Shown: in pieces, positions 1 through 64,000 of the stretch | How positions within the stretch are numbered: the first letter of the stretch is position 1 | Layout of the letters: the number at the start of each line of letters is the position of its first letter | Assembly (NCBI GenBank): GCA_050115495.1 | Contig: JASFQK010000007.1 | Location: forward strand, 32,001 to 96,000 | DNA: 64,000 nucleotides | Source of the DNA: Phycisphaerae bacterium | Lineage (GTDB): Bacteria; Planctomycetota; Phycisphaerae; UBA1845; Fen-1342 | Reading direction: 5' to 3' | Notes under the pieces: generated by a model | The model's input: only the letters and a program-made list of their open reading frames with translations | The model's database searches: none | Told to the model about the DNA's origin: nothing | Position numbers and translations under genes: made by a program

Positions 1-767
1 CTCCGCCCGGACACCCAGGGTAGATAGTCGCCCGCACACAAGCAAACGAACGCAAGGCCCACGACGAACAGGCCCGCGGTCGGCAGAAGGGCCGCATCTC
101 TTCGACGCCTGCCGCCGCGGTCGAGGAGGTACTCCATGTACCAGCAGGCTGCCATGGCCATCGCCAGACAAGCGAGGACGGCCGCTACGAGCAGCCCCCC
201 CGAAACCCCTTGATACGGAGGCACCCATACAGACCACCTCGTATCGTACAGCGCCGCCGCAACGCCCAGCGCCAGCGCTGCCCACATCAGCGAGCGGGCG
301 ACCCGCCGCGTCCACCCCGGCCGGCGAATCGGCTCGACCGGTTCCCGCACCGTGAGCAGGAGCGTCCCGAAGCACGCACACACGGCACTACCCGCCCCGA
401 TCGCCGGCGCGAGCCCGATGAGCAACTCAACGAACGACAGACTGGACGCAATACCCATTAGCGCGGCAAGCAGTAGGAGCACAACCAGGAACAGACCCGC
501 GCAGGCCGCACCCGCGACGGCCGTCAGCAGCACCAACCCACCACGAACCATGCGAAGCCACCGCCGGTCAGCGCAGCGCAGATTCTCACAGAACAGCGAA
601 TCGCCCACCGGTAGCGCGCACTCTGGGCAGTTCCCGGCCGGCTCCAACCCACGCAGGTTGTAGCCGCACCGGCTGCAGCGCCGATCCTCGGCCAAGCGCC
701 CGTCCTGATCCAGCGCCGCCCCGCGAGCATCCAAACCACCATCAGCTTCCGACGCCATGTTCTCCAC
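1..767 (-). CDS. Zn-ribbon multi-TM membrane protein, array copy G1 (3' end runs off window)
   Basis: Not in ORF track. Manual translation from GTG 767/ATG 758 gives MASEADGG..LDQDGRLAEDRRCSRCGYNLRGLEPAGNCPEC..LRCADRRWLRMVRGGL, then hydrophobic segments, open to position 1. Confidence 0.85.
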   Translation of the reverse strand, partial: MENMASEADGGLDARGAALDQDGRLAEDRRCSRCGYNLRGLEPAGNCPECALPVGDSLFCENLRCADRRWLRMVRGGLVLLTAVAGAACAGLFLVVLLLLAALMGIASSLSFVELLIGLAPAIGAGSAVCACFGTLLLTVREPVEPIRRPGWTRRVARSLMWAALALGVAAALYDTRWSVWVPPYQGVSGGLLVAAVLACLAMAMAACWYMEYLLDRGGRRRRDAALLPTAGLFVVGLAFVCLCAGDYLPWVSGR

Positions 768-875
768 TCACTCCCCGACGGCCGAGCCTCGAACTTCCGC
801 ACCACGACCGCTCACCGCAGGCCGCCGCCAGCAATCCTATGCCTCGTCCCGCCGTCCACAAGACCCAGCGGTCGA

Positions 876-1799
876 TTACGCGTCTGGCGGCGTCCGCCCG
901 TGGCGCTCCACACCGTCGTCGCAGACCCTATCCACGACCCGGTAGGTTCGCACCGCGAGGACCAACACGGCGATGGGCGTCACCAGACCACCGATCATCA
1001 GCGATATGGCCCCGAGCACAGCAAAGCACGCCATTGGGCTGGATGCCAGCGGGTAGTGCGTGGCCGCACACCAGCAGACGACGGCGATGCCCACGAACAA
1101 CGCGCCCGCGAACGGCACAAGAGTCACGTTCTTCTTGCGCCAGCTGCTACGGTGGAGGAGGTGCCCCATGTAGTGACAGGCGACCACGACCATCGCGAGG
1201 CCGGCGAGTACAGCCACCGCGCATAGTCCCAGCAGAAGCCTGCCGTCGACAAACACGTCCACAGACCACGCCGCGCCGAGCAACGCCGCCGCGATCCACA
1301 GCGCCACCACCACCCACGTCAGCCGGCGGGCCACGAGCCGCGCCCGTACCGGCGGGCGCACTCGCTCGACCGGCTCAAGCGTGGTGAACAACAGAATCCC
1401 TATGGACGCACCCACGGCACTCCCCAGGGCAATCACCGGCGCGAGCGCGACGGTCGGCTCAATAAACGGGGATTCGTTCCTGGCATCCAGTAACGCACTG
1501 ATGAATGCAAGCATAACGAGGAACAGCCACGCGCAGATCGCGCCTGCCGCCATCGCCAACAGCACCAATCCGGTCCGAACCGTGCGGAGCCACGGCTGGT
1601 CCGCGTGGCGCAGATCATCGCCGACCAGCGAATCGCCCACCGGCGCCGCGCACTCCGGGCAGTTCCCCGTCGGCTCCAGCCCGCGCAGGTTGTACCCGCA
1701 CTGAACGCAACGATGATCGTCCGCCAAGCGCCCCTCCTGATCGAGCGGCGCTCCGCGAGCAATCCCACCATCATCCGGTCCCGACGCCATGCTCTTCAC
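876..1799 (-). CDS. Zn-ribbon multi-TM membrane protein, array copy G2
   Basis: CVQCGYNLRGL..CPEC motif, about 6 hydrophobic segments, conserved C-terminal YRVVD..DD..R motif. Confidence 0.9.
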   Translation of the reverse strand: MKSMASGPDDGGIARGAPLDQEGRLADDHRCVQCGYNLRGLEPTGNCPECAAPVGDSLVGDDLRHADQPWLRTVRTGLVLLAMAAGAICAWLFLVMLAFISALLDARNESPFIEPTVALAPVIALGSAVGASIGILLFTTLEPVERVRPPVRARLVARRLTWVVVALWIAAALLGAAWSVDVFVDGRLLLGLCAVAVLAGLAMVVVACHYMGHLLHRSSWRKKNVTLVPFAGALFVGIAVVCWCAATHYPLASSPMACFAVLGAISLMIGGLVTPIAVLVLAVRTYRVVDRVCDDGVERHGRTPPDA

Positions 1800-1843
1800 T
1801 CACTCCCCAACAGCCGAACCTCGACTCTCCCTACCGCTGCCGA

Positions 1844-2746
1844 CTACCCGGCCGGCGGCGTCCGCCCGTAGCGAACCGGATCGTCGCGCCAGGCCTGGTC
1901 CACAACACGATAGGCTTGCAGCATGACGAGGAACAGGACGCCCGCCGTCGGCGGCATCAGCCCCACCAGCAGCGCGAGGGCCAGGACGAACACCCAGTCG
2001 CTCGGGCCACGATCGGGACTGACCGCGAAACAGATGCCTAGCAGAACGCCCGCCGCGACCACCAGCGCGACCACTGAGCCGGCCAGGCTGTCCCCTTCAG
2101 CATCACCGCGCTTGATGAGGTACCCCATGTGCACGCTGGCCGCGCCGATCGTCGCCAGGCCGACGAGGAGGGCCGCCGCGTCAGCGACCAGCGTGCCCAG
2201 AGAACCCACCGGCCCCAACGCCCCGCGATCGAGCAGAATCACGACGACCCCGATCACCGCCAGGCCACACGTCAGGATGCGTGCCCAGCGCCGGGTCCGT
2301 GCCGGCTGGCCCTCCCGCTCGTTCGGCTCGCACGCTGTGAACAGCAGCATCCCACAGAACGCGAGCACGGCGCTGCCTACGCCGCACACGATCGCTACCC
2401 AGGCGACGAAGAGGTCGAGCGAGAGGCTCCGCGTTACCACCGCCATGAAAAGGGCCAACGCCATGGCCAGCACGCAGGCGAAGAAGCTTACCGCCGCGAC
2501 GAGCAGCAGCAGCAATCCCAGCCGGACCTTGCGCAGCCACCGCCGATCCGCGTAGCGCAGTTGGTTGCTGACGAGCGACTCGCGCACCGGCTGCGCGCAT
2601 TCCGGACAATCCCCCGCCGGCTCCAGCCCGCGCAGGTTATAGCCGCAGCGGCTACAGCGCCGATCCTCAGCCAAGCGCCCGTCCTGATCCAGCGGCGCTC
2701 CGCCGTCGCTCCCGCTGCCGTCGTCTTCCGATGCCATGCTCCCCAA
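1844..2746 (-). CDS. Zn-ribbon multi-TM membrane protein, array copy G3
   Basis: CSRCGYNLRGL..CPEC, LRYADRRWL, TM segments, YRVVDQAWRDDPVRYG. Confidence 0.9.
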   Translation of the reverse strand: MGSMASEDDGSGSDGGAPLDQDGRLAEDRRCSRCGYNLRGLEPAGDCPECAQPVRESLVSNQLRYADRRWLRKVRLGLLLLLVAAVSFFACVLAMALALFMAVVTRSLSLDLFVAWVAIVCGVGSAVLAFCGMLLFTACEPNEREGQPARTRRWARILTCGLAVIGVVVILLDRGALGPVGSLGTLVADAAALLVGLATIGAASVHMGYLIKRGDAEGDSLAGSVVALVVAAGVLLGICFAVSPDRGPSDWVFVLALALLVGLMPPTAGVLFLVMLQAYRVVDQAWRDDPVRYGRTPPAG

Positions 2747-2856
2747 GCACTCCCCGACCGCCGGTCCGTCACCTTCCGGCGACGCATCTACTCACCGAAC
2801 CGCAGTCACAGGGATTTCAACGCCCCGCCTCGCCGTCGGCAAGCGCCGCCGGCCGA

Positions 2857-3759
2857 TTACCGCAATCCCAGCGCCTCCCTGTAGCGGTCCGGGTCGTCGC
2901 GCCAGGCACGATTCACAGCGCGGTAAGCTCGTGCCGCAAGAACCAACAGTGCCGCCAGCGTTGCCGGCGTGGCTCCCACGAGCACCATGGCCCCTGTAAC
3001 CCAGATGCCGTCGACCACGTCAGCCGCCGCCGAGACGGCGATAGCCACGCCCCAGCAGGCGAACCACCCACCAACGGCGAGCACTCCCGCCGCCGGAACA
3101 GCACCCAGGCCCCCTCGGGCCGAGCCACTGCGACCCGTGAGGTTCTCCAGGTGCCAGAGAACCGCGGCGGCCATGACGAGACCGACGACGATGGTCGCCA
3201 GAATGAACGTCACCTGAACGCCGCGGCCCACGGACGGCAACAGGGCGAGCAATGCGGTTGCGTCCGCCAACACCACCAGGACCCACAGCAGACGGCGCGC
3301 CGCGACCCGCACCGACGCCGGGCGGCCGGGACACTCGCCCGTTTCGCACGCCGTGCACAACAACACGCCGACGAACACGGATACGACAGCGCACGCGCCG
3401 ATCGCCAGTGCGGTCAGGGTGATCACTTCGCTCGCCAGGGCACGGCCCGTCCCTCCCAGAACCTTGAGGACGCGCCCAACGTGGAGCGAGAGCACACTCG
3501 CACTGATCCCCCCGGCCCCGACCAGTAGTAGCATGAGTCCTCGGCGAACCTGGCGAAGCCACCGCCGGTCCGCGTAACGCAACTGGTCACTGACGAGCGA
3601 TTCTCGCACCCGCTGTGCACATTCCGGGCACTTCCCGGTCGGCTTCAGTCCGCGCAGGTTGTAGCCGCAGTGGCTGCAGCGCCGGTCCTCCGCCAGACGA
3701 CCCGCCTGATCCAGCGGCGCCCCGCGCGTGCTCCACTTGCTGTCGCCTTCTGCCGACAT
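2857..3759 (-). CDS. Zn-ribbon multi-TM membrane protein, array copy G4
   Basis: CSHCGYNLRGL..CPEC, LRYADRRWL, YRAVNRAWRDDPDRY. Confidence 0.9.
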   Translation of the reverse strand: MSAEGDSKWSTRGAPLDQAGRLAEDRRCSHCGYNLRGLKPTGKCPECAQRVRESLVSDQLRYADRRWLRQVRRGLMLLLVGAGGISASVLSLHVGRVLKVLGGTGRALASEVITLTALAIGACAVVSVFVGVLLCTACETGECPGRPASVRVAARRLLWVLVVLADATALLALLPSVGRGVQVTFILATIVVGLVMAAAVLWHLENLTGRSGSARGGLGAVPAAGVLAVGGWFACWGVAIAVSAAADVVDGIWVTGAMVLVGATPATLAALLVLAARAYRAVNRAWRDDPDRYREALGLR

Positions 3760-3862
3760 GTTCGCTGCTCACGCCCCAGCGGGAAAACCTGCACGCTCAG
3801 ACGTTGCACCTGTTCACCGGCTCTCCGCCACGAGGACTCCAACGCCTCGCGCCGCCGGCCGA

Positions 3863-4768
3863 TTACTCCGGCGGCGGCATGCGCGGGCAGTGGTCCGGAC
3901 CGTCCTCGCAGGCCTGGTCCACGACGCCATGCGTCCGCCACACGAGCAAAAGCAGAACCACCAGCGCCACCGGGGCGATCCCCACCACCGGTATGGCACT
4001 GTTGGTGAAGACACCCCCTCCTACAAGGGCCGAAGACGACAGGGAGTGGGTCACGAACCACCATAAGAGCAACGCCCCCAACGCAAGCACGTTCACGATC
4101 CCGAGCATGGCCAGGTCGCCCCCTCCGGCGAGGCTGCGCTCGTGAAGGCTCCCCATGTACAGGCTGCCGGCGAACGCCAGCGCCAGACCGACAACGACGT
4201 CCGCCACGACGAACACCGACGAGACCCCGGAGCGCCAGGGCGCCGGCATGAACGACGGAACGATGAACAGCACGGTCGCGCCCCCGAGCACCGCCAGGGC
4301 CCACATCAGGCCCCGCGCCCAGCGCCGCGCCAGCACCGGCCAGCCGGCCCACTCACCCGGTTCAGGCGTCGTGAACAGGAGCATCCCCACGAGCCCGACC
4401 GCGCTGCCGCCCAGGCAAACCAACAGGGCGAACACGTCACCGGCAAGTCCACCAAGTGTCATCACCGGTCGCCCGGCCAGAGACGCCGCCATGAGGCGGA
4501 AGGCACTCACGCCGACCAGGCCGACGGCGACAAACAGCAGCAGCAACCCGCCGCGCACCGTGCGCAGCCATCGCCGATCCGCATAGCGCAGGCTATCCAG
4601 CAGCAGCGAGCGCCAGACCGGCAGCGCGCATTCCGGGCATTCGTGCTCCGGCGCCAGGCCGTGCAGGTTGTAGCCGCAACGGCCACACCGGCGATCCTCG
4701 GCCAGGCGCCCCTCCGCATCTAGCGCCGTCCCGCAGATGCTATGGCCGCTATAGTCTTCCGCCGACAT
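3863..4768 (-). CDS. Zn-ribbon multi-TM membrane protein, array copy G5
   Basis: CGRCGYNLHGL..CPEC, LRYADRRWL, TM segments. Confidence 0.9.
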   Translation of the reverse strand: MSAEDYSGHSICGTALDAEGRLAEDRRCGRCGYNLHGLAPEHECPECALPVWRSLLLDSLRYADRRWLRTVRGGLLLLFVAVGLVGVSAFRLMAASLAGRPVMTLGGLAGDVFALLVCLGGSAVGLVGMLLFTTPEPGEWAGWPVLARRWARGLMWALAVLGGATVLFIVPSFMPAPWRSGVSSVFVVADVVVGLALAFAGSLYMGSLHERSLAGGGDLAMLGIVNVLALGALLLWWFVTHSLSSSALVGGGVFTNSAIPVVGIAPVALVVLLLLVWRTHGVVDQACEDGPDHCPRMPPPE

Positions 4769-4887
4769 GCTCGCCGCTCACACCCCACCGGCCGAGCCTT
4801 CATGTCCCGGCGACGCGCCCGTTCACCGAATTGCCTACAGGATTATTGCAGCGCGCCACGCCGCCGTCGACAAGACCCGGCGGACGA

Positions 4888-5799
4888 TCACCGCGATCCC
4901 GGCGTCTGTCCGTAACGGTCCGGGTTGTCACTCCACGCCTGATTCACGACGCGATAGGTCCGCAGCACAAGCAGAAACGAGACCGCCAGCGTCGCCGGCC
5001 CGATCCCCAGATGTACTACAGCCCCGGTGACAAGAATGGCATCTGCCACACCGGGCGCTGCCAGAACGAAACTGGCGACGCACCAGCAAACGAGCGTCAC
5101 CCCCAGGCCAAGCAGTCCCGCCATCGCCAGCACCGCGATGTCCCCTCCCGCCGCGCCACCGCGGCCGATGAGACTCTGCATGTACCGGCAGGCCGCGATG
5201 GCCGTCGCCAGGCCGGCGACAACACCCGCCAGGATGAGCGCCACCAGGATTCCGACGCCCGCAAATGCCAGGAGGATGAGAAGGATCGTCGTGCCCCCCA
5301 ACACCGCCGCCGTCCAGAACAGGCAGCGCGCCGCGAGCCGCGCCCACACCGGCCGGCCCAACCGTTCGGCCGGCTCCTGCACGGTAAGCAGGAGCATGCC
5401 GAGAAACGCCGGTACAACGCTTACGATGCTGCAAGTCAGGGCAACGATCCACATTATGTCGCCGGCCGACCCGCCGCGCATCCGCGCCAGCGCACCGACG
5501 ATGGTCGCGGCCAGGAACAGCAGCACACTCGCACAGATACCCCCTACCGCCAACACCAGCAGCGCCAAACCGCTACGAACCTGGCTAAGCCACTGCCGGT
5601 TCGCGTAGCGCAGGTCATTCGCGACGAGCGAATCATGCACTGGCTGCGCACATTCCGGGCAGAGCTGTTCCGGCTCCAGTCCGCGCAGGTTGTACCCGCA
5701 CCGGCAGCAGCGCCGATCCTCGGCCAGCCGCCCAGCCGCATCCAGCGGCGCCCTGCCGTCGCGACCACCACTGTCAGCTTCCGCCACCATGCTTCCCAC
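4888..5799 (-). CDS. Zn-ribbon multi-TM membrane protein, array copy G6
   Basis: CCRCGYNLRGL..CPEC, YRVVNQAWSDNPDRYGQTPGSR. Confidence 0.9.
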   Translation of the reverse strand: MGSMVAEADSGGRDGRAPLDAAGRLAEDRRCCRCGYNLRGLEPEQLCPECAQPVHDSLVANDLRYANRQWLSQVRSGLALLVLAVGGICASVLLFLAATIVGALARMRGGSAGDIMWIVALTCSIVSVVPAFLGMLLLTVQEPAERLGRPVWARLAARCLFWTAAVLGGTTILLILLAFAGVGILVALILAGVVAGLATAIAACRYMQSLIGRGGAAGGDIAVLAMAGLLGLGVTLVCWCVASFVLAAPGVADAILVTGAVVHLGIGPATLAVSFLLVLRTYRVVNQAWSDNPDRYGQTPGSR

Positions 5800-5817
5800 A
5801 CACTCCCCACCGGCTGA

Positions 5818-6744
5818 TCACCGCGATCCCGGCGTCTGTCCGTAACGATCCGGATCGTCGCGCCAAGCCTGATCTACAACACGGTACGCCCGCAGCACAA
5901 GCAGGAACAGGATGACCGCGGTCATCGGGATCATCGCCAGCAGCGGCAATGCGGAGACCAGGGCCAGGGCGCCTCCGCCGTACCCGGCCGCGTAGACGGA
6001 TACGCAGCAAACAAAGATCAACGTCCCCACGATAAGCGCCAACGCCGCCAGCGAGCCGGCCATCTCGCCCGCATCCGCCCCACCGCGCTCGATGAGGTGC
6101 CTCATGTACTGACTGGCCGTGACGAGCGTCGCCAGCCCGACGACCAGGCCCGTCGAAGTCACCGCCAGCGAAAACCACGTATCCACCAGCCCGTACGACA
6201 CACCGAGGGGCAGGATCAAGATACCCCCGAGCACCCCCAGGACGAGTGTCAGACCACGCGTCGCCCGGCGGCACGATGTCACCCGGCCGGTCTGCTCGGT
6301 GGGCTCACGCGCCGTGAACACGAGCAGACCGCCAAACATGAGCGCGGTGCCACCGAGGCCACCGAGCACCGTTACGCAAGCGACGAGACCGGCGATGGAC
6401 TCACCCGCCCGGCTCGTCGCGAGCGCGATGATCGTCGGCAACAGGGAGAGCAGACTCGCGCACAGGCTGCCCACGCCGACCAGCAGCATCAGCAGCCCGG
6501 CCCGAACCTTACCGAGCCACGATCGATCCGCGTAGCGCAGGCCGTTGGCGGCCAACGAGTGGCTGACCGGTGCCGCACACTCTGGGCAGTCCCCCGCCGG
6601 GTCGAGGCCGCGCAGGTTGTACCCACAGCGGCAGCAGCGCCGATCCTCGGCCAGCCGCCCGTGCTCATCGAGGGGCGCTTCGCCGACGTTCTCGACACTG
6701 TGACCTTCCGGCGGCATAGGCCCCATCCACTCCCCAACGTCCAC
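5818..6744 (-). CDS. Zn-ribbon multi-TM membrane protein, array copy G7
   Basis: CCRCGYNLRGL..CPEC, YRVVDQAWRDDPDRYGQTPGSR; true start may be a few codons downstream. Confidence 0.9.
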   Translation of the reverse strand: MDVGEWMGPMPPEGHSVENVGEAPLDEHGRLAEDRRCCRCGYNLRGLDPAGDCPECAAPVSHSLAANGLRYADRSWLGKVRAGLLMLLVGVGSLCASLLSLLPTIIALATSRAGESIAGLVACVTVLGGLGGTALMFGGLLVFTAREPTEQTGRVTSCRRATRGLTLVLGVLGGILILPLGVSYGLVDTWFSLAVTSTGLVVGLATLVTASQYMRHLIERGGADAGEMAGSLAALALIVGTLIFVCCVSVYAAGYGGGALALVSALPLLAMIPMTAVILFLLVLRAYRVVDQAWRDDPDRYGQTPGSR

Positions 6745-7659
6745 TCACCAGCTCCGTAGCATCCGCCCGTAACGATCCGGATCTTCGCGCCGGGCCCGAT
6801 TCACGGCGCGATGTGTCCGCCGCACCAGCATGAACAGCAGCACCAGCGTCGTCGGTCCGATCCCCAGCAGCAGCACCGCCCCCATGCGGAAAAGGTCCTG
6901 CAGGGGCTCAGGAACCGGCGGCGCAAAGAAAGCGATATACCAGCAGACGAACGACACCGCCGTGACGACCACCCCCGCCGCCGTCCAAAGGGCCAGGTCG
7001 GCGTCGGCCGCCCCGGCGCGGCCGACGAGGTGTCCCATGTACAGGCTGGCCGCAACGGCCAGCGGCAGGGCAACCACGATGTCCGCGATGATGAGCCACG
7101 GCGAGGCCCCATAGCGCAGGAACGCCGGCACAAACGACGGGCCGCTGAACAGCGCCGTGGTCCCGCCCAGCACCATCAGCGTCCACATCAGACCACGCGC
7201 CCAGCGCCGCGCCCGTGCCGGCCAGCCCGGCCGCTCCGCGGGCTCGCGCCACGTGAGCAGCAGTATCCCGAAGAACCCGGGCACGATGCTCGCCGTCACG
7301 ACCACAAGCGCAGAGATGGCGATCGCCTCACTGGCCGATCCGCTGTCCAACCCCGTGAAACCCCCAATGACGATCGCGGCGGCGAAGAGAAGCACACTCG
7401 CGCAGACGCCCCCGACCGCAATCAGCAGCAACAGCAGCCCGAGCCGAACCTTGCCGAGCCACCGCCAATCCGCGTAGCGCAGGTTGCCGCCGACGAGCGA
7501 ATCGCGCACCAGCAACGCACATTCCGGGCAGTGCTCCGCCGGCGCCAGCCCGCGCAGGTTATAGCCGCAACGGCAGCAACGTCGATCATCGGCCAACCGC
7601 CCCTCCTTATCGAGGGGCGTTCCGCAGATGCTCCGTCCACCGTGCCCGTTCGGCGGCAT
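6745..7659 (-). CDS. Zn-ribbon multi-TM membrane protein, array copy G8 (first transcribed)
   Basis: CCRCGYNLRGL..CPEC, LRYADWRWL, HRAVNRARREDPDRYG; GGGGAG upstream. Confidence 0.9.
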   Translation of the reverse strand: MPPNGHGGRSICGTPLDKEGRLADDRRCCRCGYNLRGLAPAEHCPECALLVRDSLVGGNLRYADWRWLGKVRLGLLLLLIAVGGVCASVLLFAAAIVIGGFTGLDSGSASEAIAISALVVVTASIVPGFFGILLLTWREPAERPGWPARARRWARGLMWTLMVLGGTTALFSGPSFVPAFLRYGASPWLIIADIVVALPLAVAASLYMGHLVGRAGAADADLALWTAAGVVVTAVSFVCWYIAFFAPPVPEPLQDLFRMGAVLLLGIGPTTLVLLFMLVRRTHRAVNRARREDPDRYGRMLRSW

Positions 7660-7869
7660 GATCGCTGCTCACTCCCCAACGGTCGGACCGCGACGCTCCC
7701 ACACTACGTGTGCTCGTCGCGCTTCCGCGGCACTACTCCGAATTCCACGAATCGCTCACCCCGACACGCCCCGGCCCGTTATCGGTTCCGGCCATGCCGC
7801 CCCGCTCCATCACGAGTTTCATTTCACTCACCCGTCGTCACGCCGGCCGTGTCGCCGTGTTGAACACAG

Positions 7870-7898
7870 AATCTAACGCCGCGACCGTAAGGCGACAA
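7870..7898 (-). promoter_or_regulatory. Putative sigma70 promoter for the paralog array
   Basis: Minus strand TTGTCG-N17-TAGATT. Confidence 0.5.
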
Positions 7899-8069
7899 GA
7901 TTCCCCCCGGGGCCGCAGGGAGCAATCCGGCAGCGTCATCGGAGCCGTCGGCGAGCGCGCAGACCCCGGCCGCCCCTCAGGCGCCAGTGGCGCCGGATCC
8001 GTGAGCCCGGCGCCACCGGATGGCCTGATGTTCCACGAACGCACTGCCCGCCGCAGCACGCGAACGCTG

Positions 8070-10271
8070 TTACGGTGTGCTGCTGCTCACGAACGGCTTC
8101 TGCTCCGGCGCCAGCACGAAGGCAAAAGACGCGTGAGCGTCGTACTTCCACAGGCGGCTCCAGCCGTTCGTCGCCGTCGCCCACACGTGCAGGTGTTCGC
8201 CGAACCCGGCGATCGAGCACTTGCCAAGCAGATCCACCACCGTCTGGGTGTTCGACTTCACGCCCGGCTCAGGGACTGCCGTGCCCTCGTCCGGCAGCGT
8301 AGGCGCGGAGCCCGGCGGCAGCGAAAGAACATGAACGCCGCGCTGCACCCGGAACCGGTACGTGGCGAAACCGTTCGGGTGGTTCGGCGCGTACGTCATC
8401 GTGACCGAACTCGAAGCCTTCGGACCATACTCCATCACGCCGCAGTCGTCGCCGGCGGGCACACCGTCCAGATTCGGCGCCGGGATGACCGCGCTGCACT
8501 CGTTGTTGTCGATGTGCAACATCATGACGAAGCTGTTGCCGACCACGAGCCCCAGGTCTGCTGCATCAGAGGTCTCGATGTCGCCCATGATGTCCCCCAC
8601 ATCAGGCACCCGGTACGTGATGCCCTTGGCCGCGATGTCCACCGGGTTCCCGCTCGCATCGAACAGGTCGATCTTGAGCTGGTACTTGCCGTGCTCCGCC
8701 GCCGGCGCCAGGTCCTCCGTGGGGAACTTCGCGCTCGACGTGTCCTCGACAACGTTCGGCAGGCTCCACCACCCCAGCGGCGGCGCCGCCGGCGGAATCT
8801 CGAACAAATCCGGCGTACCGTTGACAACGTGCGGCCCGAGCGGAAAGACCTCCAGCACCAGGTCATCGCCAACCTCATGCGTGTAGTGGCGCACCACCGC
8901 ACTCGACAGCGGAACGTACGCCGGCGTTGGAGCGGTCGGGTCGTTCGGCGCCTTCCGGTACGACACCCGGTAGTACTTCACGCCCAGCGTCTCCCGCAGA
9001 CTGCTGTCGAACTCGATCCGCGGACGCAGCAGGCCACCGAACGGAGCCCCCGTATCCGTCAGCCCGCGATTCTCGTCGGTCGTCGCGCCCTGGAGATCCT
9101 CGCTCGATCCGTGGATCCTGCTCAGCGGGTGATTGCCGATTGCCAGAACCAGCACCCAATCGGGCGGGGCGTTCACCGGCGGACACGGCGCACACGTCCG
9201 CGCCAGTGGGTGTCCCGTGTACAGCGTGACCTCCGTGCCGCACACGTAATTCCAGTGCGTGCAGCAGAACACCGGTTTGGGCTCGTAGATCATGATTGGC
9301 AGGAATTGCGGAATCGGCGGCCCGGGCACAATCGGCTGGTCCGAGTGGAAGATGAACTGCTTCGCCTTGAAATACAGATCCGGCTGGTCCGGATTGCCAC
9401 ACCCGCGGAAGAAGAGCGCCTTGAACTGCCCGCACGCGTCGGTCGTCGCCGTGGCCACCAGCCTCTTCGTGACCGGGTATTGCACCCAGCACAGCACAGG
9501 CCGCACAAACTCCGCATACGACAGCAGCTCCTGGCGGAATTGGCTTAAGCTCGCCGTCTGCGCCATGTACTGCAGCTCTGTCGGGATCGACCCCGACAAG
9601 GGCTGCGGCTCAACCGCCGGCAACGACAACGCCACTGACACTGCCGAGATCGACTTCATGATCGGGCCGGGATCGGGCCGGGGCCCTGGCTTCGGTGGAA
9701 CCCGCTCCAGCGGGAACGGCGGGAGTGGCTCCGGGAATAGCAGCCTGTGCCGGATCTTCTCGATGATGTAGTCCGGCAGCCGAGCCACGACGATCGGCCA
9801 GGGGTCGACTTCGTATACCTCCACGAGCGCATGACAGACCGGCAGGTCGACGTACGCGCCGTCCTGCTCGACCCGTTTCAGCAGCTTGCCGCGCACGGCG
9901 CACGCGCTCTTCACCCAACACAGCCACGACTCGGGGATTACGCGCATCTCCAGGACCAATTCACGCTTGTCCGACTCGACTCGCACAAACTGCCGCTCCG
10001 CCCCCCGGCGCTTCAGTTCCCCGACCGTGGCCGCCTCTTTCTCCACGCCGGGCCCCACCATCACCTGGACGCGTTGCGCGCTGTCCAGCGCCGGAAGCGT
10101 CAGCGCCGCGACCCCCTTCGCATCCACATCAGCCATGGCCAGCAAGCGCCCTCCGGCCGAGAACGCGTAGACCACGGCGCGCGGCACTTCCTTGGCCCCC
10201 TTCGACTCCATCAGGTCCACGTTGACCCGTAGTGACACCCCCCTGGAACCAGCCCCACTCTGTTCAGACAT
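8070..10271 (-). CDS. Hypothetical protein, 733 aa, Pro-rich linker, likely beta-rich
   Basis: Long ORF with strong RBS (AAGGAGG) and typical codon use; no family recognised with confidence. Confidence 0.8.
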   Translation of the reverse strand: MSEQSGAGSRGVSLRVNVDLMESKGAKEVPRAVVYAFSAGGRLLAMADVDAKGVAALTLPALDSAQRVQVMVGPGVEKEAATVGELKRRGAERQFVRVESDKRELVLEMRVIPESWLCWVKSACAVRGKLLKRVEQDGAYVDLPVCHALVEVYEVDPWPIVVARLPDYIIEKIRHRLLFPEPLPPFPLERVPPKPGPRPDPGPIMKSISAVSVALSLPAVEPQPLSGSIPTELQYMAQTASLSQFRQELLSYAEFVRPVLCWVQYPVTKRLVATATTDACGQFKALFFRGCGNPDQPDLYFKAKQFIFHSDQPIVPGPPIPQFLPIMIYEPKPVFCCTHWNYVCGTEVTLYTGHPLARTCAPCPPVNAPPDWVLVLAIGNHPLSRIHGSSEDLQGATTDENRGLTDTGAPFGGLLRPRIEFDSSLRETLGVKYYRVSYRKAPNDPTAPTPAYVPLSSAVVRHYTHEVGDDLVLEVFPLGPHVVNGTPDLFEIPPAAPPLGWWSLPNVVEDTSSAKFPTEDLAPAAEHGKYQLKIDLFDASGNPVDIAAKGITYRVPDVGDIMGDIETSDAADLGLVVGNSFVMMLHIDNNECSAVIPAPNLDGVPAGDDCGVMEYGPKASSSVTMTYAPNHPNGFATYRFRVQRGVHVLSLPPGSAPTLPDEGTAVPEPGVKSNTQTVVDLLGKCSIAGFGEHLHVWATATNGWSRLWKYDAHASFAFVLAPEQKPFVSSSTP

Positions 10272-10571
10272 GACCTCATCCTCCTTACCTCTTGGCGCAG
10301 GAACGCCGATGTGTAGGAAACAAACAGCGCAAGCGAGACGTGTTCGACGTGAGGTGCTTACGCTCCGGCCCTGATGATTTCCCGTATACGCAACAACGTC
10401 TCAACCGTCAAGCGCAGATCGCGGCATTCCACTGAATACCACGACACAATGCCCAGCGCGTCACCCACCCGGCCCACGGCATGGTCGTCGGCGCACGGTA
10501 TTACCTTGCGACCATATCGCCGCGCTGTAGTCTCAATGTGCTACGTTGTTGTTTTGTTGCTCGACCGGCGC

Positions 10572-12635
10572 CTACTGCTCAGACAACGGCCGGATCTTGA
10601 TGTTCCGATACCACACCTGGTCACCGTGATCCTGAAGCACGATGTGCCCTTCTTTCATCAGACCATAATTCGGCCAGGCGCTGAACTTGCTCTCCGCCAC
10701 GAGCTTCTTCCACTCGTCCGTCCACAACTCGCACTCGACCACCTTCACACCGTTGAGCCAGTGCTCGATGTGCGGCCCCTTCGCCACGATGCGCACTTCG
10801 TTGAACAGCCCCACCGGCCGCGTCACGTCCCGCGCCGGTGCGTACAGCGCGTAATTCGAGCCGGCCGACGTCAGCGCGTTGCGCCCGTCGGCATGCTCCG
10901 CGTTGTCCAGCACCTGCATCTCCGGCCCGGTGAAGAACGGCCAGTCGAAATCCTCGTTCACGCGGTAGAAGATGCCGCTGTTCCCGCCGGCACAGATCCG
11001 CCACTCCAGCTTCAGCTCGAAATCCTTGAACGAGTCCGTTGTGATGATGTCGCTCGCCGAGCCCACGCGCACCAGGCAACCGTCACGCACCGCCCAACCC
11101 GTGGGCATGGTCTCCTGCCGATACCCACGCCAGCCGTCCGTCGTCTTCCCGTCGAACAGCAGCTTCCACCCCTCCGCCTTCTCCGTATCCGTCAGGAAGT
11201 TCTGCGGTGCCGCCGCCGCCGGCGTCAGCACCTTGCCCGCCGGACCCTGCGGCAACTGCGTCAGCGTGTACCACGCCTCCGTGCTCCACGGCCGCTGCCC
11301 ATCTTCCGACACGCACGGCGGCAACAGCCGCAGGTACACCACATGCCCTGGCTTCAGCCCCTCCATCTCCACGAAAACCGTCTTCCGATCTGCTGACACC
11401 GACACCGACTTCACCGGGTACCGCACGCCGTCCCGCCGCGGCGGCCCCTGCTTCGTCACATCAAACGGCAACTGCTCGACGTAATACGAGTCCGCCTCCC
11501 ACCCGCACCGCGCATCCAGCGGCTTGGTGAACTCAATCTCGAACCCGTTCGACAGAGCCCGCACCGCCCGCATCTCGAACACATCCTGCCCGCTCGGCTC
11601 GATATAGTCCGGCTCCATTCCCGCCAGACCGGACGCCCTCGCCAGCAACACTCCCTTCGCTACCGGCGAAACACGGTGCCCCTCACCCGGGACGACAGCA
11701 AAGCGCAGAGCGCAACCAATCGTGCCAGTATCCGCCGATTCGCAACAAATGCGGTACAACTCGTTCGTCTTCGTACCCGCCGCCACGTACTGGCCGGCAT
11801 ACAGCCCTTCTCCGAGCGACGCTGTCGTGATCTCCCCCGGCGGCGTCGTGCACCACGGCAGCCAGACGAACGCCCCGGCCTTTCCGTCCGCCGCCTCGGC
11901 CCGTACGTCGATCGCCGGCGCCTCCGCGCCGTTCTGCCCCCGATCGCGGTCGTGAACCGTCGCCAGCTTGAACGCCGGATTCATGCCCGCCACCGGCGAA
12001 CCGTCGCCCGGCAAGCCGCGCCGCAGCGGCGGAATGATCGCCTTCCTGCCCCGCGCCGCTTCGAGCGACGCATCCGCCTCGTGGCTCAGCACGTCCGCCG
12101 GTATGACCGCATAGTCCGCGTTGGCTTTCCCGCCCAGCGTGCACCATTCCAGCCTAAGCGCCGCCCCGCCACCGCCCTGGAAATGCCGCACGCGCAGCGT
12201 ATGCGGCCCGGCCGCCAGCGCCACCTCCATACCCTTGGGCTCCGCACTGTGCAAGCCGTCATAGTCGATTACCAGCAGCCCGTCGATCCAGAGCTGGCTG
12301 CCGTCATCGCTGCTCAACCGCAATCCATACAGGCCGTCCTCACTGATATTGAAGAAGCCCGTGATCTCGGTCAGAAAACGATCCGACAGCGGGTCGAAAT
12401 CACCGCGCTCGCTGTCCAGGTCGATCGTCGGCACGACCTTCGCCACGCTCGGCGTCTGTCCCGCGGCCAGCTCCGGCAGGAAGTACATCGTCTCGCCGAT
12501 CTCGTAGAAACGTGCCACGAGCCCGGGAGCGGTCGCATCACCCGCCTGTACCGTCGTGAACACGCCACCGAAGCAGAGAACCAGAAGCGCCGCCGTCAGT
12601 GTGGTGCAATGTCTGTACATGTTGCCTTTCCTCAT
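10572..12635 (-). CDS. Secreted PA14-domain + DUF1080 (3-keto-disaccharide hydrolase-like) protein
   Basis: Signal peptide; PA14 motif LSSDDGSQLWIDG; DUF1080 motifs GWKLLFDGKT, GNSGIFY, GPEMQVLD, GHIVLQDHG..VWYRNIKIR. Confidence 0.85.
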   Translation of the reverse strand: MRKGNMYRHCTTLTAALLVLCFGGVFTTVQAGDATAPGLVARFYEIGETMYFLPELAAGQTPSVAKVVPTIDLDSERGDFDPLSDRFLTEITGFFNISEDGLYGLRLSSDDGSQLWIDGLLVIDYDGLHSAEPKGMEVALAAGPHTLRVRHFQGGGGAALRLEWCTLGGKANADYAVIPADVLSHEADASLEAARGRKAIIPPLRRGLPGDGSPVAGMNPAFKLATVHDRDRGQNGAEAPAIDVRAEAADGKAGAFVWLPWCTTPPGEITTASLGEGLYAGQYVAAGTKTNELYRICCESADTGTIGCALRFAVVPGEGHRVSPVAKGVLLARASGLAGMEPDYIEPSGQDVFEMRAVRALSNGFEIEFTKPLDARCGWEADSYYVEQLPFDVTKQGPPRRDGVRYPVKSVSVSADRKTVFVEMEGLKPGHVVYLRLLPPCVSEDGQRPWSTEAWYTLTQLPQGPAGKVLTPAAAAPQNFLTDTEKAEGWKLLFDGKTTDGWRGYRQETMPTGWAVRDGCLVRVGSASDIITTDSFKDFELKLEWRICAGGNSGIFYRVNEDFDWPFFTGPEMQVLDNAEHADGRNALTSAGSNYALYAPARDVTRPVGLFNEVRIVAKGPHIEHWLNGVKVVECELWTDEWKKLVAESKFSAWPNYGLMKEGHIVLQDHGDQVWYRNIKIRPLSEQ

Positions 12636-12678
12636 TTCAAACCGCGGCCCGCCACCCAGCGCGCCGCAGGGGTTCTTC

Positions 12679-15276
12679 TCACGGTTCCGTCGAGAAGCGG
12701 AGCCCCGTCAGCGGCTCACCGTCCGGCCCGCGCACGCCGCACGAGAACCCCCAGCCGCCGTTGCCCTGCACAACCTTGAGCATGACCGTGTTCCAGCCCT
12801 GCTCGAGCGCGACCGGAACTTTGTCCTGCCCAATCGTGTGTGCCCGCGCCGCCTCGTTGCTGTGCACGAGCGCGCCGTTCAGCCACGCCCTCACCCCGTC
12901 GTCGCTGCCGATCTCCAGCCGCGCCGCCTGGGCCTGCGGCGAATACACCCGCGCCCGCACGTACAGGCAGCAGTTCTCGCACCAAGTCAGTTGCGTCAAG
13001 TCGAATGCCCACGGATTCTCCGTCGGCCCCGCCGGCAGCGCCTGCCACAGCAATCGCGCCTCACCCGCCTCCTCCGGCGGAAACGCCAGATCGAACATCT
13101 CCTCGTAGCTCTGCTTCTGACTCGTGAACGGGCCGGCGAAACGCCACACGCCGATGTAACCCTCGTACTGGTCGATGAGCTTCATGGCGTCGGTCACGCG
13201 CTCGCGCACCGTGTCCGCCCCCGGAGAGGACAGCACCTCTTCCATCGTCTTCATCGCCAGTTCGCGGTCCTGCCCGGCCAAGCCGCGGGCGACGTGCACC
13301 GCCGCCGCCGCCGCCTCATGACAGAGTGTCTTGTCACCCAGATACGGCCGAATCTCCTCCAGCGTCTCAGGCAAGATCACCTCGCCGAGTGCACTGAGCA
13401 CGAGCTTCTTCTCGTTGTCCGCCTGGGCCAGCTCCGCCGCCACGTGCAGCCGGGCGAGCGTATCCGCCGCCGCCCGGTCACTCGGCAGACGCAGCAAGCG
13501 CACGTACCCGCGCAGCGCCAGCACCCGATGCGTTTCCCGCTCACCCTCGCGCGCCAGCGTCAGCAGGTCCTCGAGCACGCTCGTATCTTCCCACCCGGCC
13601 AGCGCCCGCACAGCCGCGATCGCCACATCCTCATCACTGTCGTGCACCGCCTCGCGGATCGCCGCCAGCGCCGCCGCCCCCTGCAACCGGCCGAGCACCC
13701 GCACCAGCGAAGCCCGCGCCGCCCCTGTCGTCTCCGGCAAGGCCGCCAGCACCGGCTGCGCGCGTTGCTCGCGGTCAGCGCTCCGCTGACACACCGCCAC
13801 CACAGCGTCCTCACCCGCCCGCTGCACGTCCTCGTCCGTCTCCTTCACCAGGAAGGCGACCAATTGCGGCAACTGCTCGTCCGCCGCCAGCTTGGCCAGC
13901 GTTCCGTAGTTCGCCGTTCGCTCCAGCGCCCCCCAGCCGGCGTGCAACTCCATCAACCGCGGCACCGCTGCCCGGCAGTGTCGCGCCGCCAGCGCCCGCA
14001 CCAGCTCCGCCCGCGTCTCGGCCGCACTCGCCGAGACGATGTTCGTCATGAACGTCTCGTCCACGTCCGGCCCGTACAGCCGCGACAGGCACCACCGCGC
14101 GGCCTCCTGCTCCTCCCCGCTCAAGCTCGCCGCCAGCTCGGCCACCGGCACCACGTCCTCCGCCCCGCCCACACCGGGCAGCGACCGCAGCGCCGCGCCG
14201 CGTGCCTCCGCCGCTTCCACCGTCCGGTACATGTGCGTAACCGTCTCGCGCGCTTCCGCCTCCGGACGCTTCGCCAGCTCCTCGATAATCGCCGCCTGCA
14301 CTTCCGGCGTGGTGGTGTAGATGCTCTCGATCAACAGCTCCGTCACCGCCGGTCCGTCGATCCTCCCCAGCAACCGCACAGCGGTGATGCGCACTTGTGC
14401 GGCCTGCGCGAGACCGATCATCGGCGGCAGCTTATCGAGCATCGTCCCGTCGCTGGCCGCCACCGCGCCGCGCAGCGCCGCCAGTCGCGTCGTCCCGCGC
14501 AGCGCCGCCCCGTAAAGCTGGAAGTAGATCGCCACGGCCCCTTCCTCATCCCCCGCCGCCAGCAGCGTATCAGCGATGCGCAGCACCGCCGTCGCCGCCT
14601 CTTCACGCCGCGGATTGTCCGGCGACCACCACATTTCGTACAAAGCCCCCGTCGCCGCCTTGCCTCCGATGTCGCCCAGCGCCGCCACGGCCGCCCGCGA
14701 CACACCGTCATCCTCGCTACGTGTCAGCTCGATCAGCCGCGGCACACTGGCCTCATCCCGCCGCGCCGCCAGCGCGTTCACGCACGCGATCTGCCACACC
14801 GGCTCGTCCGTCTTGCCCAGTTCCGCCCGCAGGCTCACCGCCGCCGCTTCCGACGGATTGTTCTGGAGCGCCCGCCGCGCCGCCTCACGAATCAGCGGCT
14901 CCTCATCGCTCAGCAAACCCGTCAGTGCCGGCACGCATTCCCCACCGCCCACGTGGTCGAGCTGCCGCACGAGCCACTCGCGCGCCGCCAGCGGCGTCTG
15001 CTCGCCGAGGTGTCCCACCATCACCTCACACAGCGCCCGCCGCTCTTCCTCATGTCCCGGCGCAGCCGCGTGCAGACACAGGTCGTTCAGCTCCCGCTGC
15101 GGCTCGTACCGGTCGGTCACGACCTCTGCGGCCAGACCGTGAATGAGCCGACTGACCGCCTCTTCATAGTTGGCCGCCGTCCCCGCCGGCGCAGCCGGCG
15201 CCCCGCGATGCTGCACGCACGACGCCGACAGCAGCATGATCCCCGACAACACGAAAGCGATGATTACGCGCTTCAT
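12679..15276 (-). CDS. HEAT-repeat lipoprotein with C-terminal PA14-like domain
   Basis: Start placed at MKRVIIAF; lipobox LLSASC; many Ala/Leu/Arg helical repeats; C-terminal IGSDDGVRAWLNG..GWNTVMLKV. Confidence 0.8.
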   Translation of the reverse strand: MKRVIIAFVLSGIMLLSASCVQHRGAPAAPAGTAANYEEAVSRLIHGLAAEVVTDRYEPQRELNDLCLHAAAPGHEEERRALCEVMVGHLGEQTPLAAREWLVRQLDHVGGGECVPALTGLLSDEEPLIREAARRALQNNPSEAAAVSLRAELGKTDEPVWQIACVNALAARRDEASVPRLIELTRSEDDGVSRAAVAALGDIGGKAATGALYEMWWSPDNPRREEAATAVLRIADTLLAAGDEEGAVAIYFQLYGAALRGTTRLAALRGAVAASDGTMLDKLPPMIGLAQAAQVRITAVRLLGRIDGPAVTELLIESIYTTTPEVQAAIIEELAKRPEAEARETVTHMYRTVEAAEARGAALRSLPGVGGAEDVVPVAELAASLSGEEQEAARWCLSRLYGPDVDETFMTNIVSASAAETRAELVRALAARHCRAAVPRLMELHAGWGALERTANYGTLAKLAADEQLPQLVAFLVKETDEDVQRAGEDAVVAVCQRSADREQRAQPVLAALPETTGAARASLVRVLGRLQGAAALAAIREAVHDSDEDVAIAAVRALAGWEDTSVLEDLLTLAREGERETHRVLALRGYVRLLRLPSDRAAADTLARLHVAAELAQADNEKKLVLSALGEVILPETLEEIRPYLGDKTLCHEAAAAAVHVARGLAGQDRELAMKTMEEVLSSPGADTVRERVTDAMKLIDQYEGYIGVWRFAGPFTSQKQSYEEMFDLAFPPEEAGEARLLWQALPAGPTENPWAFDLTQLTWCENCCLYVRARVYSPQAQAARLEIGSDDGVRAWLNGALVHSNEAARAHTIGQDKVPVALEQGWNTVMLKVVQGNGGWGFSCGVRGPDGEPLTGLRFSTEP

Positions 15277-15289
15277 GATGAGCCTCGCT

Positions 15290-16582
15290 TCACGGATACA
15301 GGCGCCAGGGGGCCCGCTTCGGCCGGTCCAGCCAGCGTGCCGCCGCTTCATCGCCGATGATCTCCCGCCGCTCCGGATCCCACTTGATCGGCCGCCCCAG
15401 CCAACACGCAATGTTCGCCAGGTGGCACAGCGTGACGGAGCTCGCCCCGATCGCCACGTCGCAGATCGGCCGTCGCCGCCAGCGAACGCAGTTCAACCAA
15501 TCCTGCTGATGCCCGGGGCTGTCGTACAGGTGCAGCTCTTCCGGCCGCGTCGGCTCCCGGATGATCTCCTCGGGCCACGTCTTGAGGTACCCGCGGTTCA
15601 CCTCGATCTTGCCGTCCGTCCCGGTGAACAGAATCCCGTTCACCTTCCCACCCCGGTACAGACGCACGCCGTTCGCATACACCATCGTCAGCATGCTGCC
15701 TTCCGACCCGTCCGGCGGAATGAACTCCACCGGCCCGCTGCCGTCCATCCCCAGGGCCCACTGAGCGATATCGAAGTGATGCGCCCCCCAGTCCGTCGTC
15801 ATCCCGCCCGAATAATCCCGCACGTACCGCCACCCACCCGAGTAGTTCCCGCTGCACCGTTCCGGGTTGTACGGCTGCCACGGCGCCGGCCCCAGCCACC
15901 GCTCCCAATCGAGCCCCTCGGGCACCGGCTCCGGCTTGAACACCTTGTCCGTCGACGGCATGCCGATGTTGACGTGCACGGTCTGTATTCGGCCGATCCG
16001 CCCGTTGCGCACCAGTTCGCACGCAAAGCGGAAGTTCTCCGACGACCGCTGCTGGCTGCCCGTCTGGAAGACGCGGTCGTACCGCCGGGCCGCGTGCACC
16101 ATCTGCTCCGCCTCGCGGACCGTCAGCGTCAGCGGCTTCTCGCAGTACACGTCCTTGCCCGCCGCACACGCCGCCGTGGCGACCAACGTATGCCAGTGGT
16201 CCGGCACCGCAATCAGCACGACGTCGATATCCCGCCGCGCCAGCAGCTCCTCAAATTCGTTGTACAGCGCCACGCCCTTGAACCGGCCGGCGGCCGTCTC
16301 GGCGGCGTAATGCTCCTCGACGCGCTTCCCGGCCGCCTCCCGCTGCCACTGCTTCACGTCGCAGATGGCCACCACCTGCGTCTCTTCGTGGTTGAGGAAG
16401 TAGCCCAGGTGCCCACCACCCATGTTCCCAACACCGATGAAGCCCATCGTCAGCCGCTCGCTCGGCGCCCGCCGCACGCCGCGGCCCAGGGCCGTTGCCG
16501 GCACGAAGTACGGCGCCGCCAGCAGCGCTCCACTGACGCGGAGGAATTGCCGGCGTGTGGTCCGCTTTTCGCTGGACGTCAT
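15290..16582 (-). CDS. Tat-exported Gfo/Idh/MocA family oxidoreductase
   Basis: TRRQFL twin-arginine signal; GFIGVGNMG; PDHWH; YCEKPL; QTGSQQRS; DWGAHHFD. Confidence 0.92.
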   Translation of the reverse strand: MTSSEKRTTRRQFLRVSGALLAAPYFVPATALGRGVRRAPSERLTMGFIGVGNMGGGHLGYFLNHEETQVVAICDVKQWQREAAGKRVEEHYAAETAAGRFKGVALYNEFEELLARRDIDVVLIAVPDHWHTLVATAACAAGKDVYCEKPLTLTVREAEQMVHAARRYDRVFQTGSQQRSSENFRFACELVRNGRIGRIQTVHVNIGMPSTDKVFKPEPVPEGLDWERWLGPAPWQPYNPERCSGNYSGGWRYVRDYSGGMTTDWGAHHFDIAQWALGMDGSGPVEFIPPDGSEGSMLTMVYANGVRLYRGGKVNGILFTGTDGKIEVNRGYLKTWPEEIIREPTRPEELHLYDSPGHQQDWLNCVRWRRRPICDVAIGASSVTLCHLANIACWLGRPIKWDPERREIIGDEAAARWLDRPKRAPWRLYP

Positions 16583-16797
16583 ACCTGCTCTCCGATGACC
16601 TGCCCCTGTCCGACCGACCGCGCATACCACGAGCGGCGATCTCCGGAAAGGTACCGGCTGCACCGCTTTTCGTCATCCCGCCGGCCCCCGAATTCCCCCA
16701 GCCAGCCTTGGCCCAACCCCACCTCCACGGCACAATCTCCTCCAGGCGGGTCGATCGGCGAGCCACCCTCACCGACCCTGCCGGGAAAGGACGCCGC

Positions 16798-16968
16798 ATG
16801 AAACCCAATGGGTGCGAAAGCTGCCGCTTTCGGCGATACGCCGAGCAGCGCCCGACTTCGTGGCTGGCCCGTCTGTGGCGCTGGCACACCCGCTGGTGCC
16901 CAGGCTGGAAAGCCTACCAGAAGACGCTAGCCGAGAAGAACGAAGAGCAATCTGCGCCAAAGGACTAA
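16798..16968 (+). CDS. Small Cys/Trp-rich protein (56 aa)
   Basis: GAAAGGA RBS before ATG 16798; MKPNGCESCRF..LWRWHTRWCPGWKAY. Confidence 0.65.
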   Translation: MKPNGCESCRFRRYAEQRPTSWLARLWRWHTRWCPGWKAYQKTLAEKNEEQSAPKD

Positions 16969-16975
16969 CCGGCCA

Positions 16976-17059
16976 GTTGAAAAAGGGGACTGCCTCCGAC
17001 CCAGACGACGCCGACAACCGCGAGAACCGTAAGCCGAGGTGCCTGTCCCCTTTTTCAAC
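16976..17059. repeat. MITE-like element with 15-bp terminal inverted repeats
   Basis: GTTGAAAAAGGGGAC (16976-16990) / GTCCCCTTTTTCAAC (17045-17059), perfect match. Confidence 0.65.
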
Positions 17060-17079
17060 GGATCCGTCGAGCAACGCCC

Positions 17080-17553
17080 ATGAGCACACCGCGGCCACCA
17101 GGCAGGCTCCACACGCTCAAGCCGGCCGCTCCGGCTCGCGTCCACGTCCTGCTGGCCGCCCTCATGTGGACCGTCGTCGGCTCACTGCTGCTCTATTTTG
17201 GCGCCCGCTGGCTCCTGAACGCGGCCAGTCACGCCGCCTGGCTCTTTCTGGCGGTGGCCGTCATCGTCGGCGTCATCAAGGCTCGCTTCGTCCTCCGGCA
17301 AACGGCGACCCGCACGGTCCACCGCATCCGCACCCGCGGCGACGGGCGTTGCATCGGCGGCTTCCTCTCCGTCCGCACCTGGCTCGTCGTCATCGCCATG
17401 GCCGCCGCCGGCCGCCTGCTCCGCGGCAGCCCCCTGCCCCGCGCAGCCCTCGGTTTCATCTACGCTGCCGTCGGCTCCGCTCTGCTGCTGGCCAGCACCG
17501 CCATCTGGCGCGCCTGGAAACACTGGCCCCCCGACACATCCCCACCTCTGTAG
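17080..17553 (+). CDS. Hypothetical membrane protein (about 4 TM)
   Basis: Four hydrophobic segments; gene-like codon use. Confidence 0.75.
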   Translation: MSTPRPPGRLHTLKPAAPARVHVLLAALMWTVVGSLLLYFGARWLLNAASHAAWLFLAVAVIVGVIKARFVLRQTATRTVHRIRTRGDGRCIGGFLSVRTWLVVIAMAAAGRLLRGSPLPRAALGFIYAAVGSALLLASTAIWRAWKHWPPDTSPPL

Positions 17554-17747
17554 GGCAATCTCAACCCACCCACCACTCGGCGACGCCACGGTGTGCCACT
17601 GCTCTTGAGCAGTGCTGCCCGACAGCGCAACCCGCCCCCGTTCAGCCGAACGTATGATCAGGTCGTCGACAACCCGTGGGGCGGGTTCAACCCGCCGATC
17701 CCCCGCCCCTCAGCACAGCGCCGATTCGCACCGACCACCCGCCCCCT

Positions 17748-19397
17748 CTACTCTCCCCTCTCAGCTTTCTCGCGCAGCGCCGGCAGCACTTCCCGGCTGC
17801 GCATCGCCGACGGCAGCGGCCCCAGCGTCGTCATCGCGAACGTCGTGCAGTTCAACCGATTCAGCGAACCGTGCGTGCTCGCCATCCGCCGAATCATGAA
17901 ATGGAAGAACGCCGACCCGTGACACGCCCCGTCGCGCAAATTCACGACGACATCCGGCGGCTGGTCCACCTCGCCATGAAACGCATCCCACAACCGCTCC
18001 AGCGGGTCAGGGTAATAGTGTTCGAGCGTCGCCTGGAACAACGCCTCGCCATCAATCTCGCCCGCCGCCGACACCTTCCCGGCGGCGTGCAACTCCTCGA
18101 CGAACGGCTTCAGCCCGAGCGGATCGCTGGCTGCGCTGTCGTAGATGAACCCGCCGGCCCCCTGCGTGATGCGGGCCTGCCCCTCGCGGTCGACCACGAC
18201 CAGCGCCTCACCCGCGGGATAGCACGCGAACTCCACGTCCTCATGCTTCAGCAAACACTCGGCCACGCTCTTCGGCTCGCTCGTGAAGAACGCCGCATAC
18301 GTCACCAGCCCGTAGGCGATCGTCACCACATCCTTGGGCTTGCGCAGTCGATCGGTGAGCCGATAGCCGCCCTCCTTGAGCACGCGGTCGAACGTGACCC
18401 GCCGATTCTCCACCATGTTGTGCCCGTGGTCGGCGACGAGCGTCAGGTGTACCCGTCCGTGCCGCTCGTACATGAGCTGCGTGCACAGGCGGTCAAGCGT
18501 CAGCAGGTACTCGCGAATCGCCTCCCGCGATCCGCGCGTGCCGAGCCCCGCCGTCCCCACCGAATACGCCGCAGCCTCGCCCGACTCGATCTCGTGGAAC
18601 TTCCGCAGGATGCTGCCCAGCTCGTGGTTGAACACCGCCCGCGGATCGAGATACACCAGCACGTCCCACCAGAACGAGCACCGGTAGGTCATCTTCGCGA
18701 CCCACGGCGAGTTCGTGGCGTTCAGATACGTCGAGTTGCCGTCACGCCGCCGACCCGCCTCCCGGTCGTAATAGCACGCCTGGTACGCCTGGCAGTGCCC
18801 GGCGTGAAACAGGTCCGACAGGGCCAGATCCGTCATCGCCGGGAAGCAGCAGATCACCTTCGCCGGCGGATAGAAGCAACGGAAATGCCCCTCACGATAC
18901 AGCTCATCCACGATCTCGAACGGAACGCCATCGAGAGCGATGATGAAGTGCGGCCCGTCCTCCGGCCCGATCTCGTCCAAATCGACGCGCGGCCCCGGCT
19001 GACCCGCCCCGTCGGCGTACGCCAGCGCGTGTATGCGCCCGTCCGCCTCGCGATATTGCCAGAAGTCGGGCTTGCCGTCGCGGTTGGTGTCGTAAGCGAG
19101 CGACGTTTCCGGCCCGCTATCGTGGACGCTGAGCGGCTTCGGAAATGTCACCGGGCAACCGCACCCACTCAACAACCACATGCCGACGACTCCCACCGAT
19201 CCCGCCAGCCACCTCCAGCCCGCCCAAGCGCGCGACCGGCACGACATACACCACACCTCCGCCCGCCGCTCCCCCGCTTGCTCATGACTTACTGACCGGT
19301 CGCAACCAGAACCACGCCACCCACCGCCGGCACATGAACCGTCAGCCGGCCCTCCGCGTGCTGCGGCGCTCCGCCGTCGCCGAACGCCACCGTCCAC
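17748..19397 (-). CDS. Alkaline phosphatase/phosphodiesterase superfamily lipoprotein (true start probably near 19250-19180)
   Basis: Lipobox-like LLSGC; IIALDGVP, FPAMT, LVADHGH and STHGSL motifs. Confidence 0.65.
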   Translation of the reverse strand: MDGGVRRRRSAAARGGPADGSCAGGGWRGSGCDRSVSHEQAGERRAEVWCMSCRSRAWAGWRWLAGSVGVVGMWLLSGCGCPVTFPKPLSVHDSGPETSLAYDTNRDGKPDFWQYREADGRIHALAYADGAGQPGPRVDLDEIGPEDGPHFIIALDGVPFEIVDELYREGHFRCFYPPAKVICCFPAMTDLALSDLFHAGHCQAYQACYYDREAGRRRDGNSTYLNATNSPWVAKMTYRCSFWWDVLVYLDPRAVFNHELGSILRKFHEIESGEAAAYSVGTAGLGTRGSREAIREYLLTLDRLCTQLMYERHGRVHLTLVADHGHNMVENRRVTFDRVLKEGGYRLTDRLRKPKDVVTIAYGLVTYAAFFTSEPKSVAECLLKHEDVEFACYPAGEALVVVDREGQARITQGAGGFIYDSAASDPLGLKPFVEELHAAGKVSAAGEIDGEALFQATLEHYYPDPLERLWDAFHGEVDQPPDVVVNLRDGACHGSAFFHFMIRRMASTHGSLNRLNCTTFAMTTLGPLPSAMRSREVLPALREKAERGE

Positions 19398-21787
19398 GTC
19401 TGCGGCAGCCCCTCCGGCAACGGGATCTCCACGTCACTCACCGCATCCGAGGCATTCAGCACAACCAGCACATGCTCTGCCCCGTCGCTGCGCAGGAACG
19501 CCCACACATCCGTCGCGTCGTCCGTCAGCAGCGTCTTGAACGAGCCGATGCGCAGGGCCGGATGCGCGTTCCGCAGGGCGATCACCTGCCGGTAGAACGC
19601 CAACTCGTCTTCCATGACGAAGTTCTCTTCCGGCTTCTCGTACGGCTCGAGGTCTTTCCACAACATCGGCTTGCGGCAGGTCGGATCATCCGACCCCCAC
19701 ATCCCCACCTCGTCGCCGTAGTACACCATCGGCGCCCCCACGTACACCATCTGCAACAGCGCCACCAGCCGTGCCCGGGCGTACGTCCCCTCCGGCGGCT
19801 TGTTGTTGTCATAGTCCGGATTGTCGCTCTGCGGGCGGTTCTGCCGATCGTACTCGCGATCCGGATTCTGCGCCATCGACACCAGCCGATCGGTGTCGTG
19901 CGTGTCCACCAGGGTCTGCAGGGCGTACGTCGCCGCCGCCGGATACGCCAGCCGCAATTCGGCCAGCCGCGCCGCGGCATCGCTGGCGGTGATCTTCATC
20001 TTCTGATCGAACGCCCACTTCACCGCCACCTTGGCAAACTCGTAGTTCATGACCGCGTCGAAATGATGCCCATCGAGCCACTGGTCGGCGCGATTCCAGA
20101 TCTCCCCGGTGATCAGCGCGTCCGGGTTGATACTCTTCACGTACTTGCGCCACACCAGCCAGAACGGCCGCGGCACGTCGTTCGGCACATCCAACCGCCA
20201 GCCGTCGATCCCGTCGCTCGGGTCGCCGTCGCCGTTCGGGTCCATCCACCGCCGTGTGATGTTGAGAATGTGCTGCGTGGCGGCGGCGCTGGCCAGACCC
20301 TCGCGGCTCTTGCGGAACACCGGCATGTGTGCGAAGTCAGCCCAGCCCTTGTACGTGAACGGCTCCCACGACGTCACGTCGAACCAGCCGGCGAAACGTG
20401 ACTGCGCCCCGTTGCGCACCACGTCCTGAAACGCCGGATGCTGGCTGCCCACGTGGTTGAATACGCCGTCGAAAATGACCTTGAACCCCATCTCGTGCGC
20501 CTTCTTCACGAAGGCCAGGAACCGCTGGTCCGTTTCGGTCCACTGCCACGTCTGCGGGTCGAGCAGGTCTTCCTGGTCGGCCACGGCGTCGTAGTCACCT
20601 CGCGTCCCGAAGTGGTCATCGATGTGCACGTAGTTCTGCGTATCGTACTTGTGGTACGACGGCGCCTTGAAGATCGGGTTGAGATACAGCGCATTGACCC
20701 CCAACTCCTTGAGGTACGGCAGCATCTGCTCCAACCCTTGCAGGTCGCCGCCGTAGAAACGCTCGTACGCGAAGTTCGCATAGAACGTCTGCCCGTCGCG
20801 CCCTTCCCACGGCGACGGCGTGAACCACTCGCTCGTCCACGGCCGCACCGGATCCGGATCGTTACCCGGATCGCCGTTGCGGAAACGGTCCAGCATGATC
20901 TGGTACCACACCGCATGCTTGGCCCATTCCGGCGTCTCGAACACGCTGTCGTCGGTAAACGTGAACCGATAGGGGTACGGGTCGCTCACGCGCTGGTCCC
21001 CATCTTCAAGGACGAAGGTGTAGCCAATGCTGTGTACCCCCGGCGTACGGGCGTTCTCACGGACCGGGACGACGACCTGCGTCTCCCAGAACGTGAACAG
21101 TGGCCCCTCGGACACCGGCCGCATCTCGTGCAACGCGCCGCCGCGCTCCGCCAGCAAGACACGCTGCACGTCATGCGCGAACGTGCGATACCGCACCGAC
21201 AACTCATCCTCCGCCACCGGCTGCACGAACAGCGGCAGCGGCGGCCGGTGCGCGAGTCCGAGCACATCCACCTGCCCGTCGCCGAGCGTGGCTTTGGACT
21301 GGTGTACGCCCGCCAGCCGCCCGAGCCGAACGAACGAGTTGTAGCCCCCGAACCCGTCCGGCACCCGGTCCAGGTTCACCGGATCGTCCACCCACTTCTC
21401 GTCGTTGACCAGGAACTTGTACTCGTACACGCCCGTCGGCAGGGCCAGCTCCGTCGTCCACACGCCTTCCGCGTCCGGCCCCTTCATCGGGAACGCCTGC
21501 CGGTCCCAGCCGTTGAACGACCCGCACACGACCACCTGCCGCGCCGCGATCTTCGGCTGAAAACGGAACGTGCACTGCCACTGATCCTGCGGCAGCGGCT
21601 CCGCCGTGATCGAGTCCGGCAGCGGTGCCACGTCCTCCGCCGCCCGAACCGGTTGCAGCGGCGGCGCCGGCGGCCACTGCTCCTGTGCTGCCACCCATCC
21701 GACGAACAAACCGACGAGAACAGGAACGATCAAAAGGAACCGTGCCGGCCGGCACGCCGCGGTGATGACGTCTCTGCTCGCTTTCAT
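19289..21787 (-). CDS. Secreted GH13 alpha-amylase/neopullulanase-like enzyme with N-terminal CBM48-like domain (paralog 1)
   Basis: Signal peptide; GSFNGW..YEYKF glycogen-binding motif; GH13 regions DGVFNH, GIDGWRLDV, GEIW, DTHD. Confidence 0.92.
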   Translation of the reverse strand: MKASRDVITAACRPARFLLIVPVLVGLFVGWVAAQEQWPPAPPLQPVRAAEDVAPLPDSITAEPLPQDQWQCTFRFQPKIAARQVVVCGSFNGWDRQAFPMKGPDAEGVWTTELALPTGVYEYKFLVNDEKWVDDPVNLDRVPDGFGGYNSFVRLGRLAGVHQSKATLGDGQVDVLGLAHRPPLPLFVQPVAEDELSVRYRTFAHDVQRVLLAERGGALHEMRPVSEGPLFTFWETQVVVPVRENARTPGVHSIGYTFVLEDGDQRVSDPYPYRFTFTDDSVFETPEWAKHAVWYQIMLDRFRNGDPGNDPDPVRPWTSEWFTPSPWEGRDGQTFYANFAYERFYGGDLQGLEQMLPYLKELGVNALYLNPIFKAPSYHKYDTQNYVHIDDHFGTRGDYDAVADQEDLLDPQTWQWTETDQRFLAFVKKAHEMGFKVIFDGVFNHVGSQHPAFQDVVRNGAQSRFAGWFDVTSWEPFTYKGWADFAHMPVFRKSREGLASAAATQHILNITRRWMDPNGDGDPSDGIDGWRLDVPNDVPRPFWLVWRKYVKSINPDALITGEIWNRADQWLDGHHFDAVMNYEFAKVAVKWAFDQKMKITASDAAARLAELRLAYPAAATYALQTLVDTHDTDRLVSMAQNPDREYDRQNRPQSDNPDYDNNKPPEGTYARARLVALLQMVYVGAPMVYYGDEVGMWGSDDPTCRKPMLWKDLEPYEKPEENFVMEDELAFYRQVIALRNAHPALRIGSFKTLLTDDATDVWAFLRSDGAEHVLVVLNASDAVSDVEIPLPEGLPQTWTVAFGDGGAPQHAEGRLTVHVPAVGGVVLVATGQ

Positions 21788-21837
21788 GACTAAGTAGTGT
21801 AGCCCTCCCCGCCAACCTCCGCCATTGAATCCACCCG

Positions 21838-22044
21838 GCGCCACTGGTGGCTTGCCCCGCGTGCCACTGGTAGCTTGCCCACCAGTGCTCGCCCCCCTAA
21901 CCTCCCCCCCACACAACGCTTACCGACCCCCAACCGCCTGCCCACCAATACCCCCCGGGGGCGATCACACCCCCTTCGCCGGGTGCCACTGGTGGCTTGC
22001 CCACCAGTGCCCCCCCGGTGGCGACCACACCCCCTCGCCGGGTA
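21838..22044. repeat. Cluster of REP-like palindromes GTGCCACTGGTGGCTTGYCCACCAGTGC
   Basis: Copies at 21838 (partial), 21861-21888 and 21983-22010; others at 30915-30942 (reverse), 57848-57875 and a variant at 17593-17615. Confidence 0.75.
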
Positions 22045-22086
22045 CCATGGGCCGCCGCCGACTTCCGCCGGCGAGTGAGGCACGAC

Positions 22087-24132
22087 ATGGCAGACGACCG
22101 GACGGCCCCGCCGCCCGACGAAATGGAACTGGTCCGGCTCGACCCCTGGTTGAAACCCTACGCGCAGAAGCTGCGCGCCCGCTACGAGCGTTACGTCACC
22201 CTCCGCCGCCGGATCGAGGACGCCGCCGGCTCGCTCGCCGACTTCGCCCGCGGCCACGAATACCTCGGCTTCAACCGTGGCGAGCAGGACGGCCGACCCG
22301 GCCTCTGGTACCGCGAATGGGCCCCCCAGGCCCACGCCCTTTTCCTCATCGGCGACTTCAACCACTGGCACCGCGGTCGTCACCAGCTCCGCCGAACGGA
22401 CGGCGGCGTCTGGCAGATCTTCCTCCCCGACGATCAGCCCGACGACCGCATCCCCCACGGCACCGCCGTCAAGACACACGTCATCAGCGAACTCGGCCCG
22501 ATGGACCGCATCCCCGCCTACATCCGCCGCGTCGCCCCTGAGCCCGGCGGCCAGCACTTCGTCGGCCAGTACTGGGCCCCGTCTGAGCCCTACACCTGGC
22601 GGCACGAGCCGCCCGCCCCGCCGATCAGCCCGCGCATCTACGAGGCCCACGTCGGCATGGCCGTCGAAGCGCAGCGCGTCGGCACCTACCGCGAGTTCGC
22701 CGACCAGGTCCTCCCGCGCATCGCCCGTGCCGGCTACAACACCGTCCAGCTCATGGCCATCCTCGAGCACCCCTACTACGGCTCGTTCGGCTACCAGGTG
22801 AGCAACTTCTTCGCACCGTCGTCACGCTTCGGCACGCCCGAAGAGCTGAAGGCCCTCATCGACACTGCCCACGGACTCGGCCTCCGCGTCCTGCTCGACA
22901 TCGTCCACAGCCACGTCGTCAAGAACGTCCAGGAAGGCCTCAACCGATTCGACGGTACCGACTACCAGTACTTCCACGCCGGCCCACGCGGCCAGCATCC
23001 GGCGTGGGATTCGCTCCTCTTCGACTACGCCAAGTGGGACGTCCTCCGCTTTCTGCTCAGCAACGTCCGCTACTGGCTCGAAGAGTTCCGCTTCGACGGC
23101 TTCCGCTTCGACGGCGTCACCAGCATGATGTACCTCGATCACGGACTCGGCCGTCCGTTCACCGGCTACGACGACTACTTCCCCCCGCACGTCGACGAGG
23201 ATGCCATCGCCTATCTCCAAATCGCCAACGACCTCGTGCACACGCTCCGCCCCGACGCCTGCACGGTCGCCGAGGACGTCTCCGGCATGGTCGGCACGGC
23301 TCGCCCCGTGGCTGAGGGCGGCCTCGGCTTCGACTATCGCCTCGCCATGGGCATCCCCGACTACTGGATTCGCATTCTCAAGGAGCGCCGCGACGAGGAG
23401 TGGTCCCTCGCCGAGATCTACCACACGCTCACCAACCGCCGCCGCGGAGAGAAGCACGTCGCCTACGCCGAGTCGCACGACCAGTCCCTCGTCGGCGACA
23501 AGACCATCGCCTTCTGGCTGATGGACGCCGCCATGTACCACCACATGACCAAGGACGCCCAGCACGCCGTCATCGACCGCGGCGTCGCCCTGCACAAGAT
23601 CCTCCGCCTCCTGACCTTCGTCCTCGGCGGCGAGGGCTATCTCAACTTCATGGGCAACGAGTTCGGCCATCCGGAGTGGGTCGATTTCCCGCGTGCCGGC
23701 AACAACAATTCCTACCAGTTCGCTCGCCGGCAATGGTCGCTCGTGGACGACCCGCTTCTGCGTTACCACGATTTGGCGGAATTTGACCGGGCGATGTTGG
23801 CGATTGACGAACGTTACCACATTCTGGCGGAGTCCGACGTCGAGCTCCTGCTCTCCCACGAAGACCAGAAAGTCATGATCTGCCGCCGCGGCCCCTTCCT
23901 CCTGGCGGCCAATCTCCACCCGACGGCGTCCTACGCCGACTACCGCGTCGGCGTGCCCGCTCCCGCCGACTATCGGCTCGTTCTGAACACGGACGACCTC
24001 TTCTTCGGCGGCCACGCCATCGTCCGCACCGGTCAGGTCTACCCCTGGCAATCGGTCCCCTGCCACGCCCAACCGCAGAGCGTCCAAGTCTACCTCCCCG
24101 CCCGCACCGCCCAACTCTGGTCACCGAAGTAG
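22087..24132 (+). CDS. glgB: 1,4-alpha-glucan branching enzyme (GH13_8-like)
   Basis: YEAHVG, FDGFRFDGVTSM, AEDVSG, YAESHDQ, NFMGNEFGHPEW; GAGG RBS before ATG 22087. Confidence 0.95.
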   Translation: MADDRTAPPPDEMELVRLDPWLKPYAQKLRARYERYVTLRRRIEDAAGSLADFARGHEYLGFNRGEQDGRPGLWYREWAPQAHALFLIGDFNHWHRGRHQLRRTDGGVWQIFLPDDQPDDRIPHGTAVKTHVISELGPMDRIPAYIRRVAPEPGGQHFVGQYWAPSEPYTWRHEPPAPPISPRIYEAHVGMAVEAQRVGTYREFADQVLPRIARAGYNTVQLMAILEHPYYGSFGYQVSNFFAPSSRFGTPEELKALIDTAHGLGLRVLLDIVHSHVVKNVQEGLNRFDGTDYQYFHAGPRGQHPAWDSLLFDYAKWDVLRFLLSNVRYWLEEFRFDGFRFDGVTSMMYLDHGLGRPFTGYDDYFPPHVDEDAIAYLQIANDLVHTLRPDACTVAEDVSGMVGTARPVAEGGLGFDYRLAMGIPDYWIRILKERRDEEWSLAEIYHTLTNRRRGEKHVAYAESHDQSLVGDKTIAFWLMDAAMYHHMTKDAQHAVIDRGVALHKILRLLTFVLGGEGYLNFMGNEFGHPEWVDFPRAGNNNSYQFARRQWSLVDDPLLRYHDLAEFDRAMLAIDERYHILAESDVELLLSHEDQKVMICRRGPFLLAANLHPTASYADYRVGVPAPADYRLVLNTDDLFFGGHAIVRTGQVYPWQSVPCHAQPQSVQVYLPARTAQLWSPK

Positions 24133-24390
24133 CTGACACCCTCGTATTCCACCGCCCCCCCACACCTTCATTCTCTAGCTTCAGCATGCGTCAATCCTGC
24201 TTGATTGATCCATTGGTACTCAGTAACATGTGGTTATCTCGTCCGATAAGTCTCACGCTCAGAAATACGCAACCATGACCCGCGGGACGCGTGAGGGACC
24301 GGCTTCTCGTCTCGGCGAAGCCGCAGGAAGCACCGCCCTTGTTCGAAGCGTTCGGTCCTCCATGCGCCACCCACTCTGAGGAGGACAGGT

Positions 24391-27300
24391 ATGCTCGGGC
24401 ACACCATGATGGAACAACGAATGTCGCGCCTGTGGCTGCTGGGTGCCATATTGCTCGGTTCACCTGTGCTGGCCGACACACTCCTCGTACCGAGCCAGTA
24501 CCCGACCATCCAGGCTGCGATCGACGCGGCATGGCCCGGAGACGCAGTCGAAGTTGCCGACGGCACATACACAGGCGACGGGAACCGGGATCTCGACACC
24601 GCCGGCAAGGCGATCACCGTCCGCAGTGCGTCCGGTGATCCCGCCCTGTGCATCATCGATTGCGAGGGATCATCGAGTGAACATCACCGTGGCTTCCATT
24701 TCCACAGCGGCGAGACAGCCGCCACGATAGTAGACGGCATCACCATCTGCAATGGATACAACCACGGCGGTGGCGGCGTCTGCTGTGCCGAAGCCAGCAG
24801 CCCGACGCTCATCAACTGCAGAATCACGGACAACACTGCGACGCAAGCAGCCGCCGGCATCTACTGCTACGACGACAGCAGTCCGACCATCACCGACTGC
24901 ATGATCGCAAATAACACCGCGGGCCATTCAGGCGGCGGCATCTGCTGCCAAGGCGCCAGCAGCCCCACCATCACCAACTGCACGGTAAGGGCAAACACGA
25001 CGGACGCCTCCGGCGGCGGGATCTATTGCTCCGACCACTGCCACTTGACCATCATCGACTGCACGATCAGCGACAACTCACTTGGCACCAGTGGTGGCGG
25101 TGTCCACTGTCAGCTCTATAGCAGCCTCACAATGACCAACTGCACGATCGCGCACAACGCTGCCAGCAATGCCGGGGGCATTAGCTGCAGCGTGCATTCC
25201 GAAATGATGCTCACCAACTGCCTGATCACAGAAAACACCGCGGACCAGTATGGCGGCGGCGTCTTCGCGTCCGGCGACTGCGTGCTGGCCCACTGCACGA
25301 TCGCGAGGAATACCGCTGCGGGCGGGGGCGGTGTTCGTTGTGGTGTCGACGGCGCCACCCTGCTCAACTGCGTCATAAGAGACAACACGGTAACAGGCAA
25401 CGGCGGTGGCGCCCTCTGTATCGACAGCGATGCCATGTTCATCAATTGCGCGATTACAGGGAACACGGCAGAACACGGCGGCGGCATCTTCAGCGAAGAC
25501 AACCCGAGCCCGACGTTCATCAATTGCACGATCGCGGATAACACTGCGGATGACGGCGGCCTCTCCTGCAGTTGGGACAGCACCCCGATATTGACCAACT
25601 GCATCCTCTGGGGCAACTTACCGACGGAGGTTTACGTGTGGACGGGAGCCCCGGTTCTGACCTACTGCGATGTGCAGGGAGGATGGGCCGGTGAGGGCAA
25701 TACCGCCGTCGATCCGGTGTTCGTCGACCCCGTAAACGGCGACTACCGGATTTCCAGAGAGTCGCCGTGCATCGACGCAGCCAACAACCACGCCCTGCCT
25801 CCCGATGCGTTCGACCTCGACGACGATGGCGACACGGAAGAGCCAATCCCCCTCGATCTCGCCGGCCACCCCCGCCTCTTTGACGATCCGAACACGCAAG
25901 ACAGCGGTCTCGGCGAACCACCGCTCGCTGACCGAGGCGCCTACGAGTACCAGGGGCCGTTGACGCTCAACGTTCCAGAAGACTATGACACGATCCAGGC
26001 AGCGATCGATGGGGCGATCAACGGCGACGTCGTCACCGTCGAACTCGGCGTCTGGAGTGGCCCCGGCAACCGAGACCTGGATTGCCGCGGTAAGGCCATC
26101 ACCGTGCGCAGCATCGTCGGAAGCCCGACACTGTGTATCATCAACTGCGAGGGGTCGTGGAACGACCCCCACCGCGGCTTCCATTTCCACAGCGGCGAGA
26201 CTGCCGACACGGTCATAAGGGGCTTCACCATCCGCAATGGAGAAGCGGAGTTCGGCAGCGGCATCTGCTGCGAGGGCAGCAGCCCGACAATCAACCACTG
26301 CACGATCAAGGAAAACGGTTCGCTCAACTACCCAGGCGGCGGGCTCTATTGCACGGCCAGCAGTCCTGCGTTGACCCACTGCACCATCAGCTCAAACACG
26401 GCCTACACCGGCGGCGGCATCTACGGCTCGCACAGCAGCCCTGCATTGCACGAGTGCACCATTATTGGAAACACGGCGTACGACGACGGAGGCGGCATCT
26501 GCTGGTCGAACGGCGGTCCTGCGTTCACCGATTGCAGCATCACGGGAAACGTGGCCGGAAGCAACGGCGGCGGCTTGTATGCCTACGGTGCCAACCTCTC
26601 ATTGACGGACTGCACGATCAGTGCGAATGAGGCCTACGCCGGCGGCGGTCTCTATTGCGAGCATGCCTACCCGACGTTTACCCGCTGTACGGTCAGTGAT
26701 AACTCCGCCGATTCCTACGGTGGAGGTGTCTACTGCCTCTTGATCCACCCCACCTTCACCGACTGCACGGTCCGCTCGAATAGCGCTGGTGTCATGGGCG
26801 GCGGCGTGTATTGCCGGCAAAATGGCAGCCCCACCTTCACCGATTCGGAGATCATCGAGAACACGGCCGGCGGCGGTATCGTCTGTGAGTATCACTCCGA
26901 CCCAATCTTCTTCAACTGCACGATCGCCAGAAACGTCGGCGCGGTTGGCGGTGGCCTACACTGTTGGGAAGGATCCAACCCGGAGCTCACGGACTGCGCG
27001 ATCGCGGAAAACACGGCGGAATACGACGGCGGCGGCGTCTTCTGCACAACGGGCAGCAACCCGGTACTCACCAACTGCACGATCGCCGCCAATGTTGCCT
27101 CCACCGGCGCCGGCGGCGCGCTCTCCTGTGTGGAAGAAAGCAGCCCGACGTTCATGAATTGCCTGATCACCGAAAACTCGGCGTCGTCCGGCGGAGCGCT
27201 GCACTGCTGGATGGCCGACCCGACGTTCACCAATTGCACGATCGCCCTGAACACCGCAGGCTATGGGGGCGGGCTGCTCTGCGAGGAAATGAGCAGCCCG

Positions 27301-27834
27301 GTGCTGACCAACTGCATCCTGTGGGCCGACTCGCCGCACGAGATCTTCGTCTACTCCGGTACACCCGCCGTGACGTACTGCGACGTCCAGGGCGGCTGGC
27401 CCGGCGGAGGCAACATAGACGCCGACCCGCTGTTCCTCGCCGGGCCGGTCGGCTACTTCTATCTGAGCCATACCGCAGCCGGCCAACCGTTTGACAGTCC
27501 CTGTATCGACGGCGGCAATGACACCGCCGAGCACTACGGCCTGGCGACGTCAACGACCCGCCGCGACGAGGCTGTGGACACCGGCATCGTGGACGTCGGC
27601 TACCACTACCCGGTCACAGGCCAGCCGTTCGTGCATGGCGACTTCGACTACAACGGCAACCTGGACATGGAGGACTTCGGCGAATCCGTCTCCTACGCAA
27701 CGGGCCCCGCCCCGGATCCCCCGCACTGGCCGCCGATGTACGGGAACCCCCGCGGCAACATCGTCGACTTCGACGACGACGGCGACGTCGACCTGTTCGA
27801 TTGGAGCTGCTTCCAGTCGGCGTTCGCGCCGTAG
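24391..27834 (+). CDS. Secreted right-handed parallel beta-helix repeat protein, two modules plus C-terminal twin Ca-loop domain
   Basis: Signal peptide; VPxxYxTIQAAID twice; repeated GGGxxC..SPTxxNCTIxxN; C-terminal GDFDYNG / DFDDDGDVD. Confidence 0.9.
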   Translation: MLGHTMMEQRMSRLWLLGAILLGSPVLADTLLVPSQYPTIQAAIDAAWPGDAVEVADGTYTGDGNRDLDTAGKAITVRSASGDPALCIIDCEGSSSEHHRGFHFHSGETAATIVDGITICNGYNHGGGGVCCAEASSPTLINCRITDNTATQAAAGIYCYDDSSPTITDCMIANNTAGHSGGGICCQGASSPTITNCTVRANTTDASGGGIYCSDHCHLTIIDCTISDNSLGTSGGGVHCQLYSSLTMTNCTIAHNAASNAGGISCSVHSEMMLTNCLITENTADQYGGGVFASGDCVLAHCTIARNTAAGGGGVRCGVDGATLLNCVIRDNTVTGNGGGALCIDSDAMFINCAITGNTAEHGGGIFSEDNPSPTFINCTIADNTADDGGLSCSWDSTPILTNCILWGNLPTEVYVWTGAPVLTYCDVQGGWAGEGNTAVDPVFVDPVNGDYRISRESPCIDAANNHALPPDAFDLDDDGDTEEPIPLDLAGHPRLFDDPNTQDSGLGEPPLADRGAYEYQGPLTLNVPEDYDTIQAAIDGAINGDVVTVELGVWSGPGNRDLDCRGKAITVRSIVGSPTLCIINCEGSWNDPHRGFHFHSGETADTVIRGFTIRNGEAEFGSGICCEGSSPTINHCTIKENGSLNYPGGGLYCTASSPALTHCTISSNTAYTGGGIYGSHSSPALHECTIIGNTAYDDGGGICWSNGGPAFTDCSITGNVAGSNGGGLYAYGANLSLTDCTISANEAYAGGGLYCEHAYPTFTRCTVSDNSADSYGGGVYCLLIHPTFTDCTVRSNSAGVMGGGVYCRQNGSPTFTDSEIIENTAGGGIVCEYHSDPIFFNCTIARNVGAVGGGLHCWEGSNPELTDCAIAENTAEYDGGGVFCTTGSNPVLTNCTIAANVASTGAGGALSCVEESSPTFMNCLITENSASSGGALHCWMADPTFTNCTIALNTAGYGGGLLCEEMSSPVLTNCILWADSPHEIFVYSGTPAVTYCDVQGGWPGGGNIDADPLFLAGPVGYFYLSHTAAGQPFDSPCIDGGNDTAEHYGLATSTTRRDEAVDTGIVDVGYHYPVTGQPFVHGDFDYNGNLDMEDFGESVSYATGPAPDPPHWPPMYGNPRGNIVDFDDDGDVDLFDWSCFQSAFAP

Positions 27835-27894
27835 TGGGTGCGGCGGCCCGTGCCCGCCAATTCCCCCGGCACCCACCCGCGGGCACGGCCCGGC

Positions 27895-28158
27895 CTACTT
27901 CTTTGTGGTCCGTTTCGCCTTCGCTTTGGGCTTCGGCGGGTCGTCGATCAGTTCAAGCAGATTGCCGAAGTCGACACCGAGAGCGCGGCATATCTTTTCG
28001 AGGGTCGCAATCGTCGCGTTGTAGCCTGGCTGGCTTCCCATGATCTGCAGCGTGCCATGGGCGATACCGGTTCGCTCCGCGAGCAGCTTGTATGTCATGC
28101 GCTCGCCAGTTCGTCGCCGGTAAGCCTCCATAGCCTCCCTCAGCTTGATTGCGACCAC
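27895..28158 (-). CDS. XRE/Cro-family helix-turn-helix regulator
   Basis: MTYKLLAERTGIAHGTLQIM..TLEKICRALGV..LLE pattern; TATGAT -10 at 28180-28185. Confidence 0.85.
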   Translation of the reverse strand: MVAIKLREAMEAYRRRTGERMTYKLLAERTGIAHGTLQIMGSQPGYNATIATLEKICRALGVDFGNLLELIDDPPKPKAKAKRTTKK

Positions 28159-28205
28159 GTCTTATCCACCAAGAAAGAAATCATAGCTGATAATTAAGAT
28201 TCTGC

Positions 28206-28234
28206 TTGACACCGAGCAGACATAGATGTATAAT
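28206..28234 (+). promoter_or_regulatory. Perfect-consensus sigma70 promoter
   Basis: TTGACA-N17-TATAAT, in an AT-rich patch divergent from the XRE gene. Confidence 0.85.
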
Positions 28235-28240
28235 ACCGTC

Positions 28241-28534
28241 ATTAGCAGAGGCTCGGTAACCGCTCGCCGACGCGGGGTGTTAAAGACGCGCCCTACGGCG
28301 TGAACCTCGGACGGCCGGCGGTATATATGCCCTGGCAGGCAAACGGTCACTCCAGCAGGCACGCTTACAGCAACGGCGTGATGCGGGTTCATGCTCACCT
28401 CAGCCAAGGCAGCCTCGCCCGGGACAGTGTCCGCGCTTATCATAGCGGGCGCTGCCCGGTGCGCGGGGTCGCGAGGGTGAGCTTGACCGTTTGCCCGTGA
28501 CCTTTAGCGCATCGGGTGGCGCCCGTTTCCTTTT
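28241..28534 (+). ncRNA. Candidate structured ncRNA or long structured leader (family not recognised)
   Basis: Follows the consensus promoter. Nested stems GGCAAACGGTCA/TGACCGTTTGCC, GCTCACCTC/GAGGGTGAGC and CAGTGTCCGC/GCGGGCGCTG (G-U pairs on + strand). Weak hairpin plus T-tract at 28513-28534. Confidence 0.55.
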
Positions 28535-28720
28535 GGTGCCATCAGCTTTCGACGTTCCGCCGTCCCCAACGGCGTCGCCACCCCTGCGCGCCAATGCCGG
28601 GCGGGCCGTGCCCGCCAATCGCGAATCCGTCCGAACACCCGCGGCGGCCACGGCCCACCCTACATGGTGCGGAGGCAACGCCGCGGTCGAAGACCGGGGT
28701 CATGGCGTGGAGGAGTGCCC

Positions 28721-29254
28721 ATGCTCGACCGGATCCATACCCGCGCCGGCGACGGCCTGATGCTGACCTTCCCCTACGTCAGTGGCAACGACAACGTCCC
28801 CGCCACACTCGAATTCTGGACGGCCCACGTCGCCCGCGACCTCCTGCAACTCGCCGTCCACTTCCGCGCCCTCGGCATCCTGGGCGAAATCCCCGGCGGA
28901 GCCCGCTATCAAGGCCTCGACTACGGTCGCGGTAAAGACCTCCCCGAAAGCGCCCCCCCGTGCTTCTGGCTGCGCCCCGTCGACCGCCAGACGCGGTTGA
29001 ACGTTCTGGCCGAGTGCCTGCGGCGATTGAACGCACGCGAGGTGTTCACCCGCATTCGTGAAACACACGACTACCGCCCGCAGACGCTGCCGGGCAAGTG
29101 GACCGCCTACCTGGACCGGCACGCCGCGATTAAGGGCGGGTTGCTGACGGTGGTCGCCTGTTGCATCGACATACTGGTCGTCGAGCCGGGGTTGGAGGAA
29201 ATCGAGCTGCGGGCGACGTGGTGGCAACGGTGGTGGGCACACACGAACGAATAG
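28721..29254 (+). CDS. Hypothetical protein (177 aa)
   Basis: GGAGGAG RBS before ATG 28721; gene-like codon use. Confidence 0.7.
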   Translation: MLDRIHTRAGDGLMLTFPYVSGNDNVPATLEFWTAHVARDLLQLAVHFRALGILGEIPGGARYQGLDYGRGKDLPESAPPCFWLRPVDRQTRLNVLAECLRRLNAREVFTRIRETHDYRPQTLPGKWTAYLDRHAAIKGGLLTVVACCIDILVVEPGLEEIELRATWWQRWWAHTNE

Positions 29255-29315
29255 GACGAGCCCACCAAATTCGTCGCCGAACCGGAGAAGCTCATCACAA
29301 CAGAGGACGAACACT

Positions 29316-30035
29316 ATGACCGCACCGACCACACGCCACGACAACGAAAACGCCGCAGAACGGGCCGTGCCCGCCGGCGGCGACACGCCGGAAACGCCCG
29401 GCCCTGCGCCGACCGACACGGACGCCTTCGCCCTGACGGCGTTGCTCCACGATCTCCAACCACACCCCGAACTCGACCTGCCGACGATGGCCTATCATCT
29501 CCATCAATCCGACGCCACCGCCGCCGACGGCTACGGCCACGCGGCCATCAACGAGGCCCGTTCCGCTCTCGAAGCCCTCATCGTCAGCATCGCCCGCACC
29601 ATCTGCCACGGCGTGACAGATAGCACCGGTCTTCGCCTCCGCGAACGTATCCAGGCCGGCAGCACGTTCCGCACACACCGCCGCTGTCTGATGGACGCCG
29701 GCTTCATCGACATCGACGAAAACGAACTGCTGCAATACGTCTACAGCATAGCCAGCGCCCGAGGCAGCCATTACGGCGTAACCGACGACGCCTGGACCCG
29801 CCTGGCCCGGCGAATCGTCTTCATCGTCGGCCAGCACTTCACACAGCGTTACACCATCTGGAAGCAAAACGGCCGCCAGCCGGCGTCGCTTCCCACCAAC
29901 CACCCCCAGCCGGCGTCACGCTCCTGGCCCGCGCGCCTCCTCGCCACCCTCCTGCCCCGCCGACAACCACCCCCAACGCCCCCCATCTCCACCAGGAGAT
30001 CAACCCGCCGCAAACGCGCGAACGCACGCACGTAG
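29316..30035 (+). CDS. Hypothetical helical protein, weakly Abi_C/HEPN-like
   Basis: GAGGA RBS; AAINEARSALEALI and SARGSHYG..TRLARR resemble abortive-infection C-terminal helical domains (by eye only). Confidence 0.6.
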   Translation: MTAPTTRHDNENAAERAVPAGGDTPETPGPAPTDTDAFALTALLHDLQPHPELDLPTMAYHLHQSDATAADGYGHAAINEARSALEALIVSIARTICHGVTDSTGLRLRERIQAGSTFRTHRRCLMDAGFIDIDENELLQYVYSIASARGSHYGVTDDAWTRLARRIVFIVGQHFTQRYTIWKQNGRQPASLPTNHPQPASRSWPARLLATLLPRRQPPPTPPISTRRSTRRKRANART

Positions 30036-30229
30036 GGCGCCGCGCGGCGGTCGACGTCGGCCACGGGGGGCCGACGCTACGGGACGGCTGGCACGGAGAC
30101 CGGCCGCTACGGAAGACGTCCGACACGCCGCAAACGCGCGAATCGACAAACATAGGGCGGCCCGTGCCCGCCAATAGGCAACAGAACCCGCCAGAATCCG
30201 CCAGAACCTAGCATTCCTAGGATTCCCCT

Positions 30230-30258
30230 TTGCTTCTCTCCCGAAGCGCGTCTATCTT
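30230..30258 (+). promoter_or_regulatory. Putative sigma70 promoter
   Basis: TTGCTT-N17-TATCTT. Confidence 0.55.
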
Positions 30259-30262
30259 TCAC

Positions 30263-30413
30263 GTGCTCACGCAGTTCCCGGGCCCGCCTTGACGGACCCT
30301 CGGCCTTCGGAGCCAGGACGTCGATCGAAACGTTGTAGCACGGCTAACCCCGTGTGGTCGGCGACCAAACCCCGAAGACGGATCGTCTCGTGACCCGTGC
30401 GTCGGCGGAGCAC
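30263..30413 (+). ncRNA. Candidate rod-like structured ncRNA (about 150 nt)
   Basis: Begins just after the promoter. End-to-end pairing GTGCTC/GAGCAC, ACGCA/TGCGT, CGGG/CCCG, GACGG/TCGTC, CTTCGG/CCGAAG, with two apical hairpins. Confidence 0.5.
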
Positions 30414-30704
30414 CTTGCCGATCGTCGTCGGCCTGTAGCGGCCGGTCTCCGTGCCGGCCGTCCGTAGCGTCGGCCCCCCGTGGCCGACGTCGACTGCCGG
30501 CGACCGTTCACCTCGGTGAACACGGCAACGGTGCTCAGAGGACGTCGCTCGCATCGGCGAACGCCAGGACGCGGCTGCCTGCACGGAACCGCCCCCTCGC
30601 GGTCACTCAGCGCAGCACCGGAGCGGATCTTTGACAATCGAGTATGCCCCATTCGCCGCGCGGGCGGCCGATCCAGGACGCCCGCGCGCCAGAGCGAAAG
30701 CGGA

Positions 30705-30870
30705 CACAGGGGCAAAGGGGCAGAGGAGCAAAGGAGCAGAGGGAGGGCGATCGGCCCCCGACCGCTCTGCTGCCTCGGCACTCTGAGTGGAGCCGAAGGG
30801 GCTGCCTCCGGCTCAGGGCTCAAGGCTCACGGCTTGTGGCTGACGGCTGACGGCTGATGGCTGATGGCTT
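30705..30870. repeat. Short tandem repeats: 5 x 8-mer (CARAGGRG-like) and 8 x 7-mer (GGCTNAN-like)
   Basis: 30705-30744 and 30810-30870, read directly. Confidence 0.8.
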
Positions 30871-31010
30871 CGCGAAGACGTCCGGTATGGAGCTCGGACG
30901 CTACGGCGTTCGCCGCACTGGTGGACAAGCCACCAGTGGCACCCAGTGTTCGCCGGCGGTGGCACGCGAGTTGCCGAGCGCGCAACGCCTCGTTGCCTCG
31001 TTGCCTCCCC

Positions 31011-31640
31011 CTACTCAGCCCACAACCCGCCCGTCTCGCGCAGCCACGCCACAATGCAGTCGGCGGCGTCGGCGACGTTGTCGTGCGAAATGTCCAGCTC
31101 CAGCGTCGGCAGGAGCGAACTCGCCGCCAGTTGGCGGAGGGCCTCCTGCTCGGCGATGAAAACCGACAGATCGTCGTACTGCGACGGGCGGCCGGAGATC
31201 TTGAGGCGGGCGGCGCGGGCTGTCGGGAAGGAGGCCGGTTCGCGCGTGCAGAGCACCAGGCGGAAGCCCAGGGCCGAGAGCCGCTCTTCCAGCCAGGTGA
31301 AGTCGAACGCCGTATCGTGCACGCGCTGCTGGTAGGCCTGCGTGGACAGGTGGAAGCGATCGACAATCCACGAGTAATACGGCAGCAGCTCGAACAGGTG
31401 CAGCCACGTGCGGTACGTCTCCATCGCCCGCTCGGCCTCATCGGGGGCGAAGTTGATGAGGCCGCGGCCCCACGGCGTGTTCGTAAACCCGCACCACTCG
31501 GCGGACACCAGCGGCGAGTGATAGCGGTAACGGCGTGGCCCGACGAACCCCGGATGCTCGTTCAGGCGGAAGGCGATCTCCGTCTTGAGCGTCAGCCGCG
31601 TGCCTTCGAGGATGATCTTCGGGCAGAGTTTCGACCCCAT
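31011..31640 (-). CDS. Nucleotide-kinase-like (P-loop fold) hypothetical protein
   Basis: KIILEGTRLTLKT (degenerate Walker A) and WIVDRFHLS (dTMP/dNK kinase-like DR motif); GGAGG-like RBS; 7 nt after glgP stop. Confidence 0.7.
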   Translation of the reverse strand: MGSKLCPKIILEGTRLTLKTEIAFRLNEHPGFVGPRRYRYHSPLVSAEWCGFTNTPWGRGLINFAPDEAERAMETYRTWLHLFELLPYYSWIVDRFHLSTQAYQQRVHDTAFDFTWLEERLSALGFRLVLCTREPASFPTARAARLKISGRPSQYDDLSVFIAEQEALRQLAASSLLPTLELDISHDNVADAADCIVAWLRETGGLWAE

Positions 31641-31647
31641 GGCCACC

Positions 31648-33744
31648 TCACCGCCGACTCGGCAGGTAATAATCCCGCACGTACTCGGCGACCATGTGGT
31701 GGGTGTTGAACTGGCCGCAGACGGTGCGCATCGAGCGCAGCATGCGCTGAATCCAGCGGCGGGGCAGGTTCTCACGGTCACGCTCGTAGAAGAGCGGGAC
31801 GATCTCGCGTTCGAGGAGATCGTATAGCGCGTCGGCGTCGGCGCGATCGCGGGCGGTCTTGCTCTTCGCCGGCCCGCCGACGATGGCCCAGCCGTTGGCG
31901 TGGTCGAACGCCTCGGGCCACCAGCCGTCGAGGATCGAGCAGTTGAGGCCGCCGTGCAGGGGCGGTTTCATGCCGCTGGTGCCGGAGGCCTCCTGCGGGC
32001 GGAGCGGGTTGTTGAGCCACACGTCGCAGCCGGCGGTGAGCAGACGGCCGACCTGCATGTCGTAGTTTTCGAGCAGGGCGACGCGGCCGCGCAGGCCGGC
32101 CTTGTGCGCGAGCGTGTAGATCTGCCGGGCGAACGCCTGTCCCGCTGCATCGCGGGGATGAGCCTTGCCGGCAAAGACGATCTGCACGGGGCGGTCGGGG
32201 TCGTTCAGGATCGCGGCGAGCCGCGGCAGGTCGCGGAAGATGAGCGGAGCCCGCTTGTAGGTGGCGAATCGCCGGGCGAAGCCGATGGTCAGGACGTCCT
32301 CGTCGAACATCTCGCACGCGGCGCTGAGCTCGCCGACCGGGCCGAGCCGCCGGGCGATCTGGTCGCGCAGACGCTCGCGGATGAACTGCACCAATCGGGC
32401 TCGCAACTGTCGGCGGACGGACCACAACTCGCCGGCGGGGATACGTGGGGCACGCTGCCACGGATTGTGCCTCGGCCCGGCGCCGAGCCAGCGTGGCTTG
32501 AGGTGCCGCTGATACAGCCCTTCGACCTCCGGGGCGAGCCACGTCTGCGAATGCACGCCGTTGGTGACGTGGCCGATGGGGACGTCTTCGGGGCGTTTGG
32601 CGTCGAACACGTCCATCCACATCCGCCGCGAGACTTCGCCGTGCAGGCGCGAGACGCCGTTGCAACGACCACTCAGCCGGAGAGCGAGCACGGTCATGCA
32701 GAAGGGCTCGGTGCGGTCGGCGGAGTTTTCGCGGCCGAGGCCGAGGAACTCGTTGCGCGGTACGCCGATCTCGCGCATGAGCGGGGCCAGGTAACGTGTG
32801 GTGAGCTTCGGCTCGAAACGGTCGTGGCCGGCGGGGACGGGCGTATGCGTGGTGAAGACGGTCGAGGCACGCACGTTCTCGATGGCGCGGGCGAACGTTC
32901 GGCCGGCCCGCCGCAAACGCCGCAGCCGTTCGAGCGTGCAGAAGGCGGCGTGGCCTTCGTTGAGGTGGAAGACGTTGGGTCGCAGGTGGAGCTGTTCGAG
33001 GGCGCGCGTGCCGCCGACGCCGAGGAGGATCTCCTGACTGAGTCGCGTCTCCTGGTCGCCGCCGTAGAGATGACGGGTGATGGCGCGGTCCGCGGGGCGG
33101 TTCCGGCGGACGTCGCTGTCGAGCAGGTAGAGCGGAACGCGGCCGACGTCGGCGCGCCAGATGCGCGCGGTGACCTTGCGGCCGGCGAGCGGCACGGTGA
33201 CGTGCTGGCGTGTGTCGGTCAGCGGCAGCAGCGAGTAGTCGCACTCCGGGTAGAGCGCAAGCGTGCTGCCGTCACTGGCGAATGACTGCTGGTAGTAGCC
33301 GCAGCGATAGAGCAGGCCGACGGCGACGAGGGGTACGCCGAGATCCGACGTCGACTTGAGATGATCGCCGGCGAGAACGCCGAGTCCGCCGGCGTACTGC
33401 GGCAGGCATTCGTGCAGGGCATATTCGGCGCAGAAGTAGGCGACGCGGAGGCGTTTGTCGGCGTGCTTCGCGGTGCGGGCGAACCACATGCCGGCCCGCA
33501 GGTACGCCCGCAACAACGTCTCGTACTCCTTCAATAGCGCGCGGAATGACTTGTCCGCGGCGCAGGCTTCGAGCCGGGCGGGCGAAAGACGAGCGAGCGT
33601 TTCGAGCGGGTTGTGGTTGGTCGCGTCCCATAGCACGGGGTCGAGCGCGGCAAACAGCCGCTGGGCCGGGCTGTTCCACGTCCACCACAGGTTGCCGGCC
33701 AGTGCTTCCAGACGCAGCCGCAGGTCAGGTGACGGCATACTCAT
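31648..33744 (-). CDS. glgP: Alpha-glucan (glycogen/maltodextrin) phosphorylase
   Basis: GGLGVLAGD, HLNEGH, GFARRFATYKR, EASGTSGMK; ATGA overlap with malQ stop. Confidence 0.95.
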   Translation of the reverse strand: MSMPSPDLRLRLEALAGNLWWTWNSPAQRLFAALDPVLWDATNHNPLETLARLSPARLEACAADKSFRALLKEYETLLRAYLRAGMWFARTAKHADKRLRVAYFCAEYALHECLPQYAGGLGVLAGDHLKSTSDLGVPLVAVGLLYRCGYYQQSFASDGSTLALYPECDYSLLPLTDTRQHVTVPLAGRKVTARIWRADVGRVPLYLLDSDVRRNRPADRAITRHLYGGDQETRLSQEILLGVGGTRALEQLHLRPNVFHLNEGHAAFCTLERLRRLRRAGRTFARAIENVRASTVFTTHTPVPAGHDRFEPKLTTRYLAPLMREIGVPRNEFLGLGRENSADRTEPFCMTVLALRLSGRCNGVSRLHGEVSRRMWMDVFDAKRPEDVPIGHVTNGVHSQTWLAPEVEGLYQRHLKPRWLGAGPRHNPWQRAPRIPAGELWSVRRQLRARLVQFIRERLRDQIARRLGPVGELSAACEMFDEDVLTIGFARRFATYKRAPLIFRDLPRLAAILNDPDRPVQIVFAGKAHPRDAAGQAFARQIYTLAHKAGLRGRVALLENYDMQVGRLLTAGCDVWLNNPLRPQEASGTSGMKPPLHGGLNCSILDGWWPEAFDHANGWAIVGGPAKSKTARDRADADALYDLLEREIVPLFYERDRENLPRRWIQRMLRSMRTVCGQFNTHHMVAEYVRDYYLPSRR

Positions 33745-35303
33745 TTCTCCGAAGCGGCGCCCGCGGTGCGGACGCGGTCGTATGCAACAGCCAATTCGTG
33801 CAGACGATCGGCGATGGCCGGCGTCAGGGCGTTCGGCGGAAGCCGCCAGCGCCAGTTGCCCTCGGCGGTGCCGGGGAAGTTCATGCGAGCCGCACTGCCG
33901 AGGCCGAGCAGGTCCTGTGCCGGGATGACGGCGAGGTTGGCAACGGACATGTACGCCAGGCGGATGATGTCCCAGTGGATCTCGCGGCCGGTTGTGCCGA
34001 GGTAGCGGAGCAGGCGGCGGTATGGCGTCGCTCCGCCGCGGCGGCCGCGCTGACGGGCCTCGGCTCGCAACGTGCGGAACCAGCCGACGGTCGTGTCGTT
34101 GTCGTGCGTGCCGGGATAGACGACGCACTGGCGCAGATAGGCGTCGGGCTCGTTGTAGTGGTCGCCGTCGCCGCCGAAGGCGAAGTGCAACAGCCGCATG
34201 CCGGGGAAGCCGAAGTCGTCGCGCAGGGCGGTGGCCTCTTTCGTCACGACACCGAGATCTTCGGCGATGATCTGCACGGGGCCGAGCGTCTTGCGCAGGG
34301 TTTCGAGCAGTGCTCGGCCGGGCACGCGCGCCCAGCGGCCGTGCTGCGCCGTTCGCGCGCGGCCCGGCACCGCCCACAAGCGATGGAAGCCGAGGAAATG
34401 ATCGACGCGGACGGCGTCGAACTGCTCGAACGTTCGGCGGAAACGGGCGAGCCACCAGGTGAAACCGCTACGGCGATGGCGAGGCCAGTCGTAGTGCGGA
34501 TGGCCCCAGAGCTGGCCGGTGCGGCTGAACATGTCTGGTGGAACGCCGGAGACGACGCGTGGCCGGCCGCCGGGTTCGAGCTGGAAGAGCTTGGGGTGGG
34601 CCCAGACGTCGGCGCTCTGGTGGGCGACGAAGATAGGGATGTCGCCGATCAGACCGACGCCGCGCTGATGGGCATAGCGGTGCAGGGTGGACCACTGCCG
34701 ATCGAAGATGAACTGGCAGAAGCGGTGGAAATCGACGTCGTCGGCCAGAGAGCGGCGGGCCTGGTCGAGGGCCGCGGGTCGGCGGGTGCGCAGAGGCTGG
34801 GGCCAGCGTGGCCAGGGGCGGCCGTGGCACTTGTCCTGCAACGCGGTGAACAGGGCGTAGTCTTCGAGCCAGTCGCGATGCTGTTCGCAGAAAGCGTCGA
34901 AGGCGGCGCGCTGGCGGCGGCTGCGGGCAGCGAACGCGGCGTGCGCCCGGCGAAGTCGATCGAGGCGATAGGGGCGGACTGCTTCGTAGGCGACGTGTTG
35001 GTCGCGCAGGCCGCGAGTCGGCGCCAGGTCGACTTGGCTCAACAGGCCGTCGCGAGCGAGCAGTTCGAGGCTGATGAGCAGTGGGCTGCCGGCCATGGCC
35101 GAGGTCGAACTGTATGGGCCGTCGCCGGGACCGGGGGGCACGACGGGCAGCATCTGCCACCAGCGTTGGCCGGCGGCGGCGAGGAAGTCGACGAAGGCGA
35201 ATGCCGACGGCCCGAGGTCGCCGCTGCCGTGCGGACCGGGGAGGGACGTCGGGTGCAGCAGGACGCCGGCGGCACGCTGGTCGAGGCGGAAGCGTTTCTC
35301 CAT
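33741..35303 (-). CDS. malQ: 4-alpha-glucanotransferase (GH77)
   Basis: GVLLHPTSLP, GDIPIFV, RVDHFLGF, IAEDLG, GTHDNDT. Confidence 0.95.
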   Translation of the reverse strand: MEKRFRLDQRAAGVLLHPTSLPGPHGSGDLGPSAFAFVDFLAAAGQRWWQMLPVVPPGPGDGPYSSTSAMAGSPLLISLELLARDGLLSQVDLAPTRGLRDQHVAYEAVRPYRLDRLRRAHAAFAARSRRQRAAFDAFCEQHRDWLEDYALFTALQDKCHGRPWPRWPQPLRTRRPAALDQARRSLADDVDFHRFCQFIFDRQWSTLHRYAHQRGVGLIGDIPIFVAHQSADVWAHPKLFQLEPGGRPRVVSGVPPDMFSRTGQLWGHPHYDWPRHRRSGFTWWLARFRRTFEQFDAVRVDHFLGFHRLWAVPGRARTAQHGRWARVPGRALLETLRKTLGPVQIIAEDLGVVTKEATALRDDFGFPGMRLLHFAFGGDGDHYNEPDAYLRQCVVYPGTHDNDTTVGWFRTLRAEARQRGRRGGATPYRRLLRYLGTTGREIHWDIIRLAYMSVANLAVIPAQDLLGLGSAARMNFPGTAEGNWRWRLPPNALTPAIADRLHELAVAYDRVRTAGAASEK

Positions 35304-35326
35304 GGCCGACGAACTCCGCGGCGGGG

Positions 35327-37831
35327 TCACTTGGGTGTCGCCGCGTGCAGGACGATTCCGCCGAGCGGCGGCACGGACAGCTCGACGCGTTCATCGGTGG
35401 CGGCGATCGTGTCCGTGGTGCCGAACACGCCCTTCCACTTATGCGGCGCGCCGGTCGGCAGTGCCACGGCGACCTTCGCCGGCTGCGTCGAGGCGTTCAA
35501 GGCGACGATGAGCTGCTCGTTCTGGTCTTTGCGCAGGAACACCCACACGTCGGCGGCATCGTCGCAGAGCAACGTCTGGAACGTGCCGGTGCGCAACGCC
35601 GGATGCTCGCCACGCAGCTTGATGACCTGCCGGTAGAACGCCAGTTGGTCGTCCATGACGGCGTTCTCTTCGGGCTTGTCGTAGGGCTGGAGGTCTTTCC
35701 AGAGCATCGGCTTGCGGCAGGTGGGGTCGTCGGCGCCCCACATGCCGACCTCGTCGCCGTAGTAGACCATCGGTGCCCCGATGTACGTCATCTGGATGAG
35801 CGCGGCCAGCCGGGCGCGTTGGTAATCCTGCGCGGACGGCTTGGCGTTGTTGTACTTCGGGCCGTTGTCTTGCACGCGGTTGGCGTGGTCGTAGGCGCGG
35901 TCGGGGTTCAGGGCCATCGACGCGACGCGGTCGGTGTCGTGGCTGTCCATCAGGTTCTGGAGCACGAGCGTCGCCGGCAGCGGGTACGACAGGCGCAGCT
36001 CACGCAGCCGGCGGTCGAACTCGCTGACCTTTATCTTCCAGTTGCGGTCCATCACCCAGGACACGACGGCGCGGGCGAACGGGTAGTTCATGACGGCGTC
36101 GAAGTGGCGACCGTCGAGCCACATCTCGCTGCGGTCCCAGATCTCGCCGGTGATGTACGCGTTCGGGTTGATCGACTTCACCAGCGTGCGCCACTCGACC
36201 CAGAACGGCTCGGCGATTTCGTTGGGCACGTCGAGCCGCCAGCCGTCGATGCCGTCGCTCGGATCGCCGTCGCCGTTGGGGTCCATCCACCGGCGGGTGA
36301 CGGCGAAGATGTGCGCCTTGACCGTCGGGCTGGCCAGGCCGTCGGGGCTCTTGCGGAAGACGGGCAGATCGCCGAAGCCGGCCCAGCCGACGTACTCGAA
36401 CGGCTCCCACGAGGTCACTTCGAACCAGTCGGCGAAGCGCGAGCTGCGGCCGTTGGCCAGCACGTCCTGAAACGCCGGATGCGGCCGGCCGACGTGGTTG
36501 AACACGCCGTCGATGATGACGTGGAAGCCCTGGGCGTGGGCCGTCTCGATGAACTTCAGGAAGCGGCGGTCGGAGTCGGTCCACTGCCACGTGGACGGGT
36601 CGAGCAGGTCCTCGCGGGCGGCGACGGCGTCGTAGTCGCCACGCGTACCGAAGTGGTCGTCGATGTGGACGTAATTGGTGGCGTCGTACTTGTGGTTGCT
36701 GGCGGCCTTGAAGACGGGGTTGAAGTAGATGGCGTTAACGCCGAGCTCTTTCAGATACGGCAACTCCGCTTCGACGCCGGCGATGTCGCCGCCGTAGAAG
36801 CGGCGGAAGACGTTGAACTGGTAGAACGTCTGGCCGTTGTCGACTTCGTACGGACACGGTGAGAACCACTCGCTGGTCCAGGGGCAGACCGGTTCGGGAT
36901 CGTTGCCCGGATCGCCGTTGCGGAAGCGGTCGGGGAAGATCTGGTACCAGATGGCATTCTTGGCCCAGTCGGGCGTGCGGAAGACGCTCTCGTCGGTGAA
37001 GCTGGTGCTGTAGTCGTAGGGGTCGCTGACGCGCAGGTCGCCGTCGGTGAGGATGAACGTGTACTCGACGCGGTGCACGCCAGGGTCGCGGCTGCGGCGC
37101 TCGGGGCCGAGAGGGACCTGCGCCTCGTACAGGGCGAAGCGGTCGTCCTCCTGGATGAGGTCCATGGGCGTCAGACCGTCATCCTTGAGGGCGACGGCGA
37201 CGCTCTGCACGTCGCCGGCCAGCGTGCGATAGCGGATCAGCACGCGATCGGACGCGAGTGACTGGAAGTAGAGCGGCAGGTAACAGCGGTGCTCGAGGCC
37301 GCCGGCGTCGATCTGACCGTCGCCGCGGGTGGCCGTCGAGCGGGTCAGGTGAGCGAGGCGGCCGAGGCGCAGAACGGAGTTGTTACCGCCGTGGCCGTCG
37401 TCGGTGACGTCGGTGTTGAGCGGGTCAGGGTGCCACTGCTGCCCGTTGACGACGAACTTGTAGTCATGCACGCCCGGCGGCAATTCGACCGCGACGGACC
37501 ACTGTCCGTCGTCGCCGGGACCGGCCAGCGGATTGGCGCCGCTGTTCCAGCCGTTGAACGTACCGGCGAGGTTCACCGACGTCGCCGGTCCGGAAGGCCG
37601 ATAGCGGAACGTGCAGCGCCAGAGCGACGGGCCGACCGGCTCGGCGGTCACCGAGGACGGCAGGCTGCCGGCGTCGGCCTCGGCGGCGATCTCAAGCCGC
37701 GGGGCGGGTGGCCAGTCGGCCAGCGCCCATGACGGACCGGCGGCGAGCAGCGCGAGCAGCAGGAACGTGGTGATGCCACGGCCCGCAGGCGGCCGCGACC
37801 CGGCGGTTGTCGTGTGTTTGCTGGGTTTCAT
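35327..37831 (-). CDS. Secreted GH13 alpha-amylase/neopullulanase-like enzyme with CBM48-like domain (paralog 2)
   Basis: Same architecture and motifs as 19289-21787 (DGVFNH, GIDGWRLDV, GEIW, DSHD); signal peptide. Confidence 0.92.
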   Translation of the reverse strand: MKPSKHTTTAGSRPPAGRGITTFLLLALLAAGPSWALADWPPAPRLEIAAEADAGSLPSSVTAEPVGPSLWRCTFRYRPSGPATSVNLAGTFNGWNSGANPLAGPGDDGQWSVAVELPPGVHDYKFVVNGQQWHPDPLNTDVTDDGHGGNNSVLRLGRLAHLTRSTATRGDGQIDAGGLEHRCYLPLYFQSLASDRVLIRYRTLAGDVQSVAVALKDDGLTPMDLIQEDDRFALYEAQVPLGPERRSRDPGVHRVEYTFILTDGDLRVSDPYDYSTSFTDESVFRTPDWAKNAIWYQIFPDRFRNGDPGNDPEPVCPWTSEWFSPCPYEVDNGQTFYQFNVFRRFYGGDIAGVEAELPYLKELGVNAIYFNPVFKAASNHKYDATNYVHIDDHFGTRGDYDAVAAREDLLDPSTWQWTDSDRRFLKFIETAHAQGFHVIIDGVFNHVGRPHPAFQDVLANGRSSRFADWFEVTSWEPFEYVGWAGFGDLPVFRKSPDGLASPTVKAHIFAVTRRWMDPNGDGDPSDGIDGWRLDVPNEIAEPFWVEWRTLVKSINPNAYITGEIWDRSEMWLDGRHFDAVMNYPFARAVVSWVMDRNWKIKVSEFDRRLRELRLSYPLPATLVLQNLMDSHDTDRVASMALNPDRAYDHANRVQDNGPKYNNAKPSAQDYQRARLAALIQMTYIGAPMVYYGDEVGMWGADDPTCRKPMLWKDLQPYDKPEENAVMDDQLAFYRQVIKLRGEHPALRTGTFQTLLCDDAADVWVFLRKDQNEQLIVALNASTQPAKVAVALPTGAPHKWKGVFGTTDTIAATDERVELSVPPLGGIVLHAATPK

Positions 37832-37846
37832 GCCGCGAATTATACT
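37818..37846. promoter_or_regulatory. Overlapping divergent promoters
   Basis: Plus strand TTGCTG-N17-TATACT; minus strand TATAAT (37839-37844) 7 nt before ATG 37831. Confidence 0.55.
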
Positions 37847-37884
37847 CGGCCGGCCGCTGGTGACAGCGGTGCGGCGGAGGTTGC

Positions 37885-40299
37885 TTGAGGACGAACCTGG
37901 GCAGGCAGGTCGGTCGTGCGCTGCGGGTGATCGTGGCCGTCGTGGCGGTCGCGATGACGCTGGGCGCCTTCGCCTGGGTGGGTACACGGCCGCTGCGCCA
38001 GGCGAAGCTGGGGCCGAACCAGGTTCTGTTGCGTGTTGTCCACTGGGGAGATGACACCGAAGACGCCATCGTCGCCCGGCTAATCGCCGGTTTCGAGCGA
38101 AAATACCCCGACATTCGCATCATGCGGGTCAACCCGGGCGGCGCTGAGGCCGTGACGACCAAGGTGCAGACAATGGTCGCCTCGGGTGATCCGCCGGACG
38201 TGTTCTATCTTGGCTACGAGCGCGTGGCCGGCTGGGCGGCGAAGGACGTGCTGGCCGACCTGGAGCCATTCATCGCCGACGACGAGGCCCGTGAAGATCC
38301 GGATGCGCTGGATCTGAATAACTTCTACATAAACGTGGTCGACGCGTTCCGCTTCGACGGCGAGGTGACCGGCCGGGGAAGGCTATACGGCATTCCGAAA
38401 GACTTCACCACAGTCGGCTTCTATTACAACAAGGATCTGTTCCGACGGGCGGGCGTGCCGGAGCCGGCACTCGATGGGTGGACGTGGGACGAGTTCATCG
38501 ACGCGGCCCGGCGAATCGGGCAGCTCACGGACGAGAAGGGCAACCCCTGCTACGGAGCCGACTTCGTCACGTGGGAGGCGATGCTGCGCGTCTATTGCTG
38601 GACGTGCGGGGCGCAGATCACCAGCGACGGTTTCCGCACGTTCGACTTCCTCGACCCGCAGGTCGTAGCGGCTCTGGAGCGGCTGCGCGGCTGGTTCTTC
38701 GAGGACACGCGGGCTCTGCGCAGCGCCAAGACACAGCTCGAAACTGGCGAGGAGCCGTTCCTCTCCGGACGCGTCGGCCTGGCTGGACCGTTCGGGCGAT
38801 GGAAGATCCCGCCCTACCGGGAAATCAAGGATCTGAAATGGGCTTTCGACTGGGATTTCGCCCCCCTGCCGCACGAGGCCGGGCACCCGCCCGCCAACGG
38901 CATCTTCACGACGGCGTGGGCGATGTCGCAGCGGACGGCGCAATCGCCGCGGGCGGACGCCGCGTGGAAGCTGATCCGCTATCTCTGCGGTGAGGAGGGA
39001 CAAACGGCCATCGCCCGCGAGGGCCTGGCCATCCCCACGATGATCAGCGTCGCCGAGAGCGAGGCGTTCGCCGACCCGGCGCTGAAGCCGGACAACGACC
39101 AGGTATACCTCGACATGGTGCCGTCCGCCCGGCCGATCATCTGGCCGCCGGACCCGAAGTACCTGGACCAGTTCCGCCGCCCGATGGAAGAGGTGTTCAA
39201 GAGCGGGGTGAAGACGGTGCCGCAGGCGCTGGCCCAGGTACAGAAGGACTGGGAAGCGCTGAAGGCCGCCGACGTGATGCAGGATCGGTACCCGCGGATG
39301 CCGTGGGGCCTGGTGGCGACGGGGATCCTGGTGCCGCTGAGCCTACTGGTGGTCGTGGCGGCGGCGCTGTGGTGGTCGCGGCGGCCGTCGCGGGTCGCGC
39401 TTCAGGAAGAAGTCGCCGGCCTGGGCATGGTCAGCCCGTGGGTGATCGGATTCGTGACGTTCACGGCGTTTCCAATCGTGCTGTCGCTGCTGCTGGCGTT
39501 CTGCCGGTGGAGCGGACTGGCCACGCTCGATCATGCCGAGTTCGTCGGGCTGGATAACTTCCGGCAGATGTGGCACGACACGGGCTTTCGGAACTCGCTG
39601 CGGGTGACGCTGTACTACGCGGTGCTGGCTGTGCCGCTGGGACAGATACTGGCCCTGCTGGCGGCGACGCTGATGAACGCCGAGGTGCGGGGCATCGGGC
39701 TGTTCCGGGCGGCGTGGTACCTGCCGAGCGTGCTGGCCGGCGTGGCCATCGCCATCCTGTGGCGGTGGGTATTCCATCACGAGCACGGCATGCTGAACGC
39801 CATGCTGGACCCGGTGCTGGGGCTGTGGGACCTACATGCCCCGCGTTGGTTCGAGCACGACGCCGCGACGTGGGGCGTGCCGGCGTTCGTCATCATGAGC
39901 TTCTGGGCGCTGGGTGGACCGATGATGATCTACCTGGCCGGATTGAAGGGGATCCCGCAGGATCTGTACGAAGCGGCGGCGATCGACGGGGCCGGCTGGT
40001 GGCGGCGCTTCCGCAACGTCACGCTGCCGATGCTCAGCCCGGTCATCTTCTTCAACGTGATCATGGCCCTGATCGCGTCGTTCCAGGTGTTCACGCAGGC
40101 GTATGTCATGACCGGCGGCGGGCCGGGCGACGCCACACGGTTCTACGTGCTGTACCTGTACAACAACGCGTTCGACCTGCACGAGATGGGCTACGCGTCG
40201 GCGATGGCGTGGCTGCTGCTGTTGATGATTCTGGCGCTGACGTTGTTCATTATGAGGAGTACGAGGCGGTTTGTTTATTACGAGGCGTTGAGGGCATAG
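37885..40299 (+). CDS. Carbohydrate ABC transporter: solute-binding protein fused to MalF-type permease
   Basis: N-terminal anchor; family-1 SBP motifs (PPDVF, GIPKD..FYYNKDLF); C-terminal permease with EAA loop YEAAAIDGA. Confidence 0.9.
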   Translation: MRTNLGRQVGRALRVIVAVVAVAMTLGAFAWVGTRPLRQAKLGPNQVLLRVVHWGDDTEDAIVARLIAGFERKYPDIRIMRVNPGGAEAVTTKVQTMVASGDPPDVFYLGYERVAGWAAKDVLADLEPFIADDEAREDPDALDLNNFYINVVDAFRFDGEVTGRGRLYGIPKDFTTVGFYYNKDLFRRAGVPEPALDGWTWDEFIDAARRIGQLTDEKGNPCYGADFVTWEAMLRVYCWTCGAQITSDGFRTFDFLDPQVVAALERLRGWFFEDTRALRSAKTQLETGEEPFLSGRVGLAGPFGRWKIPPYREIKDLKWAFDWDFAPLPHEAGHPPANGIFTTAWAMSQRTAQSPRADAAWKLIRYLCGEEGQTAIAREGLAIPTMISVAESEAFADPALKPDNDQVYLDMVPSARPIIWPPDPKYLDQFRRPMEEVFKSGVKTVPQALAQVQKDWEALKAADVMQDRYPRMPWGLVATGILVPLSLLVVVAAALWWSRRPSRVALQEEVAGLGMVSPWVIGFVTFTAFPIVLSLLLAFCRWSGLATLDHAEFVGLDNFRQMWHDTGFRNSLRVTLYYAVLAVPLGQILALLAATLMNAEVRGIGLFRAAWYLPSVLAGVAIAILWRWVFHHEHGMLNAMLDPVLGLWDLHAPRWFEHDAATWGVPAFVIMSFWALGGPMMIYLAGLKGIPQDLYEAAAIDGAGWWRRFRNVTLPMLSPVIFFNVIMALIASFQVFTQAYVMTGGGPGDATRFYVLYLYNNAFDLHEMGYASAMAWLLLLMILALTLFIMRSTRRFVYYEALRA

Positions 40300-40315
40300 G
40301 AGCAAAGGGGTAGGC

Positions 40316-40542
40316 GTGCTGAGGACTTATCGAGATCTTAAGGTTTGGCAGAAGGCGTTCAGGCTGTGTGCACATATCTATACTGCAACTCGCGGGCTGC
40401 CGCGGGATGAGCGGTTTGGGTTGACTGCGCAGATGCGGCGGGCGGCGGGGATCTCAGCCCGGCCATGGAAGACGTCGACGAGGTGGAGCGCATGCTATCC
40501 GCACTCATCCGGTCACTGATCGCCAAGGAGGAATCTCAATGA
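40316..40542 (+). pseudogene. Four-helix-bundle (23S rRNA IVS-like) gene with internal deletion/frameshift
   Basis: YRDLKVWQKA..ERFGLTAQMRRAA, then break; family-like C-terminus DEVERMLSALIRSL in another frame. Confidence 0.8.
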
Positions 40543-40627
40543 CGCAATCCGCCTCTGCCCCTTTGCTCCTTTGTTCCTTTGTCCCTTTGTTCCTTCACCC
40601 CTCTGCTCCTCCAACTTCCGTGACCCT

Positions 40628-41497
40628 ATGAAACCCAAGACCTTCGCCATCTACGCGACGCTCCTCGCCGGCAGCCTGGTCATGCTCTTTCCGCTGTGGT
40701 GGATGATGGTGGTGAGCCTAGCCACGCCGAGTGAGGCCAGCGCCGCCGGCACCGACTTCCAGTGGTTCCCGCGGAGCTGGGAGTGGGGCAACTACGGGCA
40801 GTCGCTACTGAAGATGGGGTCGGTGCACGGGACGGGCACGTGGGCGGACTGGTACGGCTTCCTGGACGCCTTCGCCAATACGATCGTGATCACAGTGCTC
40901 AGCGTCGCCGGCCAGGTGCTGTCGTGCAGCCTGGTGGGCTATGCGTTCGCCCGGCTGCGCTTTCGTGGTCGGGAGCCGGCGTTCATCGTCATGATCGCCA
41001 CGATGATGCTGCCGGCACAGGTGACCATGATCCCCATGTTCATCCTGTTCCGCTGGTTCGGGTGGATCAACACGTTCCTGCCGCTGGTGGTGCCGATGTT
41101 CTTCGGCACGCCGTTCTACATCTTCATGTTCCGGCAGTTCTTCGCGCAGGTGCCGCAGGCCCTGGTCGAGGCGGCCCGGATCGACGGCTGCGGCCACCTG
41201 GGCATCTGGTGGCGGATCATGCTGCCGCTGTGCCGGCCGGTGATCGCCATCACGGCGATCTTCGTGTTCATCTTCGTGTGGAACGACTTCCTCGGGCCGC
41301 TGATCTACCTGCACAGCGAAGAGCAGATGACACTGGCGGTCGCCCTGAACCAGTTCAAGAACCAGTACGGCGACTTCCGCGATATGAACCTGCTCATGGC
41401 GGCGAGCATCGTCACCATGATCCCGTGCATCGTGCTGTTCTTTGTGGCGCAGAAGCAGTTCATCGGCGGGCTCAGTCTCGGTGGGGTGAAGGGGTAG
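40628..41497 (+). CDS. Carbohydrate ABC transporter permease (MalG-type)
   Basis: GYAFARLRF, EAARIDG, WNDFLGPLIYL, C-terminal GGVKG. Confidence 0.93.
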   Translation: MKPKTFAIYATLLAGSLVMLFPLWWMMVVSLATPSEASAAGTDFQWFPRSWEWGNYGQSLLKMGSVHGTGTWADWYGFLDAFANTIVITVLSVAGQVLSCSLVGYAFARLRFRGREPAFIVMIATMMLPAQVTMIPMFILFRWFGWINTFLPLVVPMFFGTPFYIFMFRQFFAQVPQALVEAARIDGCGHLGIWWRIMLPLCRPVIAITAIFVFIFVWNDFLGPLIYLHSEEQMTLAVALNQFKNQYGDFRDMNLLMAASIVTMIPCIVLFFVAQKQFIGGLSLGGVKG

Positions 41498-41729
41498 GAA
41501 GAAGGTAACCCCTTCGGCTCCGCTCAGGGTGTCGAGGCAACGAGGCGTTGCGGGCGGGGGCATGGCTTGGGCAGCCAGGTCGTTGGTCCTGGTCATCCCC
41601 CCGCTCAGGCAGGATGTGCGGTGCCCTGGAGACGCGGACCGGCTGAAAGAGTCCGCGCTCCAGGGCGAGGAGGCACACACGATCACGGCCTCACGCGGGC
41701 CCCCTCGCCCGCGCAGGCCGGTTCACGCA

Positions 41730-43331
41730 CTACGGCTCAACGAGCAGACCCACGAACGGCGAGATATCGAAGTTGTTCACCACGCCGTCGCCACTGCAGT
41801 CGCCGTTGAGGATATCGCACTCCGGATAGGCCGCCGCGTACGCCGCCGGATCCGTCACCGCCAGCACGAACGGCGAGATGTCGAAGTTGTTCACGATGCC
41901 GTCGCAATTCATGTCGCCGGGGATGCCTTCCACAAGCCACGCCGCCCAGATGCCCTGGTAGGCGTAACTGGCGTCGCGGGCCTCGCACAGCAGCAGGACG
42001 TCATCACCATGCACGGCGATCTGGTTCATCTGCGTGAACCAGTCTCCGGCAACATCGACCGGATCTCCCCAACCCGTGCCGTCGTTCCACAGCGACGTGA
42101 AGTTCAACTGTCGCTCCGGCAACACCGTGTTCAGCGCGACGATCTCTTCCGTCCCGCGCAGCCCGACGCTCGTGATGCTGAAGTCGTCGGCTTCGACGGC
42201 CGCCAGCACCTCCGGCGCCGCCCAGCCGGTGGCGGCGTAGTAGCGCAGGGCATACACGTGCCGACCGTATCCTTCGTCGGCCTGCAGGATGCACAACACG
42301 TCACCAGCGTCGTTGACCGTCGCCTTCCCGGTCACCTCCATCAAGGTCGGCGCGATCGAGTCAAGCAGATGGACCGGCGCCTGCCACGCTCCGTTGAGCG
42401 TCCGGCTCGCATACAGGCGAACGCCGCTCTTCGTCGGGCTTTCCCAGAACACGGTCGCTTCACCGGCCTCGTCGACGACGGCGCACATCCGCGACATCGT
42501 CCCGCTCCCGACGGTGAACGTGGCGTATTCGTAAGCACCGGGCAGGAAATCCGATCCGGACCATTCGACCAGCCCCGAATCGAAACGATGCACGTAGATG
42601 GTGTAGTTCTCGTACTCCATGCGCCCCATGTAGAACAGGTAGACCGTGTCTCCCGACTTGTTCTGCACGATCGTGGGCAGCGCGGCGGTGTACAGGTTGC
42701 CCGGCGAGACGGCGACGGGCGACGACCAGCTATCGGTCGAGGCCGTGTAGTATTCCGCCTCGACGAACGAGGGGGAAGTCCATACGAGGTGCGTCTCGAC
42801 CGCATTCCCCAGATCATCCGTCCCGACGTTGGTCGTGGTGACTTTCGGGCCCCGGTCCAGTCTGAGCTGCGCGGAAGCCGCCCAACCCTCGCCCGGCGTA
42901 TAGCGTATGCCGTGAACGCCGTAGGCCCAGGTCGCCGTATTGAAGAAGGAATACGTGAGCGTGATGTTCCCGTCGCCGTCGATCACCGCATCCGACCCCC
43001 AACCGTTCGGGAGAGCGGCGAACGGGCCCACGCCGATCGTATGGGGAAGCACTTCAGCCTCGTCCCACGTTCCGTCCAGGGCGTTGTAGTGCGCGACCCA
43101 GGGGAACATGCAGTCGCCCCAACCCTGAACGGGATAGGGCGCGGCGAAGAACACCCACGCGTCCCCCTGCTCGTTGAACACCACGTCGTTGAGGAAGCAG
43201 TTCGCCGGTGCGATCTGGACCAGGTTGCCCCAGCCCCGGTTGCCGTCGCTGGCGCGGACCACCGCCGTGATGGCCAGGACCGCACACGCGGCGGTCACGA
43301 TAAGGTTCATCCGACACTGTCGCGATTTCAT
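41730..43331 (-). CDS. Secreted beta-rich protein with dockerin-like C-terminal domain
   Basis: Signal-like MNLIVTAAC..VRA; W-x-x-P repeats; GDMNCDGIVNNFDISPFV..GDCSGDGVVNNFDISPFV; start uncertain. Confidence 0.75.
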   Translation of the reverse strand: MKSRQCRMNLIVTAACAVLAITAVVRASDGNRGWGNLVQIAPANCFLNDVVFNEQGDAWVFFAAPYPVQGWGDCMFPWVAHYNALDGTWDEAEVLPHTIGVGPFAALPNGWGSDAVIDGDGNITLTYSFFNTATWAYGVHGIRYTPGEGWAASAQLRLDRGPKVTTTNVGTDDLGNAVETHLVWTSPSFVEAEYYTASTDSWSSPVAVSPGNLYTAALPTIVQNKSGDTVYLFYMGRMEYENYTIYVHRFDSGLVEWSGSDFLPGAYEYATFTVGSGTMSRMCAVVDEAGEATVFWESPTKSGVRLYASRTLNGAWQAPVHLLDSIAPTLMEVTGKATVNDAGDVLCILQADEGYGRHVYALRYYAATGWAAPEVLAAVEADDFSITSVGLRGTEEIVALNTVLPERQLNFTSLWNDGTGWGDPVDVAGDWFTQMNQIAVHGDDVLLLCEARDASYAYQGIWAAWLVEGIPGDMNCDGIVNNFDISPFVLAVTDPAAYAAAYPECDILNGDCSGDGVVNNFDISPFVGLLVEP

Positions 43332-43404
43332 GAATATCGTCCTTTGCTCCATTGCACTCGTTATCCGTCGCTGCATGTTGCGAAACGCCGCCCGTGCTTC
43401 TCCA

Positions 43405-44931
43405 CTAAGGCGTGCTGCGCAGCCACGTGCTCCAGTAATCGCTGTCCTCGCTGAACAACCACAACACCTCGCCGTTGTCACTCACCAGCTCCTGGCCGCC
43501 CAGGGCCCCACTGGTGCCGGCGTATAGCGGTTCGGTCATCCATCTCGTGCCGTCATACAGGAAGGAGCCCGAGCGCACCTGCCCCGCCATCGCTTCGGTC
43601 CTCATCGTCAACACGGCCTGCTCGCCTTCGTAGAAACAACAGCGTACCGGGTTGATGTACGGATCCGACGGCGTTCCGTGAACCAGTGTCGCGGCATCCC
43701 ACTGGTCGTCGGCGGCCCGATACCGCGCGGCGTAGCACTTCACGACTCCGAAGTCGAGCTGGATGTCGCTCTTGCCGATGAAGACGGCCACGATGTCGCC
43801 GGCCGCGTTCACATCGATGGAGCTTTGGCGGAAGGCGTTCAGGTCATCATTGCCCCGCACGGCAATCTCGTGCGTCGGTTGCCAGACACCGTTGTGCAGC
43901 CGGCTCGCGCAGACCCTCTGCCGCGATGAGCCGTTCTCACCCCGGGACCAGAGGACGGTGAGGTTACCAACGTTATCCACGGTCGCCAGCATGGGCGCGT
44001 ACGCCGCCCCGGAGCCACCGCTCGCCATCCACGTATTCGGGATCACTTCGGCACGCGAGAACTGCCGCGTGACCGGGTCGTAACGGTTCACGCAAACGCA
44101 GGAAAGCTGCCAGGGGTAGTTGAGGCACACGATATCTTCGGGGTACTCGCTGCCGACCAGCTGGTCGCGGACGAGGTAGAGCAGATAGATCGCGGATCCG
44201 GAGCGGTTCGACACGAGGCGGTGCGAGGCGGTGTAATCCTTGCTCATGGTCTCCGGCAGACGGCCGCCGGGCAAGAGAATTGGCTGCAGGTCACCCCAGG
44301 TCGCGGTGGTTGCGTCGTAGATCCGGTACGCGCCGTCCATCACCACAATCACGTTATCGTTCTCGTCGGCCTGGGCGTGGAGCTGATACACCTCACCATG
44401 GTATAGCTCGGTCGGAGCGGACCAGCCGGTGCCAGCTTCGTAGCGGACCATCTTCACGCCGCCGTCGATGTTCTCGCCGAACACCATGACGTTGTCGTTC
44501 TGGTCAATGACCGCGGTGAACGGGTCGTACGCTCCCGGGCTGAGGGTCATGCCCATGTCCCCAACTTCCTGGAAGGCGCCGTGCCCGGTCGAACGATAGG
44601 CCATGTTGCCGATGAACATCCAGACGTCGCGGTTGCCTTCGGCATCCGTCTGCTTGCCCAGGAAGAGCCGCGACATGCCCGGTGCAGTCTCGGGCGTGCT
44701 CCAATCGGTGGCGCGCCGGTCGCCGCCCTCCGTCGTTGCCCCGCCATTGGCATCATCCGGCCGTTCGATGTCGCGGGCGGCCATGTGCCCATGGCGAACG
44801 TCGGCGACGGCAGCCGGTCGACCCTGACCATCCAACGCCGCCTCGTTGTCGGGCGCCGGGACGAGCCCCGCGGTCAGGGCGGATGCCACCGTGAGCGCGC
44901 ACAAGACCCACATTTGTCTGGTTGCGAACAC
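43405..44931 (-). CDS. Secreted beta-rich (propeller-like) protein, paralog of the downstream gene
   Basis: Signal peptide; shared motifs AVID..N, NxSG..YL.Y, ASR..NG.WQ, VN.AGD, YA.RY; GAGGAG RBS. Confidence 0.75.
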   Translation of the reverse strand: MFATRQMWVLCALTVASALTAGLVPAPDNEAALDGQGRPAAVADVRHGHMAARDIERPDDANGGATTEGGDRRATDWSTPETAPGMSRLFLGKQTDAEGNRDVWMFIGNMAYRSTGHGAFQEVGDMGMTLSPGAYDPFTAVIDQNDNVMVFGENIDGGVKMVRYEAGTGWSAPTELYHGEVYQLHAQADENDNVIVVMDGAYRIYDATTATWGDLQPILLPGGRLPETMSKDYTASHRLVSNRSGSAIYLLYLVRDQLVGSEYPEDIVCLNYPWQLSCVCVNRYDPVTRQFSRAEVIPNTWMASGGSGAAYAPMLATVDNVGNLTVLWSRGENGSSRQRVCASRLHNGVWQPTHEIAVRGNDDLNAFRQSSIDVNAAGDIVAVFIGKSDIQLDFGVVKCYAARYRAADDQWDAATLVHGTPSDPYINPVRCCFYEGEQAVLTMRTEAMAGQVRSGSFLYDGTRWMTEPLYAGTSGALGGQELVSDNGEVLWLFSEDSDYWSTWLRSTP

Positions 44932-45011
44932 CTGTGATCTCCTCTACAATGGGTGCGTGATCGAGTTGGTCCCCGCCCACACGGGGTACCTGCTCATTCT
45001 GTTATCACAAC

Positions 45012-46262
45012 TCACCGCGTCCCCGGCTCCGCCGGCAGATCGAGCAGCATCATCACTGAGATAGGCATCGGTGGATACTCGATCCGGACGCGGTACGCCT
45101 CGAACATCTCGCTGTCGAGACCGACACGCTTCATCACATAGCTGGCCAGGTCGACGTAGTCCGGCATCTCCGGCGTGCGAATACCGGAGAGACCCCGCCC
45201 GAGGAATTCAACACGCTGGAAGAGGTCCATCCGATCATCGGCCCGCTGGTCGACATACAGCGATGCCGTTTCCGTCAGGTCGCTGAACACTTTCGGCCGC
45301 GGGGATACCGGGCCGAACAGGTCCCGATGCACGAACTGATCAAGGATCACCACCTCGCACGGGGTGCGCACTTTCGCGCCAACACCCCATTCGCGATTCT
45401 GCTCGCTGCGGTATCGCCCCGGGAGATTCCAGATCACTTCGCCCAGGAGGCAATTGACCACACCCTGCTTGCCGATCTCGCCACCTACCAGTTCATCGCG
45501 AATAATGTCATTGGGCGCGAAGACCCGCCGCACCTCCGATAGGGGATGCGTCGAAAACTCACGCAGGAGCGGAACACCCGCGACAGGATCGGCCTCGTCG
45601 ATCACATCCAGTGGCGTGCGATTCATCGTTGGCTCGTTGCCGCCATCCGCCCGGAGCAGATGCGAGGTTTGGATCGGCCAGGAGACACTCGGCCGGAGCC
45701 GGCGCAATTCGACGAAGCCGCGTACACTCAGGACGTTGAATCGCGTCTGGTCCTCCGCCGGGAACACGAACGCTGTCGCCAACTGAACCCTGGCGTGAAC
45801 CCCCCACGTGAAACTGCTGCCGACGAACGCCGCCTTGCGATAGTCGAGATAGGAGCTCTCCACGACCCGCGCCGCGCAACCGGCCGCGAGCATATCGAAT
45901 GACTCGCGATTGTCGGCGTGCGTCTGCACCAGACGATCGAACTCCTCGATCGCCCTCTCCGCCGCGGCGATGACGCTGGCGTCCACGTTCAGCCCCGCCG
46001 CGGCCGCCAGGAACTTCTTCACCGAGTTCTGCCCGGGCACGTACTGCGCCGCCACGAACGGGTCAGACTCGTACAGCAGCCTGGTGACCTGCCAGCCGAG
46101 CTTCGTGCTCACGCCAAGCGTCTTCGAGAGTTCGTTCGCCCGCTCGATGTCCTTCGGCAAGCCCCGAACGACATCCGCGAAGGCGTCTTTGACACGGGCG
46201 ATGACAGCCGGCGTGTCATTCAGGAACCCCCGACCCGATTCATGTTTGGTGTGCGTAGCCAT
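45012..46262 (-). CDS. Hypothetical protein with N-terminal HTH-like segment (putative regulator)
   Basis: ANELSKTLGVSTKLGWQVTRLL; no signal peptide; promoter TTGAAA-N17-TAGTAT 7 nt upstream of ATG 46262. Confidence 0.7.
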   Translation of the reverse strand: MATHTKHESGRGFLNDTPAVIARVKDAFADVVRGLPKDIERANELSKTLGVSTKLGWQVTRLLYESDPFVAAQYVPGQNSVKKFLAAAAGLNVDASVIAAAERAIEEFDRLVQTHADNRESFDMLAAGCAARVVESSYLDYRKAAFVGSSFTWGVHARVQLATAFVFPAEDQTRFNVLSVRGFVELRRLRPSVSWPIQTSHLLRADGGNEPTMNRTPLDVIDEADPVAGVPLLREFSTHPLSEVRRVFAPNDIIRDELVGGEIGKQGVVNCLLGEVIWNLPGRYRSEQNREWGVGAKVRTPCEVVILDQFVHRDLFGPVSPRPKVFSDLTETASLYVDQRADDRMDLFQRVEFLGRGLSGIRTPEMPDYVDLASYVMKRVGLDSEMFEAYRVRIEYPPMPISVMMLLDLPAEPGTR

Positions 46263-46631
46263 GAGACCCATACTATCGCCTATTCGTGCTGATTTCAAGA
46301 AAACGTTTCACATTCATTTTCGCGAAATCAACTCAACCGCGGTTTCGAGGAAGGCAGAGAGAGGCCCGGCTCAAGTTGTGAGGTGGTATCCGCGCACGCC
46401 CGCGCATCGCGAGTGAATGGGGATTGCTCGGCCTCGCGGATTGTGATTGGAGATATTATAGGTCGTTGCCCGGCACTCGTTTCCTCCCCCCGTGTTCGCC
46501 CGCCGGCGGACGACACGGCGGGGACAACGGGCAGCCGAACTCCCCCAACACCGCCTCAGCGCAAAGAGCACGGCGCGGCGGATGCGGGATCCGACGCGCC
46601 GTGTCGTTTGGTGCCCGATCGCAGAGGCCGC

Positions 46632-47420
46632 TTAGCGGCGACGGATCAGGGCCAGACCGAGCAGCAGACCGGCCAGCGCCGCCGGCTCAGGCACGGTCAC
46701 GAATCGGTCGTAGTTGCCGTAGCCGGCCGCGGGGCCGTCATGGCCGGGGTTGTCCGCTGTGTTCAGCGGCTCGTAAGCCGGGATGGACTCGTTCGAGTTC
46801 CAGCCGCTATCGCTGGTGTACCCCATGAAGAAGTCGAACGCATCGCCAGCCGTGAGGGCCAGATCGGTCAGGGGGATGGCCACTTCGCGGACGGTGGGCT
46901 CGGTGCCGGTGAAGGTGCCGTCCCACGAGACGTAGTTGAGATGGCCGTCGGTGTCGCCAGCGGTCAGCTCGAACAGGCCGATACCCCACTGCGTGATGAC
47001 CAGGCCGAAATCAGGCAGGATCGGGTAGGCGTCGTCCACGTTCAACGTCTGCTCGCTGAGCACGCGGCGGCTGCCGTCAGCCTGATCGTGCATGTCGGCG
47101 TCGAGGAAACCGCCCTCGCGCGTATCGAACATGATCCAGGCGATGTCGTTCAGGTTGTTGCCGGGAGCGAAGCCGATGTACAGATTCGTGTCGTCACTCT
47201 CCATGTACAGCAGGCCGCTGCCCACGGTGCCGCCGAAGCCGGTGCCGCCGCCACCATAGCTGTAGGTGTTACCCACGCCGTACTCGTCGGCGGCGATCAC
47301 ACCGTCGATGGTCGCGCCGTCCAGCGTGGTGTCCACGCGGACGTCGATCAGATCAGCCACCGCCGGCGCCGCAATCAGCGCGAGAATCGGCAGCACCACC
47401 AGAAACCGCTTGCTCATCAT
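46632..47420 (-). CDS. PEP-CTERM sorting-domain protein with DOMON/CBM9-like body
   Basis: AAGGAG RBS; signal peptide; C-terminal VPEPAALAGLLLGLALIRRR. Confidence 0.9.
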   Translation of the reverse strand: MMSKRFLVVLPILALIAAPAVADLIDVRVDTTLDGATIDGVIAADEYGVGNTYSYGGGGTGFGGTVGSGLLYMESDDTNLYIGFAPGNNLNDIAWIMFDTREGGFLDADMHDQADGSRRVLSEQTLNVDDAYPILPDFGLVITQWGIGLFELTAGDTDGHLNYVSWDGTFTGTEPTVREVAIPLTDLALTAGDAFDFFMGYTSDSGWNSNESIPAYEPLNTADNPGHDGPAAGYGNYDRFVTVPEPAALAGLLLGLALIRRR

Positions 47421-47531
47421 CGTTCTCCTTCTCCGTCTCCTTGGGACGCTCCAGAACCTATCGAAGCCGTACACGATACACACGGCACCGGGCCGGCGAG
47501 CGGAGGCCCGCCGGCCCAGCGCTGATCGACA

Positions 47532-50117
47532 CTACTGGGTCAGCAGGTACACGAACGGGCTGATGTCGAAGTTGTTGACGATGCCGTCGCAGTTCGTGTC
47601 GGCGGCGGCGTAGTTGCCCGCCGGGTAGGCGTCCTCGAACTCCTGCTGCGTATGCAAAATGGCAAACACGAACGGAGCAATATCGAAATTGTTGACGATT
47701 TCGTCGCCGTTGACGTCACCCTTCAGCAGGCACACGGTCACGATCCTGCCGTCGATGGTGAAGTTCTCGCCCCAGACGTCGACCGAATGCCACATCGGCT
47801 GCGGCGTGATGTACGTATACACCACGTAGTGGCCGGACTCGGTGTAGGTGCCGACCGTCTTGCGGTCGACAAACACGTCGTCGCCCGGCAGCGGCGGCCG
47901 ATCCGGGTTCGTCCAGTCGGGGGTGGACCAGTTCACCGCGACGATGGCGAAGCCGCCGGGCTGGTCGATAGTGATATCGAATTCCATCTCGACACACTTG
48001 GTGTTCTGCTCGACGGCGCCGTTGTACCACCAGGTGTTCCACCAGGGTCCGTCGTAGAGGAACCAGCGATTGCCGAACTCATCCTCCCAGCCGTTGTTGT
48101 TCGGGCCGGGGGTGAAGCCGCCCATACCGTCCATGCTGCCGCTGTAGACCTGGTCGCCGCCGAGCGTCTCGACCATGACCGTGCCGGTGAACGAATCGAC
48201 GTACAGGTTGACGACGTCGCTCGGCCCGGTCGTGGTGAACTCCATGTTGGCGGTGTTGTTGCTGCGCACATCCCAACTGATTGAGTACCACGAGCCGGTA
48301 ACCACGGCCTTCCAGAGCCACGTACCTTCGGGCAGGCCGGTGACGCTGTACTTGTAGATGCCCGGGTCGCCGGTGGGCAGCATCTGCGTGACGGGGTCGT
48401 TGTTGGTCCAATCGCTCCCGCCGACTTCGCTCTGGAAGTCGCCGGCGGCGGTCCAGGTCGCGGGGTCGGTGCTCGTGCCCAGGCGGGCCACGGAGGGGGA
48501 CCAGCCGTCTTCGACCCAGTTGCAATTGTACGTGATCGTGATGGCGCCGAGGGCGTCGGTGTAGCACCAGCTGTTGTGCTCGTACCCGTCGGGGAAGGAG
48601 CGGTCCCAGGTGCCGTCGGTGATCTTGAACTCTTCGAGGTTGTCGGGCGTCAGACCGGTGAAGGTGATCGTCCAAATGTGACTACCGGGTTCCGTTTCGG
48701 TCATCGGGTTGGCGCTGGCGTCCCAGCCGTTCATCGTGCCGGCCACATAGGGCGGCTCGATGGTGAGGCTGCACGGGTCACCGTCGCAGGTGGTGCCGGC
48801 GCCGAGGAAGCGGCCGCCGAGAGCGGAGCACTCGAAGCTCGTGTACACGTAGCACTCGTACTCGATGCAGCAGGCGCCGGGCGTGCACGTGTCTTCGCCG
48901 CAGTACGTGTAGTCGCCGACCCAGGAGCCGAGCAGGTTCTCGGTGCAGTCGAGCTGCGTGGTCTCGACGCAGGTCTCCTCGTCGATGCAGCAGGCGCCGT
49001 AAGGCTCGCAGGGGCAGTAGTCGCAGTTCGTGCCGTCACCGAGGTATTCGCCGCCGGCTCCGGCGCAATCCGCCGCGGTCATCACGCTGCACTCGTAGGG
49101 CAGGCAGCACGCGCCCTGCGGGATCGTGTCGCAGGGGTTCCCGTCGCAACTGGTGTTCTCGTACCAGTCGCCGGCGCAGTCGGCTTCAATCGTCTCAAGG
49201 CAGACCTCGCCCATGCAGCAGGCGCCGTAGGGCGGGCTAACCAGCGGGATGGTGAAGTACTGGTTGAAGGCGATCGTGGTGAAATCGACCAGCCGGGGCT
49301 CGCCCAGGTTGTGGTCGACGAGGCCGAAGAGGCCAGCCAGCACCTGGTTGGACATGGTGTTGCGGTCGGCCGAGTTAATGAAGGCACAAACTTTGAAATC
49401 TCCCGCCGGATTGCCGAGGGCCGCCAGCGGAATAGCCAGTTCGAGGCCGGTGTAGACCCCCGAACCGTTGTCCACACCGTAGCCGCCGGCCACGCCGTCC
49501 AGGTTGCTGTTATCGACCGTGGCCAGGAAGGCGAACGGTGCCGCCGGATCTGCGTCCGCCAGCGCCCCGCCCTCGGTCTGGCAGCGCGCCGCACCGTGTC
49601 CCATGTAATAGGTGACGCCGGGGTTCTCCTCATCGATGTAGAGCTCGGCGTAGCTGACATTGACCGCGGTCGGATCGCCGAACGCGTTGGCCGTGATGAA
49701 GAAGTCCGCCGCGAAATCGGCGTCGAACTTGAGGCCGGGGTTCTCGGCGTCGAGGTAGCCCATGCGCTGGAGGGCGCCGTAGTCGACGTCCGGGTTCGTC
49801 GCCAGGATCTGGTTCTGGCCGCCGGCCCGCGTGTCGAAGAAGATGTCGAGGCGATTACCGTTGGTTTCGAAGTTTCCGGCGAAGACGATGTACAACACGC
49901 CGTCGTCGATCACGGCGTAGGCGGCATCCAGCTCCGAGCCGTTGGCCCAGTCAGGCCGCGGGTCGGTGTTGTCGCCGAAGCCGGTCATCGTGTCCTGATG
50001 CACGATGTCGATGTAGCCGTACTCTACACCCGCCTCGCCGTTGACGATCGGCTGGCCCAGTGCCGGGGCCGCCAGCACGATCAGCGCCGTCAGTGTTCCT
50101 GCAAGCCAATGCCTCAT
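47532..50117 (-). CDS. Secreted multidomain protein: DOMON-like, Cys-rich GACC repeats, starch-binding-like domains, dockerin-like C-terminus
   Basis: AGGAGG RBS; signal peptide; four GACC repeats; YVAGTMNGWD..EFKI and WTAAGDFQ..GIYKY; GDVNGD..NNFDI twice. Confidence 0.8.
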   Translation of the reverse strand: MRHWLAGTLTALIVLAAPALGQPIVNGEAGVEYGYIDIVHQDTMTGFGDNTDPRPDWANGSELDAAYAVIDDGVLYIVFAGNFETNGNRLDIFFDTRAGGQNQILATNPDVDYGALQRMGYLDAENPGLKFDADFAADFFITANAFGDPTAVNVSYAELYIDEENPGVTYYMGHGAARCQTEGGALADADPAAPFAFLATVDNSNLDGVAGGYGVDNGSGVYTGLELAIPLAALGNPAGDFKVCAFINSADRNTMSNQVLAGLFGLVDHNLGEPRLVDFTTIAFNQYFTIPLVSPPYGACCMGEVCLETIEADCAGDWYENTSCDGNPCDTIPQGACCLPYECSVMTAADCAGAGGEYLGDGTNCDYCPCEPYGACCIDEETCVETTQLDCTENLLGSWVGDYTYCGEDTCTPGACCIEYECYVYTSFECSALGGRFLGAGTTCDGDPCSLTIEPPYVAGTMNGWDASANPMTETEPGSHIWTITFTGLTPDNLEEFKITDGTWDRSFPDGYEHNSWCYTDALGAITITYNCNWVEDGWSPSVARLGTSTDPATWTAAGDFQSEVGGSDWTNNDPVTQMLPTGDPGIYKYSVTGLPEGTWLWKAVVTGSWYSISWDVRSNNTANMEFTTTGPSDVVNLYVDSFTGTVMVETLGGDQVYSGSMDGMGGFTPGPNNNGWEDEFGNRWFLYDGPWWNTWWYNGAVEQNTKCVEMEFDITIDQPGGFAIVAVNWSTPDWTNPDRPPLPGDDVFVDRKTVGTYTESGHYVVYTYITPQPMWHSVDVWGENFTIDGRIVTVCLLKGDVNGDEIVNNFDIAPFVFAILHTQQEFEDAYPAGNYAAADTNCDGIVNNFDISPFVYLLTQ

Positions 50118-50333
50118 CGCGCTACCTCCTTTTGGGTGCCGACTACCAGTTACGTTCACTGTTAATGCTCGCGACGCGCCTCCGCACGGGGGCGCGCGTA
50201 CTCCCAGGCTGGTGGAGACGGCGACTTGTCGGCAAGCCGCCGACCGTAGCGGCCGAGACGCTGGCGGCCTCTGGAATGGGGCTACTTCTTCCGCGACTCC
50301 CAGGGGCCTTTGGGCTCGACCCCGAAGCACTTT

Positions 50334-50435
50334 AGTATAGAGGCCTTTGCTGGTGCGGTAAAGCGTTTTCACCCGCCCGGGCCACCGGTGCCCCCTGGCC
50401 TCCAGCTTGATGCACCGGGCGACCGATCCTATACT
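50334..50435. promoter_or_regulatory. Divergent promoters with a LacI/CcpA-type palindrome
   Basis: Minus TTTACC-N17-TATACT (50334-50362); plus TTGATG-N17-TATACT (50407-50435); GTAAAGCGTTTTCA at 50358-50371. Confidence 0.55.
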
Positions 50436-50556
50436 CGGACGGGGCCGGTCGGTTGGCCATCGGGTTCGCGGACCGCGGGCCAGACCTCCGGAACGACAAC
50501 ATCCGGCTGCGGCGGCGTCCGCGGATCAGCGGGCGAACGTTGCGGGAGCGCCTGCC

Positions 50557-51597
50557 ATGCCACGGATTCTCGGACCTTACAGCCGCCGACGGGCCTTTAC
50601 GCTCATTGAGCTGCTCGTCGTCGTCGCCATCATCGCGCTGCTCATCTCGATTCTGCTCCCCAGTCTCAGCGCGGCGCGCGAACAGGCCAAGACCACCAAG
50701 TGCGGCACCGCCCTGCGCGGCATCGGCACGGCCGTCGCCGCCTGTTGGGGTGACAACAACGAGTTCGGGCCGACGTGGGATGACGGCGATTGCGGCGAAC
50801 CCAAGGGCCAGCAGGACTACATGCTTACCTGGGTCGATGTCCTGTTCGACCTGAACTACATGAGCGACCCCAACGGCGGCCGCTGCCCCAAGGATGAGCG
50901 GCCCGACGAGGTCACCCGCATCCGCGGCGAGAGCTGGCAACACCACTTCGTCCGCTCCATGGGCGTCAGCGATCAGGGGCGTCCCGGCGTGCGCACCAGC
51001 TACGCCCTCAACGCCCAGATGCACTACAACTTCCTGGAGGACCGTTTCGAGGATGCGGCCCGCCAGGTCTACGCCATCGACGGCTGGTGGTGCTGGTTCG
51101 GCTCGCTCAACGCCGCCTGGCTCATGGCGCCGTCGGTGATCGGCATGGCCCCGCCGCCGCTGACCTTCCCCGGCGAGGACGGCACGATGGTCGGCTGGCG
51201 GCACGGCCGCGCCCTGCGGGCCGAGGCGCTGTTCTGCGACGGGCACGTGGGCAGCCTGATCCCGCGTGTCCCCCATTCAGTGGACGACCTCCTCTACCAT
51301 ACGGTCGACACCACCCGCGCCTTCACCTGGTTGCCGGGAGAGAGCTCGACGCGCGCCCGCGGCGACGCCTACGGCGATGACAACCCCGAGGGCATGGCCG
51401 GCTACGACCAGACGGGTCGGCCGGAGTGGTACAAACGCAAGACCAGCAACTACGGCGGCAAGTGGCTCGGACGCATCGACCCGAGCAACGGTGACAACTT
51501 CCACCCCTTCGGCATGCCCGAGGAACTCAGCGCGACCTGGCGAACCAACAACAACCGGTGGCGGAACCTCCCCAACGACTCAAACGGCAGGCAGTGA
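50557..51597 (+). CDS. Prepilin-type N-terminal cleavage/methylation protein with H-X9-DG motif (DUF1559-like)
   Basis: AFTLIELLVVVAIIALLISILLPSLSAARE; RHGRALRAEALFCDGHV. Confidence 0.92.
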   Translation: MPRILGPYSRRRAFTLIELLVVVAIIALLISILLPSLSAAREQAKTTKCGTALRGIGTAVAACWGDNNEFGPTWDDGDCGEPKGQQDYMLTWVDVLFDLNYMSDPNGGRCPKDERPDEVTRIRGESWQHHFVRSMGVSDQGRPGVRTSYALNAQMHYNFLEDRFEDAARQVYAIDGWWCWFGSLNAAWLMAPSVIGMAPPPLTFPGEDGTMVGWRHGRALRAEALFCDGHVGSLIPRVPHSVDDLLYHTVDTTRAFTWLPGESSTRARGDAYGDDNPEGMAGYDQTGRPEWYKRKTSNYGGKWLGRIDPSNGDNFHPFGMPEELSATWRTNNNRWRNLPNDSNGRQ

Positions 51598-51600
51598 CGC

Positions 51601-52017
51601 ATGGCCGAGAAACAGCGCAACGTCGTCCTGGGCTCCATCGCGGTCATTGCCCTGCTCGTCGCTCTGTACATGTTCTTCGGCTTCGGGTCGGGGCGGCAGC
51701 GCCCGGATACGTACACCATCCAGGGCTTGTGCCTGGGCTGTCAGCAGGAGGTCAAGCTCTCCTTCGCCGCCGGCGAGCGCGAGCCGTACGAGTGCCCGCA
51801 ATGCCGGCAGATGGCGGTGTATCCGTGGCTGTACTGCTACGAATGCCAGAAGCTGTTCATCCCCAACCTGGTGCGCGGCGCCGACGGTGAGCCGCTGCGC
51901 TACCCCGGCCACCCCGCCTGTCCGGCCTGCCGCACGCAGCACGTCGGCTCGTACGTGCCCGAGCTCCCCACGCAGAAACCCACAGGCAAGCTCCCCCCGC
52001 CGGAATGGTCGCCCTGA
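51601..52017 (+). CDS. Membrane-anchored protein with four CxxC motifs
   Basis: N-terminal TM; CLGC, CPQC, CYEC, CPAC; starts 3 nt after prepilin gene. Confidence 0.8.
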   Translation: MAEKQRNVVLGSIAVIALLVALYMFFGFGSGRQRPDTYTIQGLCLGCQQEVKLSFAAGEREPYECPQCRQMAVYPWLYCYECQKLFIPNLVRGADGEPLRYPGHPACPACRTQHVGSYVPELPTQKPTGKLPPPEWSP

Positions 52018-52203
52018 CGGAGTGATGCCTCGCGTGTAGATCTGGCGGGGGAAGGCACACAGGCAGTAGAATGAGGCGTGCACGTGCGCTGGGCCGACGT
52101 CCGGCCACGCACGCAGCTCCCGCAAGCGGGGTAGCCGGGGCCCCCTCAGCAAGTCGTTCCGCTTCTGGTGCCGGCTGTGTCGCTGCTGGTGAGGAGGTCC
52201 ACC

Positions 52204-53898
52204 ATGTCCTACCTGCTCGCGTTTCTACTGGCGGTCGCAGTCGCCGCGTGTGCGTACCTAGCCTTCGTCTGGTGGCACGAGCGATCGACCCGGCGACAGC
52301 TCGAGCAGGAGAGCGAGGAGTACCGTACGACCGCTGAGCGCCGCCAGCAGCAGATGGAGACGGAACTCGAAAAACGGCGCCGCCAGGTCGCTCGGCTGGC
52401 GAAGTGGGAGAGCGTGGCCGACGCTGTGGACAAGGCGCGGCACCTGCTGGCGTCCGCAGAGGCGAAGTCCGCCCTTGCGGAAGCAAATGCCCAGAACATA
52501 ACGAACGATGCTCGCCAGCAGGCCGACCGGATGTTGGAGGAGGCACGGGTCGAAGCACGCGAGAAGACGGCCGGGGCCCGGGCGAAAGCCAAGCAACTGG
52601 CGGCAGAGGCGGAGACGGCGCTGGCGACGGCGACGAAGACCGCATCCGCCACGGTCCTTGAGGCCAACCGCCGAGCCGAGGAAATCGCCGGCAAAGCGTA
52701 TGACGTGGTTCGCAACGCCGAGTTGTACGAGCAAACCGCCAGAGCGATGAAGAACATCATCGAAGGATACGGAGACGAGTATCTCAAGCCGGCCGCCAGC
52801 CTATTGGACGAACTGGCCGAGGCCTTCGGACACAAGGACGCCGGCCGGCAATTGAAGCTCGCCCGAGAGCATACCGAGTCGATGGTGGACAAGGGGCAGG
52901 CGTCGCGTTGTGAATACGTGGAGACGAGCCGCCGCGAGGGAGCGGAGCGCTTCGTGCTGGATGCGTTCAACGGAAGAGTCGATTCGATTCTGTCTCGCGC
53001 GAGCCACGACAACTATGGCAAGCTCGAACAGGAAATCCAGGACGCGTTCGCCACCGTCAATTTCGGTGGCAAGGCCTTCCGCGAGGCCAGGATCACGGAC
53101 GAGTACCTCGCGGCGCGGCTGGCCGAGTTGAAGTGGGCTGCCGTCGCGCAAGAGCTCAGGAGACGGGAGCAGGAGGAGCAACGGGAGTTCCGCAACTGGA
53201 TTCGCGAAGAGCAGAAGGCCCAACGGGAACTGGAGAAGGCGGCGCGCGAGGCGGCCAAGGAAGAGGATCTGCTGCGTAAGGCGCTGGCCCAGGCTCAGGC
53301 CGAGGTCGCGGCCGCGAGCGAGGAACAGCGGGCCCAGTACGAAGCGCAACTGGCCGAGCTCGGTGTCAAGCTCAAGGAGGCCGAAGAACGCAACCAGCGA
53401 GCCAGGTCCATGGCGCAGCAGACTCGCCGTGGCCACGTGTACATCATCTCCAACATCGGCTCCTTCGGCGAGAACGTGTACAAGATCGGCCTGACCCGCC
53501 GGCTGGACCCGCTGGAGCGTGTCAAGGAACTCGGCGACGCCAGCGTGCCGTTCGAGTTCGACGTCCACGCCATCCTCTACAGCGACGATGCGCCGGCCCT
53601 AGAGACGCAACTGCACAAGCACTTCATCCTGACGCAGATGAACAAGGTCAACCATCGCAAGGAGTTCTTCCGGGCGAATATCGCGGACATCCGGCGTGAG
53701 GTGGAGAGCCTCGGGGTCGAGGCCAAGTGGACGATGCTCGCCGAAGCCCGGGAATACCACGAGACCCTGGCGATCGAACGAGTTATCGAAGGGGACACCG
53801 CAGCACGCGAGGCCTGGTTGAACCGGCAGCTCACGTTGGACCCGGTCGAAGTCCGGGAGGTCGCCACCGAAGATGGGGAATCCTCGGACCCTTCGTGA
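52204..53898 (+). CDS. Membrane-anchored DUF4041 + T5orf172/GIY-YIG nuclease
   Basis: GAGGAGG RBS; N-terminal TM; coiled coil; AFNG..D, YL.ARL.EL; GHVYIISNIGSFGENVYKIGLTRRL..FDVHA..RKEFF. Confidence 0.88.
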   Translation: MSYLLAFLLAVAVAACAYLAFVWWHERSTRRQLEQESEEYRTTAERRQQQMETELEKRRRQVARLAKWESVADAVDKARHLLASAEAKSALAEANAQNITNDARQQADRMLEEARVEAREKTAGARAKAKQLAAEAETALATATKTASATVLEANRRAEEIAGKAYDVVRNAELYEQTARAMKNIIEGYGDEYLKPAASLLDELAEAFGHKDAGRQLKLAREHTESMVDKGQASRCEYVETSRREGAERFVLDAFNGRVDSILSRASHDNYGKLEQEIQDAFATVNFGGKAFREARITDEYLAARLAELKWAAVAQELRRREQEEQREFRNWIREEQKAQRELEKAAREAAKEEDLLRKALAQAQAEVAAASEEQRAQYEAQLAELGVKLKEAEERNQRARSMAQQTRRGHVYIISNIGSFGENVYKIGLTRRLDPLERVKELGDASVPFEFDVHAILYSDDAPALETQLHKHFILTQMNKVNHRKEFFRANIADIRREVESLGVEAKWTMLAEAREYHETLAIERVIEGDTAAREAWLNRQLTLDPVEVREVATEDGESSDPS

Positions 53899-53989
53899 AA
53901 GACTCTCGCCCGCGGTGCCGACATCGGACATCGTACCGAACATGACACAGAGCCGTCGTCTGCCGGCGCGCGAGACGGCTTCCCCGTTC

Positions 53990-54128
53990 GACGTCGGTCA
54001 CGGGGGGCCGACGCTACAGAGAGAACGGACGCATCCTGCGAATCGACGGCCGACACGGAGGTCGGCCGCTACGGCGGCGTGCGGAACGGCGTTCACATTC
54101 GACGTCCGCCACGGGGGGCGAACGTTAC
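53990..54128. repeat. GTAG-type REP cluster (same family as 30050-30110)
   Basis: GACGTCGGTCACGGGGGGCCGACGCTAC and GACACGGAGGTCGGCCGCTAC; further copy at 57893-57921. Confidence 0.75.
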
Positions 54129-54143
54129 TCGGGCGGCGTAGCC

Positions 54144-56084
54144 CTACGGGTTCGGCGGTGACATGAGCTGGGCAAACGCCACCACGTCGGGGAAATCGAT
54201 CTCGCCCGACGCGTCGAAGTCGAACCAGCAGAACCACTCCGGCGGCGTTTCCGGGTTGACGGCCACGTCGCCAAAATGCTGCTGCAACCGGGCGAAGTCC
54301 GCCAAATCAGCGTCCTCGTCGCCATCGGCGTCGCCGGTGGGCGGGCTGACGGCGTCGGACTCGTCGGCCCCCATGTCCACACGGCAGCCCTGAACTCGTG
54401 GCTGACCGTCGAGGTCCGTTTCGTCGACCTCGGGCAGGAAGTCTGGATCGCCGGCCTGGAGGCACGGCGACGTGGCCTGGATGTGGAAGTCGTCGTCGGC
54501 GCCGTCGACACCGAAGAACTGCGGATCGGCGTCGATGTTGCCCGTCAGCCACTCCAGCGTGGAGTCCGCACCAACGTACACGGCCTCTATGCCGCCCTGC
54601 GCGTCACAATACGTGACCGTGGCCAGCGACACATCCTCGGGAGACCAACAGCCCAGGTACAGCTCAGCGCCGAACACACCGGTGTCACCCCAGAGAATGC
54701 TGTTCGAGACGGCCAGCTCGCTGGAGTACGAGGCAATACCACCCCCGGCCCCGTACACGTCCGAGCAGGCGTTCATGGCGATCGTGCAGCCGAGAACGGT
54801 CGTCTGGCTTCCGTCGACATAGACGCCGCCGCCATCGACGTCAGCCGTGTTCTCGGTGATGGCGCAGTTCCGGATGTTGAGCGTGGTGCCTTCGTAGCCG
54901 AGGATCCCGCCACCGCCGGCCGCGTGGTTGTCCGCGATCGTGCAGTAGCGAATCGTGGCGACACCGTCTTCGATGTACACGCCGCCGGCACTCTGCGTCG
55001 CTTCATTGTCGATGATCGTACAGCCGGTGATCGTCACCGGCCCACCGGCCGAATACACTCCGCCGCCGCCGTCCATGAGGCTCCAGCCCCCGGTTACGAC
55101 GTTGCCCGAGATCAGGCCACCCTCGATGGTCAGCTCGCTCTCCCAGGACGCGCTCACGCCGCCCCCGCCGCAGAAGTCTTCGGCCGTGACGGTGTTGTCG
55201 GTAATCGTGCAGCCGGTAAGGCTGATCGTAGCCCACAGCCCCTCGATGCCGCCGCCGAACGCCTGGTTGCCGCTCGCGGTGTTGCCGCTGACCGTGCAGC
55301 CGGCGAGGTAGGCGGCGCAACTGGTGATCTTCAGGCCTCCGCCCGAGCTGCCGGACAATGCGGGGCTGCCCACCTCGTTGCCGCTGATGCTGCCACCGGT
55401 GGCGGTCACGCCGACCACGTCGCAGTACACACCGCCGCCGTACCCCCAATCGCCGGTGACCGCGTTGTCGGTGATCGTGCAATCGGTGAGCGTCACCTGC
55501 TCGGCGTCTTCGACGTAGCCGACACAGGCGATCCCGCCGCCGTAGTCCGTAGCGGTGTTTTCCGTGATCGTGCAATCCTCGAACATGGGGCTGCCGTTCC
55601 AGACCTGGACGCCACCGCCCTCGTCCGCCGCATTGCCGGTGATTACGCAGTGGCGCACCGTTGGGCTGGCGTTGGTGATCTTGATGCCGCCGCCCTGGTA
55701 CGCCAACCCGCTGCGAATCGTGAAGCCGTCGAGCGTGGCGGCCGCGGGCGCCGCGATCTCGAAGGTAACCACGCTGCCGGAGGCCTTGCCGTCGATGATC
55801 GTGTGGGCCACGCGGTCCGGATCGTTCGGGTCGGACGTCAGCGTGATCTCGCGTGCGGGAAAGACCAGATTCTCGATGTAGGCTCCGGCCGGCGACCCGA
55901 CCGACGACATCACCATGACGGTGTCACCATCGCCGGCGGCGTTCAGGGCTTCCTGAATCGTCGAATAGTCGCCGCCGCCGTTCCAGTCGACGACGATCAC
56001 CCCACGCTGGCCGCCGAGGGCACTGGCGGTGAGAGACAGGGACAGCACGAGCATAGACACGGACAGGGTAGTCGCGGGGCGCAT
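54144..56084 (-). CDS. Secreted right-handed parallel beta-helix protein with twin Ca-loop C-terminus
   Basis: Signal peptide; DYSTIQEAL; GGG..CTITxN repeats; VDMGADE; GDADGDED / DFDASGEID. Confidence 0.88.
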   Translation of the reverse strand: MRPATTLSVSMLVLSLSLTASALGGQRGVIVVDWNGGGDYSTIQEALNAAGDGDTVMVMSSVGSPAGAYIENLVFPAREITLTSDPNDPDRVAHTIIDGKASGSVVTFEIAAPAAATLDGFTIRSGLAYQGGGIKITNASPTVRHCVITGNAADEGGGVQVWNGSPMFEDCTITENTATDYGGGIACVGYVEDAEQVTLTDCTITDNAVTGDWGYGGGVYCDVVGVTATGGSISGNEVGSPALSGSSGGGLKITSCAAYLAGCTVSGNTASGNQAFGGGIEGLWATISLTGCTITDNTVTAEDFCGGGGVSASWESELTIEGGLISGNVVTGGWSLMDGGGGVYSAGGPVTITGCTIIDNEATQSAGGVYIEDGVATIRYCTIADNHAAGGGGILGYEGTTLNIRNCAITENTADVDGGGVYVDGSQTTVLGCTIAMNACSDVYGAGGGIASYSSELAVSNSILWGDTGVFGAELYLGCWSPEDVSLATVTYCDAQGGIEAVYVGADSTLEWLTGNIDADPQFFGVDGADDDFHIQATSPCLQAGDPDFLPEVDETDLDGQPRVQGCRVDMGADESDAVSPPTGDADGDEDADLADFARLQQHFGDVAVNPETPPEWFCWFDFDASGEIDFPDVVAFAQLMSPPNP

Positions 56085-56232
56085 CCTTCTCCCTCCTGCT
56101 GAGCGGTTTTGGGAGGCACACTCCCTTCCTATGGAAAACAAACGACGTGCGCTTCCATACAGACTACTGATTCGCCGCCGGTGGATCCAGTCAAATCTGG
56201 CATAAACGGAGACGTAGCCGTTATCCGTTCTG

Positions 56233-57690
56233 TTAGCGCGGCGGGTAGAGCGCGAAGTCCCAGATCGTCGGGCCGAGCGTGGCTTCGGTGATCACCAGGC
56301 GAACGCGACGGGCGGTCACAGGCGGGAAGGTCACGTCGACGCCCGGCCCGCCGATGGTCGTGCCCTGGTAGATAGTCCGCCAGCCGCCGTCGTCGTCAGG
56401 GACCTGCAACTCGAAGGCGCGGATCGAGTCGTTGTACTCGCTGAGCGTGGCCCGCGCGAACCGCTGCGGGCCGCCGAGATCCACCTCCAGCCACGCCGAC
56501 CGCACCTCGTCACCGGTGGCCCAGCGCGTGCCCGCCTCCGGCGTAATGTCCATATCGACCGCACGTTGCGGCCCCCAGCGGCCGTAGTCGCCGTGGTACA
56601 CGTTGGAGGCCATCACCGGCCGCCCGACCAGCAGCGAACTCTGCACGCGCTCCGGATGCTGGATCAACTCGGCGACCTCGACCAGCCGCTGCACCGTCTC
56701 CGCCGGAATGCGGCCGGTCTTGTCGGGCCAGGCGTTCAGCAGCAGGTTCGCCTTGCGGCCGACCGACCAGCGATAGAGCTCGACGAGCTGCCGGGCCGAC
56801 CGAATGTCGTCGTTCGGCCCCCAGAACCAGCGCTGCTGCCCGACCGTGTCGCACACCTCGTCGGGAATGTAGTACAGGTGGTCTTTGAAGGAGATCCACG
56901 GATTGTGCCCCATGGGCCGCGGGACGGTGCGCTCGCCGTTGTTCAGGTCCTTCGGCCAGATGGGCACTGGTGTTTCGGAGAGGACCTTGCCGATGTAGCT
57001 GGGCTTGTACTCCGCGATGGTGCTGCCGTCGACGAAGCTCTGGTTGAGCAGGACCAGGCAATCGGGCTGGAGCGATTTGCAGTGGGCGTACAGCCGTTGG
57101 AGCACGCCGGCCATGTCGGGCCCGACATCCCAGGCGATGTCGAACCACAGCTCGGTGATCGGGCCGTAGCCGGTGAGCAACTCACGGAGCTGGTCGTGCA
57201 CGAACTGCTCGTACTCAGCGGGCGTGCGCGACTGTTGGTGGACCCGATCCCAGCCGAGCGAGTAGTAGAAGCCGGGCTTCAGGTCGTGCCGGCGGCAGGC
57301 CTCCACGAACGCCTTCACCACATCGGTCTTGTCGCCGCTGGTGGCCACGGTGTAGTCCGAACAGGCGCTGGGCCACAGGGCGTGCCCGTAGTGATGCTTG
57401 ACGGTGAGCACCATGTACTTCATGCCGGCGGCCTCGGCCGTCTGCGCCCATTGCTCGACGTCGAGGTCGGTCGGGGCGTAGGCGGTACTGGGGTGCTCGA
57501 ACCGGCCGAACTGGTCGCCGACGAACGTGCTCAGGCCGTAGTGGATGAACATGCCGTAGTGCAGCTTCTCCCAGTCGCGGAGCACGGGCGTCTGCGCGGT
57601 GGCCACGCCGGGGGCACCGTCCGGCGGTTCGGCGGCCGGGGCGAAGTTCACCATCAGCAGAGCGATCACGAGGATGAAGCAGCGGCGCAT
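56233..57690 (-). CDS. Alpha-L-fucosidase (GH29) with C-terminal F5/8-type (CBM32-like) domain
   Basis: YGMFIHYG, GMKYMVLTVKHH, GFYYS, ELWFD, NLLLN..PD.TG; WLEVDLG. Confidence 0.88.
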   Translation of the reverse strand: MRRCFILVIALLMVNFAPAAEPPDGAPGVATAQTPVLRDWEKLHYGMFIHYGLSTFVGDQFGRFEHPSTAYAPTDLDVEQWAQTAEAAGMKYMVLTVKHHYGHALWPSACSDYTVATSGDKTDVVKAFVEACRRHDLKPGFYYSLGWDRVHQQSRTPAEYEQFVHDQLRELLTGYGPITELWFDIAWDVGPDMAGVLQRLYAHCKSLQPDCLVLLNQSFVDGSTIAEYKPSYIGKVLSETPVPIWPKDLNNGERTVPRPMGHNPWISFKDHLYYIPDEVCDTVGQQRWFWGPNDDIRSARQLVELYRWSVGRKANLLLNAWPDKTGRIPAETVQRLVEVAELIQHPERVQSSLLVGRPVMASNVYHGDYGRWGPQRAVDMDITPEAGTRWATGDEVRSAWLEVDLGGPQRFARATLSEYNDSIRAFELQVPDDDGGWRTIYQGTTIGGPGVDVTFPPVTARRVRLVITEATLGPTIWDFALYPPR

Positions 57691-57952
57691 GGTGGACCCT
57701 CCTGGTGCACGTGATCTCCGAGCACGGCCGACGGCGGGCGGCGACGCGATTCAGCGTGATTGTGCCCGGGGCTCGCGTCGCCGGCAAGCGGTCAGCGGAT
57801 CGACGTGGCGCGGGGGACGGAACGAAAGTGAACGGCGGCGCCGCGGGGTGCCACTAGTGGCTTGTCCACTGGTGCCGTCATCCGTTGGCCATCGACGGCC
57901 GACACGGAGAGCGGCCGCTACGTCGCGGCATACCACGCTGGCCACGGGGGGC

Positions 57953-58071
57953 GAGCTTATGAATCAACCCCGCGTGGGTCGGGTGTCCCGCCCGACATTC
58001 GTTGATTTCAAGGCAAAAGCGGCAGGCGAGACGCCTGCCCCACCCAGTGTTGGGGGTTGATTCTCAAGCTC
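57953..58071. repeat. MITE-like element with about 19-bp imperfect terminal inverted repeats
   Basis: GAGCTTATGAATCAACCCC / GGGGTTGATTCTCAAGCTC enclosing short REP-like hairpins. Confidence 0.55.
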
Positions 58072-58159
58072 GGCCGACGCCACAACGTCCGGTGCGGAGC
58101 CCGGACGCTACAGGGCGTCCCGGCATACCGGGATCGGCCGCCCATGCGACCGTCGGGGA

Positions 58160-59083
58160 CTATTCCTTGCCCTGGTAGATCGCCATGATCTTCTTGAGCA
58201 TGGTGACCGCCTCGGCCTTGGGCCGCTGGAAAGCGTTGCGGCCGATGATCGAGCCGAAGCCGCCGCCGTCGCGAATCGCGCGGGCGTCCTCGTAGACGGC
58301 GTCCGCGCCCTTCGTCGCTCCACCGGAGAAGATCACGATCCGCCGGCCGCCGAAGGCCGACTGCACCACGTGCTCCACACGCTCGGCACCGGTACCGATG
58401 GCGATCTTCTCCTTGTCGTAGACCTTCTTGGCCGCGGGCAGCTCGATGTGGGCCGTAGGCAGCTTGACCTTGACGATGTGGGCGCCAAGCTGGCAGGCGA
58501 TCTGGGCGGCGTAGGCGGCCACGTCGACCGCGGTCTCGCCTTCCTTGCTCAGGTCCTCGCCGCGGGGGTACGACCAAACGACGACCGCCAGGCCGGCGGA
58601 CTTCGCCTCTTCCGAAAGGGCCTGAAGCTGCTCGTACATCGCCGTGTTCAGGGCGGAGCCGGGGTAGATGGTGAAACCGATGGCGGCGCAGCCGAGGCGC
58701 AGGGCGTGATCGATCGAGGCGGTCACCGCCGGCATCGGATTCTTCTCGTCGTGCAGCACCTCGTGGTTGTTGACTTTGAGGATGAGGGGCAGCTCACCGG
58801 CGAACGTGCGGGCCCCGGCCTCTAGGAAGCCGAGCGGCGCAGCGTAGGCGTTGCAGCCGGCCTCAAGGGCGAGCTCGAAGTGGTAGTGCGGGTTGTAGCC
58901 GGGCGGGTTCGGGGCGAAGCTCCGCGCGGGACCATGCTCAAAGCCCTGGTCGACCGGCAGAATGACAAACATGCCCGTGTCAGCCAGCGTGCCGGTGCCC
59001 ATCATCCAGCGCAGCTTGGCCAGCGAGCCGCCGTTGTCCGCTTCGTACCAACTGAGAATCTGCTTGACACGATCCGACATCAT
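58160..59083 (-). CDS. fbaB: Class I fructose-bisphosphate aldolase (DhnA family)
   Basis: LPVDQGFEHGP, WSYPRG, GAHIVKVK, FSGG, GRNAFQR. Confidence 0.92.
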   Translation of the reverse strand: MMSDRVKQILSWYEADNGGSLAKLRWMMGTGTLADTGMFVILPVDQGFEHGPARSFAPNPPGYNPHYHFELALEAGCNAYAAPLGFLEAGARTFAGELPLILKVNNHEVLHDEKNPMPAVTASIDHALRLGCAAIGFTIYPGSALNTAMYEQLQALSEEAKSAGLAVVVWSYPRGEDLSKEGETAVDVAAYAAQIACQLGAHIVKVKLPTAHIELPAAKKVYDKEKIAIGTGAERVEHVVQSAFGGRRIVIFSGGATKGADAVYEDARAIRDGGGFGSIIGRNAFQRPKAEAVTMLKKIMAIYQGKE

Positions 59084-59430
59084 GGCTGCGACTCCATCCT
59101 GTAAGGCCGGCCTCGGCCGAACGCCCGAATACGCCCGACCGTCGGCCTTCGACGTGCCTCGATGTCCCGCTACGGTGCGGGCACACATTCCTTTGCTCGT
59201 GCATGTTTTATCGGCCTGAGGCCCGTTCGGCAACTTCGGGCCTCGTGGGAAACCACGCGAGACAGCCCCGACAGGGAGTCGGGCGAACGTTTGCGCTCGT
59301 GAAGCAATCCTCGACTCCGGGTGGGCAAGGGGCTCGCCTGTCGCTTTCTCGCTGATACCAAAGGATATCGGACGAAATGCCTGACCCACCCGAGGCGAAT
59401 TTGCGAGCTCGGAGACCGCGGCCAGCGTCG

Positions 59431-60399
59431 CTACCAGTCGCGCTCCACGGGCTTGTGCCGCGCCGCCTGCCGCCGGCGGAGCATCTCCCGCCGGGCCTTC
59501 TCGGCGTCGCGGATCTGCTGGAGGAGCCGTTCGGCCTGCTCGGGCGTGAGGTGAATGACCTGCGACGGCTGCTCTCCGGTCTGCTCCTCGCCCTCTCCCT
59601 CCTCGGGTTGCTGCTCGGGCTGGGGTTGGTTCTCGTCTCCGGCCTGCGGCTGCGAGGATGGCTGTGATTCTGGTTGCGGCTGCTGCTCGGACTGCGGTTG
59701 TGACTCGGGCGAAGATTCTTCCCGATCCTGCTCGTCCGGTTGCTGCGGCTGGGAGGTCGGCTGGGAGGTGGGTGGCGGCTGCTCTTGTTGCTGCTGATCC
59801 TGGTCCTGGTCCTGGTTCTGACCCTGATTCTGGTCCTGTTGCTGTTGCTGCTGTTCGGAAGGCTGGGTGCTGGGCTGTGACTCGGGCTGCTGCTCGCTGG
59901 CCTGTTCGAGCCGTTGCTTAAGCTGATAGGCCAGCTCCAGATTAGCCCGAACGTCCGGGAGGGTCGGATCGAGCCGGACCGCGTCGATGTATTGCGCGGT
60001 CGCCCGGTCGAGCGCATCCTGGGCCGCGGCCATGTCTTGTGCTTCGAGGGCTTTCAGCGCTTCCGCATAATCGCAATTTCCGAGGTTGTAGCGCGTGCGG
60101 GCCTCGAACGCCACATCCTCCGATGCCAGAGCCCGCACCCAATGCTCGCGGGCCTCGGCCAGATCGCCGAGCTTGAAATAAGCGGCGGCCTGGTCGTGTA
60201 GCAGCTCGGGCCAGACCTCCGTGCCGGCACCTTCCGCCGCGGCCTGGTACGCCTTCAGCGCCGCGGCATAGTCCCCCGCCGCATAGAGCTCGTTGCCCTT
60301 GGCGATCTGCTCGCGTGGCGACAGTGTTTCGTCCGCCATCACCGGCGGCGGGAGAAGCAGCCCGAGCCCGATACAGCATGCGCAAATTCCGCGCTTCAT
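59431..60399 (-). CDS. BatC-like TPR protein with Gln-rich tail
   Basis: GNELY..Y..AL, YNLGN, NLELA; Q/E/P low-complexity tail; C-terminal VERDW. Confidence 0.85.
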   Translation of the reverse strand: MKRGICACCIGLGLLLPPPVMADETLSPREQIAKGNELYAAGDYAAALKAYQAAAEGAGTEVWPELLHDQAAAYFKLGDLAEAREHWVRALASEDVAFEARTRYNLGNCDYAEALKALEAQDMAAAQDALDRATAQYIDAVRLDPTLPDVRANLELAYQLKQRLEQASEQQPESQPSTQPSEQQQQQQDQNQGQNQDQDQDQQQQEQPPPTSQPTSQPQQPDEQDREESSPESQPQSEQQPQPESQPSSQPQAGDENQPQPEQQPEEGEGEEQTGEQPSQVIHLTPEQAERLLQQIRDAEKARREMLRRRQAARHKPVERDW

Positions 60400-61487
60400 G
60401 CGGCAGCTCCTCTTTCCCGGTGGGTCTCGGCGATGGTCAGCGCCCCGTGCCGTGGCCCGTCGCGCAGCAGCGAATCGATCAGCAGCAGCCCCAGGGCGGC
60501 CAGGGCGAACAGGTGCGTCCGCGACGGCAGCGGCACCGTCTCGGCTTCGAGCCGCTCCTGGGCATCCACCGCCGGCAGCACGACGTCGCGGTAGATCTCG
60601 CCCAGGTCGAAATTACGCGTGCCGACAGGGATGAAGTTCTGGCGGCCGAAGCGGCTGAACATGCTGCCGCCGGCGACCTGGGTGACTTGCCGCAGGTCGT
60701 CGAAGTTGGCCTTGCTCCAGACCTCCTTGCCCTGGTATTCGAGGTAGCCCTCGCCGCGGGCCGTGTCGACGGGGATGCGGGCACCTTCGCGCTCGTCGCC
60801 GAGCGCTACGGCGATGATGGGCAACTGGTGGTCCTCCCACGCACCGGCGGCGGCCTGGACCGGCTCGCTGTCGTGGTCCTCGCCGTCGGTGATGAGCAGA
60901 ACGATGCGGTGGGCACCGAGCTTGTCGGGGAAGGCCTTGGCCGCCTTGCGGATCGCGTCGCCGATCAGCGTCCCGCCACGAGCGGCGCTGCGTGTGCTGA
61001 CGTCGTCGAGCGCCAGGCGAAAGAAGCCGTAGTCGTTCGTCAGCGGGCAGGTGAGCACGGCCTCGCCGGCGAACGTGATGAGCCCGATCCGATCGCCGCC
61101 GAGGGCCGGCAGCAGGTCGTCCCGGATGGAGAGCTTGGCCCGTTCGAGGCGATTCGGGGCAATGTCGCGGGCCAGCATCGAGCGCGACACGTCGAGCAGG
61201 ACCATCACGTCGATGTTCCGCCGGGCGAGTTGCTGCTCCTGCTCACCCCAGCGTGGCCCGAGCAAACCGGCGACGAGCGCCACCAGGCACGCCGTCACCA
61301 GCAGCAGCCGCAATAGCGCTCGCGGCCAGCTCACTGGCGACGTCAGGTAGCGCAGCAGGTTCGCCGCGGCGAACATCCGCATGGCCCGCCGGCGCTGCCA
61401 GATCCCGTACAGCCCCAGCAGCACGACGCCGAGGACCACCCACAGCAGGTGCAGCCAGCGGAGATCGTCGAAGACGAGGTTGTTCAC
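60396..61487 (-). CDS. BatB-like VWA protein
   Basis: LDVSRSM MIDAS, NRLERAK, PLTNDY, LITDGED; GTGA overlap with upstream stop. Confidence 0.88.
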   Translation of the reverse strand: MNNLVFDDLRWLHLLWVVLGVVLLGLYGIWQRRRAMRMFAAANLLRYLTSPVSWPRALLRLLLVTACLVALVAGLLGPRWGEQEQQLARRNIDVMVLLDVSRSMLARDIAPNRLERAKLSIRDDLLPALGGDRIGLITFAGEAVLTCPLTNDYGFFRLALDDVSTRSAARGGTLIGDAIRKAAKAFPDKLGAHRIVLLITDGEDHDSEPVQAAAGAWEDHQLPIIAVALGDEREGARIPVDTARGEGYLEYQGKEVWSKANFDDLRQVTQVAGGSMFSRFGRQNFIPVGTRNFDLGEIYRDVVLPAVDAQERLEAETVPLPSRTHLFALAALGLLLIDSLLRDGPRHGALTIAETHRERGAAA

Positions 61488-62521
61488 GGGATCTTCCTCA
61501 ACCGCGTGGCGGCCAGCACCATCTGCAAACACAGGCAAGCCATCGCCGCCATCAGCCACGGCCGGGCGAGCTCGCCGTAGCGCACGAAACGCCGCTCCTC
61601 CACGCGGGTCCGCTCCAACCGATCGATGTCGGCCATGATCTGGACCAGGGAGTCGGCATTGCGGGCGTCGTAGAACTTGCCGCCGGTCACTTCGGCGATC
61701 GCCCGCAGGTCGCGGTCATCGCTCGGCCGCATGCCGTGGAACGTGCCCGCCAGAATCGTATACACCTTGATGCCGAAGTGGGCGGCGAGCTCGCCCGCCT
61801 CTTGCGGCTTGATCTGGCTGGTCTCGTCGAAACCGTCGGTGATCAGCACGGCGATGCGGCTGGTGATCTTGAGCGTTTCGCCGGCGCCGGTCGTGCGCTC
61901 CAGGTCTTTCATGCGCTCGACGGCCAGGGCGAGGGCGTCGCCGATCGACGTGCCGCGCTCGCTGCGGTCGAGCGAAAGATGGAGCTCGCCGAGCGTGTCC
62001 GCAAGCCCGTCGTGATCGAGCGTCAGTGGACAGGCGGTGTCTGGGTAGTACGCGAAACGGATCAACCCGATGAGGTCGTTCGGCCGCCCGGGCAGCTTGC
62101 CGTCGCCCATCACGAACCGCCGAAACACGTCCTTCACCACATCCAGCCGCGTCATCCGCCGACCCGGCGGCGACAGGTCCACGTCATCCATGCTCGGCGA
62201 CGTATCGGCCACGAGCTGAATCGCGATGCCCTCGGCGTAGATCTGGCTCGATTCATCCGGCCGTTGCGGCCGGGCCGCCGCGATGATCAGGCACACGAGC
62301 GCCGCCGAGCGCAACACGGGCAGAACGCCCCGCACCCGCCGCGGCCAACGGCTGCCGGCCTCGCGCAGCGCGCCGAGATCGGAATAGCGAATACCGCGCG
62401 GTCGCCGCCACCACCACCACGCCCACAACCCCGGCACGACGGGGAGTAGCAACAGCGCCCACACCCACGGATAGGGCCACAAGAGCCACTCGGGCGTCAA
62501 CGGCAGGTGCACGTGCGTCAT
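61484..62521 (-). CDS. BatA-like VWA protein
   Basis: AAARPQ, DTSPSM, DLIGLIRF, PLTLDH, LITDG, TGGKFY. Confidence 0.88.
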   Translation of the reverse strand: MTHVHLPLTPEWLLWPYPWVWALLLLPVVPGLWAWWWWRRPRGIRYSDLGALREAGSRWPRRVRGVLPVLRSAALVCLIIAAARPQRPDESSQIYAEGIAIQLVADTSPSMDDVDLSPPGRRMTRLDVVKDVFRRFVMGDGKLPGRPNDLIGLIRFAYYPDTACPLTLDHDGLADTLGELHLSLDRSERGTSIGDALALAVERMKDLERTTGAGETLKITSRIAVLITDGFDETSQIKPQEAGELAAHFGIKVYTILAGTFHGMRPSDDRDLRAIAEVTGGKFYDARNADSLVQIMADIDRLERTRVEERRFVRYGELARPWLMAAMACLCLQMVLAATRLRKIP

Positions 62522-63579
62522 GCCGCTCGGCCCTCCGCCTCATCGCCGCCCATCGTCTGTTGCAGGTCGTGCGCCTGGGCCATGCGTTCAGCCGCCGCTG
62601 CCGTCTCTTGCACGAACGCCCGCGCCGAGCGCAGGGCCTCCGCGCCGTCCTCGGGCTGTGGCCGCAGCGCCGCGTACTTCACGATGTCGCAGCTTTCCAG
62701 GAAGGCCCGCAGCCGGTCGGCATCGTACGGCAGCGCCGAGCCGTCCCGCGCCAACGTCTGCAGGAACTCCTCCGTCGTCATATCCGGAGCCGCCAGGTCA
62801 AACTTGCGTTCGACGTACTGCCGCACTGTTTCGCTAAGCCGAAAGTAGAACTCCTGGTCCCGCTCCACACTGAGCAGGTCCTCAGCTTCCAGCACCGCCA
62901 GCATCCGCAGCGCCCATACCTCGGGCGCCACCGGCGGCACCAGCAATCCGCGCCGCCGATAGAACACCCATGCCAGCGCCAGCCCGCCGAGTACCAGCGC
63001 CACCACCACGCCGATCAGCAGCGGACGGTGTGCAGACTGCCAGGCGGTCTTCGGCGGCAGCTCTGTCCCGGTGATGTCGCGCGGCTCAGCCGGGCTGTCC
63101 TGCGACGTCAACGCTGAACGCACCTCGACCTTGAGTGGCTCAGCGGTGAGCTCGCGCTCCAACTCGGAATTGGTTCCCGGCTCCGCCGGCAGACGCCCGT
63201 ACTTCACACCCAATGGCGGCAAGGTTAGCGTGCCGGACGTCGTGCTCTCCAGAACGAACGTTCGCCGCCATTCGCGTCCACCTTCCGGCGCCGGCCGCGA
63301 ATCCGGAGCATCGGTCACATGCACGTTGAGATTGCCGAAATCCGCCGACTCGGGCAATCGCACGACGTAGTCTTCCGGTGCGATGGCCTGCACGGTGATC
63401 TCGATCGGATCGCCCAGCCAGACCTGCCGCGGCCGAGCCTCGACCGTCACCTGCAGCGGCCCCCGCTTGGCCACGTCGCGAACGACGTTCTCCTCCGATG
63501 GCGCCGGCCGCGAGCACCCTCCGGCCCACAACAGGCCGAGGACCGCGAGGCCGCAACATCGTCGCCAGGTGCCGCTCAT
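62518..63579 (-). CDS. Bat-operon associated lipoprotein/membrane protein
   Basis: Lipobox-like WAGGC; internal TM; LSETVRQYVE..TTEEFL..DIVKYA pattern typical of the gene after DUF58. Confidence 0.8.
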   Translation of the reverse strand: MSGTWRRCCGLAVLGLLWAGGCSRPAPSEENVVRDVAKRGPLQVTVEARPRQVWLGDPIEITVQAIAPEDYVVRLPESADFGNLNVHVTDAPDSRPAPEGGREWRRTFVLESTTSGTLTLPPLGVKYGRLPAEPGTNSELERELTAEPLKVEVRSALTSQDSPAEPRDITGTELPPKTAWQSAHRPLLIGVVVALVLGGLALAWVFYRRRGLLVPPVAPEVWALRMLAVLEAEDLLSVERDQEFYFRLSETVRQYVERKFDLAAPDMTTEEFLQTLARDGSALPYDADRLRAFLESCDIVKYAALRPQPEDGAEALRSARAFVQETAAAAERMAQAHDLQQTMGGDEAEGRAA

Positions 63580-64000
63580 CGCCGGCGCTCCCGGCGGCGG
63601 AAGAACTTGCGCAGCGGATCGACGAACGACTCGCCCGTCTCCACCTCGATCGCGTCCAACCGCATGCGCCGTAACTCGGTCCGCAGCGCTTCACGCCGCG
63701 CCGCTGCCTGTCCGCCGAAACGCCGGCGGAATGCGGCGGAGCTTGTATCGACCAGGAGCTGCTCGCCGGTCTCCGGGTCGAGCAGCTCGATGAACCGCAC
63801 CGGCGGCAGTGTCCGCTCGCGCTCGTCGCCGACCAGAATCGGGATGAGGTCGTGGCGATGGCGAACGACCTGGAGCTGCCGCGAAAACGACGGCGTCTGG
63901 AAATCGCTGATGAGAAAGGCCACCACGCGCCGCCGCATCACGCGGCTGAGATACTCGAGCGCCAACCCGACGTCCGTTCGGCGGCCCTGCGGCTCGTGAT
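63576..64000 (-). CDS. DUF58 family protein (5' part outside window)
   Basis: VAFLISDF, RHDL, DPETGE, FFRRRERR; position upstream of the bat genes. Confidence 0.85.
   Translation of the reverse strand, partial: HEPQGRRTDVGLALEYLSRVMRRRVVAFLISDFQTPSFSRQLQVVRHRHDLIPILVGDERERTLPPVRFIELLDPETGEQLLVDTSSAAFRRRFGGQAAARREALRTELRRMRLDAIEVETGESFVDPLRKFFRRRERRR

What the first reader, a model, noticed from the sequence alone, without database searches (positions are those of the whole stretch)
1..7659. Tandem array of at least eight zinc-ribbon/6-TM paralogs with constant ends and a variable membrane core
Seen: eight head-to-tail ~300-aa genes. All keep an N-terminal LD..GRLA.D.RCxxCGYNL.GL....CPEC..LR.A...WL..VR block, and the seven complete copies keep a C-terminal (Y/H)..V....(D/E).P.RY-like block. 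The six hydrophobic segments between them are strongly diverged. No copy is frameshifted and lengths stay 300-308 aa. Inference: selection keeps a repertoire of interchangeable membrane proteins with a shared cytoplasmic Zn-binding adaptor and variable specificity, such as sensors, immunity proteins, phage receptors or kin-recognition factors. I know no described system with this layout.
Basis: partly seen in the sequence, partly recalled or inferred. Interest (0 to 1): 0.85.

Follow-up and report, generated by a model that had tools for sequence, protein, structure and literature searches.

The report
Eight copies of kinase-linked membrane module
Eight side-by-side copies of a gene encode an unnamed membrane protein with a small four-cysteine knuckle, and because related bacteria carry the same protein fused to a protein kinase, the copies likely serve as interchangeable input parts of an undescribed signalling system.

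Summary
The array is real and has exactly eight intact genes, not an assembly artefact. It is a species-level tandem expansion of a large unnamed Phycisphaerae family: 3,088 representatives at E<=1e-30, and no Pfam, NCBIfam or PDB match. The knuckle and the predicted cytoplasmic loops are conserved, the helices are under purifying selection (omega 0.45), and only the predicted outer loops evolve near neutrally. Positive selection is not robust. Tandem copies are common in relatives, and no partner gene or toxin recurs beside them. The best functional clue is one Ser/Thr kinase clade: 25 of its 30 best loci are fusions, all to knuckle-bearing parts, 18 of them to this full module. That kinase was not found in this genome or genus. 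Best reading: stand-alone membrane input modules that dock on a shared cytoplasmic partner (0.45).

The parts
6745..7659 (-). copy 8 (first in reading order), 304 aa: knuckle + six predicted TM helices
5818..6717 (-). copy 7, 299 aa from ATG (upstream GTG at 6744)
4888..5790 (-). copy 6, 300 aa; modelled by AlphaFold (pLDDT 88, pTM 0.83; six long helices)
3863..4768 (-). copy 5, 301 aa; longest branch, C-terminal block most changed
2857..3759 (-). copy 4, 300 aa
1844..2737 (-). copy 3, 297 aa from ATG; sister of copy 7
876..1790 (-). copy 2, 304 aa from ATG; sister of copy 1
1..758 (-). copy 1, 304 aa from ATG; runs off the window and ends intact at C7:31844 (L001:17844)
5650..5709 (-). four-cysteine knuckle of copy 6 (C28-x2-C31 ... 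C44-P-E-C47), one example of the eight; metal binding is inferred
4769..4887 (-). spacer between copies 6 and 5; homologous (62-68%) to spacers 3760-3862, 2738-2856 and 759-875, showing that gene plus spacer was the duplicated unit; ends in a GGGGAG/GGGGTG-type ribosome-binding-like stretch
4886..4917 (.). 32-nt exact repeat shared with 5816-5847 (3' ends of copies 6 and 7); likely gene-conversion tract and a unitig break point
5702..5733 (.). 32-nt exact repeat shared with 6629-6660 (start of the knuckle in copies 6 and 7); second unitig break point

Best explanation
The eight genes are locally duplicated copies of an unnamed Phycisphaerae membrane module that likely works as a stand-alone input part of a signalling system, predicted to span the inner membrane six times with a conserved knuckle and loops facing the cytoplasm, where they would dock a shared partner such as a Ser/Thr kinase. 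Shown: the array, its origin by tandem duplication within this lineage, purifying selection on every copy, the conserved-inside / variable-outside alternation, and fusion of the same module to a kinase in relatives. Inferred: N-in topology, zinc binding, a docking role for the knuckle, and that the variable outer loops and helix tips give each copy a different input. The partner in this organism is unknown, because the fused kinase clade was not found here.
For: Kinase fusions: a stand-alone, knuckle-free kinase as query matched 63 of 279 genomes of the order (67 matches). Of the 30 best loci, 25 are fusions and 5 stand alone. All 25 fused parts carry the knuckle: 17 with this full module by HMM, 1 with the module and a divergent knuckle seen by eye, 3 with the module cut short, 4 with other membrane bodies. 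Those other bodies score under 6 bits against the module core, and one has stand-alone relatives in this genome on C36. In L222, L155 and L216 the kinase joins ahead of TM segments, away from the knuckle, so recombination within the knuckle cannot explain every swap. About 1.7% of this genome's genes carry the knuckle. The module sits where planctomycete kinases carry their membrane and accessory domains, and kinase domains are predicted cytoplasmic (PMC11032199, passages), which fits N-in. Inner loops average 4.9 and 2.2 K/R against 0.4-0.8 in outer loops. In 134 family members all strongly conserved residues lie in the knuckle, first helix and inner loops; inner segments have fixed length (sd 0.6-0.8 aa) while helix-outer loop-helix hairpins vary (sd 4-14 aa). 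Other fusions: TPR (L045) and a DUF4190-like tail below cut-off (L095). 92 of 94 knuckle ORFs have a TM-like window against 41 of 89 and 294 of 784 control genes. The eight copies form one clade (SH-aLRT 99, quick tree), and tandem neighbours in other genomes mostly group with each other too.
Against: The kinase clade was not found in this genome (best 194 bits against at least 300 for members, no tail motif; genome 92% complete) nor in 6 of 6 same-genus genomes. It occurs in under a quarter of the order, while 59 of 61 near relatives match the array profile (some matches may be knuckle only), so it is not the obligatory partner. The kinase fusions are related and may go back to one event with later swaps; that part of the tree is poorly resolved. 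Only 30 of the 67 matches were opened. Outer-loop omega (1.13-1.21) does not differ from 1 (p 0.13-0.35), which fits an unconstrained outer face as well as a diversifying one. No ligand or conserved pocket is known. No partner gene recurs in 95 loci.
Confidence: 0.45

Rival explanations
1. Membrane anchor or scaffold, not a sensor: the helices only hold the knuckle at the membrane, the knuckle recruits or clusters partners, and the outer face varies because nothing constrains it.
For: All family-wide conservation is on the predicted inner face. Outer loops are short with omega near 1. The kinase clade accepts at least four unrelated bodies as long as they carry a knuckle. The knuckle is on 94 diverse ORFs in this genome.
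Against: A six-helix body with conserved inner-loop motifs and omega 0.45 in the helices is more than an anchor needs. Eight intact copies, each under purifying selection, are hard to explain if all do the same thing.
Confidence: 0.25
2. Dosage or slow turnover: redundant duplicates in a duplication-prone genome, held by weak purifying selection, with no division of labour.
For: 60 of 94 knuckle ORFs are in tandem clusters. The array is missing from the syntenic interval of same-genus G005. No robust positive selection. About 60% of sites fit omega near 1 under M1a.
Against: All 8 of 8 copies are intact after about 9 substitutions per codon of total tree length, with omega below 1 on every tip; old redundant copies would be expected to include pseudogenes (general knowledge).
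Confidence: 0.13
3. Homogeneous polyimmunity locus or kin-recognition repertoire: each copy neutralises a different membrane-acting toxin or reads a different self marker.
For: The layout fits the description in PMC3482391 (passages): tandem same-strand paralogs, short spacers, no toxin in between, multi-module fusions. Variable outer loops.
Against: Of 107 same-strand genes directly beside family members, 75 have a Pfam hit and none is a toxin, RHS or immunity domain; 32 have no hit. No immunity family matches the proteins. No PADLOC or PHROGs match beyond one knuckle-level Cas12f row at E 0.036. Kinase fusion is not expected of an immunity protein.
Confidence: 0.07
4. Transporter, channel or membrane enzyme with paralogs for different substrates.
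For: Six TM helices; the array reads into sugar-isomerase-like, methyltransferase and URO-D genes on the same strand.
Against: No charged or polar residue is conserved at 50% or more inside the helix cores. No fold match stands out (best Z 11.8, to designed helical bundles). The weak SecY profile hit (E 3e-4) is a hydrophobic-segment match that the fold searches did not return. None of 29 fetched isomerase orthologues has a family gene directly upstream.
Confidence: 0.05

Closest known systems
Integral-membrane sensor/input domains of signalling proteins (MASE1, MHYT, 7TMR-DISM; names and properties recalled, search listing only)
   Same: Multi-pass membrane module fused N- or C-terminally to a cytoplasmic output domain; also occurs with different partners.
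   Different: No sequence match. Carries its own cytoplasmic C4 knuckle, is mostly stand-alone, and is fused to a Hanks-type kinase rather than to His-kinase or GGDEF/EAL outputs.
Membrane-spanning Ser/Thr kinases of Planctomycetota (PMC11032199, passages)
   Same: The fused relatives are kinase + membrane part with the kinase predicted cytoplasmic.
   Different: The described accessory domains are mostly periplasmic TPR/WD40 on single-pass proteins; 'zinc' occurs 0 times in that paper's main text. The window's genes have no kinase domain.
Rubredoxin-like C4 knuckles (rubrerythrin RUBY_RBDX PF21349, LapB Zn_ribbon_LapB PF18073, DZR PF12773, haloarchaeal HVO_2753)
   Same: CxxC...CPxC pattern; weak sequence and fold hits.
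   Different: All hits are below curated cut-offs for the window's proteins and cover about 25 residues only; none has this membrane body.
Homogeneous polyimmunity loci (PMC3482391, passages)
   Same: Tandem, same-strand, diverged paralogs with short spacers.
   Different: No known immunity domain and no toxin association.

Membership tests
Any Pfam/NCBIfam family covering the whole protein | Score above the curated cut-off | tested here: not met
   0 of 8 copies in Pfam; 57 family members give only knuckle-level or single weak hits in NCBIfam and Pfam.
Rubredoxin-like C4 zinc knuckle (fold group) | Two CxxC pairs, invariant | tested here: met
   C28, C31, C44, C47 invariant in 57, 134 and 128 sequences.
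Rubredoxin-like C4 zinc knuckle (fold group) | Fold match to solved knuckles | tested here: inconclusive
   Foldseek best E 0.31 (rubrerythrin), with rubredoxins and LapB in weaker rows; VIA no Z>=2.
Rubredoxin-like C4 zinc knuckle (fold group) | Binds Zn (or Fe) | not testable with these tools
   Needs metal analysis.
Integral-membrane sensor domains (functional class) | Multi-pass module fused to a signalling output domain | tested here: met
   18 of the 30 best kinase loci carry the full module; also P0153, L091, L095. Met for relatives, not for the window's stand-alone copies.
Integral-membrane sensor domains (functional class) | Fused to several unrelated classes of output | tested here: inconclusive
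   One kinase clade, plus single TPR and DUF4190-like fusions; the search for longer forms was weak.
Integral-membrane sensor domains (functional class) | Stimulus-dependent control of the output | not testable with these tools
   Needs biochemistry.
Homogeneous polyimmunity locus | Tandem same-strand paralogs, short spacers, no toxin inside | tested here: met
Homogeneous polyimmunity locus | Members belong to an immunity family or lie next to toxin genes elsewhere | tested here: not met
   No immunity Pfam; no toxin domain among 107 adjacent genes, 32 of which have no Pfam hit.
Membrane anti-sigma factor | Gene directly beside a cognate ECF sigma factor | tested here: not met
   1 of 107 adjacent genes is an ECF sigma; 7 of 95 loci hold one, median 5 kb away.
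Known transporter/channel folds | Structural match | tested here: inconclusive
   No Foldseek hit at E<=1e-3; VIA best Z 11.8, within the range common for helical bundles.

The most novel reading that the evidence does not exclude
Phycisphaerae run a combinatorial receptor system: a 20-residue knuckle is a common docking tag on about 90 membrane proteins per genome, all feeding shared cytoplasmic partners that include a dedicated Ser/Thr kinase clade, and arrays such as this one are locally expanding receptor repertoires.
Probability: 0.3. Interest if true: 0.8.

Novelty: new variant of a known kind. Interest (0 to 1): 0.5.

Why it matters
The array itself is an ordinary tandem expansion. The family behind it is very large, found here only in one bacterial class, and has no name, structure or described function. 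The kinase-fusion pattern gives it a first testable role, and ties several unrelated knuckle-bearing membrane families to one signalling enzyme. If the docking-tag reading holds, it would account for nearly 2% of the genes of these genomes and describe a bacterial receptor-adaptor logic built on a shared cytoplasmic tag.

Tried and rejected
Homodimer prediction: no answer (score 0.00); not evidence either way. Expression: no RNA holder listed; runs X2 and X3 hold only short low-depth pieces, too little for strain variation. Positive selection: the first M2a fit stalled. Better starts gave M8 vs M8a 2dL 9.8-12.6 and M2a vs M1a 11.5-14.3. With double-nucleotide changes allowed this fell to 2.9 (p 0.09); 6 of the 8 top sites lie in alignment-unstable columns; stable columns gave 4.0 (p 0.046); the subset far from gaps gave 15.3 but with omega at its upper bound; one fit failed. 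Judged not robust. Fold searches of the whole model and of the N-terminal domain alone: nothing significant. ESM Atlas: only 'hypothetical' Planctomycetota clusters. Spacers as a mobile or structured element: no copy elsewhere in the genome at E<0.01, no Rfam hit of note, no shared fold by eye; promoter and terminator scans near chance. Word-index protein searches found 6, 1 and 2 proteins and are too insensitive for this family. Link to the downstream isomerase: not conserved. Literature: eight searches listed no paper on this family; 'Phycisphaerae' + 'zinc ribbon' gave 0. PMC1183210 was searched for passages and gave nothing of use. No supplements were read; the domain tables of PMC11032199 could list such kinases.
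Full report
Observation. Eight minus-strand ORFs lie head to tail at window 1-7659. The contig continues left; copy 1 ends intact at C7:31844 and is followed by a xylose-isomerase-like gene, an O-methyltransferase and a URO-D gene. A genome-wide motif scan finds exactly eight copies on C7, and a profile of the membrane core finds one more member elsewhere, on C47 (9 in all; next hit 19.6 bits against 95 or more). Unitigs from run X1 reproduce the stretch without a differing letter at flat depth (this run may be the source, so the check is on assembly only). Two 32-nt exact repeats shared by copies 6 and 7 leave the order of those two gene bodies open.

Origin. The spacers are homologous (62-68% identity, shuffle z 5-12), so gene plus spacer was duplicated as a unit. 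The eight copies form one clade among 65 family sequences (SH-aLRT 99, quick tree). In same-genus G005 the interval between the same flanking genes is about 2 kb and holds another gene (by motif a B12/radical-SAM enzyme, recalled) and no family member. One gene-conversion tract is significant, at the 3' ends of copies 6 and 7 (Bonferroni p 0.014). The array is thus a lineage-specific expansion.

Family. A 57-sequence profile finds 3,088 cluster representatives at E<=1e-30 and 7,752 at 1e-10 (weaker hits may be knuckle only). 79 of 80 named loci carry Planctomycetota titles, mostly Phycisphaerae; one is titled Rhodospirillaceae. In a phylum sample 7 of 14 same-class genomes and 0 of 236 others match at 1e-15, with only 9 candidates scored per genome. 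Of the 80 named loci, 62 hold one module, 12 two, 3 three and 3 no long match; G277 has four in a row; two- and three-module single proteins exist. Eight is the largest array I saw. No library names the family.

Anatomy. AlphaFold gives a confident model (pLDDT 88, pTM 0.83) with an N-terminal knuckle and six long helices; no solved fold matches convincingly. Charge bias points to N-in, C-in (inferred). Across 134 members the conserved residues (four Cys, Y33, L35, P45, E46, L60, W67, G74, G131, T136, P140, R151, R155, L207, R210) all lie on the predicted inner face; inner segments have fixed length and the outer hairpins do not; no polar residue is conserved in the helix cores.

Selection. 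Overall omega is 0.42. By region: knuckle plus first helix 0.17-0.19, helices 0.44-0.45, inner loops 0.38-0.41, C-terminus 0.33-0.37, outer loops 1.13-1.21. Helices and inner loops are far below 1 (p<1e-13); outer loops are not distinguishable from 1. Every terminal branch has omega 0.28-0.46 (approximate tests p<0.01). Site models favour about 4% of sites above 1, but the signal falls to p 0.09 when double-nucleotide changes are allowed and rests largely on unstable columns. These were my own script implementations with fixed relative branch lengths. Conclusion: the copies are functional by sequence criteria; diversifying selection is not shown.

Context. Among 784 called genes in 95 loci no partner recurs beyond common families (simple home-made gene caller). 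Of 107 adjacent same-strand genes, 75 have Pfam hits, none a toxin or immunity domain, one an ECF sigma. The knuckle itself is on 94 ORFs of this genome, 92 with a TM-like window (controls 41 of 89 and 294 of 784), and 60 of the 94 are in clusters.

Kinase link. A search for longer relatives returned a Ser/Thr kinase fused to the whole module (P0153), and two more were in my loci (L091, L095). The kinases form one clade against four kinases of this genome. A first genome search, whose query included the knuckle, gave 13 fused and 12 stand-alone among 25 loci. To remove that bias I searched with a stand-alone kinase: 63 of 279 genomes matched, and of the 30 best of 67 matches 25 are fusions, every one to a knuckle-bearing part: 18 this full module, 3 cut-short modules, 4 other bodies. 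The other bodies are unrelated to the module core, and one occurs stand-alone in this genome. The fusions are not independent events, but at least three body types were swapped in, some at junctions away from the knuckle. Against this, the clade was not found in this genome or in six same-genus genomes.

Mechanism. I read the eight genes as stand-alone versions of a membrane input module: conserved knuckle and inner loops dock a shared partner (inferred), and the free outer face would let copies differ in what they respond to (inferred, not shown). The main rival is a plain anchor or scaffold. Immunity and transport readings are weak.

Literature. Eight full-text searches listed no description of the family. 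I saw passages of PMC11032199, PMC3482391 and one passage of PMC1183210; no supplements. MASE1, MHYT and 7TMR-DISM properties are recalled.

Verdict. A real but ordinary tandem expansion of an undescribed, very large lineage family, with a new and testable link to kinase signalling. New variant of a known kind; interest 0.5.

Noticed in passing
L141-L165, L202-L230 (e.g. L148:1492-2637, L205:466-2568): An order-level Ser/Thr kinase clade with a conserved tail (roughly S-Y-F-D-x-L-xx-R-A-xx-K-R), either soluble and stand-alone or fused to knuckle-bearing membrane parts of at least four kinds; 63 of 279 genomes. Worth a study of its own.
   Followed up: partly
window 8070-10271 (-): 733-aa ORF upstream of the array with no Pfam hit; not found by DNA search in 6 of 6 same-genus genomes, so it may have arrived in the same interval as the array.
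   Followed up: partly
L003:6549-8324 (G000:C47): The ninth family member carries an extra N-terminal two-helix plus soluble region with no Pfam hit and lies beside small 2-TM knuckle genes.
   Followed up: partly
L142, L143 (G407, G453): Kinase fusions in which most of the six-helix body is deleted in frame, leaving the knuckle, one helix and a tail.
   Followed up: no
copies 1-8, residues about 208-214: The array clade has replaced the family's R-I-P-D inner-loop motif by R-G-G/R-S-type sequence while keeping the arginine.
   Followed up: no
L079 (record titled Rhodospirillaceae): Holds the family gene downstream of ftsH as in Phycisphaeraceae loci L073 and L089; probably a mis-binned or mis-titled contig.
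   Followed up: no
L001:11768-14032 (-): 754-aa exported-looking, cysteine-rich protein with a dockerin-like C-terminus (by eye), left of the array.
   Followed up: no
L140:6414-10562 (G277): Four-gene tandem array of the same family in a same-class genome of another family, one member with a double knuckle.
   Followed up: partly

Follow-up and report, generated by a model that had tools for sequence, protein, structure and literature searches.

A multicopy structured leader RNA in Phycisphaerae: a candidate antisense-coded attenuator upstream of a HEPN-like gene

What is transcribed from a perfect promoter that points away from a small regulator gene into DNA with no obvious coding content? 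The question is raised by a locus in the window analyzed here, which is the whole 64,000-nucleotide stretch of a Phycisphaerae genome (GenBank assembly GCA_050115495.1, contig JASFQK010000007.1, positions 32,001 to 96,000); coordinates refer to this window unless another contig or locus is named. The promoter (28206..28234, + strand) is of the sigma-70 type and matches the consensus at 12 of 12 positions (exact TTGACA-17-TATAAT). The preliminary description of this DNA considered such a sequence rare in a GC-rich background, and the count agrees, there being three perfect sites in the whole 5.97-Mb genome (66.7% GC). Divergent from the promoter lies a gene for an 87-residue HTH_26 protein (Cro/C1-type XRE; 27895..28158, − strand; Pfam E 2.5e-11). 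The HTH_26 family gave 12 tblastn matches across the source genome, and against the HTH_VI model of PADLOC the protein reached only E 0.006. An AT-rich imperfect inverted repeat just 5′ of the −35 box (28178..28196, no strand assigned) is a weak candidate for the HTH operator.

The interval between the promoter and the next gene, gene A, had been thought to lack a convincing open reading frame, and in this it was judged correctly: no coding frame is conserved there, the best one being open in 8 of 35 homologous copies, and the spacers of these 35 copies differ in length, with every one of the three phases represented. Predicted folding of 28241-28534 is good on the + strand (z −3.07, with 0 of 200 shuffles as good) and less so on the − strand (z −1.47, 18 of 200 shuffles), in keeping with the + strand structure first reported; many conserved G-U pairs, and one-sided changes from G-C to G-U, occur on the + strand only. 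An Rfam search of 28150-28750 gave no match at the gathering score or at E<=10, and ARAGORN found neither a tRNA nor a tmRNA, so that the earlier failure to place the RNA in a known class is borne out by a search of the models. A literature search that did not extend to subscription papers or to the motif supplements of the Weinberg screens, either of which could hold one, returned no description of it. The structured-RNA family is real, undescribed and absent from Rfam.

Fifteen copies of the RNA are present in the source genome, and a covariance model recovers the same 15 together with one opposite-strand echo. More than 40 further copies are found in a few other genomes and metagenomes, usually as a module in which a divergent HTH gene and promoter are followed by the RNA, gene A and gene B. 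A promoter site matching at least 9 of 12 positions was found in 31 of 40 copies. Control by the XRE protein, which had been proposed for this locus, is plausible insofar as an HTH_26 gene faces the promoter in 28 of the 40 copies, but we infer it from gene order, and of the 15 copies in the source genome only 10 face an HTH_26 paralogue, the other five facing another small regulator-like gene (HTH_3 in one case).

The distribution is patchy. BLAST of the RNA in 40 relatives gave no real match; a pattern search found it in 2 of 401 genomes of the class and the model in 4 of 150 genomes of the order, and gene B is present in at least 2 of 401 genomes of the phylum (the source is included in each count). 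Carriers often have many copies: G801 has 10 matches and G802 has 13, two of them partial or on the opposite strand, while six other tested carriers have 4, 3, 2, 1, 1 and 1 and two have none. The carrier records are mostly labelled as Phycisphaerae or Planctomycetota MAGs. One record labelled as a Dehalococcoidia MAG (L071) has a complete module, through transfer or mis-binning. Searches of viral contigs, of phage records and of plasmids did not turn up the element, and a phage or plasmid origin was set aside on that account.

The RNA and the genes behind it are not always together. When 53 gene B loci were fetched, 25 had the RNA upstream at E<1e-33, and many of the others end at contig ends. 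Four loci (L066, L070, L072 and L080) have an A-B operon with an XRE gene and a promoter and no RNA, and L036 retains only the 3′ end of the RNA, that is, the 3′ strand of stem Q, the antiterminator strand and the terminator (see below). Since such RNA-free operons exist, the RNA is an optional layer of control. Stacked XRE genes accompany these promoter-driven operons (L080:1986-3400, L036:2700-3300, L066, L070 and L072). The opposite case is seen at C51:119-2800 (L183), where two modules lie in tandem and the first has an HTH gene, a promoter and an RNA with a decayed guide/target match, and no cargo.

The RNA starts with a variable 5′ leader (28241..28327, + strand, as are all features of the RNA), in which neither length nor sequence is conserved, 15 to 152 nt separating the −10 box from the conserved part. 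It includes a 5′ multi-stem domain drawn at 28248-28308 in the preliminary description; folding predicts the domain for this copy, but it is not kept in the others. The conserved segments that follow are arranged in the order a, Y, H1, X, a′, P, Q5, X′Y′, Q3, antiterminator strand, terminator and U-tract. Stem a (28328-28336) pairs with a′ (28403-28411) to close a guide hairpin (28328..28411) of 61-85 nt, median 77 over 36 copies, which contains guide Y (28338-28349), a variable hairpin H1 (28350-28392) and guide X (28393-28400). Next comes the near-invariant hairpin P (28413..28464), made up of a 5′ strand (28413-28423), an inner hairpin with a conserved 9-nt loop (28426-28453) and the switch strand (28455-28464). 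Stem Q (28465..28504, pairing 28465-28473 with 28496-28504) displays a target loop of 20-23 nt consisting of X′ (28474-28482) and Y′ (28484-28495). The antiterminator strand (28507..28516) pairs with 28455-28464 in what we call the ON fold and overlaps the 5′ arm of an intrinsic-terminator-like hairpin (28513..28534; 5 pairs, −6.3 kcal/mol) with a U-rich tail. The switch strand thus has two partners, the 5′ strand of P and 28507-28516, and is therefore invariant. Extra stand-alone copies of hairpin P, inside repeat elements 3′ of the terminator, occur at L054:690-755, L056:1505-1562 and 1696-1760, and L047:278-340.

Covariation was examined in 36 sequences, these being 40 parsed copies less one duplicate, one truncated and two mis-parsed copies. 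In this alignment the ON fold (a:a′, the inner hairpin, and Q with its antiterminator extension) has 98.2% of cells paired and two-sided changes in 13 of 36 pairs, a level reached by 0 of 500 shuffles, with slid controls 37-50% paired. The OFF fold (Y:Y′, X:X′, P and the terminator) has 89.3% of cells paired and 98 two-sided cells against 39 in shuffled alignments. The 12-bp helix Y:Y′ (28338-28349/28484-28495), noticed from the start as the closure of a long domain, is real and covaries, with 96% of cells paired and two-sided changes in 10 of 12 pairs, but two folds compete and it belongs to just one of them. For X:X′, which the aligner put out of register, pairing reaches 52% in the automatic alignment; 266 of 306 cells pair, only in registers picked for each sequence, which favor pairing. 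The overlapping antiterminator and terminator helices are kept across homologues: over 39 distinct copies, 389 of 390 cells and 195 of 195 cells are paired. Seven of the 19 pairs in the long ON helix and four of the five in the terminator never vary, and covariation says little about the antiterminator and terminator themselves because their pairs are mostly invariant. The earlier suggestion of an undescribed non-coding RNA or attenuating leader is supported by the want of an Rfam family and by covariation of the two folds that hold the terminator and the antiterminator.

The two folds are close in energy. In 35 copies (five duplicate, truncated or mis-parsed ones having been dropped) ON minus OFF is −2.4 ± 5.1 kcal/mol, and ON is the lower in 24. 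The minimum-energy fold is guide-paired in 13 of the 35 and antiterminated in 22, and when the guides are forced to be single-stranded the antiterminator forms in all 35. To judge by the aligned sequences, the RNA is one with two mutually exclusive, near-isoenergetic folds supported by covariation, and it is very probably a transcription attenuator.

The guide hairpin has G at +1 in 35 of 36 copies and U at −1 in 31 of 36. The CI and C4 RNAs measure 77-79 nt and are processed by RNase P, and U−1 and G+1 are end determinants for that enzyme. One source mentions U and G determinants only for tRNA-His (PMC5499578, excerpts). A metatranscriptome contig identical to 28262-28404 is a weak hint of expression, its depth of 6.8 being low and DNA carry-over possible in data that consist of contigs only; the same RNA run has a paralogue-like contig over 28404-28580 and none over the HTH gene, A or B, parts whose lack of coverage proves nothing.

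Beyond the terminator, a second leader (28535..28620, + strand) carries a TGCGC motif and then a REP-like palindrome at 28604. It is about 90% identical in most copies of the source genome and different in other genomes, which suggests concerted evolution. The motif lies 40-85 nt beyond the terminator in 31 of 39 copies (1.3 in shuffles) and could re-pair with the antiterminator strand, giving a third fold after read-through. Gene A begins with ATG at 28721, preceded by a GGAGGAG site.

Guide and target vary from copy to copy and fit each other within a copy. The 35 copies compared have 31 distinct targets; in 29 of the 35 no other guide pairs better with the target than the cognate one, and the same holds for 12 of 13 in the source genome. 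An exception at C42:~1000 (C42:913-1120, L003) has an X guide like that of the C10 copy and a target like that of the G801 copy L119. By its sequence it looks like a recombinant, and it suggests that crossovers fall inside the invariant hairpin P. For 23 copies that were found later and stayed outside model building (three truncated ones were dropped), the own guide was ranked among 62. It comes first in 15 of these copies and within the top three in 19, and in two decayed copies it falls to places 49 and 52. Identical 22-nt codes recur between assemblies while H1 is 56-70% and the HTH protein 76-85% identical. Near-identical codes make up 0 of 200 pairs within one genome and 25 of 1691 between genomes, which by permutation is not significant (P 0.06) when each metagenome locus is taken as its own genome.

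The target loops have no further match in the genome under 3 mismatches, and two codes, of about 60, had no exact match in viral contigs. The possibility that the guides are aimed at an outside target was rejected, since the variable segments point to the RNA's own downstream loop and the outside searches, made with two codes in the case of the viral contigs, were empty. In equilibrium co-folding, the cognate guide added in trans displaces the antiterminator in 12 of 35 copies and yields the terminator in 5; within the source genome the terminator forms with 3 of 13 cognate guides and 0 of 156 non-cognate ones.

The cargo consists of two genes, neither of which has a PHROG match. Gene A (28721..29254, + strand) encodes a helical protein of 177 residues that exists in several subfamilies and is sometimes found in tandem. 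Its model has a pLDDT of 90, and it matches nothing in Pfam, PADLOC or Atlas or by fold, which does not imply a new fold; structure searches detected no RNA-binding fold in it. Gene B (29316..30035, + strand) encodes 239 residues with a HEPN-like fold, for which an Abi_C-like identity is a lead. The model (pLDDT 80.6) gave HEPN entries in eight of the top nine rows of a VIA search (best Z 10.3, rmsd 4.1, 120 aligned). HEPN entries were also at the top in Foldseek at E 0.14, where helical bundles score high by chance, and the Atlas feature match of 0.89 to an Abi_C cluster is a lead only. It has no match in Pfam or PADLOC. HEPN ribonucleases carry the motif R-x4-6-H. This usual motif is absent from the 68 gene B sequences, all of which have E86 and H152; residues 146-148 are A-S-A, and a K or R occurs only three residues before H152, in a K/R-G-S-H motif. 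We surmise from the models that the product has a HEPN-like fold, ribonuclease activity being at most predicted. The protein is a stand-alone domain with a basic or amphipathic tail, and in distant relatives of 250-320 residues the domain is C-terminal. A complex prediction for A and B scored 0.02, which gives no verdict. Longer, divergent B homologues of 374-388 residues with a C-terminal extension are found at L186:4590-5753 (G000 C60) and in P0121. A gene A-like domain fused to B was looked for in P0121 and L186 and discarded (probabilities 2.1 and 0.3, not significant).

The surroundings of the modules are in part those of defense genes. All three DUF4062 genes of the source genome, two of which have TPR arrays, directly border a module and lie 2.0-2.8 kb from an RNA copy (C21:25356 in L176, C73:2799-3080 in L188 and C43:53209 in L182), and positions no more than 3 kb from a copy make up only 1.1% of the genome. 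DUF4062 is described as an anti-phage NADase in a preprint (bioRxiv 10.64898/2026.05.01.722283). In a scan of 101 ORFs, NB-ARC-TPR (L172:3301-5793) and AbiTii (L185:2007-2975) genes adjoin two more copies. Among 81 ORFs at 29 loci of other carriers, Eco57I-type methylase, DpnI_C, DUF488, NB-ARC and Macro genes are present on the HTH side, and most neighbors fit no family. The cargo is probably a small defense or stress module with a HEPN-like effector, its defensive role being suggested by these neighbors.

The window copy itself sits between a gene for a beta-helix protein and a kinase-like gene. The former (24391-27834, + strand; 1147 residues) is convergent with the HTH gene, and its product is a right-handed beta-helix repeat protein that contains an internal duplication. 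The latter (31011-31673, − strand; thymidylate-kinase-like, Pfam E 0.0025) has relatives at 63-68% identity in 5 of 15 genomes of the family; it is present in 0 of 6 congeners, and therefore no empty site can be defined. The wider region, 19289-37987, we take from a reading of its translations to be an alpha-glucan/glycogen metabolism cluster with two amylase-like paralogues and branching enzyme-, phosphorylase- and amylomaltase-like ORFs. A pair of REP-like palindromic repeats marks the left edge of the module (27846..27890, at 27846 and 27878, no strand assigned); besides the one at 28604, further GC-rich palindromes of this kind lie at 28643, 29363 and 30160, and the genome holds 203 at <=1 mismatch. 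Type VI retrons have an HTH gene. No recombinase, integrase, Y1 transposase or reverse transcriptase is adjacent to the modules examined, and a retron or transposon identity was dropped on these grounds; the six Y1 transposase matches of the genome lie elsewhere, and its three reverse transcriptase genes, on C34, C79 and C8:79 kb, are beside no module. Beside the modules on C25 and C8, next to their HTH ends, matches to Rfam Acido-Lenti-1 occur in clusters (L140:882-1795, L152:827-1186), five of them above the gathering score; they look like dispersed repeats in the flanks, outside the RNA.

The reading we favor, at a probability of about 0.55, is that of an antisense-coded attenuator that gates genes A and B by means of a trans-acting negative guide, the decision between the folds being set by sequence-specific pairing of guide and target. 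In its favor are the covariation of both folds and their closeness in energy, the fit of guide and target within copies, the recurrence of identical codes in different assemblies, the length and end letters of the guide hairpin, the logic known from CI with seqA/seqC and from IsrK, the HEPN-like fold of B and the DUF4062 genes nearby. In the ON state, a:a′ would lock both guides into the first hairpin, stem Q would show the target loop and extend into the antiterminator, and A and B would be transcribed. In the OFF state, Y and X would pair with the loop, Q would be blocked, hairpin P would keep the switch strand, and the terminator would form with release of an RNA of about 290 nt. The nascent transcript is envisaged as folding a:a′ first, which would allow read-through. 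The guide hairpin of about 77 nt, with its U−1, G+1 and stem of 7-9 bp, might then be excised in an RNase P-like manner and accumulate, and the excised guide might act in trans, pairing with the target loops of later transcripts and so closing down the operon in the way of P4 CI RNA. A burst of A and B would be expected on entry of a module into a cell that lacks the code, and also after loss or titration of the guide. Since code and HTH gene are particular to each copy, we propose that many modules could coexist with little cross-talk, and the copies are probably controllable independently of one another. Several findings count against this best explanation: the terminator stem is short, no seqA-like upstream target is seen, a cognate guide in trans switches only a minority of copies in co-folding, the deficit of shared codes within genomes is not significant, the antiterminator and terminator pairs hardly vary, X:X′ is poorly paired in the automatic alignment, B has neither the usual HEPN motif nor a PADLOC match, most neighbors in other carriers are unclassified, and the phage and plasmid collections gave no copy. 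A wider and more tentative proposal is a chromosomal library of orthogonal RNA-coded switches, with up to 15 modules per cell, each with its own HTH gene, promoter and 22-nt code, in which the cargo would be shuffled by recombination in the invariant core and a HEPN-like effector gated at defense hotspots would fire only with the guide absent, as in a new arrival, or depleted.

An attenuator that works purely in cis is the rival that has to be weighed most closely. Here the folds would be chosen by kinetics, or by a protein (the product of A, B or the HTH gene, or a host factor) at the 9-nt loop or the guide hairpin, and the codes would be neutral compensatory drift among old paralogues. All of the covariation lies within one molecule and the energies are nearly equal; the conserved loop and the stand-alone copies of hairpin P in L054, L056 and L047 suggest a protein site; and trans switching in co-folding is weak, with code exclusion at P 0.06. 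Against it, codes stay identical while H1, which matters only in cis, falls to 56-70%, the guide hairpin resembles a processed RNA in its length and its terminal letters, and gene A has no detected RNA-binding fold. We regard this rival as unlikely, if deserving of serious attention. It is doubtful to a greater degree that the system is a positive switch like IsrK, OFF by default through pairing in cis, with a free target loop from a second transcript, a fragment or an outside RNA binding the guides to turn it ON, so that cargo expression would be bistable or triggered. Blocking of the guides does give the antiterminator in 35 of 35 copies, the neighbors include defense genes, and the read-through transcript of IsrK is activated in trans by IsrK itself (PMC4825925, excerpts), but ON is the lower in energy in 24 of 35, a:a′ can form before the target is made, and neither a second loop in the genome under 3 mismatches nor, for two codes, an exact viral match was found.

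A toxin-antitoxin role had been suggested at the outset, with the RNA as antitoxin or guide of the downstream orphan genes by analogy with type III systems. In its present form, the terminated RNA of about 290 nt would neutralize the HEPN-like product of gene B and the terminator would only limit read-through. The order promoter, non-coding RNA, terminator and HEPN-like gene does resemble that of RCd22-AbiF (PMC12373285, excerpts), and the fold of B fits, but we hold this to be very improbable. The A-B operons that lack the RNA (4 loci) or have only its 3′ end (L036) argue against a type III antitoxin, and so do the cargo-free RNA copy of the C51 tandem and the lack of tandem repeats or any repeated motif in the RNA. 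The coded guides, whose segments target the RNA's own loop, and the dedicated antiterminator would also go unexplained. That the structure acts as single-stranded DNA, as a recombination or mobilization site of a REP-flanked cassette with an incidental promoter, would suit the patchy multicopy spread, the tandem and chimeric modules, the REP-like palindromes at the edges and the six Y1 transposase matches. This seems barely credible when set against the G-U pairs and one-sided changes confined to the + strand, the conserved orientation of promoter and U-tract, and the modules' lack of an adjoining recombinase, transposase or reverse transcriptase.

Were the antisense-coded attenuator borne out, its interest would extend beyond this locus. 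A few enterobacterial phages, with one system per element, are known to use attenuation gated by antisense pairing from the leader of the RNA itself; an unrelated RNA family appears to reach the same logic in Planctomycetota, with 10-15 differently coded copies per genome. Natural compensatory variation reads out the specificity code directly, and the copies are a candidate ready-made set of orthogonal switches for synthetic biology. RNA-level control is also linked here with an unclassified HEPN-like module beside anti-phage genes. The library proposal, if true, would amount to a phage-style RNA immunity code outside phages and a set of natural orthogonal attenuators.

Among known systems, RCd22-AbiF of C. 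difficile is a type III-like toxin-antitoxin system in which a non-coding RNA and a terminator precede a gene of a HEPN family (PMC12373285, excerpts). Unlike it, our modules have no duplicated abiF motif, the segments being single-copy in the alignment; the RNA is dispensable for the A-B operon; and gene A, the guide/target code and the antiterminator are additional. The product of gene B is like the Abi_C/AbiJ-type HEPN proteins in fold, but differs from them in having no Pfam or PADLOC match, in the K/R-G-S-H motif that replaces R-x4-6-H, and in being a stand-alone domain. IsrK of Gifsy-1 belongs to the very transcript that it targets and switches between two near-isoenergetic folds (PMC4825925, excerpts), features which the present RNA would share; IsrK, however, activates translation of orf45-anrP, whereas here the fold would gate a terminator, and no similarity to it was found. 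In C4, looped complementary segments give the heteroimmunity of P1 and P7 (PMC12197685 and PMC2864571, excerpts), and the operon is also under a protein repressor (PMC8198154, excerpts). Our RNA resembles C4 (RF01695; c4-a1b1) in its complementary segments in loops and in sequence specificity. C4, in contrast, blocks translation at the ribosome-binding site, and the target here is about 230 nt 5′ of the first start codon, within a terminator/antiterminator switch; there is no sequence match, and the hosts are Phycisphaerae, not Proteobacteria.

None of the 22 Rfam matches over 20 homologous loci is to the C4, c4-2 or isrK models, and no setting of phage or satellite immunity was found, the flanks holding housekeeping or defense-like genes. 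The element would work by a similar logic, but because there is no model match, no phage and a different architecture, we do not consider it a member of the C4, CI or IsrK families. Processing of a leader that is not translated gives rise to the P4 CI RNA, whose pairing with seqA and seqC leads to premature termination (PMC4825925 and PMC3632133, excerpts). As in P4, the untranslated leader holds a small structured RNA with complementarity to a later part of that leader, and two separated hairpin segments complementary to a contiguous downstream site of the same transcript are present, with Y:Y′ and X:X′ covarying. Unlike P4, no second, upstream target of the seqA kind was seen (no loop copy at <=2 mismatches, in a leader that is variable and down to 15 nt), and the cargo is not replication or antirepressor genes and has no phage context. 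An explicit antiterminator hairpin displays the target here, and up to 15 coded paralogues are present per genome.
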